Shown: piece by piece, positions 1 to 64,000 of the stretch
Numbering within the stretch: the first letter of the stretch is position 1
Layout: every line of letters begins with the position of its first letter
Notes under the pieces: generated by a model
Seen by the model: only the letters and a program-made list of their open reading frames with translations
What the model was told of the DNA's origin: nothing
Database searches by the model: none
Made by a program: the position numbers and the translations under genes
NCBI GenBank assembly: GCA_965202985.1
Contig: CBDBCF010000001.1
Location: 224,001-288,000, forward strand
DNA length: 64,000 nt
Direction of reading: 5' to 3'
Source: Longimicrobiales bacterium
GTDB lineage: Bacteria > Gemmatimonadota > Gemmatimonadetes > Longimicrobiales > Gaopeijiaceae

Positions 1-7
1 CGCGCAG

Positions 8-1642
8 GTGTTGGCCGAGCGCCCGGGCGGGTCGCGTCGGGGGGGCGGGGGCAGGGCGGCAGGCTCGGCTGGGCCGGGAGGCGCGGGAGGCGCGGGCAGA
101 GGCGTGGCCGCGCCGCCGCGTCGGGTCAAGCGCCGAGGTCCCGCCGCTTGGTTCTTGGACGAGACGCCGCCGGGCCGCGCCATCGTCCTCCGGACCGCGC
201 GCAAGCAGGTCGTTCGCCGGACGGGCGGGCACTACCCGGCACCTCTGGCGGTGCTAGAGGTGCTGCGGAAGGGGCTGGGGCGCAGCGTGGAGGCGAAGCT
301 GGAGCTGGAGGCTCGGGCGGCGGGCGCACTGGTCGCGTCGTCCGTGTGCAAGAACCTGCTCTTCCTCTTCCGGCTTCGGGAGCGGGCCGTCAAGGGACCG
401 TGGGGGGCGGCGGGCGCCGTGGCGCAGGAGGTGGACCGGATCGCCGTGATCGGGGCCGGGGTCATGGGGGGCGGCATCGCCCAGCTGGCGGCCTACCGGG
501 ACATTCCGGCGCGCATGAAGGACATCCGTCACGACGCGGTGGGCGCAGGCTTGGCGTTCGCGCGTTCCGTGTTCGACAAGGCCGTCGAGCGGCGCAAGCT
601 GTCGCGGCGCGAGGCCGACGCCAAGATGGCGCTCGTGTCGGGCGGGCTGGACTACGCGGGGCTGGGACAGGTCGGCGTGGTCGTGGAGGCGGTCGTGGAG
701 CGCATGGACATCAAGCGGCAGGTGCTGGCGGAGGCGGAGGCCGCCATGGACCCGGAAGCGGTAATGGCGACCAACACGTCGTCCCTTTCGGTGGACGCGA
801 TGGCCGCGGGACTGCGGCGACCGGCCCAGTTCGCGGGAATGCACTTCTTCAACCCGGTCCACCGGATGCCCTTGGTGGAGGTCGTGCGCGGCAAGGAGAC
901 AGACCCCGCCGCGGTGGAAACGATCGCCGCGCTGGCCGTGCGGCTAGGCAAGGTTCCCGTGGTGACGGCGGACGGACCCGGATTCCTGGTCAACCGCATC
1001 TTGGGCGCGTGCCTCAACGAGGCCGGACACATGCTGGACGACGGGTTCGACGCGCAGGCCGTGGACCGCGCCTGGACCCGGTTCGGGATGCCGATGGGGC
1101 CGTACCGGCTGTTCGACGAGATCGGCATCGACGTGGCCCACCACGCCGGCACCTCCCTGGCAGCCGCGCTGGGCGAGCGGATGACGCCCGCGCCCGCCTT
1201 GGCCGCCTTGGCCGAGTCCGGGCGACTGGGACGCAAGGGAGGTCTGGGCTTCTACCGCTATCGGGACGGACGGGCCAAGGGGTTCGACTCGGAGGTCTAC
1301 CGGGCCATGGGGCGGGACGGGATCGCCCGAAGGACGCCGGACGCCGAGGAGGTGCGGGAACGCTTGGTGCTGACCATGGTCAACGAAGCCGCCCGCGTCT
1401 TGGAGGAAGGCATCGTGGTGACGGCGGCGGACGTGGACCTGGGCATGGTCATGGGGACGGGGTTCCCGCCGTTCCGGGGCGGACTCCTCAAGTACGCGGA
1501 CGACCGCGGGCTGGCCGATGTGGTCCTGGCCGTGAAGGCGCTCGGGGACCGCTTCGGCGCGCGGTTCGAGCCGAGCCCGCTGCTGCTCGAGCTGGGCGCG
1601 CGCGACGGCGCCTTTCACGAGGCCTATCCGGCTCGCGCATGA
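8..1642 (+). CDS. fadJ: Fatty-acid oxidation complex alpha subunit (3-hydroxyacyl-CoA dehydrogenase part), 5'-partial
   Basis: GAGVMGGGIA NAD-binding motif, EAVVE, TNTSSL, GMHFFNPV, PGFLVNR, GTGFPPFRGG. The gene begins before the window. Confidence 0.9.
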   Translation: MLAERPGGSRRGGGGRAAGSAGPGGAGGAGRGVAAPPRRVKRRGPAAWFLDETPPGRAIVLRTARKQVVRRTGGHYPAPLAVLEVLRKGLGRSVEAKLELEARAAGALVASSVCKNLLFLFRLRERAVKGPWGAAGAVAQEVDRIAVIGAGVMGGGIAQLAAYRDIPARMKDIRHDAVGAGLAFARSVFDKAVERRKLSRREADAKMALVSGGLDYAGLGQVGVVVEAVVERMDIKRQVLAEAEAAMDPEAVMATNTSSLSVDAMAAGLRRPAQFAGMHFFNPVHRMPLVEVVRGKETDPAAVETIAALAVRLGKVPVVTADGPGFLVNRILGACLNEAGHMLDDGFDAQAVDRAWTRFGMPMGPYRLFDEIGIDVAHHAGTSLAAALGERMTPAPALAALAESGRLGRKGGLGFYRYRDGRAKGFDSEVYRAMGRDGIARRTPDAEEVRERLVLTMVNEAARVLEEGIVVTAADVDLGMVMGTGFPPFRGGLLKYADDRGLADVVLAVKALGDRFGARFEPSPLLLELGARDGAFHEAYPARA

Positions 1643-2268
1643 GCGGCGACGTGGCCGGCGTGATCTTGGCCGCGGGCCGCTCGAAGCGCATGGGCGTCCC
1701 CAAGGCGTTGCTGGACGCCGCGGGCACGACGTTCGTGAACCGCTTGGCGAAGACCCTGTCCCTAGGAGGCTGCGCCCCGGTTCTGGTGGTCGTTCCGTCG
1801 AGCGGCGGGCGTGTGGCCGAAGAGGTGGCCCGGGGCCCGGGCCGCGCCGTGGTCAACCCGGGTGGCCGCGGCGGCCAGATCGGCTCGTTGCGGGTCGCCC
1901 TGACGCGCCTCCGCGACCTCGATCGTTCCCCCGGCGCCGTCGTCTTCACGCCGGTGGACAACCCGGCCGTCGCCCCCGACACGATCTGCGCGCTTGCCCA
2001 CGCATGGCGCCACGCGACCGCTGCCGTCGTCGTGCCCGTTCACAGAGGCATCCGCGGTCACCCCGTCCTTGCGGACATGTCGATCGCCGACGAATTCTTC
2101 CAGGACGGCTTGGCCGACGGCGCACGAACCGTGGTCCGGCAGGACTCGGCCCGCGTTCTGGAACTCCCCGTCCCGGACCCCGCCGTCGCCGACGACCTGG
2201 ACACCCGCGAGCGCTACCGAGCACGCTTCCCGTTCCCGCGCCCAACACCCGTAGCGGAGAGCCGATGA
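1639..2268 (+). CDS. MobA/MocA-like NTP transferase (molybdenum cofactor nucleotidyltransferase family)
   Basis: ILAAGRSKRMGVPKALL, GHPV and DLDT motifs. ATGA overlap with the upstream gene; xdhC genes nearby. Confidence 0.85.
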   Translation: MSGDVAGVILAAGRSKRMGVPKALLDAAGTTFVNRLAKTLSLGGCAPVLVVVPSSGGRVAEEVARGPGRAVVNPGGRGGQIGSLRVALTRLRDLDRSPGAVVFTPVDNPAVAPDTICALAHAWRHATAAVVVPVHRGIRGHPVLADMSIADEFFQDGLADGARTVVRQDSARVLELPVPDPAVADDLDTRERYRARFPFPRPTPVAESR

Positions 2269-3425
2269 ACAAAGACAAGTACCGTCGAGTCGCCCTCAAC
2301 GAGCCGCCTAGCGACGCGGCGCACCAGGCCGTCGCCACGTTGAACGAGTATTTCGACCCCGACGACTTCGTTGCGACCATCACCGACGGGCTCGTGGAAG
2401 TTTGGGTGCGACAAGTGGATATGACCACCTTGACCCACGCAACCCAGGCGGCCACAGCAGTGCACGAAGACATGGACCTCCCAGACCGGATCCTGTCGGC
2501 CGTGGCGGAGATCGGCAGCTATGGCCTCAACGGAAACAAGCGACTGTACGTTGGCTACAACAGAGAACGGAAGGTCGTCGGCCGCCGGAAGAAGGAAGCT
2601 CGCCGGGGCAAGCACTACTATGCCCAGAGCACCGACTTCGCGCGGCAGACCAACCCTCTGCCGGATCAGTTTATCGACAGCGTGTTGCGGGGCGACAGCG
2701 AGCATGTCCTCAAGGAACTGCCCGACAACTGCGTGGACTTGATCTTCACGTCGCCGCCGTACAACTTCGGACTCGGGTATTCCGGCGCTGAAGACGAGGA
2801 CGCCGTAGACTGGCAATCATACTTCGACAAGTTGTTTCGAATTCTGGACGAATGCATTCGCGTTCTCAAGTTCGGTGGCCGATTGATCGTCAATGTTCAA
2901 CCTTTGTTTTCCGACTATATTCCAAGTCATCACATGATATCCAACCATCTTATGAAGAAGCACCTGATTTGGAAGGGAGAAATACTGTGGGAAAAGAACA
3001 ACTACAATTGCAAGTACACGGCCTGGGGCAGCTGGAAAAATCCTTCCAGTCCTTACTTGAAATACACGTGGGAGTTCCTCGAGGTGTTCTGCAAGGGAGA
3101 TTTGAGGAAGAAGGGCGATTCCGCGCACGCCGACATCGACGCGCAGTCCTTCAAGGAATGGGTATTGGCGAAGTGGTCGATCGCTCCTGAACGCAGAATG
3201 CGGGAGTTCGATCACCCGGCCATGTTTCCTGAAGAGTTGGCGCGGCGTGTTCTGTTGCTGTTTAGTTTTCGCGGGGACATCGTTCTCGACCCATTCAACG
3301 GCGCAGGCACGACCTGTGTGGCAGCTCGCCGCAATAGCCGCAGGTTCATTGGCGTGGACGTATCGGAAGCGTACTGCAAAATCGCCGAATCCCGGCTGGC
3401 AAATGTACAGACGTCGATGTTTTGA
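2265..3425 (+). CDS. Site-specific DNA methyltransferase, beta class (SPPY, probably N4-cytosine)
   Basis: FTSPPYN catalytic motif precedes HPAMFP and VLDPFNGAGTT SAM motif. Lower GC than flanks. Confidence 0.9.
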   Translation: MNKDKYRRVALNEPPSDAAHQAVATLNEYFDPDDFVATITDGLVEVWVRQVDMTTLTHATQAATAVHEDMDLPDRILSAVAEIGSYGLNGNKRLYVGYNRERKVVGRRKKEARRGKHYYAQSTDFARQTNPLPDQFIDSVLRGDSEHVLKELPDNCVDLIFTSPPYNFGLGYSGAEDEDAVDWQSYFDKLFRILDECIRVLKFGGRLIVNVQPLFSDYIPSHHMISNHLMKKHLIWKGEILWEKNNYNCKYTAWGSWKNPSSPYLKYTWEFLEVFCKGDLRKKGDSAHADIDAQSFKEWVLAKWSIAPERRMREFDHPAMFPEELARRVLLLFSFRGDIVLDPFNGAGTTCVAARRNSRRFIGVDVSEAYCKIAESRLANVQTSMF

Positions 3426-3763
3426 GTATCGTGTTGTCTCGATCTGAATTGACGTCATTGTACGACAGAGTCGTCCAGGGCGTTGACGAACAGGCTTCTG
3501 ATCAGGAGAATCGAGCCTATGGAGGCAAGTTGCGCTCCGTTAAGGGCGAGTTGGTTGAGAAGATGGCCCGCGATATCATACGTCTTGGTTGGCAAGATAT
3601 TGGAGGCAAACAGGAACGGCTGTCCTTTGGAAACAAGAAGTATAAAGTATACGTGACGGACGATCAATCCATACACAAGTCCGATTTCTTCAAGCCGCTT
3701 GAGATCGACTGCCTAGACCATGCCATCGGTGCTCTTGGAAAGATGCTTCGGCCTTTTGTCTAG
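3422..3763 (+). pseudogene. Probable type II restriction endonuclease, internally deleted
   Basis: Coupled to the MTase. RAYGG..KG.LVE N-terminus and IHK.DFFKPL C-terminus resemble REases partnered with such MTases (recalled similarity). Only 113 aa, with no catalytic core visible. Confidence 0.55.
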
Positions 3764-4637
3764 TTCCCCAAGGCCGCTTTCTGCTGCGGACGCGGCCGCG
3801 GCGGTGCTCGATGCGACTCGTGCGGGACGACGAGTCTACTCGGCGGTCGTTACGCGGTCTCCGGGCGGGGGCTTGGACGGTCGGCGCTGGTGGGCGGCCG
3901 CGCAGTTCGAGGACGGGGCGCAGGACGCGGGCGGCGGATCGCTGGGAAACGCATCACTGGAGCGGGCGGTGACGGCGGCGCTGCCGGACTTGTTTCCGGC
4001 GCGGGACGGGGGCGGGGCGTACAGTCGGAAGTTCGAGTACGAAGACGACGACGGGCAGGCGGCGACGGCAACGGTCTACGTCGAACTCCGCGGCCCGCCC
4101 CCGCAGCTGGTGATCGTGGGCGGCGGACACGTGGCCGTTCCCTTGGCGCGGCTGGGCGTCATGCTGGGGCTTCGCGTCGTGGTGCTGGACGACCGGCCCG
4201 AGTTTGCCGAGGCCGAGCGGTTTCCCGGCGCCGCGGTTCGCGCCATCGACTTCGGGGACCCGTTCGCCGACACGCCCTTGGCGCCGGCGGACCACGTGGT
4301 GCTGGTCACGCGGGGCCACCGCTTCGACTACGAGTGCTTGGTCCGGCTTCTGGCCATGGAGCGCCCGCCCGCCTACATCGGCATGATCGGCAGCCGGCGC
4401 AGGGTTCGGGCAACCCACGAGCAGCTTGCGCGGGAAGGCTTCGGCCCCGAGCAGATGAAGCAGGTTCGGGCGCCGGTCGGGCTCGATCTGGGCGGACAGA
4501 CGCCCGCCGAGATCGCCGTGTCGGTGGCCGCCGAGGTCGTCCTGTTCCACGGCGGCGGCTCGGGTGTGCCGCTCTGCGACCGGGAGCGGGTAGTGGAACG
4601 GTTCTTCGAGCGGACCGCCGGGAGGTCCGGCGCATGA
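3756..4637 (+). CDS. xdhC: XdhC family protein (Rossmann domain)
   Basis: LVIVGGGHVA, VLDDRPEFA, YIGMIGSRRR, APVGLDLGGQTPAEIAVSV. Start (TTG 3756) is uncertain. Confidence 0.85.
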   Translation: MSSSPRPLSAADAAAAVLDATRAGRRVYSAVVTRSPGGGLDGRRWWAAAQFEDGAQDAGGGSLGNASLERAVTAALPDLFPARDGGGAYSRKFEYEDDDGQAATATVYVELRGPPPQLVIVGGGHVAVPLARLGVMLGLRVVVLDDRPEFAEAERFPGAAVRAIDFGDPFADTPLAPADHVVLVTRGHRFDYECLVRLLAMERPPAYIGMIGSRRRVRATHEQLAREGFGPEQMKQVRAPVGLDLGGQTPAEIAVSVAAEVVLFHGGGSGVPLCDRERVVERFFERTAGRSGA

Positions 4638-5071
4638 GCGGCGACGCGGATGTGATGGCGTTGCTGGCTGGGAGCGGCGGTCGCGGAAGGGAGAGTCGGC
4701 CGGTCGTGCTGGCCACGGTCGTGTCCACGAAGGGGTCCACGCCGCGAAAGACGGGCGCCAAGATGCTGGTGGACAAAGGCGGCGTCGTGGCCGGCACGAT
4801 CGGCGGCGGCTGCGGCGAGGCCGAGGTGATCGAGGCCGCGCTGGCCGTGCTGGGCGGTGCGCCGCCCAGGATCGTGCAGGTCGACCTGACCGAGGAGCTG
4901 ACTTCGTGGAGCCCGGCGGTCTGCGGCGGCGTGATGGACGTGTTCGTGGAGCGCGCAGACGGCGCTAGCCTTCTTCGTCCTCCCCGTCGCCCGCCGGGAC
5001 CAGCTGGGCCGAGCACAGGCGAGCAGCGTCGACGTAGCACTCCCGCGCCACGGCCGGATCCTCCCGGATGA
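4634..5071 (+). CDS. XdhC/CoxI family protein
   Basis: LATVVSTKGSTPRKTGAKM, GTIGGGCGE, CGGVMDVFVE. The tail overlaps the convergent gene. Confidence 0.85.
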   Translation: MSGDADVMALLAGSGGRGRESRPVVLATVVSTKGSTPRKTGAKMLVDKGGVVAGTIGGGCGEAEVIEAALAVLGGAPPRIVQVDLTEELTSWSPAVCGGVMDVFVERADGASLLRPPRRPPGPAGPSTGEQRRRSTPAPRPDPPG

Positions 5072-5186
5072 AGTCGATCAGGCGCTCGTGGTCGTTCAGG
5101 CCAGCGCCGGGGACGGACAGGATCTCGGAGTGGTACCCGCCCTGTTCGGCGTAGAGCACGCGCACGCGCACGCGGTCCTCGCTCAC
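4965..5186 (-). CDS. Small hypothetical protein (MSEDRVRVRVLYAEQGGYH...)
   Basis: GTG start overlaps the vkor stop; protein-like composition. Confidence 0.6.
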   Translation of the reverse strand: MSEDRVRVRVLYAEQGGYHSEILSVPGAGLNDHERLIDFIREDPAVARECYVDAARLCSAQLVPAGDGEDEEG

Positions 5187-5644
5187 GACGGCGCCCCGCC
5201 TCTCATGCGCCTCCACTCGGGCAACGTCAGCAGAAACACCGCGGTCATCACCGCCGCCGACGCCACGCAGTAGCGGCACCACGCTTGAATGACGACCGCC
5301 TCCAGGTACGTGAGCCACGCGCTGAAGAGCACGCCCAGCAAGGCGCCGCCGAAGATGACGAGGGCCAGGACGCGAGACCCGGCGAACCGAGGCTGCAGTC
5401 CCAGCACGGACAGCGCAAGGAGCACCAAGTATCCCGCCACGCCGATCCCCGACACGGGAACGGGACCCACCGCCGCCCAGCGTGACGACTGGACCACGCC
5501 GCAACCGCCGCTTTCGCCGCACTGGAGCGGTCCCCCGGCCCATCCCAGGTTGTGCGCCATGAGGTAGAACGCCAAGAACATGCCGACCAGCGACAGCGCG
5601 GCCACGCCCATGCGGCTCTTGGCCGGAGCCGGCTCGTCGTTCAA
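5183..5644 (-). CDS. Vitamin K epoxide reductase (VKOR) family protein
   Basis: C..SGGC..V..S.W loop, transmembrane helices, WCRYC CxxC. Coupled to dsbA. Confidence 0.9.
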   Translation of the reverse strand: MNDEPAPAKSRMGVAALSLVGMFLAFYLMAHNLGWAGGPLQCGESGGCGVVQSSRWAAVGPVPVSGIGVAGYLVLLALSVLGLQPRFAGSRVLALVIFGGALLGVLFSAWLTYLEAVVIQAWCRYCVASAAVMTAVFLLTLPEWRRMRGGAPS

Positions 5645-6363
5645 TTCGCCCCGCCAGCCTCGATGGCGCGCTGGACGTCCAGGAACTGGAAGCCGCCCAA
5701 GCGCTGCGCCGGCCCGCTGCCGCCGTGGTGAACGAAGATCGTCGGCGTGCCCGCCACGCCCAGCAGCCGGCCGAGTCGAAGGTTGGCCGTCACCACGTCG
5801 GCGTGCCGGTCGCTTTCGAGGCAGCCGCGGAACGCGTTCGCGTCCAGCCCCGTCTCTTCCGCCAAGGCGACGAAGTGGCCTGTCGCGTCGCGCATGAGCG
5901 CCCAATCTCTCTGGGTGCCGAACACGGCGTCGTGATACTCGAAGTAGCGGCCCTGGCCCTGGTCGCCGGCGCAGCGTGCGGCCCGAGCGGCCAGGAAGGA
6001 GTGGCGATGACTGGCCAGCGGAAAGTCGTGAAACACCAGCTTGGCCTGCCCGGTCTCGATGTAGGTCAAGTCCAGCCGCGGCTTGACGAGCTGGGCGAAC
6101 TGGCCGCAGGCGGGGCACTGATAGTCGCCGAACTCCATGATGGTGATCGGAGCATCCGCGTCTCCGTAGACGATGCCCTGGGCCAAGTCGACCAGTTCCT
6201 GGTGCGCGATCTCGCCCAGTTCCACGGGCTCCGTGACCGGCTCGCCACGCTCGCCCCGGAGCGAGATCGCCACCACAACCGCGCCGCCAACCGCCGCTCC
6301 GGCGAGAAGAGCGTAGAACCACTTCAAGCCCGACGACGTCGACGCCCTATTCTTCTTGGTCAT
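5641..6363 (-). CDS. dsbA: DsbA/BdbD-like thioredoxin-fold disulfide oxidoreductase
   Basis: EFGDYQCPAC, DFPL, GVAGTPT; N-terminal membrane anchor. Confidence 0.88.
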   Translation of the reverse strand: MTKKNRASTSSGLKWFYALLAGAAVGGAVVVAISLRGERGEPVTEPVELGEIAHQELVDLAQGIVYGDADAPITIMEFGDYQCPACGQFAQLVKPRLDLTYIETGQAKLVFHDFPLASHRHSFLAARAARCAGDQGQGRYFEYHDAVFGTQRDWALMRDATGHFVALAEETGLDANAFRGCLESDRHADVVTANLRLGRLLGVAGTPTIFVHHGGSGPAQRLGGFQFLDVQRAIEAGGAN

Positions 6364-6509
6364 CTCTTTGCTCCCTGGATGTTCGAATGGGACAAGCCCA
6401 TGTGAAGATGGGCCAAAACAAGCGGCGAAATCAAGTCGGGCCGGGGCTTGCCGCGCCTTGACCGATGGATTTAGTGTCTTGTTCGCGAGCCGCTTACCCT
6501 CCATTTCAA

Positions 6510-6981
6510 GCGTCGCCGGGCTGGCCGTCGCGGCCCTTGCCGCCGAGGGCTGGGCCCGCAGCAAGGCCGAGTTCAGACACCACCTTGCGAAGGCACTTCT
6601 ACGCTCACCTCAAGACCGGGCAGCTCTACGTGCCGGGATCGGAAGTCCGCGCTGCCAACATGCTGGAATACTGGACCGTCTCCCGCGCCAACCGCTGGGG
6701 TTTCGCGACCGCCCCCCTCCGTCCGACGGAGCAAAGACGACCTGGAACCGTCGTGCCGCGTGGCCGTCGTCGGCGATTCGTTCGTGGATGCCAAGCGGGT
6801 TCCGCTGTTCGACAAGCTGCATGTCATGCGTCGGAACGGCCGCGTTCAAGATCTGCACTTTGCCCACGACGGCCACTGGAACGCCACGGATCACCATTGG
6901 GCGGCGGGAACTCTGCTGGAATGGCTGGAACGGAACCGGGACGCCTGTGCTCGCGGTGGGCCGCCCAATCCGCACGAATGA
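6510..6981 (+). pseudogene. Degraded, internally deleted paralog of the SGNH-like gene at 11963-13245
   Basis: Shared segments in shifting frames: ALAAEGWARS, VPGSE..N.L.YW.V.R.NRWGF.DRPPP, VAVVGDSFV, HWNA..H.WAA..LLEWLE.N.D.C. Confidence 0.8.
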
Positions 6982-7029
6982 CGCCAAACGGGCTCGTCGG
7001 GATCCCACCAAGCGGACAATGCCAGCGCG

Positions 7030-7959
7030 CTATTCCAGCTTGGAGGCCGCCTCTCTTGCGTGCCGAGCATTGGACCGCCGGTAGTCGGACCACCCGTGCA
7101 GCATCTTCGTCATGCGCACCCCGAAGGGCGCCGCCTCCATGCGAGCCATCTTTGCTTGAGCGGTCTTCTTCGCGGCGAACGCCAGCACTGCCAACGGCGC
7201 GGTCCTGCCGAACACGCGCGCCATCATTGCGCCCTTCGCATACATCAAACGCCTGTCGGTGTGGCTCCGCGCCGCGGTGGTGACGGCCGGGTGGGACGAG
7301 ATCACGCTGGGGACGAACCAGACCTTCAAATTCTTGCGCAGGGCGTCCGCCAGGAAGATGCACTCTTCGCCGGATGCGTACCTTGCGCCAAATCCGAAGT
7401 CGGTGTCGAAGCGCAGCCCGACCTTCCTGACGCGAGAAAGCCGGAACGCGATCTCGGGCGTCCGAACGCGATGGACGCTGAGCACCGAGCGCAGCGGTCG
7501 GGGGCGCGTCGGGTAGCGCCTCCGCAGGGCACCGTCGGGCGTTCTCTCGGCAAAGGTGAGGATGTCCGCTTCGGGAAACCGAGCGAACGCTTCCTCTATG
7601 CGCTCGCAGACGTCGGGGACGTAGCGCTGGTCGTCGTCGCCGAGCAGGCAGATCTCGTCGGACGCGAGATCGAGGGCACGGTTGCGGCTGCGCGCCAACC
7701 CGCGCTCCCGGGGCTCGTCCAGTGCCGCGAAGCCCTCGGCCACCGACGGGTCGTAGCGACGGAACGAGGCCGCGGGCGCGACGGCCGGCGCTCGAGCCTT
7801 GGTCGGGGGTGGGGCAGGCGCCTGCACCGGGCGAGGGACGGGACGGCGCAGCGCGTAGGCGGCCGGGGCGAGTTGGTTGACGACGACGAAGCGGTCTTGG
7901 CCCAAGCCGGTGGCGGCCCAGTCGAATCGGGCGTTGACCGTGGACATGAGGACTTGCAC
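7030..7959 (-). CDS. Glycosyltransferase family 2
   Basis: VLMST, VVVNQ, GLARSRN.AL, DDD motif, FD..FG.GA.Y.SGEE.IF. Confidence 0.8.
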   Translation of the reverse strand: MQVLMSTVNARFDWAATGLGQDRFVVVNQLAPAAYALRRPVPRPVQAPAPPPTKARAPAVAPAASFRRYDPSVAEGFAALDEPRERGLARSRNRALDLASDEICLLGDDDQRYVPDVCERIEEAFARFPEADILTFAERTPDGALRRRYPTRPRPLRSVLSVHRVRTPEIAFRLSRVRKVGLRFDTDFGFGARYASGEECIFLADALRKNLKVWFVPSVISSHPAVTTAARSHTDRRLMYAKGAMMARVFGRTAPLAVLAFAAKKTAQAKMARMEAAPFGVRMTKMLHGWSDYRRSNARHAREAASKLE

Positions 7960-7985
7960 CGGACGGGCAACCCCTGCTTCTGCCT

Positions 7986-8993
7986 CTACGCGGAAGCCGC
8001 TCGGGAAGGGGCGCCGGCGGGGGCGTCCGGAATGGCAGCGGCCATGATCTCCGGCAGCAGCGACGTGTCCAGGTTCCCCCCGGACAGAACCGCGCAGACT
8101 TTGCGGCCCGCGCTGCGGACGGTGCCGGTCAACAGCGCAGCAACGGCGGCCGCGCCCGAGTACTCCACCACCAGCTTGCGGCGTTGCAGGAGATGGGCGG
8201 CGGCGCGCTGGACGGCGGCGTCGGGGACGAGCACCACGTCGTCCAGAAACGCCGCCGCGTGGGCGTGGGTCAGGTCGCCGGCGCGGGTGGGCGCCAAGCC
8301 GTCGGCGATGGTGTCGATGCGGTCCAGCAAGACGGGGCCGCCGGCGTCCAGCGCCCGCCTCATGGTGGGTGCGCCTTCGGGTTCCACCCCGACCACCTTG
8401 GCGCCGGGACTTCGCCGCTTCGCCGCGGCGCCGCAGCCTGCCGCTTGTCCTCCGCCTCCGATCGGCAGCAGCAGCATGTCGGCTTCGGGCCAGTCGTCCA
8501 GCACCTCCAAGGCCAGCGTGCCCTGACCTGCGATGATCCATCGGTGGTCGAAGGGGGGAACCATGACCAAGCCCTCGGCCTGGGCGATCTCCTCCGCCTG
8601 CGCGCGACGGTGCTCGGACATGGTTCCGGCGAACTCGACCTGCGCCCCCAGCCGGCGGGCGCCGTCGCTCTTGACCCGGGGCGCCGTGGTGGGCATCACC
8701 ACGACCGCGCGGATGCCGTGCCGACGGGCGGCGAACGCCACCGCCTGGGCGTGGTTGCCCGACGAGTACGTGATCACGCCCCTTGCCCGCGACTCCGGCG
8801 ACAGACGGGCCAGGAAGTTGCAGGCGCCCCGGGCCTTGAAGGAGCCGGCCTTCTGGAGGGACTCGCACTTGAGCCGCACTTCGCCCCCGAGCGCTTCGGA
8901 CAGGTCGGGATCGGGCAGTAGGGGGGTTCGCACCACAGCCCTCTGGATGCGCTCCGCCGCGGCCTCGACGCTGGCCAGGGAGACCAGCGACAC
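7986..8993 (-). CDS. Threonine/serine dehydratase (PLP-dependent)
   Basis: RTPL, KCESLQKAGSFKARGA, SSGNHAQ, PIGGGG, LSGGN. Confidence 0.9.
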   Translation of the reverse strand: MSLVSLASVEAAAERIQRAVVRTPLLPDPDLSEALGGEVRLKCESLQKAGSFKARGACNFLARLSPESRARGVITYSSGNHAQAVAFAARRHGIRAVVVMPTTAPRVKSDGARRLGAQVEFAGTMSEHRRAQAEEIAQAEGLVMVPPFDHRWIIAGQGTLALEVLDDWPEADMLLLPIGGGGQAAGCGAAAKRRSPGAKVVGVEPEGAPTMRRALDAGGPVLLDRIDTIADGLAPTRAGDLTHAHAAAFLDDVVLVPDAAVQRAAAHLLQRRKLVVEYSGAAAVAALLTGTVRSAGRKVCAVLSGGNLDTSLLPEIMAAAIPDAPAGAPSRAASA

Positions 8994-11656
8994 TAGGCGT
9001 CGCGCTCGGAGTTCGGGTCCGCGTCGTCCCCCTCGCCCTCTTCGCCCAGCACGCGCGCCACGTCCACCAGCGAGTCGCCCTCGTCCAGGTTCACCAGCCG
9101 CACGCCCTGCGTGGCCCGCCCGATGACACGCATTTCCGACACGTTCTGGCGGTTCACCACGCCGTTGCGGGTCATCACCATGAGCTGGTCGCCGTCGGCC
9201 ACGGACTTCACGGCCACGACCCGACCCGTCTTCTCGGACAACTTGAGGTTGATCACGCCCTTGCCGCCCCGCTTCTGGAGCCGGTATTCGCCGATCTCGC
9301 TTCGCTTGCCCATTCCGCGCTCGGTGGCCACCAGCAGGGTGGCGTTCGGCCTGCGCACCACGACCATCCCGACCACCTCGTCGCCGTCGTCCAAACGGAT
9401 GCCGCGCACGCCCGCCGTGGTCCGCCCCATTGGCCGCGCATTCGACTCCAGGAACCGGATCGCCTTGCCCTGCCGCGTGGCCAGCACGACCTCGTTGGCG
9501 CCGTCGGTGATCCGCACGTCGATGAGGGCGTCGCCTTCGCGCACGTTGATCCCGTGGATGCCCACGGAGCGCACGTTGCCGTAGGCCGACAGGGGCGTCT
9601 TTTTGACGACGCCCTTCCGCGTGCAGAAGAGCAGGAACTGGTCGGCCGGGAAGGCGCGCACAGCCACCACGGCGGCCACGGACTCGCCCGACGGCAAGTC
9701 GACCAAGTTGACGATGGGCTTGCCCTTCGCCTGTCGGCTTCCCTGCGGAATCTCCCAAACCTTGACCCAGTGGCACCGCCCCCGGTCGCTGAAGACCATC
9801 AGGTAGTCGTGGGTGGACGCCACGAAGAGGTGCTCCACCCAGTCTTCGGCCTTGGTTCCCATGCCGCGAAGCCCGCGGCCGCCCCGACGTTGCGAGCGGT
9901 AGGTGTCGATGGGGATGCGCTTTACGTAGCCCTGGCGGGACACGGTGATCACCATCTCTTCGTCCGCGATCAGGTCCTCCACGTTGAACGACGACACGCT
10001 CCCCACGATCTGGGAACGCCGGTCGTCGCCGAAGCGGTCCGCAACCTCGCGCAGCTCGTCCTTGACGATGTCCAGACGCACTTGGCGGTCGCCCAGTATC
10101 CGCTCGAGCTCGGCGATCTGTTCCCGGACCTGTGCCAGTTCCTGGTCCAGCTTGTCCATCTCCAGGTTGGTCAGCCGGGCCAGTCGCATGTCCAGAATGG
10201 CGCGAGCTTGTCGCTCGGACAGGTCGAACGCGCTGCGCAGCCCTACGGCCGCTTCCGCCGCGTCCTGGGAGCCTCGGATGATGCGCACGACCTGGTCGAT
10301 GTTGTCCACCGCGATGCGGAGGCCGTCCAGGACGTGCTCGCGTTCCTTGGCCGCCGCCAGCTCGAACTCGCTGCGCCGCACCACCACGTCGTGGCGGTGA
10401 TGCACGAAGTGGGCCAGCATGTTCAGCAGCGGCATCACCTTGGGCACGCCGTCCACCAGGGCCAGGAATATGGCGCCGAAGGTGGACTGCATCTGGGTGT
10501 GCTTGTAGAGGCGATTCAGGACCACGTGCGGCACGGCCTCGCGCTTGAGCTCGACGACGATGCGCAGTCCGTCGCGGTCGGATTCGTCGCGCAGGTCGCG
10601 GATCGAGACGAGCTTCTTCTCTCTGACCAGCGCGGCGATCTGCTCGATGAGGCGCGCCTTGTTCACCATGAACGGGATCTCGTGCACCACGATCCGGGAA
10701 GGACCGTCGTCTCCTTCCTCCACGGTGGCCTTGGCGCGTATGACGATCCGGCCGCGGCCCGTGCGGTACGCCTCGCGGATGCCGCTGGTGCCGCAGATGT
10801 AGCCCCCGGTGGGGAAGTCGGGGCCGGGAACCAGCGACTCCAGCCGTTCCTTGATCCGGGCTAGGCGGCCCGCCTGGAAGAGATCGGCGCTCCGTTCAGC
10901 GCCCGCGCCCACGGCCAAACCGGCGGTGGCCCCAACGCCCGCGGCCCCGACCCGGCCCGGCACCAAGTCGGAATCCGTCCTGCGGCGCGGGGCCGCCTGC
11001 TGGTCCCTGCGGACGATCGCCTCCAAGTCCTCCCAAGGAAGCTCGTCGATCAGCGCGATCAGGCCGTCCACCACCTCGCGCAGGTTGTGGGGCGGGATGT
11101 TGGTGGCCATGCCCACCGCGATCCCCGACGACCCGTTGACCAGCAAGTTGGGGGCCTTGGAGGGCAGGACCGACGGCTCCTTCAAGCGCCCGTCGAAGTT
11201 CTCGTCGAAGCGGACCGTTTCCTTGTCGATGTCCGCGAGCAGCTCCATCGTCAGCCGTTGCAGGCGGGCTTCGGTGTAGCGGTAGGCCGCCGCGGAGTCG
11301 CCGTCGATGGAGCCGAAGTTGCCCTGGCCGTCCACGAGCGGGTAGCGCAGGGAGAAGTCCTGAACCATCCGCACCAGGGCGTCGTAGACCGCCGAGTCGC
11401 CGTGGGGGTGGTACTTGCCCAGCACCTCGCCCACCACCGTGGCGCACTTCTTGTAGGCCCGCCCCGGGGACAGCCCCAGCTCGGACATGGCGTAGAGGAT
11501 TCGCCGATGGACGGGCTTGAGGCCGTCGCGCACGTCCGGCAGGGCGCGCTGGACGTTCACGCTCATCGAGTAGTCGATGAACGACTCGCGCATTTCCTGC
11601 TCTAGGATGCGCTCCAGGATGCGCTCGCCGGCGCTGGTCGGCTCGTCGTGAGACAT
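8993..11656 (-). CDS. gyrA: DNA gyrase subunit A
   Basis: [34 protein letters not shown] active-site Tyr, GyrA-box QRRGGRG, C-terminal beta-pinwheel repeats. Confidence 0.98.
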
Positions 11657-11699
11657 GGCTCAATCTAGCCGGATCGACGGCCTCTCTCAACCCGCGCCA

Positions 11700-11800
11700 G
11701 CCGCGTGGACCGCTGGTTGAGCGAGCGGATCGACGACGCTCTGGACCCGCGGAGGGTGCGGCATTCGCTGGCGGCGGCATGCCTGCTGGCGGTTCAGGGC
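11700..11800 (+). mobile_element. IS1380-family transposase fragment
   Basis: Encodes VDRWLSERIDDALDPRRVRHSLA..ACLLA, nearly the same as part of the transposase at 55634-57073. Confidence 0.75.
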
Positions 11801-11962
11801 GTCGGAACCACCTGGACGCTGCCTGCCCTCGTGCCAGCTTCGACGTCCACTCCGGTGCACCGGTGCGTCCAGCACACGCCAAAGCGCGTTCCGAACGCCG
11901 AAAACGCGCGACGCCGAAGCCCGAGCGTCACATCGCCCCCGGCCCGCCGGGCTGCATCTGGA

Positions 11963-13245
11963 TCACCCGCACGTGTCTTGGTTCTGCTCCAGCCATTCCA
12001 GCAGTGCTTCTGCCGCCCACTGGTGGCCCTGGGCGTTCCAGTGGCCGCTGTGAGCCCAGGTCGCGTCCCGAATGCGGCCGTTCCGGCGCGCGATGTAGGC
12101 GTACTGGTCGACTACGGGAATGTCTCGCGCGGATGCAAGGGCATGCATGCGCTCGAACCTCAAGGTTCCGTTCGTTCCCATGCTGTGGGTAGCAAGCATC
12201 AACAGACCGAAGTTGTCGCGCTCGGCACGGGTCTTCCATTCGTCCAACGCGAATCCCGTGTAGTCCAGAGCTTCCTGGGCGGCCTCCGGTAAGCGGGCGT
12301 CGTCGAAGATTCTCACAATCGGTTGCTTCCAGTCCACGAGCAAATGCGAGTACCTGGGGTCCTGTGCTCTCCTTAGTCGCCTTTCGGCTCGAGCACGTTG
12401 GCTCGCGATCAGGCGGACTTTGGCGTCCAAGAACAGGGCGAAGTGCGAGGTTGACCTGGCAATCCTTCTGACGGCTGCGAGAAGAGGACGCTTTGGGTGA
12501 GGCATGGGCGTGTTGCGATGTGCCCCCGGATCGGGGGGACGCATCAAGAAAGCGCCGTCGGCGTTTCGCCGGGCCGATATCCAGGGCAACCCATCCGGGT
12601 CGTACTCAGTTTGCATTCCCTTGAAGACATAATGGTTGTCGACTAAGTCGTTGCGAACGAAGACGAGCACGACGACGTGCGGCGAAGTCCTGGAGACGAA
12701 CTCGTCGTAGTAGCCGAGTTGATGGATCTGTCCGGTGCCCGGATGGCTAAAGGCGGAGGTTGCGACGCGCAACGAGGGCAGACGTTCGCGGGCCATGTCT
12801 TCCAACCGCACATGCAACTTGTCCGCAATGGGGACTTCCACGGCGGCCACAAACGAGTCGCCGACGACGGCCACGCGGCACGACGCATTACTATTAGTGG
12901 TGCCGTCTTCTAGGGGGGGGGGGGGGGGGGGGGGCGATCAAGAAAGCCCCAGCGGTTGACCCGGGTAACGTTCCAGTAATCGAGTATGTTGGTGTGGTAG
13001 CTCTCCGACCCCGGCACCTGAAGACGTCCTGCCCTGGGATGGATGTAGCTCTTAGCGACCGGGGTCTCGAAATCCTCGATGAGCCTCGTGTACACCTGGG
13101 CGTCCACCGACCCAACGGAACGGAGCCCGATCCTGCTCCGGGCCCAGCCCTCGGCCGCAAGCGCGACGACCATCAGCCCGACCAGAGTCCAGGCCGCGTT
13201 GATCGCGGCGACCCGCGCTGCGCTTCGCCGCCCACCTGTCGCCAT
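11963..13245 (-). pseudogene. Membrane-anchored SGNH/GDSL-like protein split at a C22 homopolymer (possible phase-OFF gene)
   Basis: ORFs 12910-13245 and 11963-12874 join across the tract. Motifs NRWGF.D, VVGDSF, FVRND, GHWN..GH. Confidence 0.7.
12913..12934. repeat. G22 homopolymer (C22 on the coding strand)
   Basis: Seen directly. Confidence 0.95.
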
Positions 13246-13257
13246 CGCCTTCCTCCG

Positions 13258-14385
13258 TCAAAGGGGCCAGGAAACCACCGGGCAAAGGCGGCGGAAGAGA
13301 TCTAGGTAGCCGTCCGCTGCTATGTCCGCGGAGTGGGGGCGCGCACCCGCTCTTAGTAGCGACGGGGCGACGGGCTGGTCCAACGTGTCGAGCAGCGCCG
13401 CCGCCAATGCCAACGCGTCGCCGACCGGGACCAAGCGGCCCAACTTCCCGTCCGCAAGGAGCTCCCGCGGCCCGCTGGGGCAGTCGGTGCTCACCACCTG
13501 CGTGCCGCAGGCCATTGCCTCGAACACGACCAAGGGGCATCCTTCGTAGACGGACGACACCGCCAGGACATTCGCTTTCGCCATGAACGCCGCCGGATTG
13601 GTCTGGAAACCGACGAAGTCGACGACGGCCGCTATGCCCAAGTCCCGCGCCAGCGCCCCCAAGCCATCTCTCTCGGGGCCGTCGCCCACGACGACGAGAC
13701 GGAGAGCCCGCGACTTCGCCGCTTCGGCAAACGCATGGAGCAGCACGGAACACGCCTTTTGCGGCGCGAGCCGGCCCACAAACAGGATCACGGGAACGTC
13801 GGATTCCCTGAGCCACGGATGCCGTACTTCTTCGAGCGCCTTTTGGTGATGGTCGATATCGAGCGCCGGGAGCACGACGTGCACAAGGTCGGCCAGCTCG
13901 GGAGCGTGACACAGCAAGTCGTCCTCGGCGCCGCGCGAAACTACTACCACCGCGCCGGCGCACCGCCACATTCGCAACGCCAGGTCAAGGGTGGCTCGTC
14001 CTTTGAGGCCCGCCGCCGCTCGGCGCATCGAGAATGTGTTGTCGAATCGCACCACCACCTCGAACGACCTGCCCAGTACCTGTTGCGCAAGCAACACCGC
14101 GATGCTGGCCACCGCCGAATTGGCGACGACGACGTGCGGGCGGGCGCGGCGCAGGTACCGAAACAGCGCCGGGAGGCCCGTGGCCGTGCGCTTGCTCTTC
14201 AGGTCCACAACGCGCGGTCCGTCCGGCGGCAGATCGAGACGGGGGCGAGTGGCGTCCACGAGCACGACGTCCACGGACACGCCGCGCGCGTGCAGGCACT
14301 TCGCAAGGCGCTTCACAACATGCTCCACGCCTCCGAAATGACTTGCCGGCGAGGCAAGCAGCGCAACTCGCCCGCTTTCGTCCAT
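13258..14385 (-). CDS. Glycosyltransferase family 4
   Basis: GGVE, FVGRLAPQK, SSVYEGCPLVVFEAMACG, STDCPSGPRE. Confidence 0.92.
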   Translation of the reverse strand: MDESGRVALLASPASHFGGVEHVVKRLAKCLHARGVSVDVVLVDATRPRLDLPPDGPRVVDLKSKRTATGLPALFRYLRRARPHVVVANSAVASIAVLLAQQVLGRSFEVVVRFDNTFSMRRAAAGLKGRATLDLALRMWRCAGAVVVVSRGAEDDLLCHAPELADLVHVVLPALDIDHHQKALEEVRHPWLRESDVPVILFVGRLAPQKACSVLLHAFAEAAKSRALRLVVVGDGPERDGLGALARDLGIAAVVDFVGFQTNPAAFMAKANVLAVSSVYEGCPLVVFEAMACGTQVVSTDCPSGPRELLADGKLGRLVPVGDALALAAALLDTLDQPVAPSLLRAGARPHSADIAADGYLDLFRRLCPVVSWPL

Positions 14386-15122
14386 TAGAACTTGTAGTCG
14401 AAGATCTCGATGAGCTTGGCGTACCGTCGGGCAATGTAATCGCGAGACCAAGTCGTGTAGTGGTCGCGGTAGTGGAGCGACTTCGGGCGAGACCAAGACT
14501 TTGTGCGAGGCAGAGGGTCGGTCGGAAGCTCAAGGCGCCTGCACAACGCATCGTAGTCGGCTTGGAGGTGTTCGAATCGAATGTAAAAATCCAAGCAAGG
14601 ACGTTCGTCGATCAAATAGAACTTCGGCCAACGCTCCAGCTTCGCTTCGTGCCACCGGCGTCGCAGTGCCCGTTCAACGCTCTGCCTGATCTCCGACCGG
14701 TGCGCCTGCATGAGTCTCCAGCGCCGTCGCGGATTGAGGATGCCCGCCCTGAGCGAAGGAGGACGCCGCACGATCCTGCGCCAGAGGTACAGCCGCCACC
14801 AATACAGCGACACAAACCAATCCCATGGGTTTCTGACGACGGAGAATTTGAAGTAGTCGTCCCAAACGACGGCTCCGATGACCTTTCGGACAACTGCCGC
14901 CGGGGGATGCGCCTGGTGGGTTTTGTATACTTCGTCGAAGATATCCACGTTGCGTCCGGCTACCCTGCCCGCGGCGGCGGCGTCGAATTCGGTATCGGAC
15001 GGAAATTCCAGCACTACGTCGTTGTCCGTGCACAAACGGGAAAGGGAGGCTATGATGCTGCTGGTCGCAACTTTGTCGGGCCGCACGAAGATGAACTTGC
15101 GGCTGTGCGATACGATCGTCAT
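14385..15122 (-). CDS. Sulfotransferase family 2 protein
   Basis: SHSRKFIFV...KVATSSI (5'-PSB), FKFSVVRNPWDWFVSLY (3'-PB), RFEHL, YRDHY. Confidence 0.88.
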   Translation of the reverse strand: MTIVSHSRKFIFVRPDKVATSSIIASLSRLCTDNDVVLEFPSDTEFDAAAAGRVAGRNVDIFDEVYKTHQAHPPAAVVRKVIGAVVWDDYFKFSVVRNPWDWFVSLYWWRLYLWRRIVRRPPSLRAGILNPRRRWRLMQAHRSEIRQSVERALRRRWHEAKLERWPKFYLIDERPCLDFYIRFEHLQADYDALCRRLELPTDPLPRTKSWSRPKSLHYRDHYTTWSRDYIARRYAKLIEIFDYKF

Positions 15123-15271
15123 GCTACCCTCCCTCTCTCTCCGAATTTGTATCGAACGCACAACGCCCGGGACGCAGTGGCTCGCGGCCGCGAATGATTC
15201 GGCTATTCGGCATCCGTCAACGTTAGTGGGACGGTGGAGGGCGGTCAAGCGATCAGCGGGGCGGGCGCTCG

Positions 15272-16330
15272 TCAAGCCACAGCGACGAAGTCGACGCCTT
15301 CCATCAGCCCGGCTCGGCGTGCAGCGCTGCGGACCGCCTGGCGACCGGCAGCGCGGGCCACGGCGCCCAGATGAAGCACTTTGCCGAACGCCGAAACCGA
15401 CGCGGCGTCCCGGACGGGCGCCCCGTGGATGGTCTGGCCGATCTTGCGGGAGTCCACCTCCACGAACCCGCGCACGGCCACGCCTTGGCGAAGGCATTCC
15501 AGGGCGAGGCGCTTGCCCGTGGGACCTGCGCCCCAGATCGCGACGCCGTCGCGGCCGGCCAGGAGGCTCTTGCGCAGGTGATGGACTCGGCAGGCGCGGA
15601 AGGCGGGGATCGAGTAGGCAGGGTGGGTGCGGCTCAGTCGAGCGCCGTCTTGGTTCCAGTCCAGCAGCACCTGGGGCGCGGCGACGAAGCGGTGGCCGGC
15701 CCGCCACAAGCGAAGCAGCAGGTCGTAGTCCTCGGGCCAGCCTCGGTCGCGGTACCCGCCCGCTTCCCGCAGCACGTCCGCCCGGAACAGGAACGTAGGG
15801 TGAGCCAGGGGACATTCGACGAAGAGGTCGGCCCGGACCGCGTCCCAATCGGTCATGGCGTTGACCCAGGCTTCGTACTCCGCGCCCCGCGGGGTGAGGC
15901 GCGACGACGGCGTCATGCGCACTTGGGCGCCGCAGCCCGCCAAGCCGGTGCGTCGCAGGAACGCCGTCTGGACCTCGAATCGCTCGGGACGGCAGACGTC
16001 GTCCGCGTCCATGCGGGCCACCAGGGGCGCACGCGCTTCCGCCAAGCCAAGCTGCAGGGCCGACACGATCCCCGCCGGTTCTGTGCGCAGGCCTCGGACG
16101 CGAGGGTCGCGCTTCTCCCACTCGTGCACCACGGCAGGCGTGTCGTCCCGGGAACCGTCGTCCACCACGATCGCCTCGAAGGCGCCGAAGGTCTGTCCGG
16201 CGAGCGAGCGGAGCGCCCTGTCCAGCGTGGCGGCGCCGTCCCGCACCGGCAGCACGACGGACACCTCGGGGGTGCGCCCTCCGCGTCGCCGGCGAGCGGC
16301 GGCCGGCAGCCCACCCGCTGTCGCGTCCAA
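15272..16330 (-). CDS. Glycosyltransferase family 2 with C-terminal Rossmann-like domain
   Basis: VSVVLPV, VDDGSRD, ARMDADD, HPT, EDYDL, IWGAGPTGK. Start is uncertain. Confidence 0.88.
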   Translation of the reverse strand: MDATAGGLPAAARRRRGGRTPEVSVVLPVRDGAATLDRALRSLAGQTFGAFEAIVVDDGSRDDTPAVVHEWEKRDPRVRGLRTEPAGIVSALQLGLAEARAPLVARMDADDVCRPERFEVQTAFLRRTGLAGCGAQVRMTPSSRLTPRGAEYEAWVNAMTDWDAVRADLFVECPLAHPTFLFRADVLREAGGYRDRGWPEDYDLLLRLWRAGHRFVAAPQVLLDWNQDGARLSRTHPAYSIPAFRACRVHHLRKSLLAGRDGVAIWGAGPTGKRLALECLRQGVAVRGFVEVDSRKIGQTIHGAPVRDAASVSAFGKVLHLGAVARAAGRQAVRSAARRAGLMEGVDFVAVA

Positions 16331-16341
16331 CGTCGCCCGCC

Positions 16342-19326
<2,985 letters not shown>

Positions 19327-19383
19327 GGGGTGGGGACTATACCCGTTGCCACGGGCCGCGCAATTCCCGACAGTTCAGCCCTC

Positions 19384-20457
19384 ATGGACCGATACCCCCG
19401 GGCCGACTACAGGCCGCTGGACCGCTACCGGCCCAACCGCTCCCCCGTCGCGGTGGACCTGAGCGACAACCGCAACCTGTGGGGCGCCCATCCCGCCGCG
19501 CTGGAGGTGCTGGCGGCCGCGGGGTCGGGCGCTGCCGGAGCGGGGGAGCCGTCCGAGTACCCTTGGGCGTACGCCGAGCCATTGGCCGAAGTCGTGGCCG
19601 CCGAGCTGGGCGCTTCGCCGGGCCAGGTGGTCACGGGCGCCGGGGGCACGGGCGTGCTGGACACGTTGATGCGCGCGGTGGCCCCGACGACGATGCGGTT
19701 CCTGGAACCGGGCTGGCCCGCCGCCGCCATGCTCGCGCGGATGAACGGCCACCGGCCCGTGGCCGTTGACTGGGACGCCGGGCTGGACGATCCGGTGGCG
19801 TTCGCGGGAGACGAACAGGCGATAGTGTACGTGGCGAACCCGGCCAACCCCACGGGCCGCTCGGTCTCGGACGACTGGATGCGGGCCGCGCAGGCGCGCG
19901 CCGAGGCCGCCGGCAGCGTGCTGATCATCGACGAGGCCTACGGCGAGTACCATCGCGACGCCGCCGATCGGACGCCGTTCGACTTGGCCCTGGCCGCCGA
20001 GCGCACGCTCTGCGTAAAGACATTCTCCAAGGCGTACGGGCTGGCCGGGCTGCGGGTCGGCTACGGGGTGGGCAGCGCGTCGCTGGTCCTGGAGGCGGAC
20101 AAGGCCCGAGGGCCGTTCGCGGTGACGGGCGTATCGGGCGCGGCCGCGGCCGCCGCCTTGTCCAGCGGTTCGCCGTGGCTGGCCCGCACGGTGTCCGAGA
20201 CCCGCCGCAACCGGGACCGACTGCTGGCTCGGCTGGCCCGTAACGGTCACGCGGCTACGGAATCGCGGGCCAACTTCGTCTTCGTGCTGCTGCCGCGCGC
20301 CGAGCTGGAGCCCGCGACCGCCCAGCTGGAGCGCTCCGGCGTCCGCGTGCGCCCGTTCGCCGGGGCCGCGCCGGGAGGGTCGGGCTTGCGGGCCACGGTC
20401 GGCCCCTGGGAGATGATGGAGCGCTTGGCCGCCGGGCTGGACCAAGCCCGCGCGTGA
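19384..20457 (+). CDS. Histidinol-phosphate aminotransferase-like class I/II aminotransferase
   Basis: NPANPTG, IDEAYGE, TFSKAYGLAGLRVG. Confidence 0.85.
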   Translation: MDRYPRADYRPLDRYRPNRSPVAVDLSDNRNLWGAHPAALEVLAAAGSGAAGAGEPSEYPWAYAEPLAEVVAAELGASPGQVVTGAGGTGVLDTLMRAVAPTTMRFLEPGWPAAAMLARMNGHRPVAVDWDAGLDDPVAFAGDEQAIVYVANPANPTGRSVSDDWMRAAQARAEAAGSVLIIDEAYGEYHRDAADRTPFDLALAAERTLCVKTFSKAYGLAGLRVGYGVGSASLVLEADKARGPFAVTGVSGAAAAAALSSGSPWLARTVSETRRNRDRLLARLARNGHAATESRANFVFVLLPRAELEPATAQLERSGVRVRPFAGAAPGGSGLRATVGPWEMMERLAAGLDQARA

Positions 20458-22379
20458 ACCACGCCGCCTACGAAGAAGAGGTTCTTGGCAAGGCGTACGA
20501 TTCCCGCCTCATGGCGCGGCTGCTTCGCTACCTGCGGCCATACAGGTGGCAGGTCGCGGGCGCCGTGGCGCTTCTCATGCTGTCGTCGGCCACGGCGATG
20601 GTCGGCCCGTACCTGACCAAGGTCGCCCTGGACGACGCCGTTCCCGCCCGGGACGGCCGGCTGCTGGCCACGTTGGCCGCCCTGTACGCCGCGTCCGTCG
20701 TGCTGGTCTTCTTCTTTCAGTACGCGCAGGCCCTGGTGGCGACCTGGCTGGGACAGCGGGTCATGTACGACATCCGCGCGCAAGTGTTCCGGCGGCTCCA
20801 GCAGCTCGACCTGCGCTTCTACGACCGCAACCCGGTGGGGCGGCTCATGACCCGCATCACGTCGGACGTGGAGACGCTCAACGAGCTCTTCGGCTCGGGC
20901 GTGGTCACGGTGTTCGGCGACTTGTTCATCTTGGTCTTCATCGTGGCGGCCATGCTGTGGATGGACGCCGGGCTGGCGGTGGTCACCTTCAGCGTGCTGC
21001 CGCTGGTCGTCTGGTCGGCGTTCGTGTTCCGGTCGCGGATCCGCGCCGCCTACCGGGAGATCCGCGTCCGCCTGGCGCGCCTCAACGCCTTCCTGCAAGA
21101 GCGGTTCACGGGCATCCTGGTCGTGCAGCTGTTCAACCGGGAGCGCGCCGACCTGAACCGCTTCAAGTCGCTCAACAACGACTACCTGGCCGCCCACCTG
21201 CGCTCGATCACCTACTATGCACTGTTCTTTCCGATCGTGCAGCTGTTCACGTCGGTGGCGCTGGCGCTGATCGTGTGGTACGGCGGCGGTCTCTACGTGC
21301 AAGGCGCCGTGTCCGTGGGCGTGCTGGCTGCTTTCGTGGACTATGCGCGACGGTTCTTTCGCCCGATCCAGGACCTGTCTGACAAGTACAACCTGCTGCA
21401 AGGCGCCATGGCGTCGTCCGAGCGCGTCTTCCGCCTGCTGGATCGCAAGCCCGCCGTGGCCGACCCGGCGAGCCCGGTCTCGTTTCCCGCGAGCGCCCCC
21501 GGCGGCATCCGCTTCGAGAACGTGTGGTTCGCGTACGAAGGCGCGGAGGGCCGGGAAGGCGACGGGCGCGAGGCGGCGGGCGCGGCCGCATCCAACGCTG
21601 CGGGCGCATCCAACGTTGGCGGCGCCGCGGACGACGGGACCGATTGGGTCTTGCGCGACCTGTCGTTCGACGTGGCGCCCGGCGAGAAGCTGGCGATCGT
21701 GGGCCACACGGGCGCCGGCAAGACGACCGTGATCAACCTCCTGATGCGCTTCTACGACGCGCAGCGCGGCCGGATTCTGGTGGACGGCGTGCCGACCCAG
21801 CGTCTGCGGGTGGCGGAGCTGCGAAGCAGGATCGGGCTTGTGCTGCAAGACGTGTTTCTATTCAGCCAATCGGTGGAGTACAACGTGGCGCTGGGTTCGC
21901 GCAACATCGGCCAGGGAGACGTGACCCGGGCGCTCGAGGCCGTGGGCGCCGACCCCTTCGTCGAACGCCTTGCCGCCGGGCGCAGCCAGGACTTGGGCGA
22001 ACGCGGCGCCGGCTTGTCGGTGGGCGAGCGCCAACTGCTGTCTTTCGCGCGCGCGCTGGCGTTCGACCCCGACATCCTGGTGCTGGACGAAGCCACCAGC
22101 TCCGTGGACTCGGAGATCGAGACGCGCATCGAAGAAGCGACCGATCGCCTCATGGAAGGCCGCACGTGCCTGGTGATCGCGCACCGGCTTTCCACGGTCC
22201 AGAACGCCGACCGCATCTTGGTGCTGCACCAAGGACAGCTGGCGGAAGAGGGCAGCCACCAAGCGCTGTTGGCGGCCGGCGGACTCTACCAGCGGCTCTA
22301 CGAGCTCCAGTTCGCCGGGTTGTCGGGCAGGCTCGCCCCGGCCGCGGCAGTCGGGGCGACGCGCGTGGACAGCCCTTGA
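20454..22379 (+). CDS. ABC exporter, fused permease/ATPase (MdlB/MsbA-like)
   Basis: Transmembrane domain plus GHTGAGKT, LSVGERQ, LVLDEATS, IAHRLST. Confidence 0.93.
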   Translation: MNHAAYEEEVLGKAYDSRLMARLLRYLRPYRWQVAGAVALLMLSSATAMVGPYLTKVALDDAVPARDGRLLATLAALYAASVVLVFFFQYAQALVATWLGQRVMYDIRAQVFRRLQQLDLRFYDRNPVGRLMTRITSDVETLNELFGSGVVTVFGDLFILVFIVAAMLWMDAGLAVVTFSVLPLVVWSAFVFRSRIRAAYREIRVRLARLNAFLQERFTGILVVQLFNRERADLNRFKSLNNDYLAAHLRSITYYALFFPIVQLFTSVALALIVWYGGGLYVQGAVSVGVLAAFVDYARRFFRPIQDLSDKYNLLQGAMASSERVFRLLDRKPAVADPASPVSFPASAPGGIRFENVWFAYEGAEGREGDGREAAGAAASNAAGASNVGGAADDGTDWVLRDLSFDVAPGEKLAIVGHTGAGKTTVINLLMRFYDAQRGRILVDGVPTQRLRVAELRSRIGLVLQDVFLFSQSVEYNVALGSRNIGQGDVTRALEAVGADPFVERLAAGRSQDLGERGAGLSVGERQLLSFARALAFDPDILVLDEATSSVDSEIETRIEEATDRLMEGRTCLVIAHRLSTVQNADRILVLHQGQLAEEGSHQALLAAGGLYQRLYELQFAGLSGRLAPAAAVGATRVDSP

Positions 22380-22425
22380 GCGGTCCGCCTGTCGGGCAAG
22401 CTCGCGCCCGCCGTAGCTTCCGTTC

Positions 22426-23187
22426 ATGAACGTTGCGCTCTTCGCCACCTGCCTGGCGGACCACTACTTCGCCGAGGCCGCCGCCGACGCGGTGCGACTG
22501 CTCCGCCACCTGGGCTGTCGGGTGGCGTTCCCCGAGGACCAGACGTGCTGTGGGCAGCCGGCCTACAACGCGGGTCGGCGCCAGGAAGCCGCGCGCATGG
22601 CGGGCCACGCGATCGACGTGTTTCGCGGCGCGGAGGCGGTGGTGCTCCCCAGCGGCTCGTGCGCGGCGATGGTCAAGAAGTTCTACGCGCAGGTGGCGGG
22701 CGAGCGGGCCGAAGAGGCGGGCGACTTGGCGTCCAGGACGTGGGAGCTGGGCGAGTTCCTGGTGCGCCGACTGGGCGTGACGCGGCTGGGGCGCGGGCTG
22801 GCGGGCCGTCGCGTCGCCGTCCACCAGGGTTGCCATGCGCTGCGCGAACTTCGCCTGGAGACGGAGCCGGAGACGCTCTTGACGGGCGCCGGCGCGATCG
22901 TGGCGCCGTGGGAGGCGGGCGACGAGTGCTGCGGCTTCGGCGGCCTGTTTTCGGTCAAGATGACGGACGTGTCGGCGGCGATGGCGGACCGCAAGCTGGA
23001 CACCCTGCCCGACGTGGACTGGCTGGTGTCGGGCGACGGCGGATGCCTGTTGCAACTGGAGGGGCGCAGCAGCGCGCGAGGCCTGGGCGTGGAGTGCGTG
23101 CACCTGGCGACGGCCTTGTGGCGCGGCATTCGGGACGGCAACAGCGTTCCGGACAGCGCAGACGGCGAAGACGATGCGCGTTCGTAG
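22426..23187 (+). CDS. lutA: Lactate utilization protein A (CCG domains)
   Basis: QTCCGQPAYNAG, SGSC, CCGFGGLFS. Confidence 0.9.
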   Translation: MNVALFATCLADHYFAEAAADAVRLLRHLGCRVAFPEDQTCCGQPAYNAGRRQEAARMAGHAIDVFRGAEAVVLPSGSCAAMVKKFYAQVAGERAEEAGDLASRTWELGEFLVRRLGVTRLGRGLAGRRVAVHQGCHALRELRLETEPETLLTGAGAIVAPWEAGDECCGFGGLFSVKMTDVSAAMADRKLDTLPDVDWLVSGDGGCLLQLEGRSSARGLGVECVHLATALWRGIRDGNSVPDSADGEDDARS

Positions 23188-24592
23188 CAACGAATACCGG
23201 ACCCGCTCGCAGGATATCATCCGCCGGGAACCCGAGGTGCGGGAGGCGGTCACCGGCGCCACGCTGGCGTTCGACGAGATGCGCCGGCGCGGCTACGCAG
23301 AAGTGGAAGCGGATCGGTGGCGCCGCTGGGCCGAAGCGGTCAAGAACCATCTGCTGACCCACCTGGACGACTACTTGGCCCAGGCGGAGGCCAGGCTGTC
23401 GGCCTCGGGCGCGCAAGTGCACTGGGCGGCCGACGCGCGCCAAGCCCGCGAGATCGTGATCGGAATCACCGCCGACGCCTCCGTGCGAAGCGTGGTCAAG
23501 GGCAAGAGCATGGCCACCGAGGAGATCGACCTGAACCCGGCGCTGGAGGCCGCGGGCATCGAGACCTTCGAGACCGACTTGGGCGAGTACATCCTGCAGC
23601 TCCTGGACGAACCGCCCAGCCACATCTTGGGACCCGCCATTCACAAGAACCTTGCGCAAGTCCGGCGCCTGTTCTCCGACCACTTGGGCACGCCAGCCGA
23701 GGGCCATCCCGACGCCCTGGCTCGGGCGGCGCGCCGCGTTCTGCGCAAGGCGTTCCTGCGCGCGGACATGGGCATCACGGGCGCCAACTTCGTCGTCGCC
23801 GAGACCGGCACCGTCGCGCTCATCGAGAACGAAGGCAACATCCGACTGGCCACTTCCCTGCCCCGCGTGCACGTCGTCTTGGCCGGCATCGAGAAGCTGC
23901 TGCCCCGCATGAGCGACCTTGCCGGGTTCCTGCAACTGACGGCGCGCGCGGGCACGGGCCAGCCCACCGGCTGCTTCGTGACGCTGGTGCAAGGGCCGGC
24001 GACGAGACGGGCGGACGCCGAGGGCGCCGGCAACGTGCGCGACGACGGCCCCGAGGAAGTCCACGTCGTCTTTCTGGACAACGGGCGAAGCACGGTCTTG
24101 GAGCACGAGCACGCCTGGGAGACGTTGCGCTGCGTGCGCTGCGGGGCCTGCCTGAACGCGTGCCCGGTGTATCGCCAGACGGGCGGCCACGCTTACGGCT
24201 GGGTCTATTCGGGTCCGATCGGGTCCGTGCTGGACCCCGGTCTGCTGGGGCTGGAGGAAGCGATGCCCCTTCCCTTCGCGTCCTCGCTGTGCGGGGCCTG
24301 CTACGACGCCTGCCCGGTGCGCATCCCCATCCCGGAGCTGCTCGTGCGCTGGCGCGAGGAAGCCCAGGAGCGCGGGCTGACGCCGATCTCGGAGCGCGCG
24401 GCCCTGTCGGCGCTGGCCGGCGCAGCGACGCGACCCGGCGTCTTTCGGCTGGCCGGGAAGGCGGGCACTCGTCTCGGGGGCGGGGCCGCGGCCAAGGCGC
24501 TCCCCATGTTGCGCGAATGGACCCACGACCGAGCGCCCCCCCGACCCAGCCCCCGCACCTTCCGCGAACTCTGGCGCGACGGGATCGAATGA
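23174..24592 (+). CDS. lutB: Lactate utilization protein B (Fe-S)
   Basis: KGKSM..EE, ETDLGEYI, ENEGN, CVRCGACLNACP, SLCGACYDACP. Confidence 0.93.
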   Translation: MRVRSNEYRTRSQDIIRREPEVREAVTGATLAFDEMRRRGYAEVEADRWRRWAEAVKNHLLTHLDDYLAQAEARLSASGAQVHWAADARQAREIVIGITADASVRSVVKGKSMATEEIDLNPALEAAGIETFETDLGEYILQLLDEPPSHILGPAIHKNLAQVRRLFSDHLGTPAEGHPDALARAARRVLRKAFLRADMGITGANFVVAETGTVALIENEGNIRLATSLPRVHVVLAGIEKLLPRMSDLAGFLQLTARAGTGQPTGCFVTLVQGPATRRADAEGAGNVRDDGPEEVHVVFLDNGRSTVLEHEHAWETLRCVRCGACLNACPVYRQTGGHAYGWVYSGPIGSVLDPGLLGLEEAMPLPFASSLCGACYDACPVRIPIPELLVRWREEAQERGLTPISERAALSALAGAATRPGVFRLAGKAGTRLGGGAAAKALPMLREWTHDRAPPRPSPRTFRELWRDGIE

Positions 24593-25221
24593 GCACTCGC
24601 CGACGCATCCTCGACCGCGTCGCCCGAGCAACGACGATGCGGCCCAAGACGCCGCATCCCGGTTCCCTGGCCACGCCCGAGCCGTCGGAGGGGCCGGAAG
24701 CGGCGTTCGCTGCCCGCTTCACGGCCAGTGGCGGAGAGGTGGCTGCGCGGGACCCAGGACGCCCCCCCGGCGAGTGGCTGACGGAGTTCGTCGCGGGGCC
24801 GGAGCTGGGCCTGGAACTCGAAGTCGGGGGCGTCGCCGTGGGGGCCGAGGTGCCGCCCCAGCTGCGGCCTGGGCAGCCCTTGGCGGCTCCGGAGAGGGCC
24901 GAGGTGGGCGTATGTCGGGCCTGGGCGGCCGTCGCCGAGACGGGCAGCTTGGTCCTCGAGTCCACGGGCGGGCGGGCGGTCCAGGTGTTGCCTCCGGTGC
25001 TCGTCGTGTGGGTGCCCGCCGGGCGCGTCTACGGACGGCTGGAAGACGCGCTGCTCGACCTGGCCGCCGACCTCCCCGCCGCCGCCGGGCTCCACTCGGG
25101 TCCCAGCAAGTCGGCGGACATCGGGCGCACGGTGGTCACGGGCGTCCACGGTCCGGGGCGTTGCGTGGCGGTGCTGGAGGGCGGGGACGGCTGGGGGCGG
25201 TCACGGCTTGGGCCACGGTAG
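24589..25221 (+). CDS. lutC: Lactate utilization protein C (LUD domain)
   Basis: AETGSL, SGPSKSADI, GVHGP; third gene of the operon. Confidence 0.88.
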   Translation: MSTRRRILDRVARATTMRPKTPHPGSLATPEPSEGPEAAFAARFTASGGEVAARDPGRPPGEWLTEFVAGPELGLELEVGGVAVGAEVPPQLRPGQPLAAPERAEVGVCRAWAAVAETGSLVLESTGGRAVQVLPPVLVVWVPAGRVYGRLEDALLDLAADLPAAAGLHSGPSKSADIGRTVVTGVHGPGRCVAVLEGGDGWGRSRLGPR

Positions 25222-25230
25222 CAGGCGGCC

Positions 25231-26076
25231 GTGAGGAACGCCGGGGTGCGGTCTCGACTACTGGTGTCGGCGACATTCGTTTGTGCGGCGACCAGTGCTG
25301 CGGGGTGCGGAGCGCCGGACGACCGGGGAAGCTTGTCGGACTTCTTTGTCGTCTCCGGCTCGTTGGTGGTCGCCGACACCACGTTCCGCAAGCTGCTGAG
25401 CGAGCGCGACTCCATTCGACCGTGGCGGGTCATGGGACTCGGTTCTCAGGCTTGGCTGTGGTCGCCTTCGCACGGCAAGCGGGCCGCCCAGGCTGCAACC
25501 GCGCTTCCCCGCAGCATAGGGGAAACGCCGTACTGGACCAGCTGGCACAAAGTCTACGGCGCCGTAGCCGGTTCTACTGTGTTCCACGCCGTCAACTTCG
25601 AGTACTTGATCCGGGTGTACGGCCCCGGGGGAGTCCTGGTCGACAGCATCGACGTTGCGCCCGAGTCGTGGCGACAAGCCCCGAGGCCGAGGGCCAGCGA
25701 GTTCGTGGTCGCAGGCGGGCAGGGCCTTGGACAGGATCGGGAAGCAATGTGCGCCTACCTGGAGGATGCCACCTTCATCACGGGGATGGCGGCGGTTTCC
25801 GACAGCGTGCTCGCAGTAGTTCATGGGCGCTATTCCGCGCCAGACATCGCGGACCCCGGTTGCGTCGGCGGGCCGTGGTCCATGGAAACCACCAGCGAAT
25901 ACGTCAATGTATTCGTAAACGGGGTCAATGTGGTCCGCGACGCCCCGGCGCCCGGAGAGATCCTGGGCTACGGGAGCGGTCGAATCGTGTTCGTTCGGCA
26001 CGCTGCCGATGCAGTCCACCACCACGATTCGAGCTACACGTTGGTCGAGTACAGAGCCGTATCGTCCAAGTACTAA
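25231..26076 (+). CDS. Hypothetical exported protein/lipoprotein
   Basis: Signal-like N-terminus ending AAGC, beta-rich sequence, lower GC. Confidence 0.55.
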   Translation: MRNAGVRSRLLVSATFVCAATSAAGCGAPDDRGSLSDFFVVSGSLVVADTTFRKLLSERDSIRPWRVMGLGSQAWLWSPSHGKRAAQAATALPRSIGETPYWTSWHKVYGAVAGSTVFHAVNFEYLIRVYGPGGVLVDSIDVAPESWRQAPRPRASEFVVAGGQGLGQDREAMCAYLEDATFITGMAAVSDSVLAVVHGRYSAPDIADPGCVGGPWSMETTSEYVNVFVNGVNVVRDAPAPGEILGYGSGRIVFVRHAADAVHHHDSSYTLVEYRAVSSKY

Positions 26077-26095
26077 TCCACCACTCGACGCACGG

Positions 26096-27154
26096 TCAGA
26101 CGGGGCCGTTCGCGGTCCGCGCCAGCAGCTTGTCGCCCGTGTCGCAGTCCACCACGGCGTCCGCCGCCTCGTCCACCAACTCCGAACCCGACGCCGCCAA
26201 GATGCGACGCAGCCGCTCCGCCGTCCCCGACCCGAACCGCCGCGCCGCCAGCCGAACCACCAGCGCCCGCTTCTCGGCCAACCCCTGTTCCAGCCCTTGT
26301 TCCAGCCCTTGCTCTCGGCCTTCTCGCCGGAGCTCCTCCGCTGCTTCCGCCGCCTGCCAGGACATGCCGCCTCCCTCCCTTGGGTGTCTGATCCGCTCCA
26401 CGATCCGCTCTCTCGTCGCCCGCGCCACGCCCATCGCCCGCGCCGCCTCCTCCGCCCACATCGCGTAGCCCTCCCGCACGCCCGCGTGCTCAGGACCGCC
26501 GTAGCGCGCAGCCAGAGCCTCGGTCACACGACCCAGGCTCCGCCAGTCCCGAACCAAGTCCACCAGCCACCGCAGCAGCGTGCCGTCCGCCGGCAAGTCT
26601 TGCTCCGCAGCCGACCTCGAGTCAAGGACCTCGTACAGGTGTGCGGTCTGGAGCCGGGCGGCGCTCGCAGACCCCGGCGGCGCCAGCGCGGCCACGCTCG
26701 TCAGCGCGCGCCACGGCTTGGGACCGACATGCAGCACCGACGACAGGACGGTGGGCGCGCCGCTGCCGTCGGGGTTTCTCCACTGCTCGCTGGCTTTGAG
26801 GAAGCGGTAGAGGTGGGCGACGTACTCGAGGCTTCGGAAGAGCATGTCGTAGCCGACGGCGGACTGGTACTCGACGTGGAAGACGACGGCGCGGCGGCGG
26901 TGGCGGAAGGGGACCCACCAAGCGGCGTCGGCGCGCCGGAGCTTGGGGCCGGGGGAGACGTGCTCGGTGGGCAGTTCGCGGATCGAGTCGAGGTCGAGTT
27001 CGCGGTGCCAGCCGCGAGCCATGAAGTCGCGGACCAATGACTGGGCGGCGAGGGGGTGGGCGAAGAACGACCTGAGGACCTCGTCGTGCCTGCGGGGGCG
27101 CTTGCGGCGAGGGGGTTGCCGGCCGTTCTCGGGCGGCGTGGGGTGCTCCGTCAT
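26096..27154 (-). CDS. Rpn/YhgA-like PD-(D/E)XK nuclease (putative transposase family)
   Basis: HD...R..F.HP, RRAD, HVEYQS, M.FR.LEY, EQG repeats, RRFG C-terminal domain. Confidence 0.85.
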   Translation of the reverse strand: MTEHPTPPENGRQPPRRKRPRRHDEVLRSFFAHPLAAQSLVRDFMARGWHRELDLDSIRELPTEHVSPGPKLRRADAAWWVPFRHRRRAVVFHVEYQSAVGYDMLFRSLEYVAHLYRFLKASEQWRNPDGSGAPTVLSSVLHVGPKPWRALTSVAALAPPGSASAARLQTAHLYEVLDSRSAAEQDLPADGTLLRWLVDLVRDWRSLGRVTEALAARYGGPEHAGVREGYAMWAEEAARAMGVARATRERIVERIRHPREGGGMSWQAAEAAEELRREGREQGLEQGLEQGLAEKRALVVRLAARRFGSGTAERLRRILAASGSELVDEAADAVVDCDTGDKLLARTANGPV

Positions 27155-27469
27155 GGGTTGCGGTCTCCGTTGGCGCTGGGAAGCTGGCGGGCTCGCGGGC
27201 GAACGCCGGCGGCCCGGCCTGCGAGGACCGGGCGAGTCCCGGACACGGAGCAAGATGGGACGAAAACTGGGCGCTTCCATGGCTGGATCGGCCCGTCTTT
27301 CGGCGACATCCGCTGGGCGGCCAGGAGGCCGCGAAAACGCCGTCGCCCGGGACGCTTCTCGGTCACGGGGTGCGCCCCGGACCCGCGTTCGGTACCTTCG
27401 GACTGTGGCCGCGCACCGACGCCGGCCCGAGACCAAGAAGCATCACCCGACGAAAGGACGACCAAGAAC

Positions 27470-28126
27470 GTGAGAATCCCTACCCGTGACGCCCGCCTTC
27501 CGTTCGCAACGCTGGCTTGCGCCGGACTCGCGCTGGCGATCGCCGCCTGCGCGCCGGCCGGCGACGAGTACGCGGAAGAGGCGGAGCAAGCCGACAACGC
27601 CGCCGCCGAGCACCCCGCTCCGCCCTCCATCTTCGCCGAGATCGCGGAGGACATCGCGACCGTCGAGGAGAAGCTGGTGGGCTTGGCCGAGGCGATGAAC
27701 CAGGAGCAGTACGGCTGGCGCCCCATGGAGGGCGTTCGGTCCACCGGCGAGATGTTCATGCACGTGACCGCGGACAACTACTTCCTGCCCGCGCTGGGCG
27801 GCGTGCCGGTCCCGGAGCACACCAAGATCGCGGCCCCGACCGACGAGAACGTCTACCAGACCGTGCTGGACTTCGAGGCCAGCATTACGGACCGGCAGGC
27901 CATCATCGACGAGATGAAGGCGTCGTTCGTCCACCTGCACGAGGCCCTGGCGGCCGTCGATCCGGCGATGGCGGGCCACAATGTCGAGTTCTTCGGCCAG
28001 ACCTCCACGGTGCAGGGCCTGTGGTTCCTGACCGCAGTGCACCTCCACGAGCACTTGGGCAACAGCATCACCTACGCGCGCGCCAACGAAGTCGTGCCGC
28101 CTTGGAGCCGCGGCGAGGGCGGATAA
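27470..28126 (+). CDS. DinB-family lipoprotein
   Basis: Lipobox IAAC, LAEAM...Y.WRP.EGVRS..E...H, H.HEHLG..I.YAR...VVPPWS. Confidence 0.82.
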   Translation: MRIPTRDARLPFATLACAGLALAIAACAPAGDEYAEEAEQADNAAAEHPAPPSIFAEIAEDIATVEEKLVGLAEAMNQEQYGWRPMEGVRSTGEMFMHVTADNYFLPALGGVPVPEHTKIAAPTDENVYQTVLDFEASITDRQAIIDEMKASFVHLHEALAAVDPAMAGHNVEFFGQTSTVQGLWFLTAVHLHEHLGNSITYARANEVVPPWSRGEGG

Positions 28127-28153
28127 GCCGCCCCGCCCACACGCACGCTTCCC

Positions 28154-29212
28154 ATGAACAAGCGCGATTTCCTCAAGACCACGGCCGCCGGCGCACTGGG
28201 CGCCTCGGCTCTCGGCGCCGCCGCCTGCGCCCCCCAGGTGTCCACCGCCCGCAGGTCGCCGATCCACTGGCGGCTCCAGACGTACGCCGGCGGCCCGCTC
28301 GCGGAGCACGTGGTCAAGCCCGCCGTCGATTCGTTCAACCGCATCGCCAACGGCGAGATGACGATCGAGCTCTTCGCCGCGGACGAGCTCGTGCCCACGG
28401 ACGAGCTGTTCGGCGCGTTGCAGGAAGGCGTGCTGGACGCGGTTCAGAGCGACGACGACTCCATGGCGTCGCCCGCGGACGTGGCGGCGTTCGGCGGCTA
28501 CTTCCCCTTCGCCACGCGCTACAGCCTGGACGTGCCCGTGCTCTTCCACCAGTACGGCTTGGCGGAGATATGGCAGGAGGCCTACGACGAGATCGACGGC
28601 GTGACGTGGCTCAGCGCCGGCTCGTGGGACCCCTGCCACTTCAACACGGTGAACCCGATCCGCAGCCTGTCCGACTTGCAGGGCCTGCGCGTCTTCACGA
28701 TGCCCACGGCGGGCCGCTTCCTGTCGCGCTTCGGCGTGGTGCCCGTCACGGTGCCGTGGGACGACGCGGCGGACGCGGTGCGCCGGGGCGAACTGGACGG
28801 CTTGGCCTGGTCCGGGATCACGGAAGACTACACCGCCGGCTGGGCGGACGTGACCAACTACTTCCTGACCAACAACATCTCCGGCGCCTGGTGCGGGTCG
28901 TTCTTCGCCCACACCGACTCGTGGGAGGCCCTGCCCGACCACTTGCGGGAGCTGTTCCGCGTGTGCATGGACAGCTCGCACTACTATCGCCTGCACTGGT
29001 ACTGGGGCGGCGAAGCGCGCCTGCGCACGGAGGGCGACAAGCTGCAACTCACGTCGATCCCCGACCAAGAATGGCAGCAGGTGGAGGACGAGGCCCTGAG
29101 GTTCTGGGACGAGATGGCGGCGGCCAGCCCCCGCGCCGCGCGCGTCGTGGAGATCCTGAAGGCGTACAACGCGACGATGGCCAGCGCTGGGCGGCCCTAC
29201 CGGTACTCCTGA
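28154..29212 (+). CDS. dctP: TRAP transporter substrate-binding protein (DctP/TakP-like) with Tat-like signal
   Basis: KRDFLK signal, WRLQT, DLQGLR; typical length. Confidence 0.85.
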   Translation: MNKRDFLKTTAAGALGASALGAAACAPQVSTARRSPIHWRLQTYAGGPLAEHVVKPAVDSFNRIANGEMTIELFAADELVPTDELFGALQEGVLDAVQSDDDSMASPADVAAFGGYFPFATRYSLDVPVLFHQYGLAEIWQEAYDEIDGVTWLSAGSWDPCHFNTVNPIRSLSDLQGLRVFTMPTAGRFLSRFGVVPVTVPWDDAADAVRRGELDGLAWSGITEDYTAGWADVTNYFLTNNISGAWCGSFFAHTDSWEALPDHLRELFRVCMDSSHYYRLHWYWGGEARLRTEGDKLQLTSIPDQEWQQVEDEALRFWDEMAAASPRAARVVEILKAYNATMASAGRPYRYS

Positions 29213-29276
29213 GCGACCTGCCGTACTCCTGAACCGTCCGAACGGGCGCAGGACGAACCGGGATCGAGCCGGCGCG

Positions 29277-30275
29277 TCAGCTCCCCGGCGCGAAGCGCGC
29301 CAGCACCGGCAGGTGGTCGCTCGTGGTCTCGCGGTAGCGGGGCACGTGTTCGTCCACGCGGTGAATCTGGGCCGACCCCGCTTCATACCACGCCATCGCC
29401 TCGTTGGACGCCAGGATGTGGTCGATCACGTCGTCGAACCCCAGGACCGACGTGGCGCCCCCGGCCCCCAGCCTCTCCGTGGGAAAGACCCACTCCGGCG
29501 CCGCGTCCAAGAACGCCCGGTACGGCGTGTCGCGTCCGGGCACGATCGATTCGTCCAAGTCGTCGTTCCAGTCCCCCGGCACCAGCACCGGCCGATCCGG
29601 CCACGTCGCGTCCAAGTAGGCGGCCAGCCCGGCAGCCGCCGCCCGCCGCCGCTCCCACGACTCGGCCTGGGCGTCGGCCTTGGCGTGCAATACCAGCACC
29701 ACGGCGTCGCGCGACCCGCCGCCCCCCGTTCCCGGCAGCAACCGCACCCGAGCCTCCAACGGCGGTCGCCCCGCGAACTCCCAGGCCAGCTCGGCAAGCA
29801 CGACGCGCGCCTCGCTCACCTCGACCGCCGACCGCTTGTACACCAGCCCGACCTTGAGCTCGCCCTCGTCGTAGGAATCGGCCCCGCCCTGCACGGACGG
29901 GTCGCTGGCCAGCAAGGCACCGTACCCCGGAAGCACTTCCAGCAAGGCCGCGAAGGCCGCGGCGCTCGTCACTTCCTGAACGGCCCACAGGTCGGCGTCG
30001 GTCCCCAGGATCACGTCCCGGACACGTGCCATCTGCAAGGCCTCGTCCGCTGGGCCGGAGTTCGGGGCGCCGAAGTGGAGCAGGTTCCAGGTGACCACGT
30101 CCAGCGTGGACGGCGTGCCCAGGGCGGGCACTTGGACGGGCGCGGGGATTGAGCCGGAGCCAGGATCGGGGGGATCGCCGGGGCCGTCGCCGGTGTCCAC
30201 GGGAGTGGAGGCGCCGGAGCAGGCTGCAGCGGCAACGATCGCAAGCAGGGCGACGGGGAGCGGCTTGGTCGGCAT
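29277..30275 (-). CDS. Endonuclease/exonuclease/phosphatase family lipoprotein
   Basis: TWNL, QEV, LHAKA, GDWND, IDHI, SDHLPV. Confidence 0.9.
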   Translation of the reverse strand: MPTKPLPVALLAIVAAAACSGASTPVDTGDGPGDPPDPGSGSIPAPVQVPALGTPSTLDVVTWNLLHFGAPNSGPADEALQMARVRDVILGTDADLWAVQEVTSAAAFAALLEVLPGYGALLASDPSVQGGADSYDEGELKVGLVYKRSAVEVSEARVVLAELAWEFAGRPPLEARVRLLPGTGGGGSRDAVVLVLHAKADAQAESWERRRAAAAGLAAYLDATWPDRPVLVPGDWNDDLDESIVPGRDTPYRAFLDAAPEWVFPTERLGAGGATSVLGFDDVIDHILASNEAMAWYEAGSAQIHRVDEHVPRYRETTSDHLPVLARFAPGS

Positions 30276-30380
30276 CGAGGAATGGCGGAGAGGGGCGTCG
30301 TGCGGGCGGGTTGCCACGCACGCAACGTATGCTCGAAAGTTACGCCGTTGCCGCACAGTCCCCCTGCGCCAAGATGAGTC

Positions 30381-31959
30381 ATGCGCTTCTTCAACACGAC
30401 CGGCCCGGTGGTGCCGGCGTCCCACTACCTCATTCCGCCGCTTGCGCGGGTGGACTTGCCCGCCATCCGACGGTTGATCGCCCAGCACCGCTACTTCGTA
30501 CTCCGTGCGCCCCGGCAGACGGGCAAGACGTCGGTGCTGCTGGCGCTTCGCGACCTGCTCAACGCCGAAGGCGGCCATCGCTGCGTCTACGTGAACGTCG
30601 AAAGCGCACAAGCGGCTCGCGAGGACATGACCAGGGTGGTGCGGACGGTGCGGAGCGGGCTGGCCTATCGGGCGCGCCGGACGCTGGACGACCATTACCT
30701 GCACGAGACTTGGCCCGACATCCTGGCCAAGCAAGGCCCCGACAGCGCCCTCTTCGAAGCGTTGGCGCACTGGACCGAAGCCGACGCAAGCCCGCTGGTC
30801 CTGCTGATCGACGAGATCGACGCGCTGGTGGGCGACGGTCTTCTGTCTGTGCTTCGGCAACTTCGGGCGGGCTACGACATGCGACCGAAGGGCTTCCCCC
30901 AGAGCGTGGTGCTCTGCGGCGTCCGAGATGTCCGGGACTACCGCATCCACTCGGGCTCGGCCGACACGATGGTGGCCGGAGGCAGCGCGTTCAACGTCAA
31001 GGCCAAGTCTCTGCGGCTGGGCGACTTCTCGCGGGACGACACGTTCGCGCTGCTGGGCCAGCACACCGACGAGACCGGCCAAGTCTTTGCGGACCAAGCG
31101 CTGGAGACCCTGTGGCGGCGCACCCAGGGCCAGCCGTGGCTGGTCAATGCTCTGGCCTACGAGGCGTGCTTCGAGGGCGCCGGCGCGGCGGACCGGTCGC
31201 GGCGGATCGAGGGAAGACGACGTGCTGGCGGCCCAGGAGTCTCTGATCCGGCGGCGCGAAACGCATCTGGACCAGCTGGCCGACAAGTTGCAGGAGGAGC
31301 GGGTGCGCCGGGTTGTGGAGCCGTTGCTGGCGGGCGCCGGCGAGGCCGAGTTCTCGGCCCGCGACCTGGAGTACGCGCGGGACTTGGGGCTGTTGGCGCA
31401 GGACAAGCCGGTTCGACTGGCGAACCCGATCTACGCCGAAGTCGTGCCCCGGGAGCTGACGTGGTCCACGCAGGAGACGCTGTCGCAGAACCCGGCGTGT
31501 TACGTGAATGCGGCGGGCGAGCTGAAGACGGCGAAGCTCTTGGCCGCATTCCAGGACTTCTTTCGAGAACACTCGGAGCACTGGATCGAGCGGTTCCAAT
31601 ACAAGGAAGCCGGACCGCAGCTGCTGCTACAAGCCTTCTTGCAGCGGATCGTGAACAGCGGAGGCCGAATCGAGCGCGAGTACGGCTTGGGGCGCGGACG
31701 GACGGACCTGCTGGTGATCTGGCCCCGGGACTCCGGGACGCAGAAGCACGTCATCGAGTGCAAGGTGCTTCACAAGGGCCTGGAACGCACGCTGGCCGAC
31801 GGCGTGGAGCAGACCGCGGGCTACATGGACCGCTGCGGGGCCGATGCCGGACACCTGATCGTCTTCGACCGGCGCGACGACCGAAGCTGGGACGAGAAGC
31901 TGTTCCGCCTGGACCGGACCGCCGCAGACGGCGCCGAGATCGCCGTTTGGGGGATGTGA
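30381..31959 (+). pseudogene. AAA ATPase with C-terminal PD-(D/E)XK-like domain, +1 frameshift near 31211-31213
   Basis: MRFFNTTGP, APRQTGKT, IDEID, TQGQPWLVN in one frame. THLDQL, REYGLGRGRTDL, IECK in the next. Confidence 0.82.
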
Positions 31960-32011
31960 GTCGACCTCCACGGGCAAGCGACCGCGCCGCGTTCGCGCCG
32001 CCGACGCGCTC

Positions 32012-32413
32012 TTATCCCTCGGGCGCGGCTGCCCCTCCGGCGCCCAGCACCTTCGCCACGACCACGCCGGCAACCCCGTACATCAAGGTGCCGATCACCG
32101 CGTCGCGAATGACCGCAGTCAAGTCGGGTCCCATCTCCGGCTCCATCGTGCCCATGAGCGAGAACCCGATCGCGAGCCCGAGCAGGACCCCGAACCCGGC
32201 GCTCGCCATGAAGGCGTCTCCGGCGCCCGTGGTGCCCCGCCAGCTCAGCACGAGGGCGAGGACCGCGCCGATGAACACCGACCCCAGCCCGATCGCCCAA
32301 ATGACGGGTTCCGCCGCCGCGCCCGAGTCCTGAATGAGGAACCCGTAGATGATCCATCCGAGGACGAAGTAGACCGCCCCGCCCACCACGCTCGCCGCCA
32401 CGCACTTGCCCAT
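32012..32413 (-). CDS. Small multi-pass membrane protein
   Basis: Four hydrophobic helices; GGAG RBS upstream. Confidence 0.7.
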   Translation of the reverse strand: MGKCVAASVVGGAVYFVLGWIIYGFLIQDSGAAAEPVIWAIGLGSVFIGAVLALVLSWRGTTGAGDAFMASAGFGVLLGLAIGFSLMGTMEPEMGPDLTAVIRDAVIGTLMYGVAGVVVAKVLGAGGAAAPEG

Positions 32414-32577
32414 CTTCTCGATCTCCCTTGCCGGTGTGAAGTCGTCGTGCGAACAAGGGCTAACGTGGGACTGGCAAGGCGGCGCGGCAAGTGGAATGGT
32501 TCCGGGCGCTCGCCGGAGGTGCCGAATGGTCGCGTTCGGTTGGATTTGGGAGGTTCTCGGGCCGTCGTGACAGATTC

Positions 32578-32607
32578 TTTGACAAATTCCCCGGTCAATT
32601 TGTCAAA
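32578..32607. promoter_or_regulatory. AT-rich inverted repeat TTTGACAAATT-N8-AATTTGTCAAA
   Basis: Perfect 11-bp arms in a GC-rich intergenic region. Confidence 0.5.
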
Positions 32608-32699
32608 TCGCTCGGTCCCGGCAGCAAATCGCGCCGGCACGCAGACGGCGATGCGCCCCACGCCCCGCCCCTCTGTCGCGCCTCTGGACGCACCCGGGC

Positions 32700-33791
<1,092 letters not shown>

Positions 33792-34083
33792 CGCGTGCCC
33801 TCTGCGCTGGGCCGCATGTCCACGACCTCCTTCGAGGGATGTCGGGGGCCGATGTCGATCAAGATGTGCACTGTCGTCTCCTTCGCCGTGGGGGCACTCG
33901 CGGGGCTGTTCACTTAAGTCGCCGGAGGCGCTCGGTCAACTGTCCGGTGAGAGGGCGGCACACGGACCAGTCGAATGCTGGCCGCACGCAGGTCTTTCAC
34001 TGACGGTCCGATTCAACCATCCACCCGATTGCGGTGTCGTGCTATCTTCCCGCCCACCTCTCGAGCCTCGGACGACACGACCA

Positions 34084-34788
34084 ATGCGCGCCTACTGCCT
34101 TGCCGACCTCTTCAACCTCCAGCTCTGGCCTAGCGGTCGGCATCCAAACCGCGCGGACATTCGCGACGGGATTGGGCAACTCGTGAACCGTGTCCTCACG
34201 GCCGTCCCTCGCGCCAACGAAGTGACCGCGCGACTCTACGGTGGATGGGACGGAGACGTTCCGGCGGCGCAACGCGACCTTCGATCCATGGTTGCTCGGT
34301 CGATTGACCACATGCCTCGACGACGGGGACGGCAGTCGTTTCGGATCGAGCTCGCCGAATCGCCGGTCTGGGATCCAACCGCCCGAATACGCAGGTCGGT
34401 CAGGCTATCCCATCCGAAACGGCTCAGGGTGGCCGTCGAATCGTCTGGCAACTGCCTCCTCGGCAGCGCACGCTGCACGCTCCATCCCTTCGCATCGTGG
34501 TGCAAGGGCCGGTGCCCAGCGACAGGATGTCCGGTCCGGCTGTCGGATGTTGCATCTCGACATACCCAGAAGATGGTCGACACCCTGCTGACTGCGGACG
34601 CCATGGCCATCCGCTACGAGAAGCTGGCGGACACCGTGGTGCTGGCCAGCGACGACGACGACATGGTTCCCGCGCTATTGGCCCTTGTGGCGTCGGAGGT
34701 TGAGCTGGTATACTTGACCAAGCGGGAATCGAAGGGCCCATACACCACCTTGCTGGAACGAAAGGGGGCGCGAGTCTGCGCATGGTAG
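34084..34788 (+). CDS. NYN/LabA-like PIN-fold nuclease with Cys-rich insert
   Basis: D..N near the N-terminus, RLYGGW, QKMVDTLLTAD, LASDDDDMVPAL. Confidence 0.75.
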   Translation: MRAYCLADLFNLQLWPSGRHPNRADIRDGIGQLVNRVLTAVPRANEVTARLYGGWDGDVPAAQRDLRSMVARSIDHMPRRRGRQSFRIELAESPVWDPTARIRRSVRLSHPKRLRVAVESSGNCLLGSARCTLHPFASWCKGRCPATGCPVRLSDVASRHTQKMVDTLLTADAMAIRYEKLADTVVLASDDDDMVPALLALVASEVELVYLTKRESKGPYTTLLERKGARVCAW

Positions 34789-34791
34789 ACA

Positions 34792-37101
34792 ATGGACACG
34801 ACTGAAATCAAGAAGGACATTAGGCGATTCGCCGACCCCGGGTCGGACGTCCTGACGGACGGGAGTACGTTGATCTGGGAGCGAGACGGGCGTACTCGCG
34901 AAGCGAATCTGAGGCAGTCGGACGATGGCAGCCTTCCGGATGTGTGCGTTGGCGGTGCCTGGATGAAGTATAGGGATTTTCTGGCGGGTCCGGAGATGGC
35001 CGATTTGTATCGCCTTGCGCAGTTTGTTGTCAAGACGGCCCATGATCGGCCTGAGTATGTCCGAACTCTAGCACGAGCCGGCGACACCGACGACCAGGCC
35101 GAGAATCAAGAGCATGGCGACGCCGACGCTGTGGAAGTGGTCGAATCCCGAAGCACCAGGAATCTGCCATATTTGGCTACTCGCGTCGTGTTGGTCCAGG
35201 GCGAGGCGGGATCGGGCAAGACGATGGTCCTTCGGCACATGACGCTGCAACGAGCCAAGCAATTTATGGACGGTAGCGTGAAGTCGCTGTTCTTCTACGT
35301 GGACGTCCAGGGTCGCTCGTTGTCGCGACTCGACGATGCAATGGCCAGAGAACTGCAGGATCTTCGGGCTAGGTTCACATACAGTGCGGTTACACCGCTC
35401 GTACGGTCGGGGCTCTTGGTGCCGGTCATTGATGGCTTTGATGAGCTTCTTGGTAGCGGAGGATACGATGAAGCCTTTTCGTCATTGGCCGCATTCGTGG
35501 CAACACTGGAGCAGCGAGGCGCAGTCGTCGCCTCCGCACGCTCATCGTTCTTTGATTACAACAATTTTAGGGAGTACGCTACGCGGTTTGGATGGGACGG
35601 CCGACTTGGTTACCGTGTGGATCCCGTACGTGTACAGCCCTGGCGCGACACGCAAGCCGACGAATACGTTGAAACGGTCGCTGCAGAAGTAGGTACCCGG
35701 AAGTGCAAGACAGTACTTTCGGAGTTTCAACGATTGCGAGGCAGTCTGGACGATTCCAACCGCCGTGTCCTATCAAAACCGTTTTACGTTTCGCGGGTCG
35801 CCGAACTACTATTGATAGAGGGTGTTGATCTGTTCTCCGACACGAGTTTGCTGGACCGGCTTGTGGAGGCTCTTGTAAGTCGTGAGCACAAGAAGCTCTT
35901 GAACAAAGACGGCACACCCCTGATGAGCCAAGATCAGCATCGCTTGTTTCTAGCGGAGCTGGCCATGGAAATGTGGTGGCAAGAAAGTCGAATCCTGGAT
36001 TTTGAGACCGTACAGGAGCTAGCCGCACTCTTGGCCGAAGACTACGACTTGCCACCGGACGCAGCCAAGGCAATTAGGAGTCGCGTATCTAGCTACGCCT
36101 TTCTCACTACAGCCGACACGGACCGAAAGACTCTTCGTTTCGAGCACGAAGTCTTCTACAGCTACTTCCTGGCAAGCAAGATCGGCCAGTGCCTAGAACA
36201 GGAGCCGGACGACCTTCGGCGCTTTCTCAACCGATCGGTTCTTGACGACATAGTGACAGAGGAGGTTGCGAGAAACGCGGCAACCAACGGTAGAGGTTAC
36301 GCCGCTACGATCGAGTCGGTATGCGCAGCTGTCCGACAGGGTTTCATGGACGTCGTCGGCAGAGAGAACGGTGGCCGTCTGGTCGCGAGACTCATCGCGG
36401 ACAGCGGTAAGCTGCGACCTGTCGGTACGTTGCGCGATCTTGTCTTCCGTCACGAACGGTTGGGACCCGCCAACCTGGACAAACCACACTTCTTCCGCTG
36501 CGAGTTTCACGAGGTGGACTTCACTAGGATTCGGATGCAGTCCCCTAGATTTGAAGGCTGTACACTGCGGTTGCCTGTCGTAAGTATCGGGCAGACGAAA
36601 TTCCATGGCGCGCGGGCTAGCTTGGGAGAGCAAGTTCAAGGGATTCGAGTTGGGACTGGCGATGAAGAATTCCCAAAAGGGGATTACTTTGCGCCAGGAG
36701 ACGTACATGGCATCTTGAGCAAGCTAGGGATGGAATCCACCTCGGAGTCGAAGCCGACCCGATATACGTCTGCCCAGCAGCACAGAATTCGTCTTCTAAA
36801 TCGCTTTCTTCACAAGATGGATCGGCGGTTCTACGTTTCAGAAGCTGACCTAGGCAGATTCTCAACCACGCGTGATCTGGATTGGCAGAACATTCACGAG
36901 CTGTTGAAGGAACACCGTCTACTGATCGAACAATCCGTGCAGAAGGCCGGTCACAACGACAAGTTGCTTCGGCTGTCTCATCCGCCTGACGTTATTCGCG
37001 CGGGCGAGGACACTCGAGACAAAAGTCGACCGGAACTATCGGCGTTTTGGCACAACCTTTTGAACTTGGATTCAGCCAGAGAGAATGCGCCCCAACAGTG
37101 A
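34792..37101 (+). CDS. NACHT/STAND-type NTPase with pentapeptide-like C-terminal region
   Basis: Walker A GEAGSGKT, Walker B VIDGFDEL, ASARSSFF, KPF, RFEHEVFYSYF (winged helix). Lower GC. Confidence 0.8.
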   Translation: MDTTEIKKDIRRFADPGSDVLTDGSTLIWERDGRTREANLRQSDDGSLPDVCVGGAWMKYRDFLAGPEMADLYRLAQFVVKTAHDRPEYVRTLARAGDTDDQAENQEHGDADAVEVVESRSTRNLPYLATRVVLVQGEAGSGKTMVLRHMTLQRAKQFMDGSVKSLFFYVDVQGRSLSRLDDAMARELQDLRARFTYSAVTPLVRSGLLVPVIDGFDELLGSGGYDEAFSSLAAFVATLEQRGAVVASARSSFFDYNNFREYATRFGWDGRLGYRVDPVRVQPWRDTQADEYVETVAAEVGTRKCKTVLSEFQRLRGSLDDSNRRVLSKPFYVSRVAELLLIEGVDLFSDTSLLDRLVEALVSREHKKLLNKDGTPLMSQDQHRLFLAELAMEMWWQESRILDFETVQELAALLAEDYDLPPDAAKAIRSRVSSYAFLTTADTDRKTLRFEHEVFYSYFLASKIGQCLEQEPDDLRRFLNRSVLDDIVTEEVARNAATNGRGYAATIESVCAAVRQGFMDVVGRENGGRLVARLIADSGKLRPVGTLRDLVFRHERLGPANLDKPHFFRCEFHEVDFTRIRMQSPRFEGCTLRLPVVSIGQTKFHGARASLGEQVQGIRVGTGDEEFPKGDYFAPGDVHGILSKLGMESTSESKPTRYTSAQQHRIRLLNRFLHKMDRRFYVSEADLGRFSTTRDLDWQNIHELLKEHRLLIEQSVQKAGHNDKLLRLSHPPDVIRAGEDTRDKSRPELSAFWHNLLNLDSARENAPQQ

Positions 37102-37315
37102 AGCCTACTGCCTGCTTTACCCTACCTACCTGCCGGGCGCTGTTGGCCAACGTCCTTGTATCCTGCTAGGAGACGTGACGGACGCTACGGCATCACCTGG
37201 GGCGCCGAACGGGACGCTTACGATAGGCAGGTCGAGCATCCGCGCGTGCATCGGTTGCGACGGGGCTCGAAGCACCGGCAGGCTCCGCGCCGGCGGCGTC
37301 TCCGTCCCCCGGGCG

Positions 37316-37324
37316 TGATATACT
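37316..37324 (+). promoter_or_regulatory. Extended -10 element (TGnTATACT) 7 nt before the brxF ATG, probably leaderless
   Basis: Sequence gTGaTATACTgtacggaATG. Confidence 0.55.
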
Positions 37325-37331
37325 GTACGGA

Positions 37332-37874
37332 ATGGAATCCCTTGCCGACCGGATCGAGCGCAGCGCCCAGAAAGCCGCGTCGCTCCGCCATCGACTCGTG
37401 CTCGTCGCGGGTCCGCCCGGCTCGGGCAAGACGACGGCCCTGCGGACGCTCCGCGACCGCACCGGCGCGCCCCTCGTGAACGTCGGCCTGGAGTTGTCCC
37501 GCCGAATGCTGGAGCTCACGGAACGACAGCGCGCGCTCCGCTTGGCCGGGCTGCTGGGCGAGATCGTGGACGAAGCCCACACGAAGTGCGTTGAAGCGGC
37601 GTCGGTGTCGGCATCCAGCCGCATGGTACTGCTGGACAACATCGAGATCGCCTTCGACCCGGCGTTCCAGCAGGACCCACTCAAACTGCTCCAAGGGCCG
37701 GCGCGCCACCAGGTGGTCGTGGCGGCGTGGCCGGGGCCGGTGGCCGAGGGGCGGCTGGCGTATGCGGCTTCCGGTCATCCGGAGCACCGCAGCTACCCGA
37801 TGGCGGACTTGGCCGACGATGCGATCGTAGTGGACGCCCAAGGACGCGACGCCCGCCAGGAGCGCCCCCGATGA
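37332..37874 (+). CDS. brxF: BREX-3 P-loop protein BrxF
   Basis: [35 protein letters not shown]...DPL.LL, GHPEHR.Y; lies upstream of brxC. Confidence 0.9.
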
Positions 37875-40800
37875 AGTACCGCGACCTGATCCGCTTCGAT
37901 CCCATCGAATCCGTCGTGCAGCTTCGCAACGCGGCGAAGGCGGACGAGGCGCGGAAGCTGGTGGAGTCCTACGTCGTGTCCGACGAGATGGCGGAGAAGC
38001 TGTCGGCGGTGGTGATCCCCCAGCTTCAGTACGACGCTGCCGCCGACAACCGGGGCGTTCTGGTAGTGGGCAACTACGGCACGGGCAAGTCCCACCTGAT
38101 GTCGGTGCTGGCCGGGGTCGCCGAGCACGCGGAGTTGGCCGAGCGCCTTACGCATCCGAAGCTGGCCTTGGCCGCCAAGGCCGTCGCGGGCCGCTTCAAG
38201 GTGATCCGGGTGGAGATCGGGGCGTCGCAGATGCCCCTGCGCGACATCCTGGCGAACGCGCTGGAGGAAGAAACGGCCGCCATGGGCATCCACTACGCCT
38301 TCCCCCCCGCCGACGAAGTGCGCAGCAACAAGCACTGCTTCGAGGAGATGATGGCGGCGTTCCACGGCGTCTTCCCCGATCACGGCCTCTTGCTGGTGGT
38401 GGACGAGCTTCTGGACTACCTGCGGTCGCGGAAGGACCAGGAGCTGGTGTACGACCTGAACTTCATGCGCGAAGTGGGCGAAGTGTGCCGCGACCTGCGC
38501 TTCCGCTTCATGGCCGGCGTGCAGGAAACGATCTTCGGCGCTCCCTCGCTTGCATTCGCGGCCCAGGCGCTTCGGCGGGTCAAGGACCGCTTCGAACAAG
38601 TGCTCATCGCCAAGAGCGACGTGAAGTTCGTGGTGGCGGAGCGCCTGCTGAAGAAGACGGCCGACCAGAAGGCCAAGATACGCGAACACTTGGCACCCTT
38701 CGCCAAGTTCTACGAGCGCATGAACGAGGGCATGGACGAGTACGTCCACCTCTTCCCGGTGCACCCCGCCTACATCGACGCCTTCGACCAAGTGGCGCAG
38801 GCCGAGAAGCGGGAGATCATCAAGACGCTCTCCCGAGCAATGCACAAGATGCTCGACGAAGAGCTGCCGGCGGACCACCCGGGACTCGTCACCTACGACA
38901 GCTATTGGAACACGCTGCGCGACAACCCCGCGTTCCGCGCCGTGCCAGACATCCGCGCCGTCGTTCAGTGCAGCGAAGTGCTGGAGGCGCGGATCCGGCA
39001 GGCGTACACGCGGCCCCAGTACATGGAGATGGCGCTGCGGATCATCTACGCGCTCTCGGTCCACAGGCTCACGACCGGCGACATACACTCGAACCTGGGC
39101 GCCACGGCAAAGGAGTTGCGGGACGCCCTGTGCCTCCACCAACCCGGCGTCGAGGATTTGGGGGGCGACCCGGCCGACGACCTCCTGACCCAGGTCGAAG
39201 CCGTCATGCACGAGATATACAAGACGGTGAGCGGCCAGTTCGTGTCCTCGAACCCCGACAACGGCCAGTACTACCTGGACCTGAAGAAGACCGACGACTA
39301 CGACGCCTTGATCGAGGCGCGCGCCGAGACGTTGGACGACTCCAAGCTGGACCGCTACTACTACGACGCGCTCCGCCGGATCATGGAGTGCACCGACCAA
39401 ACCTACGTCACCGGCTACCAGATTTGGGAACACGAACTGGTCTGGCCGGACCGGAAGGCGTCCAGGCGGGGCTACTTGTTCTTCGGGGCGCCCAACGAGC
39501 GTTCCACCGCCGTGCCTCCGAGGGACTTCTACCTGTACTTCATCCAGCCCTACGAGCCGCCCAGGTTCAAGGACGAGCAGAAGCCCGACGAGGTGTTCGT
39601 GCGACTGAACCGCCGCGACCAGACCTTCGACGAGGCGTTGACAAGCTACGCCGCAGCGGCGGACTTGGCGCTGACGTCGTCGGGACACGCCAAGAAGACC
39701 TACCAAGAGAAGGCGGACGGCTTCCTGCGCGAGATCGTGAATTGGCTTCGCGAGAACATGATCGACGCCTTCCAGGGCACGTACAGGGGCCGCGCTCGAA
39801 GGCTCGTCGAGTGGAGCAAGGAGAAGTCGGTGCGCGAGGTCGCGGGCCTTCGCCCCGACGAAGTGGTCGACTTTCGCGGGTTCGTCAACGCGGTGGCGGG
39901 CCTGTGCCTTTCGCCTCACTTTGCGGACCAAGCGCCTGGGTATCCCCGCTTCTCGGTGGTGGTGACGGACCAGAGCCGGGAGCAGGCGGCCCGAGACGCC
40001 CTGCAGGTCGTGGCCGGCAAGCGCCCGACCGCCCAGGCCACCGCCGTGCTGGACGCGCTGGGGCTTTTGGACGGCGACCGCATCGACCCCTCCGGCTCGC
40101 CCTACGCCGGACACGTGCTGGAGCTGCTGGAGCGGAAGGGGCACGGGCAGGTCGTGAACCGGGGCGAGATCGTCGAGGTCGATCGCGGCGTGGAGTACAT
40201 GGACAAGAACGGCCAGCGGCTGGAGCCCGAGTGGGTGGTGGTCGTGCTGGCGGCGCTTGTGCACTCCGGTCACGTGGTGCTGGCAGTGCCGGGGGCGGTG
40301 TTCGACGCGGTCGGCCTTCCCGAGATGGCGAAGCGCCCTATCAGGGAGCTGGTCGACTTCAAGCACTACAAGGCGCCAAAGGAGTGGAACCTGCCGGCGC
40401 TGACCGCCTTGTGCGAGCTGGTCGGCTTGCAGCCCGGCGCGGCCCGGCTGGCGACCCAGGGCCAGCAGGCGGCGGTCCAGCAGCTGCAGGAGAAGCTGAC
40501 GGAGGTGGTGCAGCGGCTGGCCAAGGGCGGGCACTTGGTTCAGGAGGGGCTTCCGTTCTGGGGCGCTCCCCTGCTGACGGACGACGAATCCCAGCGGCTC
40601 CGCGAAGGCATGAAGAGGACCAAGGCGTTCCTGGAATCCCTTCAAGCCTACACGACGCCCGGCAAGCTGAAGAACTTCCGCCACTCCGTCGACGAGGTGG
40701 AGTCCCACGGCGCGGGCATGGCGTGCTTGGAGGAGGTAGACGCGCTGAACGCGCTACGGACCAGCTTGGACCCGCTGGCGTCCTACTTGACGGCCGCGCT

Positions 40801-41605
40801 GGCGGGACTGCCGTCGGAGCACGAGTGGGCCGTTCGGACGGGGATCGTCCGGCGGGACGTGCTGGCCCGGTTCGCCGACCCCAAGATGCGTCGTTCCGCC
40901 GAGTTTCGTCGCAAAGCCGACCGAGACCTGCGCGACCTCAAGGGCGAGTACGTGCGCATCTACTTGGCGGCCCACGCCAAGCACCGCCTGGGAGGGGCCG
41001 GCGAGGAGCAGAGGCGGCGCCTTCTGGCGAGCGCCCGGCTGAAGGGGTTGGCCAAGTTGTGCGCAATCGACATCCTGCCCAAGCGGCAGCTGGACGACTA
41101 CCGGGAGCGGCTGAAGGGGCTGGCCTCGTGCACGGCTCTCATGGAGTCCGAACTGCGCGTCGCGCCGGTGTGCGGCCACTGCGGCTTCCGCCTGGGCGTC
41201 GAGGACTCGGAACCGTCGGCGCAGTCCGCGCTGGACGCTCTCGACCAGGAGGCGGACCGGATGCTGGCGCGTTGGGCCGACACCCTGTTGGAGAACCTGG
41301 CCGACCCCACCGCCCAGGAGAGCTTGAAGCTGCTGGAGCCGGCGGCCAAGGCGCTCGTGGACCGGTTCGTGGCGAGCGGTCGGCTGGCGCAGGACCCGAA
41401 GCAGGAGCTGATCGACGCCCTGGCCGAGGCGCTCGCGGGGCTCGAGAAGGTGTCGGTGAGGCCGGCCGAGCTTTGCGCCGCTCTGGCTCCCGACGGTGCG
41501 CCCTCGACGCCGTCCGACATGGTGAAGCGGCTGGCCGGCTGGTTGGAGGAGCAGGTCGGGGGGAGGGACCCGGGCAAGGTCAGGATCGTGCTGGAGGACG
41601 AATGA
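37871..41605 (+). CDS. brxC: BREX-3 ATPase BrxC/PglY (DUF6079)
   Basis: [39 protein letters not shown]-terminal CGHC; about 1244 aa. Confidence 0.92.
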
Positions 41606-41644
41606 CGCGGGACGGGGTGGACGGCGGGTCGTACCCCCGCGGAA

Positions 41645-41740
41645 TGGGGTTGGTCACTGACCAAGCTGCCGTGCCCAAAGGGGGGTTGGTCACTGCTGGA
41701 GTGACCAACTTGACGGGACGCCGCAATTTGATTATACATT
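41645..41740 (+). repeat. Copy of the palindrome/promoter module at 48580-48675
   Basis: ggggttggtcactgaccaagctgccg.gcccaaaggggggttggtcactg..ggagtgaccaacttgacgg occurs at both positions. Confidence 0.9.
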
Positions 41741-41767
41741 AAGAATGGTTTGCCCCGTACCCACCCC

Positions 41768-44570
41768 ATGACCAACTCGCCGAGCAAGCTCTTTGAGCGG
41801 AAGGCGACCCCGACGACCGACCAGGTCGAATGCTTGGGCCTGACCTTCGAGTCCGACGACGCCCGGCGCGAGCACTTCCTGCAGCGGCTGCGCGAGAAGC
41901 TCCCCGAGCTGCGCAAGCGTCCCGACTTCCCCAAGGGGGAGGACGAGAACATCCTGCGCATGTCGGACCCGCCCTACTACACGGCCTGTCCGAACCCGTT
42001 CCTGGCCGAGTTCGTCGAGCACTGCGGCACGCCCTACGACCGCGCCGAGGAGTACCATCGCGAGCCGTTCGCCGTGGACGTGAGCGTGGGCAAGACCGAT
42101 CCCCTCTACCGGGCGCACGGCTATCACACCAAGGTCCCCCACCTGGCGATCGTCCCGTCGATCCTGCACTACACCGAGCCCGGCGACATCGTGCTGGACG
42201 GCTTCTGCGGCTCGGGAATGACCGGCGTGGCCGCCCAGTGGTGCGGCGCGGCCCCGGAGGAGTACCGTCGGACACTCGAGAAGGAATGGAAGGACCAAGG
42301 CCGGGAGCCGCCCAAGTGGGGTGCGCGGCGGGCCGTTCTGGGCGACCTGTCGCCCGCGGCCACCTTCATCGCCGCCAACTACAACATCCCCTTCGACGTG
42401 GACGAGTTCGCCGAAGCAGCCAAACAACTGCTGGACGATGTGGAGAAGGACATCGGCTGGATGTACGAGACGCTCCACGCCGACGGGCAGACCAAGGGCC
42501 GGATCAACTACACGGTGTGGAGCGAGGTGTTCTCGTGCCCGGACTGCGGCGGGGAGGTGGTGTTCGGCAAGGAGGCCGTGGACGCCCGGACCAAGAAGGT
42601 GAAGAAGGAATTTCCGTGCCCGGGTTGTGGAGCGGTGCTGACGAAGATACGGCTCGTGCGAAGCTCTTCCGCCCGGTGGGATCAAGCCCTTGAACGGAGC
42701 GTCGACGAACCCAAGCGAGTGCCCGTCCTGATCAACTATCAAATCGGCAACGACAGGCACGAAAAGGATCCAGACAGCGCCGACCTTCAACTTCTCGAGC
42801 GAATCGCAACCATGGAGCCCCTCGAAGGCGTGCCGTTGGACCGCATGATGCACGTCTCCGACGGCGTGACGAAGTGGGGCGACAAGTGGCGAGCCCGATC
42901 TGCCTCGTTTCAGCACGTGCACCACCTGTTCTTGCCCCGAGCCGCGCGTACTTCTGGCTGCTTGTGGGGCTTGGTTCGCCAACAGGACGACCGGCGGTCG
43001 CGCAACATGCTCATGTTCTTGGCCGAGCAGGCGATCCTCGGCATGTCCATCTTGAATCGGTACCAGCCGATCCAGCACGGACGCCCCGGCGGCTCCCAGG
43101 TGAACCGCGCGATGTCCGGGGTGTACTACGTCAGCTCCCAGATCTCGGAATGCTCTCTACGCTACAACCTAGCGGGACGCACTGGTCGATTGCCCAAGGC
43201 GTTCACGCCCATGCCTTCGCGTCCCGGCTATGCCGCCGTATCGGCCGTGGACTGCGGACGCATCCCAATCCCAACCGATTCCGTCGACTACGTCTTCACT
43301 GACCCACCCTTTGGCGACAGCTTGGCCTACGGCGAACTCAACTTCGTCGTCGAGGCGTTCCACGGCGTTTTCACGAACCAAGCCCCGGAAGCGATCGTCA
43401 GCCCGACGCAGCGCAAGCAGCTGGACGAATACCAAGTGCTCATGCGACGCTGCTTCGGCGAATACGCCCGGGTCCTCAAGCCGGGGCGGTGGATGACCGT
43501 CGTGTTCCACAACTCCCAGAACTCGGTGTGGAACGCTATTCAGGAGGGCCTGTCCGCCGCCGGCTTGGTCGTGGCCGACGTGCGCACGCTGGACAAGAAG
43601 GTCGGCTCATACAACCAAGCCGTTGCCAGCGGCGCCGTGAAGCAGGACCTGGTCATCTCGTGCTACAAGCCGTCCCGCGACCTGGAGGCACGCTTCAAGC
43701 TGACGGCCGGAAGCGAGGACGGCGTCTGGGATTTCGTCCACAATCACCTCAGGAACCTGCCGGTGTTCGTGGCCAAGGGGGACGTGGCGGAGATCGTGGC
43801 CGAGCGCCTCGACTACCTCCTCTTCGACCGAATGGTGGCGTTCCATGTCCAGCGAGGCGTGATAATCCCCTTATCGGCCGCCGAGTTCTACGAAGGCCTG
43901 AAGCAGCGTTTCGCGGCCCGCAACGGCATGTACTTCCTCCCGGAGCAAGCCGTCGAGCACGACCGCAAGCGCCTCACGGTCCGGCGCATCGAGCAGCTGG
44001 CCCTCCTCGTGACCGACGAGAAGTCCGGCCATCGAGTGGCTGCGCCTCCAACTGAAGGCCCGTCCCCGGAGCTTCCAGGCGATCCATCCCGCCTTCGTCC
44101 GCGAACTCGGCGGCTGGCAGAGGCACGAGCAGCTTCTGGAGCTGTCCACCCTCCTGGAGCAGAACTTCCTCTGCTACGACGGCGAGGGCGAGGTCCCCTG
44201 CCAGATTCACGGCTACCTGTCCAGCAACTACAAGGACACCCGGAACCTGCCCAAGGACGACTCCACCCTGCGGAAGCGCGCCCGCGACCGCTGGTACGTG
44301 CCGGACGTCAACAAGGCCACCGACCTGGAGCGCCTCCGGGAGCGCACGCTCCTCCGGGAGTTCCAGACCTACCGGGAACCGTCGCGACGGCGCCTGACGA
44401 AGTTCCGTCTGGAGGCCGTCCGCGCCGGCTTCCGTCGCGCCTGGGGAAAGGGCGACTACGACACGATCCTCGACATCGCCCGCAAGGTCCCCGATAAGGT
44501 GCTGCGGGAGGACCTCCAGCTGCTGATGTGGTACGACCAGGCGAAGAGGCGGAAGGAGGCGGAGGGGTGA
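41768..44570 (+). pseudogene. pglXI: BREX-3 DNA methyltransferase PglXI copy A, +1 frameshift near 44027
   Basis: YHTKVPH, DGFCGSGMTG, CPDC/CPGC, FTDPPF. Has an extra G relative to copy B (aagtccggcc vs aagtccgcc). Confidence 0.88.
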
Positions 44571-44604
44571 GAGAGGAGGTCCATCTAAGGTCAGGCAGGC
44601 CGCT

Positions 44605-45240
44605 AGCCGGAACGCGTGCCGAAACGGAACTCGCCGCCCGCCCGTCCTGCTACGGCACTCCTACCGCGACGGTGGCAAGGTGCGCAAGCCAGCGTTGGCG
44701 AACCTTCGCGCTGGCCCGACGAACTGGTCGAGGGGTTGCGCGTCCTGCTCAAGGGCGGGGCCGCGGTTCCGGCACTCAAGGACGCCTTCCGCATCGAACG
44801 CTGGCGGCCGCATGGCCACGTCGCGGCCGTCGTGGGCACGGCACAGAAGCTGGGCTTCAAGCGGCGCGCCAAGCGTCACGAGCTACTGGCCGACACGGCG
44901 GCGCAACTGGAGCAGGTCGCCCGAGAGCCGTGCGCCGCAAGCGGCGACCGCTACGGAGCGAGGCTCGGATCGCCGTGCGGGTCGACCGAGTACTACGCTT
45001 GCCCAAGGTGGGCAAGCACTTCGACGTGCGTGCGACGGCTGACTCGTTCTCGTATGCCCGCAACGAAGCCCGGATCGCCCGGGAAGCAGCACTGGACGGC
45101 GTGTATGTGCTGGGCACCAGCGTGGCGAAGCAGAAGCTCGGCGCCGACCACGCGGTGCGCGCCACAAGGGCCTGGAACGGATTAAGCGAGCATTCCGCGC
45201 TTCAAGACGGTGGACCCCAACTTCCATCGGCGACTGACGC
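44605..45240 (+). mobile_element. Degraded IS1634-family transposase remnant
   Basis: ERVP.RNSPP, SYRDGGKVRK..LANL, PHGHVAAV, KHF, EAALDGVYVL.TS, FKTVD in broken frames. Confidence 0.75.
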
Positions 45241-45501
45241 CAAGGCCTTCGAAAGGGTGACGGACGACTCCTTCCACACATTTCCACGCCGCCGAACTCG
45301 CCCCGGGCCGGGGCCACCACGGTTGCGGCCTTTGATGTGGGCCGTGTCGAGTTCAAGCCGACCTGCACAAACGCCCTGGCCGAGTTGCCGCGAGGACGCC
45401 CGATGAGCCACGTCGTGATCGACGACCGCCTGATCGAACAAATCTGCGGCCCAACGCCGCCAACTGCTCCCCGGGGAGCACAACCGCGAGGAGAATGAAG
45501 G

Positions 45502-46467
45502 ATGAAGCGTACCCGTGAACTCAGACCCCTCGCAGTCCGCCGCCGCCTCGAACGACAAATCAGACTTGCCAACAATGAAGAGGTTCCGTTGGATCAAACA
45601 TTAGAGGTGGCAGGACCAGTGGCTCTCGCTACCTTGGAGGCGCTTCATGTGACAAGGTATTGGCGGAACAGAACCATTCCCCGCCTGGCAGAAGGCAAGG
45701 GTCGTGTGGCAACTATCATTCAGGGTACAGCGATAGGCTCAAAAGGTTTTATTATGGAAAATCTCCCAACGATGACTCCCCTTGACACACCACTAGCAAC
45801 TGAGCCATTTGGTCCAGGCCTGACGCTCTGCTTGGATAGTCGCTCGCTCATCAGACCAAGGGTTGGCGAACGCACAACCCTAAAACGTTGGCGTAAAACC
45901 AAGGTATGCGACATCTTGTTCGTCTCTGAGGAGATGAATGCATATTCTCTAAAAATGTCAACCGATAATCGCGTGACGCTCACCATACAAAATTTGCAAC
46001 ATGCCATGAAGCTACCCGGATTGGTGACAATTGCAAGAGCCGTCACCTACGAAGACGTTCTAAGAGGGGTGCGCAATGCTCACGCCCACTTCATCCCAAC
46101 TAGAACATCAATCAAAAAAGCAACACCTTCAGAGATAGTCGGCTTCTTGGTCCAACACGGCCCCTGGCCAGTCCGAATCTGGATCAGCAACCTTGCATGG
46201 AGCTTAGGAGTGGCGATCGGCAATGGGATGGATATGCCGCAACTCAAGTTCAACAGTGGACGCCTGACACCCTGTGGAGGTGATGTTGAAAACGAGATAC
46301 CCGCTGGCCTGTATCTTGTTGGTGGTTGTTTAGAAAACATCGCCGTCACCGTCGCGTTGCCAGATGGTCGCGCTTTTGCTGGCCACTTGCCGACTTCCAA
46401 ACTAAGAACTGGCCGCTATTGCATCAACATCAATCAACCCGATGCAAATCCGGGAAGGCTGTCATAA
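45502..46467 (+). CDS. Hypothetical protein (low GC)
   Basis: 321-aa ORF with GGAG upstream; no family recognised. Confidence 0.6.
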   Translation: MKRTRELRPLAVRRRLERQIRLANNEEVPLDQTLEVAGPVALATLEALHVTRYWRNRTIPRLAEGKGRVATIIQGTAIGSKGFIMENLPTMTPLDTPLATEPFGPGLTLCLDSRSLIRPRVGERTTLKRWRKTKVCDILFVSEEMNAYSLKMSTDNRVTLTIQNLQHAMKLPGLVTIARAVTYEDVLRGVRNAHAHFIPTRTSIKKATPSEIVGFLVQHGPWPVRIWISNLAWSLGVAIGNGMDMPQLKFNSGRLTPCGGDVENEIPAGLYLVGGCLENIAVTVALPDGRAFAGHLPTSKLRTGRYCININQPDANPGRLS

Positions 46468-46477
46468 GTCGGCCCGA

Positions 46478-46570
46478 GGCGGCACCGTTGCTCAAGCGCA
46501 ACCCGGAGTTGCGAGCGGTGGCGGTGTTCAAGGAGTTGTGGAGGCTACATCTGGAGTGCGAACCTCGGGT
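46478..46570 (+). mobile_element. IS21-family istA fragment
   Basis: PLLKRNPELRAVAVFKELWRLH resembles the IstA N-terminal region. Confidence 0.5.
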
Positions 46571-47292
46571 GCCGACGCGCAGGCGAAACGCCTGGGACGC
46601 TCTGCTCGGCGCGGCACCCAACGCCCTGCCAGACCCGGACGCGCGCTGCGGCAACTGGCTACGCTTCGCCCGCACATGGGCGGGGTGCTCGCCCCATCCC
46701 CGGAACGCGAGACCGCCGATGCGACCGAGCCGAATCTTGCCGCACTCCGCGACCGCGTCGACGCCGCCTTCGCCGAGTGGCTGGGGCGTCGCTATGCGGG
46801 CTTGGCGAGCCTGCCGCCGCCCCCGCCGGTCATGTTGCACCATGTGCCGCACGTACTTGCGCACCATTTGGACCGGGCGGGGCCTGAGTGCCGCCCCCGC
46901 CGTCTACCAGAAGAATCTGGGCACGGGTTCGTTCGACCTGATCTCTCGTCCGCGAGTGCGGGCTGCCCGGCTGGTCGTGGCCGTGCTCCTCGACATGCTC
47001 CTGGCTCGCCTCCAACCACGGGCAATGTCGAAGCGACAGGTTGTGGCCGTCCAGCCGCCAGAGGAGTCGTCGGCCTTCGAGACAAGTGCGTCCACGTCTG
47101 CCCCAACGCGACGCTACGCCTGCGAGCGGCCGCCGAGTTTGCAGACACCCGTCCGTGGCCACCGTCGGGCCTGCCCCAGGACTACCTGCCCCTGCTGGCC
47201 CCCGAACGTTCCGCGTTCGTTCGCAAGGGGAAGCGCGTGGTCGCCCATGGCGGCGCTGCGTGGAGGAGGTCGTCGTGCCGCTGGTCGGCATC
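46570..47292 (+). pseudogene. Degraded duplicate of the pglZ 3' half
   Basis: Blocks of near identity to 62810-63906, e.g. gcgaccgagccgaa.cttgccgc.ctccgcgaccg and ttcgttcgcaaggggaagcgcgtggtcgccca, with several deletions. Confidence 0.9.
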
Positions 47293-47327
47293 CCCGTAGG
47301 CTTGACTTGGCCCAATAGCTGAACACG

Positions 47328-48878
47328 TTGCGGCAACCTCGAAAGTTCAGCGTCGGCGTGGAGGTGCAGGAGGAGCTGCACCGGCTGGGCGACTTGGACT
47401 TGCTGGTCTTCTACATCCCGGAGGTGTCCCGCTCGCAGAAGCCCGTCTATCTCAACAACGACATCCGTCGCGCGTTCGTGAGGAGCGGAGGCAGCGACGT
47501 TCGGTGCTCCGCCAGCGAGCGCAACCGCTTTCTTGTCGATGCCGCTTCCGAGCGCTACGACAGCCAGTTGGTGGAGATCGACCCGGCCAAGGCGTTCGAC
47601 GAAGAAAGCCTGCGCTGGTACCGAGCCGTCTACGAGGCGAGGCTGGGGAACCGATCCCACAAAGAAGCGTCCGACCTGGACTTCTTGGCCGAGATGGGGC
47701 TGCTCGTGGAACGGGGCGAACGCCGATTGCCGACGCGCGCGGTGGTGCTCCTCTTTGGAACGAACCCGGCGCTCCGGCAGCATCTGCCGCGTCCGGTGGT
47801 GGATTGTCAGCGCTACTCGACAGACCGCGCCGCCGCCTATACGGGCAAACGCTGGTTCGACCGCTTGGTGCTGGAAGACAACTTGGTGCGCACTTGGCGC
47901 ACGTTGATCGAGGAATGGTACGAGAAGTTCGCCGAGCATCCGTTCCGCTTGGACCCGCAGACCATGCAACGGGACGACACGCCGCCCGACTACCTGGCGT
48001 TCCGGGAGTCGATGGTCAACCTGATCGTCCACCAGGACTACGCCGACCCCTCCCGCAAGGCGCTGATCCGCCGCTACGCCGACCAGACCGTGTTCTGGAA
48101 CCCGGGCGACGCCTTCGCTCAGGACGCCGACCTGTTCGAGCCCGGCGAGAAGGAGGTCCGCAACCCCCGAATCGTGTTCGCGTTCCGTCACATCGGGCTT
48201 GGCGAGAACGCCGGTTGGGGCCTGCGCGACGTCTTCCGAAACTGGCAGCAGCTGGGCAACGTCCCGCCCCGCATCGACAACGACAAGCGCCGCAAGAGCT
48301 TCGAGATCGTCCTAGAGAAGGAGAAGCTGATGTCCGGGCCGCGGCAGGCGTTGCGGCAGGCGCTCGGGGCGACCTTGACGGAGCCGCAGGCTCGCGTGTT
48401 CGCCTTCGCGTCGCGGGAGGCCGAGGTCACGCTGTCCCAGATCGGGCTCGTGGCGGGGGTGTCGAGCGAAGAGGCCGTGCGGCTGGCGCGGCACTTGGTC
48501 ACGCAGGTGCTCTTTCGCCGGATAGGACAGGGCCGGTACACGCTGGCCCGGCATGTCCGAGACCGACCGCCCAGCGAAGCGGGGTTGGTCACTGACCAAG
48601 CTGCCGCGCCCAAAGGGGGGTTGGTCACTGCCGGAGTGACCAACTTGACGGAACATCAGAAAACGATTATGATTAACTGTGATGCGCCTCGTACCAGAGC
48701 GGAGCTGATGGAGCGCACCGGCTTGAACCACCGCGCGTTCTTCCGGCGCAAGCACCTGGACCCGCTGGTTCGCGCCGGCCTGATTCGCATGACCCGGCCC
48801 GAAGAACCCACACACCCCGACCAAGCCTACGTGGTGACCGAATCCGGCCTTGCCTTCTTGAGTGAATCGAAGAAGTGA
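47328..48878 (+). CDS. AlbA_2/Schlafen + HATPase (RecG C-terminal-like) + wHTH protein, N-terminally truncated
   Basis: KPVY....AFVRSGGSD, FRESMVNLIVHQDY, FWNPG, RNPRI, GENAGWGL, C-terminal L.PL...GLI.MT.P..P.HP.Q.Y. Confidence 0.75.
   Translation: MRQPRKFSVGVEVQEELHRLGDLDLLVFYIPEVSRSQKPVYLNNDIRRAFVRSGGSDVRCSASERNRFLVDAASERYDSQLVEIDPAKAFDEESLRWYRAVYEARLGNRSHKEASDLDFLAEMGLLVERGERRLPTRAVVLLFGTNPALRQHLPRPVVDCQRYSTDRAAAYTGKRWFDRLVLEDNLVRTWRTLIEEWYEKFAEHPFRLDPQTMQRDDTPPDYLAFRESMVNLIVHQDYADPSRKALIRRYADQTVFWNPGDAFAQDADLFEPGEKEVRNPRIVFAFRHIGLGENAGWGLRDVFRNWQQLGNVPPRIDNDKRRKSFEIVLEKEKLMSGPRQALRQALGATLTEPQARVFAFASREAEVTLSQIGLVAGVSSEEAVRLARHLVTQVLFRRIGQGRYTLARHVRDRPPSEAGLVTDQAAAPKGGLVTAGVTNLTEHQKTIMINCDAPRTRAELMERTGLNHRAFFRRKHLDPLVRAGLIRMTRPEEPTHPDQAYVVTESGLAFLSESKK
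48580..48673 (+). promoter_or_regulatory. Intragenic palindromes followed by a sigma70-like promoter TTGACG-N17-TATGAT
   Basis: TTGGTCA-C-TGACCAA and GTTGGTCACT-N5-AGTGACCAAC; -35 at 48645-48650, -10 at 48668-48673. Confidence 0.6.
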
Positions 48879-51661
48879 CCGACTCGCCGAGCAGGCTCTT
48901 CGAGCGGAAGGCGGCCCCGACGACGGCCCAAGTCGAGTGCCTGGGCATGCCCTTCGAGTCCGACAACGCCCGGCGCGAGCACTTCCTGCAGCGACTGCGC
49001 GAGAAGCTCCCCGAGCTGCGCAAGCGTCCTGACTTCCCAAGGGGGGAGGACGAGAACATCCTGCGCATGTCCGACCCGCCGTACTACACGGCCTGCCCGA
49101 ACCCGTTCCTGGCCGAGTTCGTCGAGCACTACGGGACGCCCTACGACCCCGCCGAGGAGTACCACCGCGAGCCGTTCGCCGTGGACGTGAGCGTGGGCAA
49201 GACCGACCCGCTCTACCGGGCGCACGGCTACCACACCAAGGTCCCCCACCTGGCGATCGTCCCGTCGATCCTGCACTACACCGAGCCCGGCGACATCGTG
49301 CTGGACGGCTTCTGCGGCTCGGGGATGACCGGTGTGGCCGCCCAGTGGTGCGGCGCGGCCCCGGAGGAGTACCGCCGCAAGCTCGAGAAGGAATGGAAGG
49401 ACCAAGGCCGGGAGCCGCCCAAGTGGGGCGCGCGGCGGGCCGTCTTGGGCGATCTGTCCCCCGCGGCCACCTTCATCACCGCCAACTACAACATCCCCTT
49501 CGACGTGGACGAGTTCGCCGAGGCGGCCAAACAGCTGCTGGAAGACGTCGAGAAGGAAGTCGGCTGGATGTACGAGACGCTTCACACCGACGGAAAGACC
49601 AATGGCCGGATCAACTACACGGTGTGGAGCGAGGTGTTCTCGTGTCCGGACTGCGGCGGGGAGGTGGTGTTCGGGCGGGAGGCCGTGGACGCCCGGACCA
49701 AGAAGGTGAAAAAGCAATTTCCGTGCCCGGAGTGCGGAGCGGTGCTGACGAAGATACGGCTCGTGCGAAGCTCTTCCGCCCGGTGGGATCGAGCCCTTGA
49801 ACGGAGCGTCGACGAACCCAAGCGAGTGCCGGTCCTGATCAACTATCAGATCGGCAACGACAGGCACGAAAAGGAGCCGGACAGTGCCGATCTTCAACTT
49901 CTCGAGCGAATCGCAGCTATGGAGCCCCTCCAAGGCGTGCCCTTGGACCACATGATGCACGTCTCCGACGGCGTGACGAAGTGGGGCGACAAGTGGCGGG
50001 CCGGGTCGGCCTCGTTTCAGCACGTGCACCACCTGTTCCTGCCTCGGGCCGCGCGAACTCTGGCTTGCCTGTGGGGCTTGGTTCGCCAGCAGGACGACCT
50101 GCGGTTACGCAACATGCTCATGTTCTTGGCCGAGCAGGCGATCCTCGGCATGTCCATCTTGAATCGGTACGGTCCAACCCACTACTCCCAGGTGAACCGT
50201 GCGATGTCCGGGGTGTACTACGTCAGCTCCCAGATCTCGGAATGCTCCCTCCGCTACAACCTAACGGGACGCACCGGCCGATTGCCCAAGGCGTTCACGC
50301 CCATGCCTTCGCGTCGTGGCCATGCTGTCGTGTCGGCCGTGGACTGCGGACGCATCCCAGTTCCAAGGGACTCCGTCGACTACATCTTCACCGACCCGCC
50401 CTTCGGCGACAGCTTGGCCTACGGCGAACTCAACTTCGTCGTCGAGGCGTTCCACGGCGTTTTCACGAACCAAGCCCCGGAAGCGATCGTCAGCCCGACG
50501 CAGCGCAAGCAGCTGGACGAATACCAAGTGCTCATGCGGCGCTGCTTCGGCGAATACGCCAGGGTCCTCAAGCCGGGGCGGTGGATGACCGTCGTGTTCC
50601 ACAACTCCCAGAACTCGGTTTGGAACGCCATTCAGGAGGGCCTGTCCGCCGCCGGCTTGGTCGTGGCCGACGTGCGCACGCTGGACAAGAAGGTCGGCTC
50701 CTACAACCAAGCCGTTGCCAGCGGCGCCGTGAAGCAGGACCTGGTCATATCGTGCTACAAGCCGTCCCGCGACCTGGAGGCGCGCTTCAAGCTGACGGCC
50801 GGAAGCGAGGACGGCGTCTGGGAGTTCGTCCACAATCACCTCAGAAACCTGCCGGTGTTCGTGGCCAAAGGGGACGTGGCGGAGATCGTCGCCGAGCGCC
50901 TCGACTACCTCCTCTTCGACCGAATGGTGGCGTTCCATGTCCAGCGAGGCGTGATCATCCCCCTCTCGGCCGCCGAGTTCTACGAAGGCCTGAAGCAGCG
51001 GTTCGCGGCCCGCAACGGCATGTACTTCCTCCCCGAGCAAGCCGTCGAGCACGACCGCAAGCGGCTCACGGTCCGGCGCATCGAGCAGCTGGCCCTCCTC
51101 GTGACCGACGAGAAGTCCGCCATCGAGTGGCTGCGCCTCCAACTGAAGGCCCGTCCCCGGAGCTTCCAGGCGATCCACCCCGATTTCGTCCGCGAGCTCG
51201 GCGGCTGGCAGAGGCACGAGCAGCTTCTGGAGCTGTCCACCCTCCTGGAGCAGAACTTCCTCTGCTACGACGGCGAGGGCGAGGTCCCCTGCCAGATTCA
51301 CGGCTACCTGTCCAGCAACTACAAGGACACCCGGAACCTGCCCAAGGACGACTCCACCCTGCGGAAGCGCGCCCGCGACCGCTGGTACGTGCCGGACGTC
51401 AACAAGGCCACCGACCTGGAGCGCCTCCGGGAGCGCACGCTCCTCCGGGAGTTCCAGACCTACCGGGAACCGTCGCGACGGCGCCTGACGAAGTTCCGTC
51501 TGGAGGCCGTCCGCGCCGGCTTCCGTCGCGCCTGGGGGAAGGGCGACTACGACACGATCCTCGATATCGCCCGGAAGGTCCCCGACAAGGTGCTGCGGGA
51601 GGACCTCCAGCTGCTGATGTGGTACGACCAGGCGAAGAGGCGGAAAGAGGCGGAAGGGTGA
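48875..51661 (+). CDS. pglXI: BREX-3 DNA methyltransferase PglXI copy B (intact, 928 aa)
   Basis: Motif I DGFCGSGMTG, zinc ribbon, FTDPPF, WYVPD, EAVRAGF; BREX-3 context. Confidence 0.92.
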   Translation: MTDSPSRLFERKAAPTTAQVECLGMPFESDNARREHFLQRLREKLPELRKRPDFPRGEDENILRMSDPPYYTACPNPFLAEFVEHYGTPYDPAEEYHREPFAVDVSVGKTDPLYRAHGYHTKVPHLAIVPSILHYTEPGDIVLDGFCGSGMTGVAAQWCGAAPEEYRRKLEKEWKDQGREPPKWGARRAVLGDLSPAATFITANYNIPFDVDEFAEAAKQLLEDVEKEVGWMYETLHTDGKTNGRINYTVWSEVFSCPDCGGEVVFGREAVDARTKKVKKQFPCPECGAVLTKIRLVRSSSARWDRALERSVDEPKRVPVLINYQIGNDRHEKEPDSADLQLLERIAAMEPLQGVPLDHMMHVSDGVTKWGDKWRAGSASFQHVHHLFLPRAARTLACLWGLVRQQDDLRLRNMLMFLAEQAILGMSILNRYGPTHYSQVNRAMSGVYYVSSQISECSLRYNLTGRTGRLPKAFTPMPSRRGHAVVSAVDCGRIPVPRDSVDYIFTDPPFGDSLAYGELNFVVEAFHGVFTNQAPEAIVSPTQRKQLDEYQVLMRRCFGEYARVLKPGRWMTVVFHNSQNSVWNAIQEGLSAAGLVVADVRTLDKKVGSYNQAVASGAVKQDLVISCYKPSRDLEARFKLTAGSEDGVWEFVHNHLRNLPVFVAKGDVAEIVAERLDYLLFDRMVAFHVQRGVIIPLSAAEFYEGLKQRFAARNGMYFLPEQAVEHDRKRLTVRRIEQLALLVTDEKSAIEWLRLQLKARPRSFQAIHPDFVRELGGWQRHEQLLELSTLLEQNFLCYDGEGEVPCQIHGYLSSNYKDTRNLPKDDSTLRKRARDRWYVPDVNKATDLERLRERTLLREFQTYREPSRRRLTKFRLEAVRAGFRRAWGKGDYDTILDIARKVPDKVLREDLQLLMWYDQAKRRKEAEG

Positions 51662-51856
51662 GCGAGGGGGTCGGAGGCGAAGCTGACCAGTCGGGGAGTG
51701 ACGGGCACGATTGTGGACGACGCCGAAGAGTCGGCGACCGTTTTCCATCCCAGATGCTCTGCCCTCCTTTGGCTACGAAGCCCGCCGGTACCATGACAGG
51801 TCGGACCTGCGAAACCATGGCACGGTTCAGCGGGACCTTTCGCGCCGTCGTCAGGA

Positions 51857-52483
51857 ATGCAACGGAGGAACGGACTCCGTCCGCCCTGCTACACTGGGGA
51901 GGCCTGGGCGGGTGTCATGCCCTTGGCCGTGTCACGGTCACGTACGTGCACTCTGCTGCTTCCAATCCAAGGACAAGAGGAGGCTCCATGTCATTCACCT
52001 TCCCGCCGCTGGCGAGACCTTGGTCCGCACCTACCCCTACAGATGCATATTGTGAGTAACGCATCGGACGACCTCTTGAAGTCCATTTCCGCGATGGCGT
52101 CCTCACTATCGGGACGATTCTGGGCAGCTCGCGACTGGCCTAAATTACAAGAGCTTTGTTTTCGTCTCTTCGACATCTCTGTCGACGCGTTGTTGACTGA
52201 AGCCATGCAGTTGTACGATGCATCTGCAAAGACTGCTGTGTGCGAGCACTTGGTTCAACGGGTGGTAGATGAAGTGATAGAAGCCAACTATTCTCTACAT
52301 AATTTGAGAATCAGGCTGATGGCCGCTCCAAAGGGATGGAAGATGACTTCAGATTACTACCGGCAGACCTTTGACGTATTCAACGTAGCTTCTGATTCTG
52401 TGTCTCGTCTGGTGAAGACGATGACAGTGATGAGAGTTGTTTGCAATTCCCAAAGTATGGCTGTAGAACGACAATCAGGATGA
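51857..52483 (+). CDS. Hypothetical protein (start uncertain, perhaps about 52043)
   Basis: Low-GC helical-looking ORF; only the C-terminal ~145 aa look protein-like. Confidence 0.4.
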   Translation: MQRRNGLRPPCYTGEAWAGVMPLAVSRSRTCTLLLPIQGQEEAPCHSPSRRWRDLGPHLPLQMHIVSNASDDLLKSISAMASSLSGRFWAARDWPKLQELCFRLFDISVDALLTEAMQLYDASAKTAVCEHLVQRVVDEVIEANYSLHNLRIRLMAAPKGWKMTSDYYRQTFDVFNVASDSVSRLVKTMTVMRVVCNSQSMAVERQSG

Positions 52484-52604
52484 GACCCTGGCAACAATCA
52501 AGATGAGATGCTCGGGATCGTGTGACGGGAACGATGGGAGCGGACGGGGAGCGGATCAAGGCGAGGGCCCTGGGCGGTTGCGGAGCGAGGCCGGGGAGGG
52601 GCGC

Positions 52605-52870
52605 TCAGTCGGCTGTGGAGGTGCGTTCAGCGGCGGACCTCGTCGTCGGGGGTCGGCGCGGGCGTGCTGTACGGGGCAACCGGGCGGCTACTTTTGGTCG
52701 GCGGCGGCCACGATGTCGGCGCGTTGGAAGGCAGTAATTCTCGCCTTCGAGGTTGGCGACATGGGCGTGGTGGGCGAGTCGGTCGACGGCCGCGGCGAGG
52801 ACTCGGACCAGGTGTTCGGACAGTCCGAGCAGGCGGCCGAAGTCGAAGTTGTCGATCCAGTCGCGTGCGT
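52605..52870 (-). mobile_element. IS21-family istB remnant, internally deleted
   Basis: Minus strand reads DNFDFGRL.GL....VR fused to AAAVDRLAHHAHVANLEGENY. Confidence 0.7.
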
Positions 52871-52902
52871 TGGACGAATACCGTCACCGCCCGCAACGTC
52901 TG

Positions 52903-54924
52903 CTATTCCTTGTCTACATCCCTACTGACGCCATCCAGAATCCGCTCCCACGAGCCAAATTCCCGAACAAAGTACGGCCGCTTAGCGTCTGGATCCACCA
53001 GTACCCCAAACCAGCATGTCGCATTGTGTTCAGACATTCGTCTTCGGACTGCTTCGATCAGCATCAGATGTGTCGCCGCCCCATTGTACCCACTGCACAC
53101 CGTAAGACCCACTCCTAGCACCTCGGCCACGTAACTACCGCGTTGTGGCTGCAGACTCACCACCGCCCTGCGGGCCATGGCGTCTATCTTTTGGTTAACA
53201 TGATCGCATGCGTCCGGCGGAAGTGCGAGCAAGAACATCCCAAGGTCGATTCCCGCCTTACTAGGATTGATCTCCAAGTCCGCGATTATGCCGCCCAATA
53301 CGGAGTTGACGAACGGAGTTAACGCTCCCCTCGGCACTCTATCACCAGGAAGCCCCAATCTTCGCACGTACATGGCTGCGTCCACAGTCGCCGAGAAATT
53401 CTGCTCAATATAAATAATAGAGAGATTATCGTCGACCCAAAGATTGTGCGACAGATGATAGCCCAGGGTAGTCAATTCGTGATCGGATAAGATCTTGGAC
53501 CGGAAAATCAGCCTGCGGTCAATATAGCTCAAGAAACGTAGTGGAGAATCCAACAATTCCGTGACAGAATCCAGGCAAAACACGTCACACACAAAGGGGG
53601 GCTTGAGGATATCATCTGTATACATTTTCTCCAAGAGATAATCGGTTTGATGGCCGAGAGCCGGATAATCCTCCGACGTAATGCAGAACAAATATATCTT
53701 CGGATCGGCAAGTGGTATTCGTATCTTGCTTGCAAGTCGATCCTCATACAAGTAATCATCGTCTATGATCATACGGGCGGTCTGCAGACATTGATTGTAG
53801 GCAGCTTGAATACCCTTCTTGAAATCAGAAATAATCGCCGCGGCATCTCCCTTTCTTGCATCGTAGGTTAGTCGTTTCGATTTTACTTGACCAATTATGA
53901 CTCGATTGCCAAAAACTACCAGTACGTCGACTTCTCCGTGGGTGTAGCCAGCACTATCCTTCAGTTGAACATTCCGGAATACATGTTGCTCACCGAAGAC
54001 ATGTTTTAGTCGGCGATATACAATCTGTTCGGCGACTTCTCCTCTGTGTCGCGAAGCAGTTTGCTCGTAGGGTGTGTTGATCATCCAATAGTATGGACTG
54101 ACGTAGAGAGATTCCATCAAGTTGATGTAATCGAACAGAACAAAGGACTTGCCGTCTTGACGAATGATGGGGCGGGCCTTCGCCATGTTGAAGTCACCAG
54201 GCGATCTGTAGTCGGTGTTACGTTCATCTGTCGTACTGCAAAACGACTGTAGTATAGCGAGAATCGCACTGTCGTCAATATCGACTGCAGCTACGAGGTC
54301 GTCAAACGAGAACGTTAGTGCCTGACAGAAAACAGAAGGAGTACTGGCGGCCGCATCGGCCTGGGACAATGCGGAGACGATGTTCGTTACCGCTTCATCC
54401 TGATGACAGCAAATAGCTTGCGCAACGATAATAGCATCCTCAATGGAAAATCCCTTGTGTGTTCTGAGCCATTGTTCATCCTCTCGGTATCGCTCAGCCG
54501 CAAAATCACTATATTGGAATGGTTGAGCCGACTCTGCACTGTAGAAGATCGGTTCGCGCATACGCTGGCCAATAGGCTGTTGATGCAGAATAGAAGGCGA
54601 AAGCGACTTGTGAAGCATCTGTAACAGCTCGTGAGTACGAGCAATGTAGTGTGCCATCGCCTCCATAGTCGGTTCCGTATAGTCAATGGGGTGCTTCAGT
54701 AGCAGCCCTGCCAACATGGTCTGCTCCCAGCGATTTAGTCGATCTGGCCTGTGATAAGTCATCCATTGCTTTGCCGACACACCGGAGGTCACGTTCACGT
54801 AATTATTCGTAACAGCAATACTGCACAATGCATAGATGTATCCAGGAGATCCACAGAGGTTAGTGAGAGCTTCGAAAATACTCTCTGTAGACTGTGATTC
54901 AGAATGGGAACACGTGGCGCTCAT
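52903..54924 (-). CDS. Hypothetical protein with NERD-like PD-(D/E)XK nuclease domain
   Basis: RGEVAE, GEVDVLVVFGNRVIIGQVKSK, AYNQ. Much lower GC than the host genes. Confidence 0.7.
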   Translation of the reverse strand: MSATCSHSESQSTESIFEALTNLCGSPGYIYALCSIAVTNNYVNVTSGVSAKQWMTYHRPDRLNRWEQTMLAGLLLKHPIDYTEPTMEAMAHYIARTHELLQMLHKSLSPSILHQQPIGQRMREPIFYSAESAQPFQYSDFAAERYREDEQWLRTHKGFSIEDAIIVAQAICCHQDEAVTNIVSALSQADAAASTPSVFCQALTFSFDDLVAAVDIDDSAILAILQSFCSTTDERNTDYRSPGDFNMAKARPIIRQDGKSFVLFDYINLMESLYVSPYYWMINTPYEQTASRHRGEVAEQIVYRRLKHVFGEQHVFRNVQLKDSAGYTHGEVDVLVVFGNRVIIGQVKSKRLTYDARKGDAAAIISDFKKGIQAAYNQCLQTARMIIDDDYLYEDRLASKIRIPLADPKIYLFCITSEDYPALGHQTDYLLEKMYTDDILKPPFVCDVFCLDSVTELLDSPLRFLSYIDRRLIFRSKILSDHELTTLGYHLSHNLWVDDNLSIIYIEQNFSATVDAAMYVRRLGLPGDRVPRGALTPFVNSVLGGIIADLEINPSKAGIDLGMFLLALPPDACDHVNQKIDAMARRAVVSLQPQRGSYVAEVLGVGLTVCSGYNGAATHLMLIEAVRRRMSEHNATCWFGVLVDPDAKRPYFVREFGSWERILDGVSRDVDKE

Positions 54925-55400
54925 CTGGCTTGTTGCTCCTTGGGTTCGTGATTAGGATGGCGGACCGCAACGAGGCCAGTGGATTCAGGGGTTCCAATCA
55001 GAACGAGTGAATCGCCAGCCGTGGGCGGAAACGTAAGATAGTGGACTTATTGTTGTGGCAAAAGATAGTCGGTTGCTTCTGTGGTCTCGGCATCGAAATT
55101 GAAGTTAGCATGCCGTCAAGGCGGCGGCCAAGTCCTAGAGGCCTCCGTTTCTGTGGGGCCGACCAGTGATCGGGAGGCCGCCGCCGGTCTTGGGGAGCCT
55201 CGGCGCTCGGACAACCGTCGGGCCGTTCCGTTTCCCGCGGCGACCGGGGACGGGCTGACAGACGTGGGCATGAACCCGCTATGCCGTACGCATTGCGCTC
55301 GAACTCGGCCGGCGCGTGCGCGACAGAACTTAGCGGGACACGGGCGTTTACCGGGGTCTCGACGGCGCGAACGCACGGAATTCGCGGAATTGGGCTTGAA

Positions 55401-57182
55401 GCGGCCTTATTCATGACTCGTGTGAAGTTGTCGTTGGGGCGAGATTGCGGACGTGCACAAGGCGAGCAGGGCAAAACGAGCGCGCGAGCGGGCCGAATTG
55501 GCGATTTCAGACGGTGGAGACGAGGCGCGCAAGGGGATTTTGGGCGTTCGGAGCGCGTTGCTGCGCGCGCTGGACACACTGGTGCGTCGGAGCGGCCGTC
55601 GAGGCCGGAACGGCGACGGGCGCAGGTGCGGCGCTAGCCGCCCGGGTCCGGCAGCAGGGCGAGCTGTCGGGTGGCCAGCGTCCAGTGGCCCGCCGAGCGG
55701 CCGACGATCGTGACGACGCGGCGTCCGGAGACGGTGAACCGGGCGGGCGCTCGCAGCACGCGTTCGAGCAGGCGACGCAAGCTCCACCCGGTCTGGGTGG
55801 CGCGTTCCAGCAGCGTGCGCAGCACGTGCATGGTCTGGTAGCCGAACAGCGCGACGAGCAGACGCACCTCGTTGCAGGCGAAGGCGTCGACGCTCGGGCC
55901 GCGCTGGCCGACCGGTCGGCCCCGGTACCAGCGCTTGGGCCGCGGCGACGACGACAGCGCCGGGTCCACCACGCTCTTCAACTCGCCCATGTGGCCCTCC
56001 GCCTTGCCGCGCTTCCGGTAGAGCGCCAGCAGCGCGTCGGCGGGCATCGCGTCCGCCGACATCGACGTGATCAGCCAGAACACCTCCGGGAACAGCTCGC
56101 CGGGCCGCTCCTTGACCACGCACACCACGCGCCTGGACCGCGACCACGAAGCCGCCCGGCAGCCCTGCTCCGGCTCCCACCACCACATCCGCGCATCGTC
56201 GCCCGCCTCCCGCAAGTCGTACCACGTCTCCTGCACCGCTTCGTCCACCGCCCGCTCGGCCAACCGGTCGAGCACAGCGTTCCGACGGAGCCTGGCCACG
56301 AACGGCGTGCCCCGGTCCTCGAGCGCCCGCATCAGCTGCTCGGCCGGGTACCCCGCGTCCATCCGCACCACCGCCCTGCGGCAGCAGTGCCGCTCGACGC
56401 GGTCGAGCACCGCCAGCACGAACTCCGTCCCGCCCGCAGCCGTGTGCGCCTTGCCCGCCCGCAGCCGAGCGTCCAGCAAGTCGCCCGTCTCCGCCGACGA
56501 CGCCACCAGCGGATGGTACACCGTCGCCTTGCAGTAGCCGTTCCAGCCGCTGCCCGGCCGCTTGCCGTGAACCTCGATCGGCAGGCTGTCCACGTCCACC
56601 ACCATCTCCGCCAGCCGACGCCCGCCGTTGCGCGCCCGCAGCCGCCAGCCCGCCAGCCGCGCCAGCCCCTCCCGCAGCACCTCCGGGTTGTCCCCCCGCG
56701 ACAGCATCGCCACCAGCCGCGACAGCGTCGGCTGCGACGCCAGCACACGCCCCGCCGCCAACGGCGTCGTGCCCGCCCGCCCGCTCGCAGCCAGCCGGAA
56801 CGCCGGATCGTCCCGCAACATCGTCGCGTCGGCGTGGTCCCGACGACACTGAGCCGCCAGCAGGCACGCCGTCCGCACCAGCTCCGCCAGCGAATGCCGT
56901 GTCCTGCGCGGGTCCCGAGCGTCGTCGATCCGCTCGCTCAGCCAGCGGTCCACGCCGCTGGCGCTCAACACCTCGCGACACAAGAGAACGCCCGCGTCGC
57001 CCGTCACCTTGTCGGGCCGAACCTCGACCCGCACCGACTTGTTGTACCGAAACGGAGCACCCATTATCTTCACCTTGGCGTTGCGTGCGGCAGGCCGCCG
57101 GTTCTCGGCCCGTGAACCTTGAACCTAATGGCCTGCCGCCGCGCGCCACACCCTTACGCCTGAACCTCGTGAATAAGGCGGG
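55401..57182 (-). mobile_element. IS1380-family element, apparently complete
   Basis: Imperfect 14-bp IRs (gcggccttattcat / gtgaataaggcggg) flanked by a TTGAA duplication at 55396-55400 and 57183-57187. Confidence 0.85.
55634..57073 (-). CDS. IS1380-family DDE transposase
   Basis: TGDAG, LR.DP, LASQPTLSRL, DVDS, YHPL, RMDAGY, Y..RG.AE..ELK, NE.RL. Confidence 0.92.
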   Translation of the reverse strand: MKIMGAPFRYNKSVRVEVRPDKVTGDAGVLLCREVLSASGVDRWLSERIDDARDPRRTRHSLAELVRTACLLAAQCRRDHADATMLRDDPAFRLAASGRAGTTPLAAGRVLASQPTLSRLVAMLSRGDNPEVLREGLARLAGWRLRARNGGRRLAEMVVDVDSLPIEVHGKRPGSGWNGYCKATVYHPLVASSAETGDLLDARLRAGKAHTAAGGTEFVLAVLDRVERHCCRRAVVRMDAGYPAEQLMRALEDRGTPFVARLRRNAVLDRLAERAVDEAVQETWYDLREAGDDARMWWWEPEQGCRAASWSRSRRVVCVVKERPGELFPEVFWLITSMSADAMPADALLALYRKRGKAEGHMGELKSVVDPALSSSPRPKRWYRGRPVGQRGPSVDAFACNEVRLLVALFGYQTMHVLRTLLERATQTGWSLRRLLERVLRAPARFTVSGRRVVTIVGRSAGHWTLATRQLALLPDPGG

Positions 57183-57187
57183 TTGAA

Positions 57188-57920
57188 GCGGCCCCAAGAG
57201 GCGCTCGAGCGGCCTGGGAGCGGCCTGCAGGCCCCGAGGCGTGCCGACGCCGAAGCGTCTTCGCATGAGCAGCCCGAGGTTGAAGGCGGCGACGTGAATC
57301 AGCATCCGCTTGCGGACGTCCTCGTGGCCGCGCACGTGCACGCGGCGAAGCCCGCCCGTCCCCAGCAGGTGCGCGAACGAGCGCTCCAGCTTCTCGCCCC
57401 ACATCCACAGCAGCGCCTTGCCGCGCTCGCCCCGAATCCGCCGCCGGTTCGCATAGACCGGCTTCTGGGCTTCTTTGCTCTGCTTCCAACTCCGCCGACC
57501 GCGCGCGGGCTCGCTCACGTAGCCGTGCAGCCTCCGGTCCTCCAACTCCGTCATCGTCCTGTTCGAGTGATAGCCCTTGTCGCACACCATTCCGCCGCCC
57601 CAGCCCCCAGCTCCGCGAGCCGCCGCTCCGCCTCGTCCAGCGTCTTCGTCACCGACGCCGCATCGCCCCCGTCCGTCGTCTGCACCGTCACGCCCACCAC
57701 GGCGCCCGACTCCAGGTCCACCACCTGCTCCAGCTTGTGACCCAGCCGCGTGCGCCCGTCCTTCATCTTCGTGATCCGCGCCTCCGGATCCCCAGGATGC
57801 ACCCACTCCGCGTTCGACCCCTTCTTCGGACGCTTCCGGTCCAGCTTCGCCAACTCCGCGCGCGTCGGCGTCTCGATCCCCGACGACCGCGCCAACTCCC
57901 GCAGCCACGCCTCGTAGCCC
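57188..57920 (-). mobile_element. IS1182-like transposase, 5'-truncated and frameshifted
   Basis: DPEARITKMKDGRT, VDLESG, DKGYHS, ERSFAH...TGGLRR, AFNLGLLMR. Confidence 0.75.
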
Positions 57921-57924
57921 GCGC

Positions 57925-58062
57925 CCCCATGGTGAACACCTTACGCCGCCGCCGGCTCGCGCGCTTGATCCCTTCCTCCCGCATGAGGCAGGCGATCCGC
58001 TTGGACGCTATCTGCTCGCCCTTGACTTCAGAGCCCGGATTGCCCACCTTCTCCACATTACA
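57925..58062 (-). mobile_element. IS3-family orfB fragment
   Basis: G....KRIA.LMREEGI....RRR.K.T resembles the IS3 HTH_21 region. Confidence 0.55.
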
Positions 58063-58094
58063 CTAGACGCGGAACCCAACATGCGGGAGGAGAC

Positions 58095-58781
58095 GTGAGT
58101 ATCGATCCTGGTAGCGACACCGCGGGTCCAGCGGCCCACACCGGAGAGGACGCGAAGCTGAAGATCGTGTCGATAAGGGTCAACGGGGCACAGATTCAGG
58201 TATACGAACGCGTTACGGTCCGAGAGATTGTCGAGAAGGCAAGCGAGGCTGGCGCGATTTCAGGAGTTATCGAGGAATACGTTATCGAAAGGGTCGAGAC
58301 AGTGGGCGAGCACGGCCTTGAGGAAGAAATCGAAGTTCAGGAACTAGAAGAATTCATGGCGATCCCGTTCGGCAAGACCGAGGTCGCGACAGTGTCGAAC
58401 GTTCACGAGAGAATACGGGAAGAGCTTAGGGCCCTGGGATATCCGTCCCGTGTCGTGACAGGCGATACCTCAGGCGGACCACAGACGGTCGTAGTATTCG
58501 AATATCCAGTGCTTACCGGTCGTTTCAAGGGCACTACGTGCATGATGGGAATATCCACCCAATGCGAGGCCGTGGGGTATCCGGAGATTCCCCCGCATTG
58601 GATTTTCATTAGCCCGCCTATTACCGATACACGAGATGGAACCAACCATGGACTCAACAGGTTTGACGGGATGGATTGGGTAGCCCTGAGTCGGCCGCCG
58701 GGCGCATTTTGGGACAAGCTTGGCTCGAAGAACATGAAAGGGTACATGGAACATGTGGCCCGCGTGTGGAAGAACATATGA
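58095..58781 (+). CDS. Ubiquitin-like (beta-grasp) domain fused to an E2-like domain
   Basis: N-half IRVNG...VTVREIVE.A...YVIE...EEIEV....F.AIP.G. C-half GYP.IPPHW and W..LSRP. Strong RBS GGGAGGAG. Confidence 0.7.
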   Translation: MSIDPGSDTAGPAAHTGEDAKLKIVSIRVNGAQIQVYERVTVREIVEKASEAGAISGVIEEYVIERVETVGEHGLEEEIEVQELEEFMAIPFGKTEVATVSNVHERIREELRALGYPSRVVTGDTSGGPQTVVVFEYPVLTGRFKGTTCMMGISTQCEAVGYPEIPPHWIFISPPITDTRDGTNHGLNRFDGMDWVALSRPPGAFWDKLGSKNMKGYMEHVARVWKNI

Positions 58782-60247
58782 TCCAAGGGGCTTGGCACGA
58801 AGTCGTGCTTCCCGGCGATACGAATCGACGAGCCTGCGATCATCTCTTGCAACATTACCGACAAGGTGATTTCCAGGAAGACTTATGTTTTGGCTCTTGG
58901 ACGCCCAGCCGCGGAATGGACAGAGAGACGGCAATCGTAACCGACATTATCCTTCCGAAGCGCGGCGAGCGAACTCTTCATTCAACGGGCAACGTTAGCT
59001 TCGTGGGTCCCTATCTTGCTCGAGCGACGCGAGAAGCCGTCCGCAAGACGCACGGATTGGTCTTCATGCACAGCCATCCCACCAACGGGTGGCAAGAGAT
59101 GAGCGCAGCGGACGAGCGGGCGGAACGAGGTCGGATCGCAGACGTTGCAAGGACGACAGGCCAGCCACTCGTCGGCATGACCGTCGGAAGAGACGGCCAC
59201 TGGAGCGCTCGAGTGTGGAAGGGCGACGCCGGAAGGCGGAGTTCGTTGACGTGCAGGAAGGTGCGAATCGTAGAGGAAAGTCGGCTCGTCGTGTGGCAGC
59301 GGCCGCTCCGTGGCCGGGGAAGACGATCCCGACAGTACCGGACCGTCCAAAGCTGGGGAGAAGACAAGCAGGGGTGGATCGAGAGCGTTCGGATCGGCGT
59401 CGTAGGGCTCGGGAGCGTAGGAAGCGTAGTCGTGGAAGGCCTGGCACGGATTGGGGTTCGCGACTTGGTGCTCATCGATCACGACTTGGTAGAGGAGAAC
59501 AACTTGGATCGCCTGCTTAATGCCGGCACCAGGGAAATCGGCAAGCCAAAGACAGTCGTGGCGGCCAGAGCCGCACGAAGGGCAAGTTCCGCTCGGTCGA
59601 TTTCGGTGGCAACCGTTCAGAATTCGCTCCAGAGTCGAGAAGCGTACAGCTTGGCTAGAGACTGCGACATCTTGGTAAGCTGCGTGGATGGTCCGGTAGG
59701 GCGCGACCTCTTGAACAGAATCGCATTTCGGGACGGCATCCCTGTAATAGACGGGGGAGTGGAGGTTCGAACGGACATCAGGACCAACAACATGAACGCA
59801 GCACGATGGAAGGCTCATTTGGTGAACCCTTACCAGCAGTGCCTGCGGTGCAAGGAACAGTATACCTCGAGCGATGTAATGATGGAACTGGACGGGTCTC
59901 GGGGTGACCCTTCCTACATTCGCACGCCCGACGGCCGGACCGGCGGAGAGAACGTGTTCAACTTGAGCCTGGCTGTCGGAAGCGAGCTTCTGAACATCGT
60001 GGTTCGCATGCTAGTGGCTGACGGTTGGTGGCCTCAACAACGTGGACTCGAACGGAATCTGGTGACCGGACGCATAAAGACGCAGGACGGACAGTGCTGG
60101 GAGGGCTGTACGATACGTCGAGAAAGTTGGATGGGCGACATGGCGGAGGCCATACCTTATATTGACGCCGGACGACTGAGGCGAACACTCGGCGACGCAC
60201 TTCGGCGTCGTTGGAGGAACACATTCAAGAGATGGAGGATAGGCTGA
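58778..60247 (+). CDS. JAB peptidase-ThiF/E1 adenylyltransferase fusion
   Basis: QEDLCF, FMHSHP and S..D (JAB). VVGLGSVGS, IDHD.VEENNLDR, CVD...R, IDGG, CLRC (ThiF). Confidence 0.88.
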   Translation: MIQGAWHEVVLPGDTNRRACDHLLQHYRQGDFQEDLCFGSWTPSRGMDRETAIVTDIILPKRGERTLHSTGNVSFVGPYLARATREAVRKTHGLVFMHSHPTNGWQEMSAADERAERGRIADVARTTGQPLVGMTVGRDGHWSARVWKGDAGRRSSLTCRKVRIVEESRLVVWQRPLRGRGRRSRQYRTVQSWGEDKQGWIESVRIGVVGLGSVGSVVVEGLARIGVRDLVLIDHDLVEENNLDRLLNAGTREIGKPKTVVAARAARRASSARSISVATVQNSLQSREAYSLARDCDILVSCVDGPVGRDLLNRIAFRDGIPVIDGGVEVRTDIRTNNMNAARWKAHLVNPYQQCLRCKEQYTSSDVMMELDGSRGDPSYIRTPDGRTGGENVFNLSLAVGSELLNIVVRMLVADGWWPQQRGLERNLVTGRIKTQDGQCWEGCTIRRESWMGDMAEAIPYIDAGRLRRTLGDALRRRWRNTFKRWRIG

Positions 60248-61248
60248 TGGAGCAAGAGAACACACAGAATAGTCTGCACACTTTGATCAAGTACGTTGAA
60301 GGTATTCCCGATCGTATCCAGAAGCGACTGACTACGGGAAACGGTATGGATGAGGACAAGATGCGTTCATGGATCGCCGAAGAACTGCAAAAACAGGTTC
60401 GCAGAGTTAGATTCTACAACGACAAGCGGAACCATGAGACGGAAAGCTGTTTCGCGCATTATACGTCGTGGAGTAGTTTTCTTGCGATACTGAACCAAGA
60501 ACGACCACTGATGCGGATGTACAACTACGAGACGGCCAACGATCCGCAGGAGGGTCAGATATACCCCGAGGGATGGAGGGAAGTCGGGGAGAGGGCAAGA
60601 TGCATAGGAGACGTCAACGGTGCTGATGACCGTTCGCAACCGGGTGACACTTACGGATGTTCGTTTTCTAGCGGCACCGAGGACATAGGTGACGACCTGA
60701 CTCTCTGGCGGCTTTACGGCGACAACGGAGAGGGCTGTTCTTTGATGACGAGTTCGCCCGGAATGGATATGTACCGGATTCGCTATAGAAAACACGACGG
60801 GAGTGTAAGAAACCGCAAAGAAGCTGAGGAAGACAAGGCAGTGGCTCAGCAGATGAACAAACTGCTTTGCGCAGGAGAGCGAACCATTGACAGCCTTGAT
60901 GACAGCTATATGCAACCCGTAGGATCAGCTATTGGGGACGCCGTCCAGAGAGTATTAGAAGGCTATTGCTACTTGGTCAAGGATGTAGCCTATTCGAACG
61001 AAAAGGAGTGGCGCCGGATCGTTGTCAGGCCGCCTCTTGTGGAAACCCGCTTTGACGCTGATGTGGCAGGAGTGAGACGATATGTCGAAGGGCATGCATT
61101 CAAGGACTTATTGGTGACAGGATCGGCAATCACAATTGGGCCAAAGGTGGGCAATTCCAAGGCAGTTTGCGACTATGTGAAGAGGACGGCGGGCCACAGA
61201 GGTCTTCAACGGCCTAGCATTAGAAATTCGGCCAAGTCCTATCGGTAG
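60247..61248 (+). CDS. DUF2971 domain protein
   Basis: HYTS, NDPQEG, CSFS...DDL.LWRLYG..G.G, K..AY..EKEWR. Confidence 0.8.
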   Translation: MEQENTQNSLHTLIKYVEGIPDRIQKRLTTGNGMDEDKMRSWIAEELQKQVRRVRFYNDKRNHETESCFAHYTSWSSFLAILNQERPLMRMYNYETANDPQEGQIYPEGWREVGERARCIGDVNGADDRSQPGDTYGCSFSSGTEDIGDDLTLWRLYGDNGEGCSLMTSSPGMDMYRIRYRKHDGSVRNRKEAEEDKAVAQQMNKLLCAGERTIDSLDDSYMQPVGSAIGDAVQRVLEGYCYLVKDVAYSNEKEWRRIVVRPPLVETRFDADVAGVRRYVEGHAFKDLLVTGSAITIGPKVGNSKAVCDYVKRTAGHRGLQRPSIRNSAKSYR

Positions 61249-61260
61249 TTTGGACTGGGA

Positions 61261-61908
61261 ATGACGAGCCCAGACATCGTTTTGGCGGCTATGGTGCCCG
61301 CTCCCCGCGATGTATGGATCGACCCGGTCCGAATTCAGAAGCTGCTGTTCTTGATCGACAAGGAGGTTCCGAGCCTAGTCGGCGGCCCACACTTCAACTT
61401 CCAGCCCTACAGCTACGGTCCGGTCGACCTTGATGTCTACCTTGAACTGGAGGCACTGACGACAGATTACTGCGTACACACCGACCGGACCTTGCGTCAT
61501 CTCCGATTCCGGCTCACCAGCAAGGGGATTGGTCGGGGCGAAGCTCTATTGGCGAGCCTTCCCGACAAGGCATCCCGCTTCGTCGAACGAGCCTGTAAGT
61601 GGGTTTTGGAAGCTTCGTACCACGACTTGCTTTCCGCTATCTATCAGCGGTATCCCGAGATGGCGGTCAACGCAGTGGCAGTTCAGCTGATTCCCAGATC
61701 CACACGCCGCAAGAAGCAATCGGCGATTACAGCGGTCCTGACAGGACTGGCCAGAAGCATTGATTTCATGGGACTGCTTGACGAGCGTCCTGCTGGTATC
61801 GACAGCAACGTCTCCGACCGGGAGGCGATAGGGGACGCTTGGCAACGGACGGGCAACCACCTCAGAGCGGCCATTGGCGAGGTGGACGGCGCACGAGGTC
61901 GGAAGTAG
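61261..61908 (+). CDS. Panacea/SocA (DUF4065)/YwgA-like protein with C-terminal extension
   Basis: RIQKLLFLID, F.PY.YGP...VY..L..L, LL..IY..YP. Confidence 0.6.
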   Translation: MTSPDIVLAAMVPAPRDVWIDPVRIQKLLFLIDKEVPSLVGGPHFNFQPYSYGPVDLDVYLELEALTTDYCVHTDRTLRHLRFRLTSKGIGRGEALLASLPDKASRFVERACKWVLEASYHDLLSAIYQRYPEMAVNAVAVQLIPRSTRRKKQSAITAVLTGLARSIDFMGLLDERPAGIDSNVSDREAIGDAWQRTGNHLRAAIGEVDGARGRK

Positions 61909-61910
61909 AC

Positions 61911-63924
61911 TTGGGTCCGCATCGTGAGCAGTGGCGCGACCGCATCCTCCATGAGTTCCTGCCTGGAGCCTCCCGGCTGACCGTCGTATCCGACCCCGAC
62001 GGCTTGGTGCTGGACGAGACCGTGCTGGCCGAGCTTCGGCGACGGGGCTTCGAGGTGCTGGTCTTCGACGAGCCCGTGGCGTTTCGATACGCCTACGAAT
62101 CGAGATGCCGGCGCTACTGGGACGACGGCAAGCCGGTCGAGGCCGTCGTCGTGGCGAGGATGGACGCTCTTGATACCGCCAATCTGCCCTACGACGTAGT
62201 CCAAGCAGGGAGACCGCTGACGTTCGGGCTCGGCGCGCTGTTCCCCGGTCTGAGCCGGACGGTCTTGGCGACGCTCGGCCCTACGCAGCTCGATGCCCTC
62301 TGCGACGCCGTGGAAGGCAAGCCGCCGGGCGTTCTGGGCGACAACGCGACCAAGGACTTCGTTCTCCGCCATGTCGTCGGGATCGCCCCCGAACTCGTGC
62401 GGGAACCTCCGAGCCTGCTTCGCGCCCTGCTCCGCATCCATCACGGCGGCCAGTCGATTCCGTCACTGCTGGGAGAGCGCTTGGTCCGGGTTCTCTGCCA
62501 GGAGGGCCGCTTCGAGGACTGGCCACTGGAGCAGATCGTGACCGGACGCGAACGCCTTCTTCGCGTTCCTTCAAGAGCGCTGGCCTCGCTTCCTTGGCCG
62601 TGCCGCCGGATCCCAGACGACGTCGGAAGAGCGCGACCACGACTTCGCCTACGCAGGGCCGGCGGACCTGCCCTTCGACCACAGCGACGTTCACGTCTAC
62701 ATCGACAACCTCTTCCGGGAAGGGTTTCTGCGACCGGTCGATCACGCGGCCGCCGACGCCTTCGCCGACAGTTGGATTGCGTCCGGAGTGCGGACTTCGG
62801 GCGACGACGCCGACGCGCAGCGCCTGGAACGCCTGCTCGACGCGGCGGCCGGCGCCCTGCCTGACCCGGACGCGCGCTACGGTGACTGGCTGCGCTTCGC
62901 CCGGACATGGGCGGAAGCAGGGGCGCTCGCCCTGTCCCCGGAACGCGAGGCCGCCGACGCGACCGAGCCGAACCTTGCCGCGCTCCGCGACCGTGTCGAC
63001 GCGGCCTTCGCCGAGTGGCTGGGGCGTTGCTATGCGGGCTTGGCCAACCTGCCGCCTTCCCCGCCGGTCATGTTGCACCATGTGCCGCGCGTGCTTGCGC
63101 GCCACCTGGACGACGCGCCGGAGCACAAGGCCGCCCTGCTGGTCGTGGACGGCCTGTCAATGGACCAATGGGTCGTGGTGCGCGAAGAACTGGCCCGTCG
63201 TCGGCCCGCCTACCGCTTTCGGGAAGGGGCCGTCTTCGCCTGGACTCCCACGATCACGTCCGTGTCGCGCCAAGCTGCGTTCGCGGGGAAGCCGCCCTTC
63301 TACTTCCCGCCGGGCAGCATCGACTCCACGGACCGGGAGCCGGCGCTGTGGCGTCAGTACTGGACCGGGCGCGGCTTGGCCGCCGACGACGCCGTCTACC
63401 AGAAGAACCTGGGCGCTGGTTCGCTGGAGGCCGTCGCCGACCTGATCTCTCGTCCGCGAGTCCGGGCTGCCGGGCTGGTCGTGGACACCGTGGACAAGAT
63501 CATGCACGGCATGGAGCTCGGCGCCCGAGGAATGCACGGCCAAGTCCGTCAGTGGGCGCGGGAGCCCTACTTGGCCGCGCTCCTCGACCTGCTCCTGGAC
63601 AACGGATTCCGAGTCTGGCTCGCCTCCGACCACGGCAACGTCGAAGCGACGGGCTGCGGCCGCCCAGCCGCCGGAGGAGTCGCCGACCTGCGGGGCAAGC
63701 GCATCCACGTCTACCCCAGCGCGACGCTGCGCAGGCGGGCCGCCGTCGAGTTCCCGGACGCCCGGCCGTGGCCGCCGGCGGGCCTGCCCCAAGACTACCT
63801 GCCCCTGCTGGCTCCCGGACGCTCCGCGTTCGTTCGCAAGGGGAAGCGCGTGGTCGCCCACGGAGGCGCTTCGTTGGAGGAGGTCGTCGTGCCGCTGGTC
63901 GGCATCGAGCGGGCGGAGCTGTGA
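61911..63924 (+). pseudogene. pglZ: BREX-3 phosphatase PglZ, +1 frameshift near 62541
   Basis: WRD.IL.EF, DPDGL, FRYAYE, LPYD. After the shift: AFFAFLQERW, LLVVDGLS.DQW, PTITSVSRQA, SDHGN, HGGASLEEVVVP. Confidence 0.9.
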
Positions 63925-64000
63925 GCGGACCGCCGTCGCGGACGGTCGGGCTCAGCCAGCGCCTCCGACTGGAGTGGCTGGACGAGGCCGCGGAGTTGGC
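63921..64000 (+). CDS. BREX-3 BrxA-like protein, 3'-partial
   Basis: GTGA-coupled to pglZ; reads VGLSQRLRLEWLD; position of brxA in type 3 loci. Confidence 0.55.
   Translation, partial: MSGPPSRTVGLSQRLRLEWLDEAAEL

What the first reader, a model, noticed from the sequence alone, without database searches (positions are those of the whole stretch)
58330..58720. Ubl-E2 junction without Gly-Gly, and an E2 that appears to use Ser rather than Cys
Seen: the junction reads FMAIPFG-KTEVA-T-VSNVHER with no stop, and an in-frame GTG could start the E2 separately. The E2 has WVALSRPP with no Cys there. The E1 has no Cys in the loop after CLRC. Known (recalled): Bub-type E2s use a catalytic Ser (oxyester) with an E1 lacking the catalytic Cys. 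Inference: JAB cleavage, either after PFG or after EVA (a non-Gly terminus), would release Ubl and E2 together and act as an activation switch.
Basis: partly seen in the sequence, partly recalled or inferred. Interest (0 to 1): 0.7.

Follow-up and report, generated by a model that had tools for sequence, protein, structure and literature searches.

The report
Alanine-ended Bub tagging kit with ADP-ribosyltransferase
The stop-free junction is real and joins a ubiquitin-like tag to its carrier enzyme, as in the known cysteine-free bacterial 'Bub' tagging systems, but in this branch the tag likely ends in alanine, the usual BubE protease is missing, and most close relatives carry a predicted ADP-ribosyltransferase gene beside the kit, which offers a testable lead on what Bub systems do.

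Summary
The 228-aa Ubl–E2 ORF (58095–58781) has no stop at the junction, and independent contigs and eight other fused homologues agree. Ubl–E2 fusion cut by a JAB–E1, with Tyr (E1) and Ser (E2) oxyester chemistry, is published type I Bub. Relatives fix the tag's end: in 37 of 51 loci a stop follows T-x-V-Ala/Ser directly, 12 have short tails and 2 are fused; the Gly of PFG is not conserved. The likely cut is Ala98|Thr99. The fusion looks like tolerated stop loss, not a switch. Non-Gly ends have precedent: type II BubA ends in Ser, and some CD-NTases end in Ala. Not found in print: this BubE-less branch (type I layout, His/Ser E2, Cys4 zinc-site E1) and its link to a DUF2971 ADP-ribosyltransferase-fold gene in 41 of 51 loci, in both orientations, with mirrored trees. 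More distant relatives mostly lack that gene. This scan noted the Ala-ended branch before on other DNA; I found no note of the DUF2971 link.

The parts
58095..58781 (+). Ubl-E2 fusion ORF (BubAB-like), 228 aa, GTG start
   Evidence: anti-SD duplex -10.3 kcal/mol before the start
58095..58388 (+). Ubl part, residues 1-98, ending F-x-x-[IV]-x4-T-x-V-Ala98 (predicted mature end)
   Evidence: Pfam Multi_ubiq in 16 of 45 family members, none for the window itself; hhalign to BubA last domain prob 82%, E 1.2e-6; stop directly after this residue in 37 of 51 loci
58386..58394 (+). Junction: Ala98|Thr99 (predicted JAB cut site) and Val100 GTG (possible internal E2 start)
   Evidence: anti-SD duplex -6.6 kcal/mol, matched or beaten by 8 of 70 internal start-like codons (itself included), so only suggestive
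58392..58781 (+). E2 (UBC fold, BubB-like); His168 (58596) and Ser199 (58689) are the predicted catalytic pair
   Evidence: AF2 pLDDT 86.9; best structural match BubB 9eae_C, Z 10.0, rmsd 3.7 A over 115 residues, next 7.9; His168 in 46 of 46, Ser199 in 45 of 46 (Thr in 1)
58778..60247 (+). JAB-E1 fusion (BubCD-like), 489 aa: JAB E34/H98/H100/D112, adenylation R245, crossover Tyr380 (59915), Cys355/358/440/444 predicted zinc site
   Evidence: best PDB hit Citrobacter BubCD, E 9e-21; all listed residues invariant in 43 of 43; Tyr380 aligns to the loop Tyr of the genome's canonical BubCD
60247..61248 (+). DUF2971 protein, predicted ADP-ribosyltransferase fold (H71-Y72, S139-F140, E252-x-E254)
   Evidence: Pfam DUF2971 over cut-off; H71, Y72, F140, E252 and E254 invariant in 34 of 34, S139 in 31 (Cys in 3); best structural matches Tpt1 Z 6.6 and DarT Z 6.0; present in 41 of 51 loci

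Best explanation
The locus encodes a three-gene, cysteine-free Bub-like tagging kit (Ubl-E2, JAB-E1) followed by a DUF2971 gene, and the JAB domain likely cuts the fusion after Ala98 so that an alanine-ended tag would be passed from E1 Tyr380 to E2 Ser199 and on to targets. Shown: gene order, the open junction, residue conservation, where relatives stop, and the DUF2971 linkage. Inferred from published Bub biochemistry: JAB cleavage, adenylation of Ala98 (R245), the Tyr380 and Ser199 oxyesters with His168 as helper, and transfer to target lysines. The fusion is most likely a tolerated loss of the stop codon that the JAB repairs, and the E2 may also be made from the internal GTG. With no BubE, the JAB is the only peptidase candidate (inferred). 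The likely role is antiphage or stress defence. The DUF2971 ART-fold protein is the likely effector in the two close clades, with the tag regulating it or acting alongside it (least certain step).
For: C-terminus: stop directly after T-x-V-A/S in 37 of 51 loci, 3-11-residue variable tails in 12, fusion in 2; 33/11/2 of 46 after removing 5 near-duplicates. Among the best 120 of 409 stand-alone Ubl hits, 108 end in VA; Ala is at anchor position 12 in 117 of 117 anchored sequences, the next residue varies, and none stops earlier. Same pattern as the invariant Gly of canonical BubA (112 of 112, then stop 20, tail 77, long extension 15). Non-Gly precedent: type II BubA ends TDKS and conjugates in vitro; 7 type II-like Ubls fetched here end TDRS (4), TDQS (1) or SYLA (2). 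Chemistry: profile alignment to type I BubB puts Ser199 on the S333 position and His168 on the D299 position (E 0.001); E2 fold closest to BubB; JAB, adenylation and Tyr residues invariant. Fusions lie in different clades with different linkers (W and L021 on either side of the deepest split; linkers). DUF2971: 41 of 51 loci, 24 convergent and 17 co-oriented; pairwise identities track the three core proteins (Mantel rho 0.81-0.83, p 0.001, 32 loci); trees share their best-supported groups. A DUF2971 gene is the antiphage system Aristaios. Neighbours include DNA methylases, PglZ and HTH + IrrE-type pairs.
Against: In an ungapped register from the last strand, the type I Gly aligns with Val97, not Ala98. 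The E2 lacks the type I His335 (Pro201 here) and the profile matches are weak (type I prob 21%; type II E 0.05, His one column off); Foldseek E to BubB is 0.18. The Ubl hits were ranked by a profile that contains the motif, and the pattern allowed only A/S/M at the last place. DUF2971 is not universal: 10 of 51 loci lack it, 7 of them with an intact JAB-E1, and only 2 of 10 regions from a phylum-wide search had it, one probably the same locus as L039. The ART structural scores are middling (Z under 8). The Mantel correlation is partly driven by one deep split, and co-inheritance is not interaction. The Bub paper found no phage protection for any Bub operon.
Confidence: 0.7

Rival explanations
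1. The fusion is a selected activation switch: Ubl and E2 stay inactive until JAB cleavage releases both.
For: A fused Ubl cannot be adenylated, so cleavage is obligatory here; fused forms persist at 49-87% identity and among distant representatives.
Against: 49 of 51 loci are unfused; linkers differ in length and sequence between fused groups; the JAB is encoded in the next gene and no trigger for it is known; canonical Bub mixes split and fused forms.
Confidence: 0.12
2. Ala98 is a one-residue propeptide (like Ala98 after Gly97 in Ensifer BilA), and the working end is Val97.
For: Ungapped register puts the type I Gly on Val97; Val/Ile is there in 117 of 117; BilA precedent for trimming one Ala.
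Against: No gene stops at Val (0 of 117; 0 of 49), whereas 20 of 112 canonical BubA stop at their Gly. Ala stays invariant ahead of tails, while propeptides are variable. Tail length varies within Bub (9 residues from the last Phe in E. coli type II, 11 in type I, 12 here). A beta-branched adenylated terminus has no precedent known to me (recall).
Confidence: 0.08
3. JAB cuts after Gly93 (PFG|K), giving an ordinary Gly end.
For: Gly93 is the only Gly near the end; all characterised type I Bub and Bil Ubls expose a Gly.
Against: Gly at that position in 22 of 49 loci; the close fusion P0002 has Ser there; conserved T95, V97 and A98 would be discarded.
Confidence: 0.03
4. The E2 works through Cys157 (STQC motif), by ordinary thioester chemistry.
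For: Cys157 is invariant in the 26-sequence alignment of the close clade.
Against: Present in only 14 of 46 family members; it lies before the YP motif, not at the position aligned with BubB S333.
Confidence: 0.04
5. On the fourth gene only: DUF2971 is an independent Aristaios-like defence gene that has hitchhiked with the cassette and has no biochemical link to the tag.
For: Aristaios works as a single gene; distant relatives keep the three-gene core without it, some next to an AAA ATPase pair instead; it is on the opposite strand in 24 of 41 loci.
Against: Adjacency is kept across 7 phyla while the protein diverged to 20% identity, through changes of orientation (3 on the tree, starred branches force only 1), with mirrored trees.
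Confidence: 0.45

Closest known systems
Type I Bub (6E.1): Citrobacter BubAB, BubCD, BubE (Ye et al., bioRxiv 10.1101/2024.11.21.623953 / PMC11601596; PDB 9ea4, 9eae)
   Same: Gene order Ubl(-E2), JAB-E1; fusion needing JAB cleavage; Cys-less crossover loop with an invariant Tyr; E2 Ser; closest sequence match for JAB-E1 and closest fold for the E2.
   Different: Tag ends in Ala, not Gly; E2 has His at the D299 place and Pro at the H335 place; E1 has an extra four-Cys set that the canonical BubCD lacks at the CxxC position; no BubE; DUF2971 neighbour.
Type II Bub (6E.2): E. coli ZDHYS365 BubA, BubBD, BubE (same paper)
   Same: Non-Gly tag end (TDKS in Table S2; TDRS/TDQS/SYLA in loci fetched here); E2 Ser with an upstream His rather than Asp.
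   Different: E2 is fused to E1 and there is usually no JAB; BubE present; E2 profiles match only weakly (E 0.05).
Aristaios (DUF2971 single-gene antiphage system, PMC11381338); DUF2971 as an HYE-clade ART family (PMC12522546)
   Same: DUF2971 domain with H-Y and ExE motifs and a predicted DarT/Tpt1-like fold.
   Different: Aristaios stands alone; the passages read mention no link to a ubiquitin-like system. ART activity has not been shown for either.
Type II CBASS Cap2/CD-NTase (PMC10449767)
   Same: Precedent for E1/E2 substrates with a conserved C-terminal Gly or Ala.
   Different: The substrate is a cyclase, not a beta-grasp Ubl; Cys thioester chemistry; separate JAB.

Membership tests
Type I Bub | JAB-E1 fusion with intact JAB (E, H-x-H, D) and adenylation Arg | tested here: met
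   E34, H98, H100, D112, R245 in 43 of 43; BubCD is the best PDB hit
Type I Bub | E1 crossover loop without Cys, with invariant Tyr | tested here: met
   0 of 43 with Cys in 359-391; Tyr380 in 43 of 43; aligned to canonical BubCD Tyr
Type I Bub | E2 of BubB fold with invariant Ser | tested here: met
   Z 10.0, rmsd 3.7 A, 115 residues to 9eae_C; Ser199 in 45 of 46
Type I Bub | E2 accessory His (S+2) and Asp (DMF) | tested here: not met
   Pro201 at the His place (45 of 46) and His168 at the Asp place (46 of 46)
Type I Bub | Ubl with conserved C-terminal Gly | tested here: not met
   Ala at the end; the control set of canonical BubA has Gly in 112 of 112
Bub (types I and II) | bubE (DUF6527) in the operon | tested here: not met
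   The genome's only PF20137 match lies in a separate canonical Bub operon; none genome-wide in 4 of 5 relatives; no such cluster among neighbours of 51 loci (clusters in 4 or more loci listed)
Type II Bub | E2-E1 fusion without JAB | tested here: not met
   E2 is separate from E1, and JAB is fused to E1
Type II Bub | E2 Ser accompanied by His and Lys | tested here: inconclusive
   His168 and Arg200 resemble the type II H and S-x-K pattern, but hhalign E is 0.05 and the His is one column off
Bub (types I and II) | Ubl conjugation through Tyr and Ser oxyesters | not testable with these tools
   needs biochemistry
DUF2971 / Aristaios-type ART | DUF2971 domain with H-Y and ExE motifs | tested here: met
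   Pfam 22.9 bits against cut-off 22; motifs in 34 of 34
DUF2971 / Aristaios-type ART | ART fold | tested here: inconclusive
   Top rows are Tpt1 (Z 6.6, rmsd 3.1 A, 114 aligned) and DarT (Z 6.0, rmsd 3.8 A, 134 aligned), all under Z 8; Foldseek E 0.19
DUF2971 / Aristaios-type ART | NAD+-dependent activity and phage protection | not testable with these tools
   needs assays

The most novel reading that the evidence does not exclude
The tag and the ADP-ribosyltransferase form one biochemical pathway: either the alanine-ended Ubl is ligated to the DUF2971 enzyme to arm or silence it, or the E2's oxyester chemistry places the Ubl on the ADP-ribose that the enzyme adds to nucleic acid or protein, a bacterial counterpart of Deltex-type ubiquitination of ADP-ribose (recalled, not checked here). 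This would be the first identified target and role for a Bub-type system.
Probability: 0.2. Interest if true: 0.85.

Novelty: new variant of a known kind. Interest (0 to 1): 0.45.

Why it matters
The role and targets of Bub systems are open: their describers found no phage protection. The published catalogue was built from DUF6527-containing operons, so BubE-less branches like this one are outside it by construction. This branch gives two clean tests. First, can a beta-grasp tag be processed and conjugated through alanine? Second, does a co-inherited ART-fold enzyme, whose family includes a known antiphage gene, supply the missing effector or target? The fusion itself and the Ser/Tyr chemistry are already known.

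Tried and rejected
Assembly-error or pseudogene explanation for the missing stop: rejected. Cleavage after PFG and a Cys157 thioester: rejected. BubE supplied in trans: possible in this genome (canonical operon) but not general (0 matches in 4 of 5 relatives). Sequence searches of the PDB with the fusion and with the E2 profile gave no hit, and the Ubl profile gave none under E 0.1. NCBIfam and PADLOC name neither Ubl nor E2. No plasmid match for the E2. No RNA holder listed, so nothing on expression. The JAB-E1 tree is a quick tree because the careful search did not finish. Cluster look-up of 10 distant E2s gave no informative names. Literature searches that found no description of this branch or of a DUF2971-Ubl link; the peer-reviewed version of the Bub paper and subscription journals were not searchable. 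The Ledvina preprint passages gave no statement on Ala ends. The Panacea-like gene after DUF2971 forms no cluster in 4 or more loci, so it was left out of the system.

Full report
Observation. The window holds three overlapping + strand ORFs: a 228-aa Ubl-E2 (58095-58781), a 489-aa JAB-E1 (58778-60247) and a 333-aa DUF2971 protein (60247-61248). The junction reads F87-M-A-I-P-F-G93-K-T95-E-V97-A98-T99-V100(GTG)-S-N-V-H-E-R without a stop. Logan contigs span it with no difference in X1 and X2 (one sample, possibly the window's source) and in X4 (another study, depth 4.6). Of 66 homologues, 9 are full-length fusions, one of them the window's own cluster, and 57 are stand-alone E2s. The junction is real.

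Where the tag ends. I fetched 50 related loci, 6 from metagenome contigs and 44 from genomes. With the window that makes 51. The Ubl stops directly after T-x-[VIT]-[AS] in 37 (35 by pattern, plus L016 and the frameshifted L048 read by hand), has a 3-11-residue variable tail in 12, and is fused to the E2 in 2, the window and L021. Removing 5 near-duplicates gives 33, 11 and 2 of 46. L013 reads ...GKTEVA-stop, the window's own motif. The Gly of PFG is present in 22 of 49. The pattern allowed only A/S/M at the last place, so I made a second count anchored on the upstream Phe: among the best 120 of 409 stand-alone Ubl hits, 108 end in VA; in the 117 anchored ones position 12 is always Ala, position 13 varies, 105 stop there, 12 carry 2-7 more residues, and none stops earlier. 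The ranking profile contains the motif, but it does not choose where the stop falls.

Control and counter-evidence. The same genome carries a canonical type I Bub operon with BubE, whose BubA ends in QQG and is separate from BubB. Among the best 120 of 189 relatives, Gly is invariant in the 112 anchored ones and is followed by a stop (20), a tail (77) or a long extension (15). So the last invariant residue before a variable tail marks the end, and here it is Ala98. Against this, the ungapped register puts that Gly on Val97. But tail length differs within Bub: the E. coli type II BubA of the Bub paper ends ...TDKS, nine residues from its last Phe (Table S2), and forms conjugates in vitro. From 20 BubE regions fetched in this phylum, 7 type II-like Ubls end TDRS (4), TDQS (1) or SYLA (2). 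CD-NTases conserve Gly or Ala. A non-Gly end is therefore precedented, although my term search of the Bub paper found no remark on it.

Chemistry. The E2 model (pLDDT 86.9) is closest to BubB (Z 10.0, rmsd 3.7 A, 115 residues; next 7.9; Foldseek E 0.18). Prok-E2_E matches 15 of 46 members weakly, and the Atlas agrees at 0.92. Profile alignment to type I BubB (E 0.001, prob 21%) places Ser199 on S333, Pro201 on H335 and His168 on D299. His168 is in 46 of 46, Ser199 in 45 of 46, Cys157 in only 14. A His in place of the Asp recalls type II E2s, but that match is weak. The JAB-E1's best PDB hit is BubCD. E34, H98, H100, D112, R245, Y380 and four Cys (355, 358, 440, 444) are invariant in 43 of 43, with no Cys in the loop. 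Tyr380 aligns with the loop Tyr of the genome's BubCD, which by eye matches Citrobacter Y370. In type I Bub the JAB cleaves BubAB after G229, and Y370F or S333A/H335A abolish conjugation.

The fusion. Fused forms sit on both sides of the deepest split of the JAB-E1 tree and have unrelated linkers; several keep a Met at the E2 start. Distant representatives include further fusions with T-x-V-A/S junctions (16 candidate fusions of 119 hits inspected by eye, several with this motif). The published type I list also has split and fused operons. I read the fusion as stop-codon loss tolerated because the JAB trims whatever follows the Ala. A switch is not excluded but has no positive support. The GTG has a modest ribosome site.

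The fourth gene. No BubE was found: the genome's only match is in the other operon, and 4 of 5 relatives have none at all. Instead a DUF2971 gene occurs in 41 of 51 loci (36 of 46 after removing duplicates), next to JAB-E1 in 40 and about 2 kb away in L026; 24 are convergent and 17 co-oriented. On 32 loci holding all four proteins (7 duplicates or truncated loci and those missing a protein left out), pairwise identities correlate at rho 0.81-0.83 (Mantel p 0.001), across 7 phyla and down to 20% identity. The quick trees share their main groups. Kin share history, so this shows co-inheritance, not contact. The protein keeps H-Y and ExE motifs in 34 of 34; its model (pLDDT 91.3) best matches Tpt1 and DarT at Z 6.0-6.6, and the ubiquitin-modifying CteC only at about 3. 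DUF2971 is described as a DarT-like ART family, and one member, Aristaios, is an antiphage gene. Against an obligatory link: 7 loci with intact JAB-E1 lack it, and in a phylum-wide search (11 of 401 genomes) only 2 of 10 fetched regions had it, while 7 had the E2 and Tyr-bearing JAB-E1 without it, 6 of these with an Ala-ended Ubl hit. The core is three genes; DUF2971 is the partner of two clades.

Context. The cassette (56% GC against 66% for the window) lies between transposases and a DNA methylase upstream and a PglZ gene downstream. Related loci sit by methylases and HTH + IrrE-type pairs, like published Bub. A sponge-metagenome run holds identical pieces (X3), and several host names are sponge-associated.

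What was read. Ye et al.: parts 1-5 of 6 of the main text, part 1 of 2 of the supplementary PDF, part 1 of 7 of Table S1; figures not visible. Gong et al., PMC10557695, PMC10449767, the Ledvina preprint, PMC12522546, PMC11381338 and PMC1779556: passages only. Supplements of those were not read and could hold mention of this branch. Eight searches found no description of it. Earlier notes of this scan report Ala/Ser-ended, BubE-less Bub branches on other DNA; they came after my reading was formed and are not evidence. No note held DUF2971 with Bub.

Verdict. It works like Bub but fails three defining features of type I (Gly end, Asp/His E2 site, BubE), so it is a new variant, not a member. What remains is an undescribed Ala-ended branch and a testable effector link. 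Interest 0.45.

Noticed in passing
G000:C1:2886391-2889350 (L051, L052): A second, canonical type I Bub operon in the same genome: multi-ubiquitin BubA ending in QQG, separate BubB (DMF, WSRH), BubCD and BubE, beside a methylase-like gene. It allows a cross-specificity test between Gly- and Ala-ended tags.
   Followed up: partly
window 61261-61908 (+): Panacea/SocA-like antitoxin-domain gene (weak Pfam match E 0.25; PADLOC PDC-M19A E 2e-8) right after DUF2971; it forms no cluster among the related loci.
   Followed up: partly
window 48875-51661 and 61839-63924 (+): A large DNA methylase upstream and a PglZ gene downstream flank the cassette, suggesting a BREX-like island; the PglZ-region ORFs 61839-62864 and 62788-63924 lie in different frames, possibly a frameshift.
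   Followed up: partly
window 55634-57908 (-): A DDE transposase (55634-57073) and further transposase-like fragments directly upstream of the cassette; they may have displaced its regulators.
   Followed up: partly
window 52903-54924 (-): Low-GC 673-aa NERD-domain protein (Pfam E 6e-6), a probable nuclease of the same island.
   Followed up: no
runs X1, X2, X4 laid on window 58050-58540: A relative at much higher depth (about 290-410 in X1 and X2) has several indels in the Ubl part and runs off the cassette near 58537: probably a decayed copy in another organism.
   Followed up: no
L023, L025, L026, L030, L044 (about 4400-5850): HTH repressor in 5 loci and an IrrE/Peptidase_M78 gene in 4, directly upstream of the Ubl, resembling the CapH/CapP pair of published Bub operons.
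   Followed up: partly
L004-L006, L032, L040, L043, L046, L047: Ubls that appear to have two beta-grasp repeats yet end in the same TPVA motif.
   Followed up: no
L086 2715-4521, L088 2489-4271, L089 5776-6261: In the FS[AL]PP subclade an AAA_21 ATPase plus a small unnamed protein follows JAB-E1 where others have DUF2971 (ATPase in 2 loci, small protein in 3): a possible alternative effector.
   Followed up: partly
P0393, P0394, P0396, P0397, P0401, P0402, P0404: A distant clade of Ubl-E2 fusions with P-V-S or T-V-S junctions and WQYWSRP/WEYWSRP E2 motifs, in which the His appears shifted to a PxGPH motif; gene context not seen.
   Followed up: partly
L013, L016, L022, L048: Decaying cassettes: truncated or fragmented JAB-E1, or frameshifted Ubl and E2.
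   Followed up: no

Follow-up and report, generated by a model that had tools for sequence, protein, structure and literature searches.

Evidence for a three-gene, BubE-less relative of Type I Bub with a predicted alanine-terminated modifier and a DUF2971 partner

Four tightly spaced open reading frames of the plus strand run directly into a BREX-3 pglZ gene in the window, the 64,000-nucleotide stretch of Longimicrobiales DNA analysed here, and the question arises what they encode and whether they belong to their surroundings. Based on the collective evidence, ORF1 to ORF3 (Table 1) are best read as a three-gene module that constitutes a BubE-less, Ala-terminated relative of Type I Bub, distinct from canonical Bub. 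That the module is an active, Ala-ended conjugation machine of the Bub type appears highly probable from sequence, structure models and analogy, and the DUF2971 gene is probably tied to it in function, as judged from gene sequences. The predicted ADP-ribosyltransferase DUF2971 is likely the module's anti-phage output. The statement as a whole, an Ala-ended conjugation machine that activates a DUF2971 output arm, is advanced tentatively, as a possibility not quite even.

ORF1 and ORF2 share a 4-nt ATGA overlap and ORF2 and ORF3 a 1-nt TGATG overlap, with ORF4 following after a gap of 12 nt. The original prediction had described this arrangement correctly, together with a JAB-ThiF fusion (ORF2, matched by Pfam ThiF and by Citrobacter BubCD) and a DUF2971 gene (ORF3, narrowly above the Pfam cut-off). 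The GC content of the four-ORF block is 52-59%, against 72% in pglZ, and a scan for promoters and terminators gave a signal no higher than in shuffles. A contig from run X4 (record 17) spans the Ubl/E2 junction within ORF1 with zero differences, and the ORF4/pglZ junction is covered in X1 (record 5) and X5 (record 28), so that neither is an assembly error; for the Ubl-E2 fusion, this explanation is ruled out by fused homologues as well.

Table 1. Features of the module and of its surroundings (positions in the window)
Feature	Position	Strand	Basis
ORF1, Ubl-E2 polyprotein, BubAB-like, 228 aa	58095..58781	+	Structure model and homologues
Beta-grasp Ubl domain, end ...T-E-V-Ala98 as predicted mature C-terminus	58158..58388	+	Ubiquitin fold matches; stops in relatives
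GAGGT, 7 nt, GTG in frame (Val100), at which E2 alone might start internally	58380..58394	+	Sequence
BubB-like E2, His168 (PPH), Ser199-Arg-Pro, without conserved Cys	58392..58781	+	Fold match and alignments
ORF2, JAB peptidase-E1 fusion, BubCD-like, 489 aa	58778..60247	+	Pfam ThiF; PDB sequence match
ORF2 motifs: JAB E34/H98/H100/D112; E1 GxGxxG, R245, CxxC zinc motif, Tyr380 in the crossover loop			
ORF3, DUF2971, predicted ADP-ribosyltransferase fold, 333 aa	60247..61248	+	Pfam; model; co-inheritance
ORF3 invariant residues: H71-Y-T, N98-D-P, E252-x-E254-x-R256			
ORF4, weakly Panacea/DarG-like, 215 aa; passenger from a separate two-gene module	61261..61908	+	
BREX-3 pglZ (context only)	61906..63924	+	Homology starts at 61906
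Upstream BREX-3: brxF, brxC, frameshifted pglXI, pglZ fragment, second intact pglXI (context only)	37347..51661	+	
NERD-domain gene, IS1380-type transposase, further IS remnant; between module and pglXI	52903..57908	-	

The model of ORF1 (pLDDT 84) resembles ubiquitin folds in residues 23-94 (Z about 9.5, rmsd 1.6-2.6) and finds its best match for residues 102-228 in Citrobacter BubB (9eav_D; Z 9.6, rmsd 3.7, 115 aligned), whereby both the N-terminal beta-grasp and the C-terminal E2 fold on which the original prediction depended are matched in the model. The two domains lie in one reading frame, with Gly absent at their junction. The compact two-gene machine with a single-ORF Ubl-E2 is not the rule of the family, for the fusion occurs in 1 of 46 related loci and in 9 of 66 homologues, the other 57 being E2-only. 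The fused or split state was rejected as a novelty, since the published Bub table contains both. E2-only homologues begin at the position of the in-frame GTG, from which E2 alone may also be made in ORF1.

At the 46 related loci, the last residue of the Ubl core is Ala in 42, Ser in 3, Met in 1 and Gly in none, and it is followed straight by a stop codon (34), by a short tail (11) or by the fused E2 (1). Gly comes immediately after the Ala in three loci, four related Ubls of the wider family have a tail ending in Gly, and in a plasmid member the terminal Ala stands in register with the canonical Gly. Searching plasmids gave a single weak record for P0155 and zero records for P0071. On the E2 side, a His, a Ser and an Arg are invariant in 28 aligned sequences, the motif being Ser-Arg-Pro and His168 standing where BubB has Asp. 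Cys157 was considered as the catalytic residue and dismissed; near-invariant in close homologues, it is lost in the wider set of 28. Searches of PDB sequences with ORF1 and with the E2 profile gave zero matches, and an hhalign comparison between the E2 profile and the BubB of the genome's canonical Bub did not reach significance. The E2 kinship thus rests on the fold, on a weak Pfam Prok-E2_E match in 7 of 28 members (best E 0.0018) and on the motif alignment. ORF1 itself had no match in Pfam (at E 0.1), PADLOC or NCBIfam, and the family is for this reason likely undercounted in defence surveys. The original prediction was silent on the Ala-terminated Ubl, the changed E2 active site and the absence of BubE.

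ORF2 has Citrobacter BubCD as its best PDB sequence match (E 9e-21). Across 23 aligned proteins, the catalytic JAB residues, those that bind ATP and Tyr380 do not vary, and the crossover loop is free of Cys. The register of Tyr380 relative to canonical BubCD depends on the aligner, hhalign and MAFFT choosing different Tyr residues of which the one from MAFFT lies 8 residues earlier.

ORF3 belongs to DUF2971 (PF11185; 22.9 bits for a cut-off of 22, with 31 bits for the relative at locus L003), a family of predicted ADP-ribosyltransferases, and its His and ExE motifs are invariant in the alignment. The lactococcal member Aristaios is a tested abortive-infection system that protects as a single gene. 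DarT (Z 6.2, rmsd 3.5, 140 aligned) and Tpt1 (Z 6.7) rank near the top for the ORF3 model and DarT is the top match in Foldseek (E 0.17), the fold scores being middling and all of these values below the tool's trust threshold. The DUF2971 profile gave zero matches among PDB sequences.

The tie between DUF2971 and the conjugation genes is seen in how they are inherited. DUF2971 is the next gene after JAB-E1 at 36 of 46 loci, 17 on the same strand and 19 in convergent orientation, where co-transcription is impossible. It is the sole conserved neighbour, followed by a methyltransferase group at 10 loci and by others at 5 or fewer. A Pfam scan of neighbouring genes covered 55 hand-picked proteins, 38 of them drawn from 153 candidates. 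Across the 34 of 47 loci with intact JAB-E1 and DUF2971 (L021 excluded), DUF2971 tree distances track those of JAB-E1 with a rho of 0.92 (n=34; 0.88 and 0.79 within clades), through changes of orientation and in hosts of several phyla, although the loci are related and partly redundant, so that the counts and the Mantel test overstate independence. The locus counts leave out L060 (a 19-residue match), L067 and L095 (partial E2) and L075 (a slip in its coordinates). In the reverse direction, the DUF2971 subfamily was found in 5 of 201 sampled family genomes, each time beside the module, and in 0 of 193 sampled genomes without an E2 match; its 37 matches in 43 genomes include 36 at module loci and one beside a Ubl remnant. 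An intact module lacks DUF2971 in 7 of 46 loci, and 15 of 16 modules sampled more widely across the phylum are likewise without it, from which it follows that conjugation has a role independent of DUF2971. The C-terminus of DUF2971 was discarded as an E1 substrate, ending as it does near a conserved Tyr-Arg and not in Gly or Ala.

By analogy with BubCD and BubB, the reaction would start with the JAB domain cutting after Ala98, where most relatives have their stop codon. The E1 would adenylate the terminal Ala and pass it by oxyester from Tyr380 to Ser199 of the E2, with His168 possibly standing in for the His/Asp pair of BubB, and the E2 would ligate the Ubl to a target. On infection or DNA damage, conjugation might then switch on the DUF2971 enzyme, the most speculative step of the scheme, the activating conjugate being Ubl on DUF2971 itself or on a protein that DUF2971 reads. 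The activated enzyme would use NAD+ to ADP-ribosylate nucleic acid or protein, and the infection would be aborted.

An alternative account has two independent defence elements travelling together: a Bub-type machine with an Ala end, and an ADP-ribosyltransferase of the Aristaios kind that suffices by itself and shares the mobile block while being biochemically unconnected to the machine. The convergent arrangement, the frequency of modules without DUF2971, the single-gene action of Aristaios and the intact DUF2971 genes beside frameshifted or deleted module enzymes (L023, L028, L102) are all in its favour; that no other flanking gene is kept, that the trees agree over several phyla and orientation changes and that no sampled genome lacking an E2 match contains the subfamily nonetheless make it unlikely. 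The same L023, L028 and L102 loci argue against DUF2971 being a constitutive toxin that is held in check by Ubl conjugation, or here by ORF4, and freed when a phage disturbs the machine. Such a toxin would explain why truncated modules have lost DUF2971 (L008, L011, L017, G055), and it draws on the DarT-like fold predicted by the ORF3 model and on a match of ORF4 to the non-macro part of the DarG profile (E 0.015). ORF4 is, however, found in 0 of 56 other module loci and was kept in the sister genome G055 after loss of DUF2971, and we consider the toxin-antitoxin reading rather improbable.

We give still less credence to a reversed order of action, in which DUF2971 ADP-ribosylates a phage protein or nucleic acid, whose ADP-ribose then takes the Ubl from the E2~Ubl oxyester to form a DELTEX-like ester hybrid. 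The strict dependence of the DUF2971 subfamily on the module, the all-oxyester chemistry of Bub, the altered E2 active site with loss of the isopeptidase BubE, and a reported eukaryotic precedent in the ubiquitin that DELTEX attaches to ADP-ribose through an ester would suit it, but the same E2 motif occurs in many modules without an ADP-ribosyltransferase, and canonical Bub makes lysine links. Equally doubtful is the broader proposal built upon it, a third class of Bub with an Ala/Ser-ended modifier whose E2, in this clade, discharges the Ubl onto DUF2971-written ADP-ribose in phage defence, as a bacterial equivalent of the DELTEX reaction.

It is highly improbable that the Ala/Ser-ended Ubl escapes conjugation altogether, acting as a non-covalent adaptor or being merely adenylated while the enzymes serve another reaction. 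Characterised beta-grasp modifiers are all Gly-ended in those parts of the literature consulted, an extra terminal Ala blocks adenylation of BilA, and some prokaryotic beta-grasp families are without a conserved terminal residue. However, 34 of 46 loci have the free end at one fixed point and the other 12 continue past it in non-conserved tails or fusions, as expected of a reactive terminus that is exposed by processing; neither the catalytic Tyr nor the catalytic Ser varies; and the blocking Ala of BilA is one residue past the Gly, not in place of it.

There remains the BREX-3 setting. The genes brxF, brxC, pglXI and pglZ are present around the block in BREX-3 order, with a further gene without a family match that we take from its position to be brxA. 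In BREX-3, the brxHII helicase gene lies between pglXI and pglZ; no SNF2-family helicase was matched within the BREX locus of G000 or G055, and pglZ carries two single-base indels relative to the intact G055 copy. A putative extra base lies in pglZ near 62541; contigs without that base differ at many other places. The original prediction placed the block inside BREX-3, which holds as far as the surrounding genes are concerned, but a stretch of 6.4 kb that contains an opposite-strand gene and IS elements separates the block from the preceding pglXI. ORF4 is normally paired with a DUF2335 gene that this genome has lost, and its run-in to pglZ is the product of that deletion. The Panacea-like label of ORF4 is weak: an Atlas lead (0.86) points to a cluster with 21% SocA_Panacea members and PADLOC returned PDC-M19A (1.7e-8) besides DarG, but Pfam gave zero matches, PF13274 included (E 0.19 for a paralogue). 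Of the two companion genes that the original prediction set beside the conjugation pair, DUF2971 recurs with the relatives and ORF4 does not. A four-gene BREX-3 accessory cassette of conjugation pair, toxin and Panacea-like antitoxin is scarcely credible, despite the tight spacing into pglZ and the same site being occupied in G055, given that none of 77 other module loci has BREX core genes, that the module has decayed in G055 beside an intact pglZ, and that the BREX locus here has no SNF2 helicase and a frameshifted pglZ. ORF4 and the BREX-3 setting are incidental, the pglXI-pglZ interval being merely an insertion site.

Our study has importance in that modifiers of the ubiquitin fold are regarded as defined in their chemistry by a C-terminal glycine. 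A widespread Ala/Ser-ended family with intact E1, E2 and JAB would, if true, broaden the glycine rule and reveal how a side chain is accommodated in the E1 and JAB sites. A clade firmly linked to a predicted ADP-ribosyltransferase, with Aristaios as a phage-blocking relative, would offer a direct handle on Bub function, with three genes, catalytic mutants and a read-out.

Among known systems, Aristaios and DarT are comparable to ORF3 in the DUF2971 domain and in what may be a common ADP-ribosyltransferase fold, but Aristaios is a single gene, DarT is paired with the antitoxin DarG, and the literature consulted connects neither with a Ubl machine. Type II CBASS (Cap2/Cap3) tolerates conjugation through a C-terminal Ala, as is predicted for the module, and its conjugation promotes a downstream enzyme. 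CBASS differs in conjugating a CD-NTase cyclase instead of a beta-grasp Ubl and in its Cys-bearing E2-E1 fusion. The CBASS E1-E2 profiles match the E1 stretch of the module only, and no CD-NTase is found among the module's conserved neighbours. Type I/II Bil (BilABCD) likewise has Ubl, E2, JAB and E1, with a JAB that trims a C-terminal extension, but it works through Cys thioesters, is encoded by four separate genes, has a large E1 composed of IAD-AAD-CYS and ends its Ubl in a Gly that is conserved throughout. The module has no separate BilC, BilD with CYS domain, Cys E2 or Gly-ended BilA.

The closest relative is Type I Bub, or 6E.1 (Ye et al., bioRxiv 10.1101/2024.11.21.623953), composed of BubAB, BubCD and BubE with Ubl-E2 and JAB-E1 fusions; this published layout covers the two fused genes of an architecture that the original prediction did not recognise as described. 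Bub operons are without a published target, phenotype or blocking of phage. Both have Ubl and E2, in one gene or in two, ahead of a JAB-E1 fusion, together with a Cys-free E2 with an invariant Ser, the Tyr in the E1 crossover loop and the lack of an E3, and HTH and IrrE-type regulators lie upstream of Type I Bub and of the module's DUF2971-less relatives alike. The module departs from Type I Bub in a Ubl that ends in Ala (or Ser) where BubA has a conserved Gly, in an E2 with Ser-Arg-Pro that lacks the invariant His two residues past the Ser and has a His at the Asp position, and in an E1 that retains the CxxC zinc motif missing from canonical BubCD. The genome's own canonical Bub displays the difference directly, with a Gly-ended BubA, Asp...Ser-Arg-His in an alignment whose Asp column coincides with His168, and BubE. 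No bubE (DUF6527) adjoins the module in the window, in 43 genomes or in 20 genomes; module-bearing genomes have BubE elsewhere (9 of 43 and 7 of 20), never beside the module, and in this clade the DUF2971 gene takes its place. Because the published Bub catalogue was drawn solely from DUF6527-containing operons, a BubE-less family could not appear there. The Ubl-E2 and JAB-E1 architecture is thus already known, and it is the Ala end, the changed E2, the absence of BubE and the DUF2971 link that set the module apart.

The four ORFs preceding pglZ were confirmed as predicted, with two overlaps and one 12-nt gap (see table), at a GC content of 52-59% against 72% for pglZ. Contigs from public runs span both the Ubl/E2 and the ORF4/pglZ junction, and the runs carrying this DNA are labelled sponge metagenome. 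ORF1 has no match in Pfam (E 0.1), PADLOC or NCBIfam; its AlphaFold2 model (pLDDT 84) has a ubiquitin fold at residues 23-94, and for residues 102-228 of the model Citrobacter BubB is the top structural match among 48,161 chains (Z 9.6), which bears out the proposed N-terminal beta-grasp and C-terminal E2 folds. The closest solved relative of ORF2 is Citrobacter BubCD (E 9e-21 for the single sequence, 3e-32 for the profile). ORF3 is assigned to DUF2971, and the resemblance of ORF4 to Panacea is weak.

Coordinates of the window's ORFs and of two reference operons
Feature	Position	Description
ORF1	58095-58781	Ubl-E2
ORF2	58778-60247	JAB-E1
ORF3	60247-61248	DUF2971
ORF4	61261-61908	weakly Panacea-like
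Canonical Type I Bub operon, complete	L049:6386-9345 (G000:C1:2886386-2889345)	BubA (Gly end), separate BubB, then BubCD, BubE
Ala-ended three-gene module, M. avium plasmid	L127:5765-7928 (NZ_CP076857.1)	annotated as two hypothetical proteins + ThiF enzyme

A single scan across representative genomes identified 46 loci of the Ubl, E2 and JAB-E1 module, invariably in that order, with JAB-E1 truncated in three and frameshifted in two; record titles place the hosts in Gamma-/Alphaproteobacteria, Chloroflexota, Acidobacteria, Actinobacteria, Bdellovibrionales, Gemmatimonadota and Latescibacterota, several naming sponge-symbiont taxa. At the Ubl C-terminus stands T-x-V-Ala or something close to it (last residue Ala in 42 loci, Ser in 3, Met in 1 and Gly in none; 44 read by pattern, L046 and the frameshifted L045 individually), followed by an immediate stop (34/46), a non-conserved tail (11/46) or a fusion (1/46). 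Since the window's fusion junction reads TEVA|TVSNVH, Ala98 is the predicted mature Ubl end of ORF1, and a GAGGT separated by 7 nt from a GTG at Val100 may provide a start for separate E2 synthesis. Ten metagenome loci (~5 distinct) agree with the pattern, and the Mycobacterium avium plasmid has the same three genes, its Ubl-terminal Ala aligning in the canonical Gly register. The wider family (134 representatives; profile search, 50% clustering), whose fused members share the junction P-[TA]-[PT]-V-[SA], is matched in 18 of 401 genomes of a phylum sample; the representative, metagenome, wider-family and phylum sets have a few genomes in common and do not count as independent. Among 16 modules read in 15 of these genomes, the free end is Ser (8), Ala (3) or Val (1), and in the remaining four, mutually related, Ser is followed by a four-residue tail with a Gly end, which is evidence against a strict rule. 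In this subclade (L129-L132, ...V-Ser plus tail), the tail may be trimmed off, or the Ubl may have reverted to a Gly terminus. One locus (L136:4681-17365) holds two wider-family modules 5 kb apart, with a convergent DarT-DarG pair after the second.

When all ORFs within 10 kb were clustered, DUF2971 emerged as the sole conserved neighbour (36/46 loci), no more than ~300 nt from where JAB-E1 stops; 17 of these genes share the strand of JAB-E1 (in one case behind a second, broken copy), and 19 are convergent. Tree distances of JAB-E1 and DUF2971 correlate with rho 0.92 (34 loci), and with 0.88 and 0.79 inside the two main clades, values inflated by relatedness of the loci. In the reverse test, 5 of the 201 family genomes carried the DUF2971 subfamily, in every case adjoining the module; the 43 module-bearing genomes yielded 37 matches, 36 at module loci and one beside a Ubl remnant, and none came from the nine lacking adjacency. 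The predicted association thus holds, and on this genomic evidence DUF2971 is judged a real partner of the module. Among the ten loci without it, JAB-E1 is broken in three, and five of the other seven belong to one clade. DUF2971 accompanies only 1 of 16 wider-family modules; given that the subfamily was found only at module loci or a remnant, DUF2971 appears to need the module, which itself does not need DUF2971. At L102:6399-8207, an intact DUF2971 gene adjoins a lone Ubl remnant, E2 and JAB-E1 being gone. HTH and/or IrrE-type (Peptidase_M78) genes lie upstream at three of the seven (L020, L026, L041), likewise at L021, and at further DUF2971-less modules (L128, L131, L132, L135-L137, L141, L142); they are rarely present where DUF2971 is. 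An FRG-domain + TPR gene adjoins DUF2971 at L043/L044:12931-14199 (-), also at L007 and L028.

ORF4 and BREX, by their distribution, are incidental to the module. The ORF4 profile (17 sequences) matched none of 56 other module loci, which removes ORF4 from the cassette, and the proposed tie to BREX-3 fell away with PglZ, BrxC, BrxA and BrxF matching none of 77 other module loci; PglXI gave weak generic methyltransferase matches only, at three of the 77. Sixteen of the 200 other family genomes carry ORF4 homologues, and at 12 of 16 loci examined a DUF2335-type-motif gene (two Pfam-confirmed) comes next. This recurring pair with a DUF2335 membrane-protein gene (L070-L088; L089:11822-12941) often follows restriction-modification-like genes. 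At the same BREX-3 site, a sister genome carries a decayed Ubl-E2, ORF4 with the DUF2335 gene, and an intact pglZ, with neither JAB-E1 nor DUF2971; precisely the DUF2335 stretch is missing from the window, which is why ORF4 abuts pglZ there. The window's pglZ has two single-base indels, and the module lies 6.4 kb from pglXI, with an opposite-strand gene and IS elements between. The pglXI-pglZ interval is an insertion hot spot, and the BREX locus, in which no SNF2 helicase was found, looks repeatedly rearranged. Two pglXI copies (41750-51661; 93% alike, the first frameshifted) enclose a pglZ fragment, an IS remnant, an unknown 321-aa ORF and an ATP-binding/Fic-like C-terminal gene; L001 shows further pglZ/brxA fragments after brxA. 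Immediately ahead of brxF, an NYN-domain gene followed by one for a NACHT ATPase of 769 aa (34087-37101) may form a further defence pair, and a low-GC 673-aa NERD-domain gene (52903-54924, -) separates pglXI from the IS elements.

What is established of the proposed mechanism is the domain content, the motifs, the termini and the co-inheritance. JAB residues E34, H98, H100 and D112 and E1 residues GxGxxG, R245 and Y380 show no variation across 23 aligned proteins, with no Cys in the E1 crossover loop; Y380 aligns to a canonical BubCD Tyr in both aligners, but to a different Tyr in each. By analogy with Bub, the JAB domain would cleave after Ala98, E1 would adenylate the Ubl, and an oxyester relay would lead from the E1 Tyr to the E2 Ser. 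An Ala terminus has precedent in CBASS cyclases (PMC10449767), and none among the beta-grasp modifiers described in PMC10557695, PMC1779556 and bioRxiv 10.1101/2024.11.21.623966. As the weakest step, conjugation might switch on DUF2971, a predicted ADP-ribosyltransferase, as abortive output. Its motifs H-Y-T, N-D-P and E-x-E-x-R are invariant in 29 proteins, the ORF3 model (pLDDT 91) is nearest, with modest scores, to Tpt1, DarT and other ADP-ribosyltransferases, a bioinformatic survey classes DUF2971 as DarT-like (PMC12522546), and Aristaios, a DUF2971 protein, is described as an abortive-infection system affecting phage transcription (PMC11381338, PMC13064643). That the two parts merely travel together, DUF2971 hitch-hiking without functional tie, is unlikely in our estimate. 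A toxin-antitoxin arrangement, with DUF2971 neutralised, is rather improbable; intact DUF2971 genes persist beside broken enzymes, some of whose frameshifts may be assembly errors, and for this reason we favour activation by conjugation over neutralisation. Transfer of the Ubl onto ADP-ribose is less probable still.

Type I Bub is defined by BubAB (Ubl-E2 fusion), BubCD (JAB-E1 fusion) and BubE (DUF6527) (bioRxiv 10.1101/2024.11.21.623953), so the two-gene conjugation machine singled out in the original prediction has a published layout. There, JAB cleaves after a conserved Gly, the Ubl oxyester passes from E1 Tyr to E2 Ser, the latter flanked by His and Asp, and bubE is said to be in every Bub operon, the header of Table S1 describing the catalogued operons as DUF6527-containing ones (bioRxiv 10.1101/2024.11.21.623953); phage protection by Bub operons is not demonstrated, according to a 2026 paper (PMC13373217). 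In our search, which covered openly available texts, neither a Bub family with an Ala or Ser end and no BubE nor a DUF2971 gene beside one turned up as described. In another genome, canonical BubCD/BubE lies ~4 kb from an Ala-ended module (L010:3860-5672 and 10001-13173). The window's genome supplies an internal control, a canonical Bub copy 2.6 Mb off with an Asp...Ser-Arg-His BubB. Judged from sequence, the module would operate like Type I Bub yet fails three of its defining features: the Ubl end differs; the E2 active-site residues differ, His168 and Ser199-Arg being invariant (28 proteins) and, in alignment with two canonical BubB, His168 occupying the Asp column and Pro201 the His column; and BubE adjoins the module at no site tested in 43 + 20 module-bearing genomes, 9/43 and 7/20 of which carry it elsewhere.
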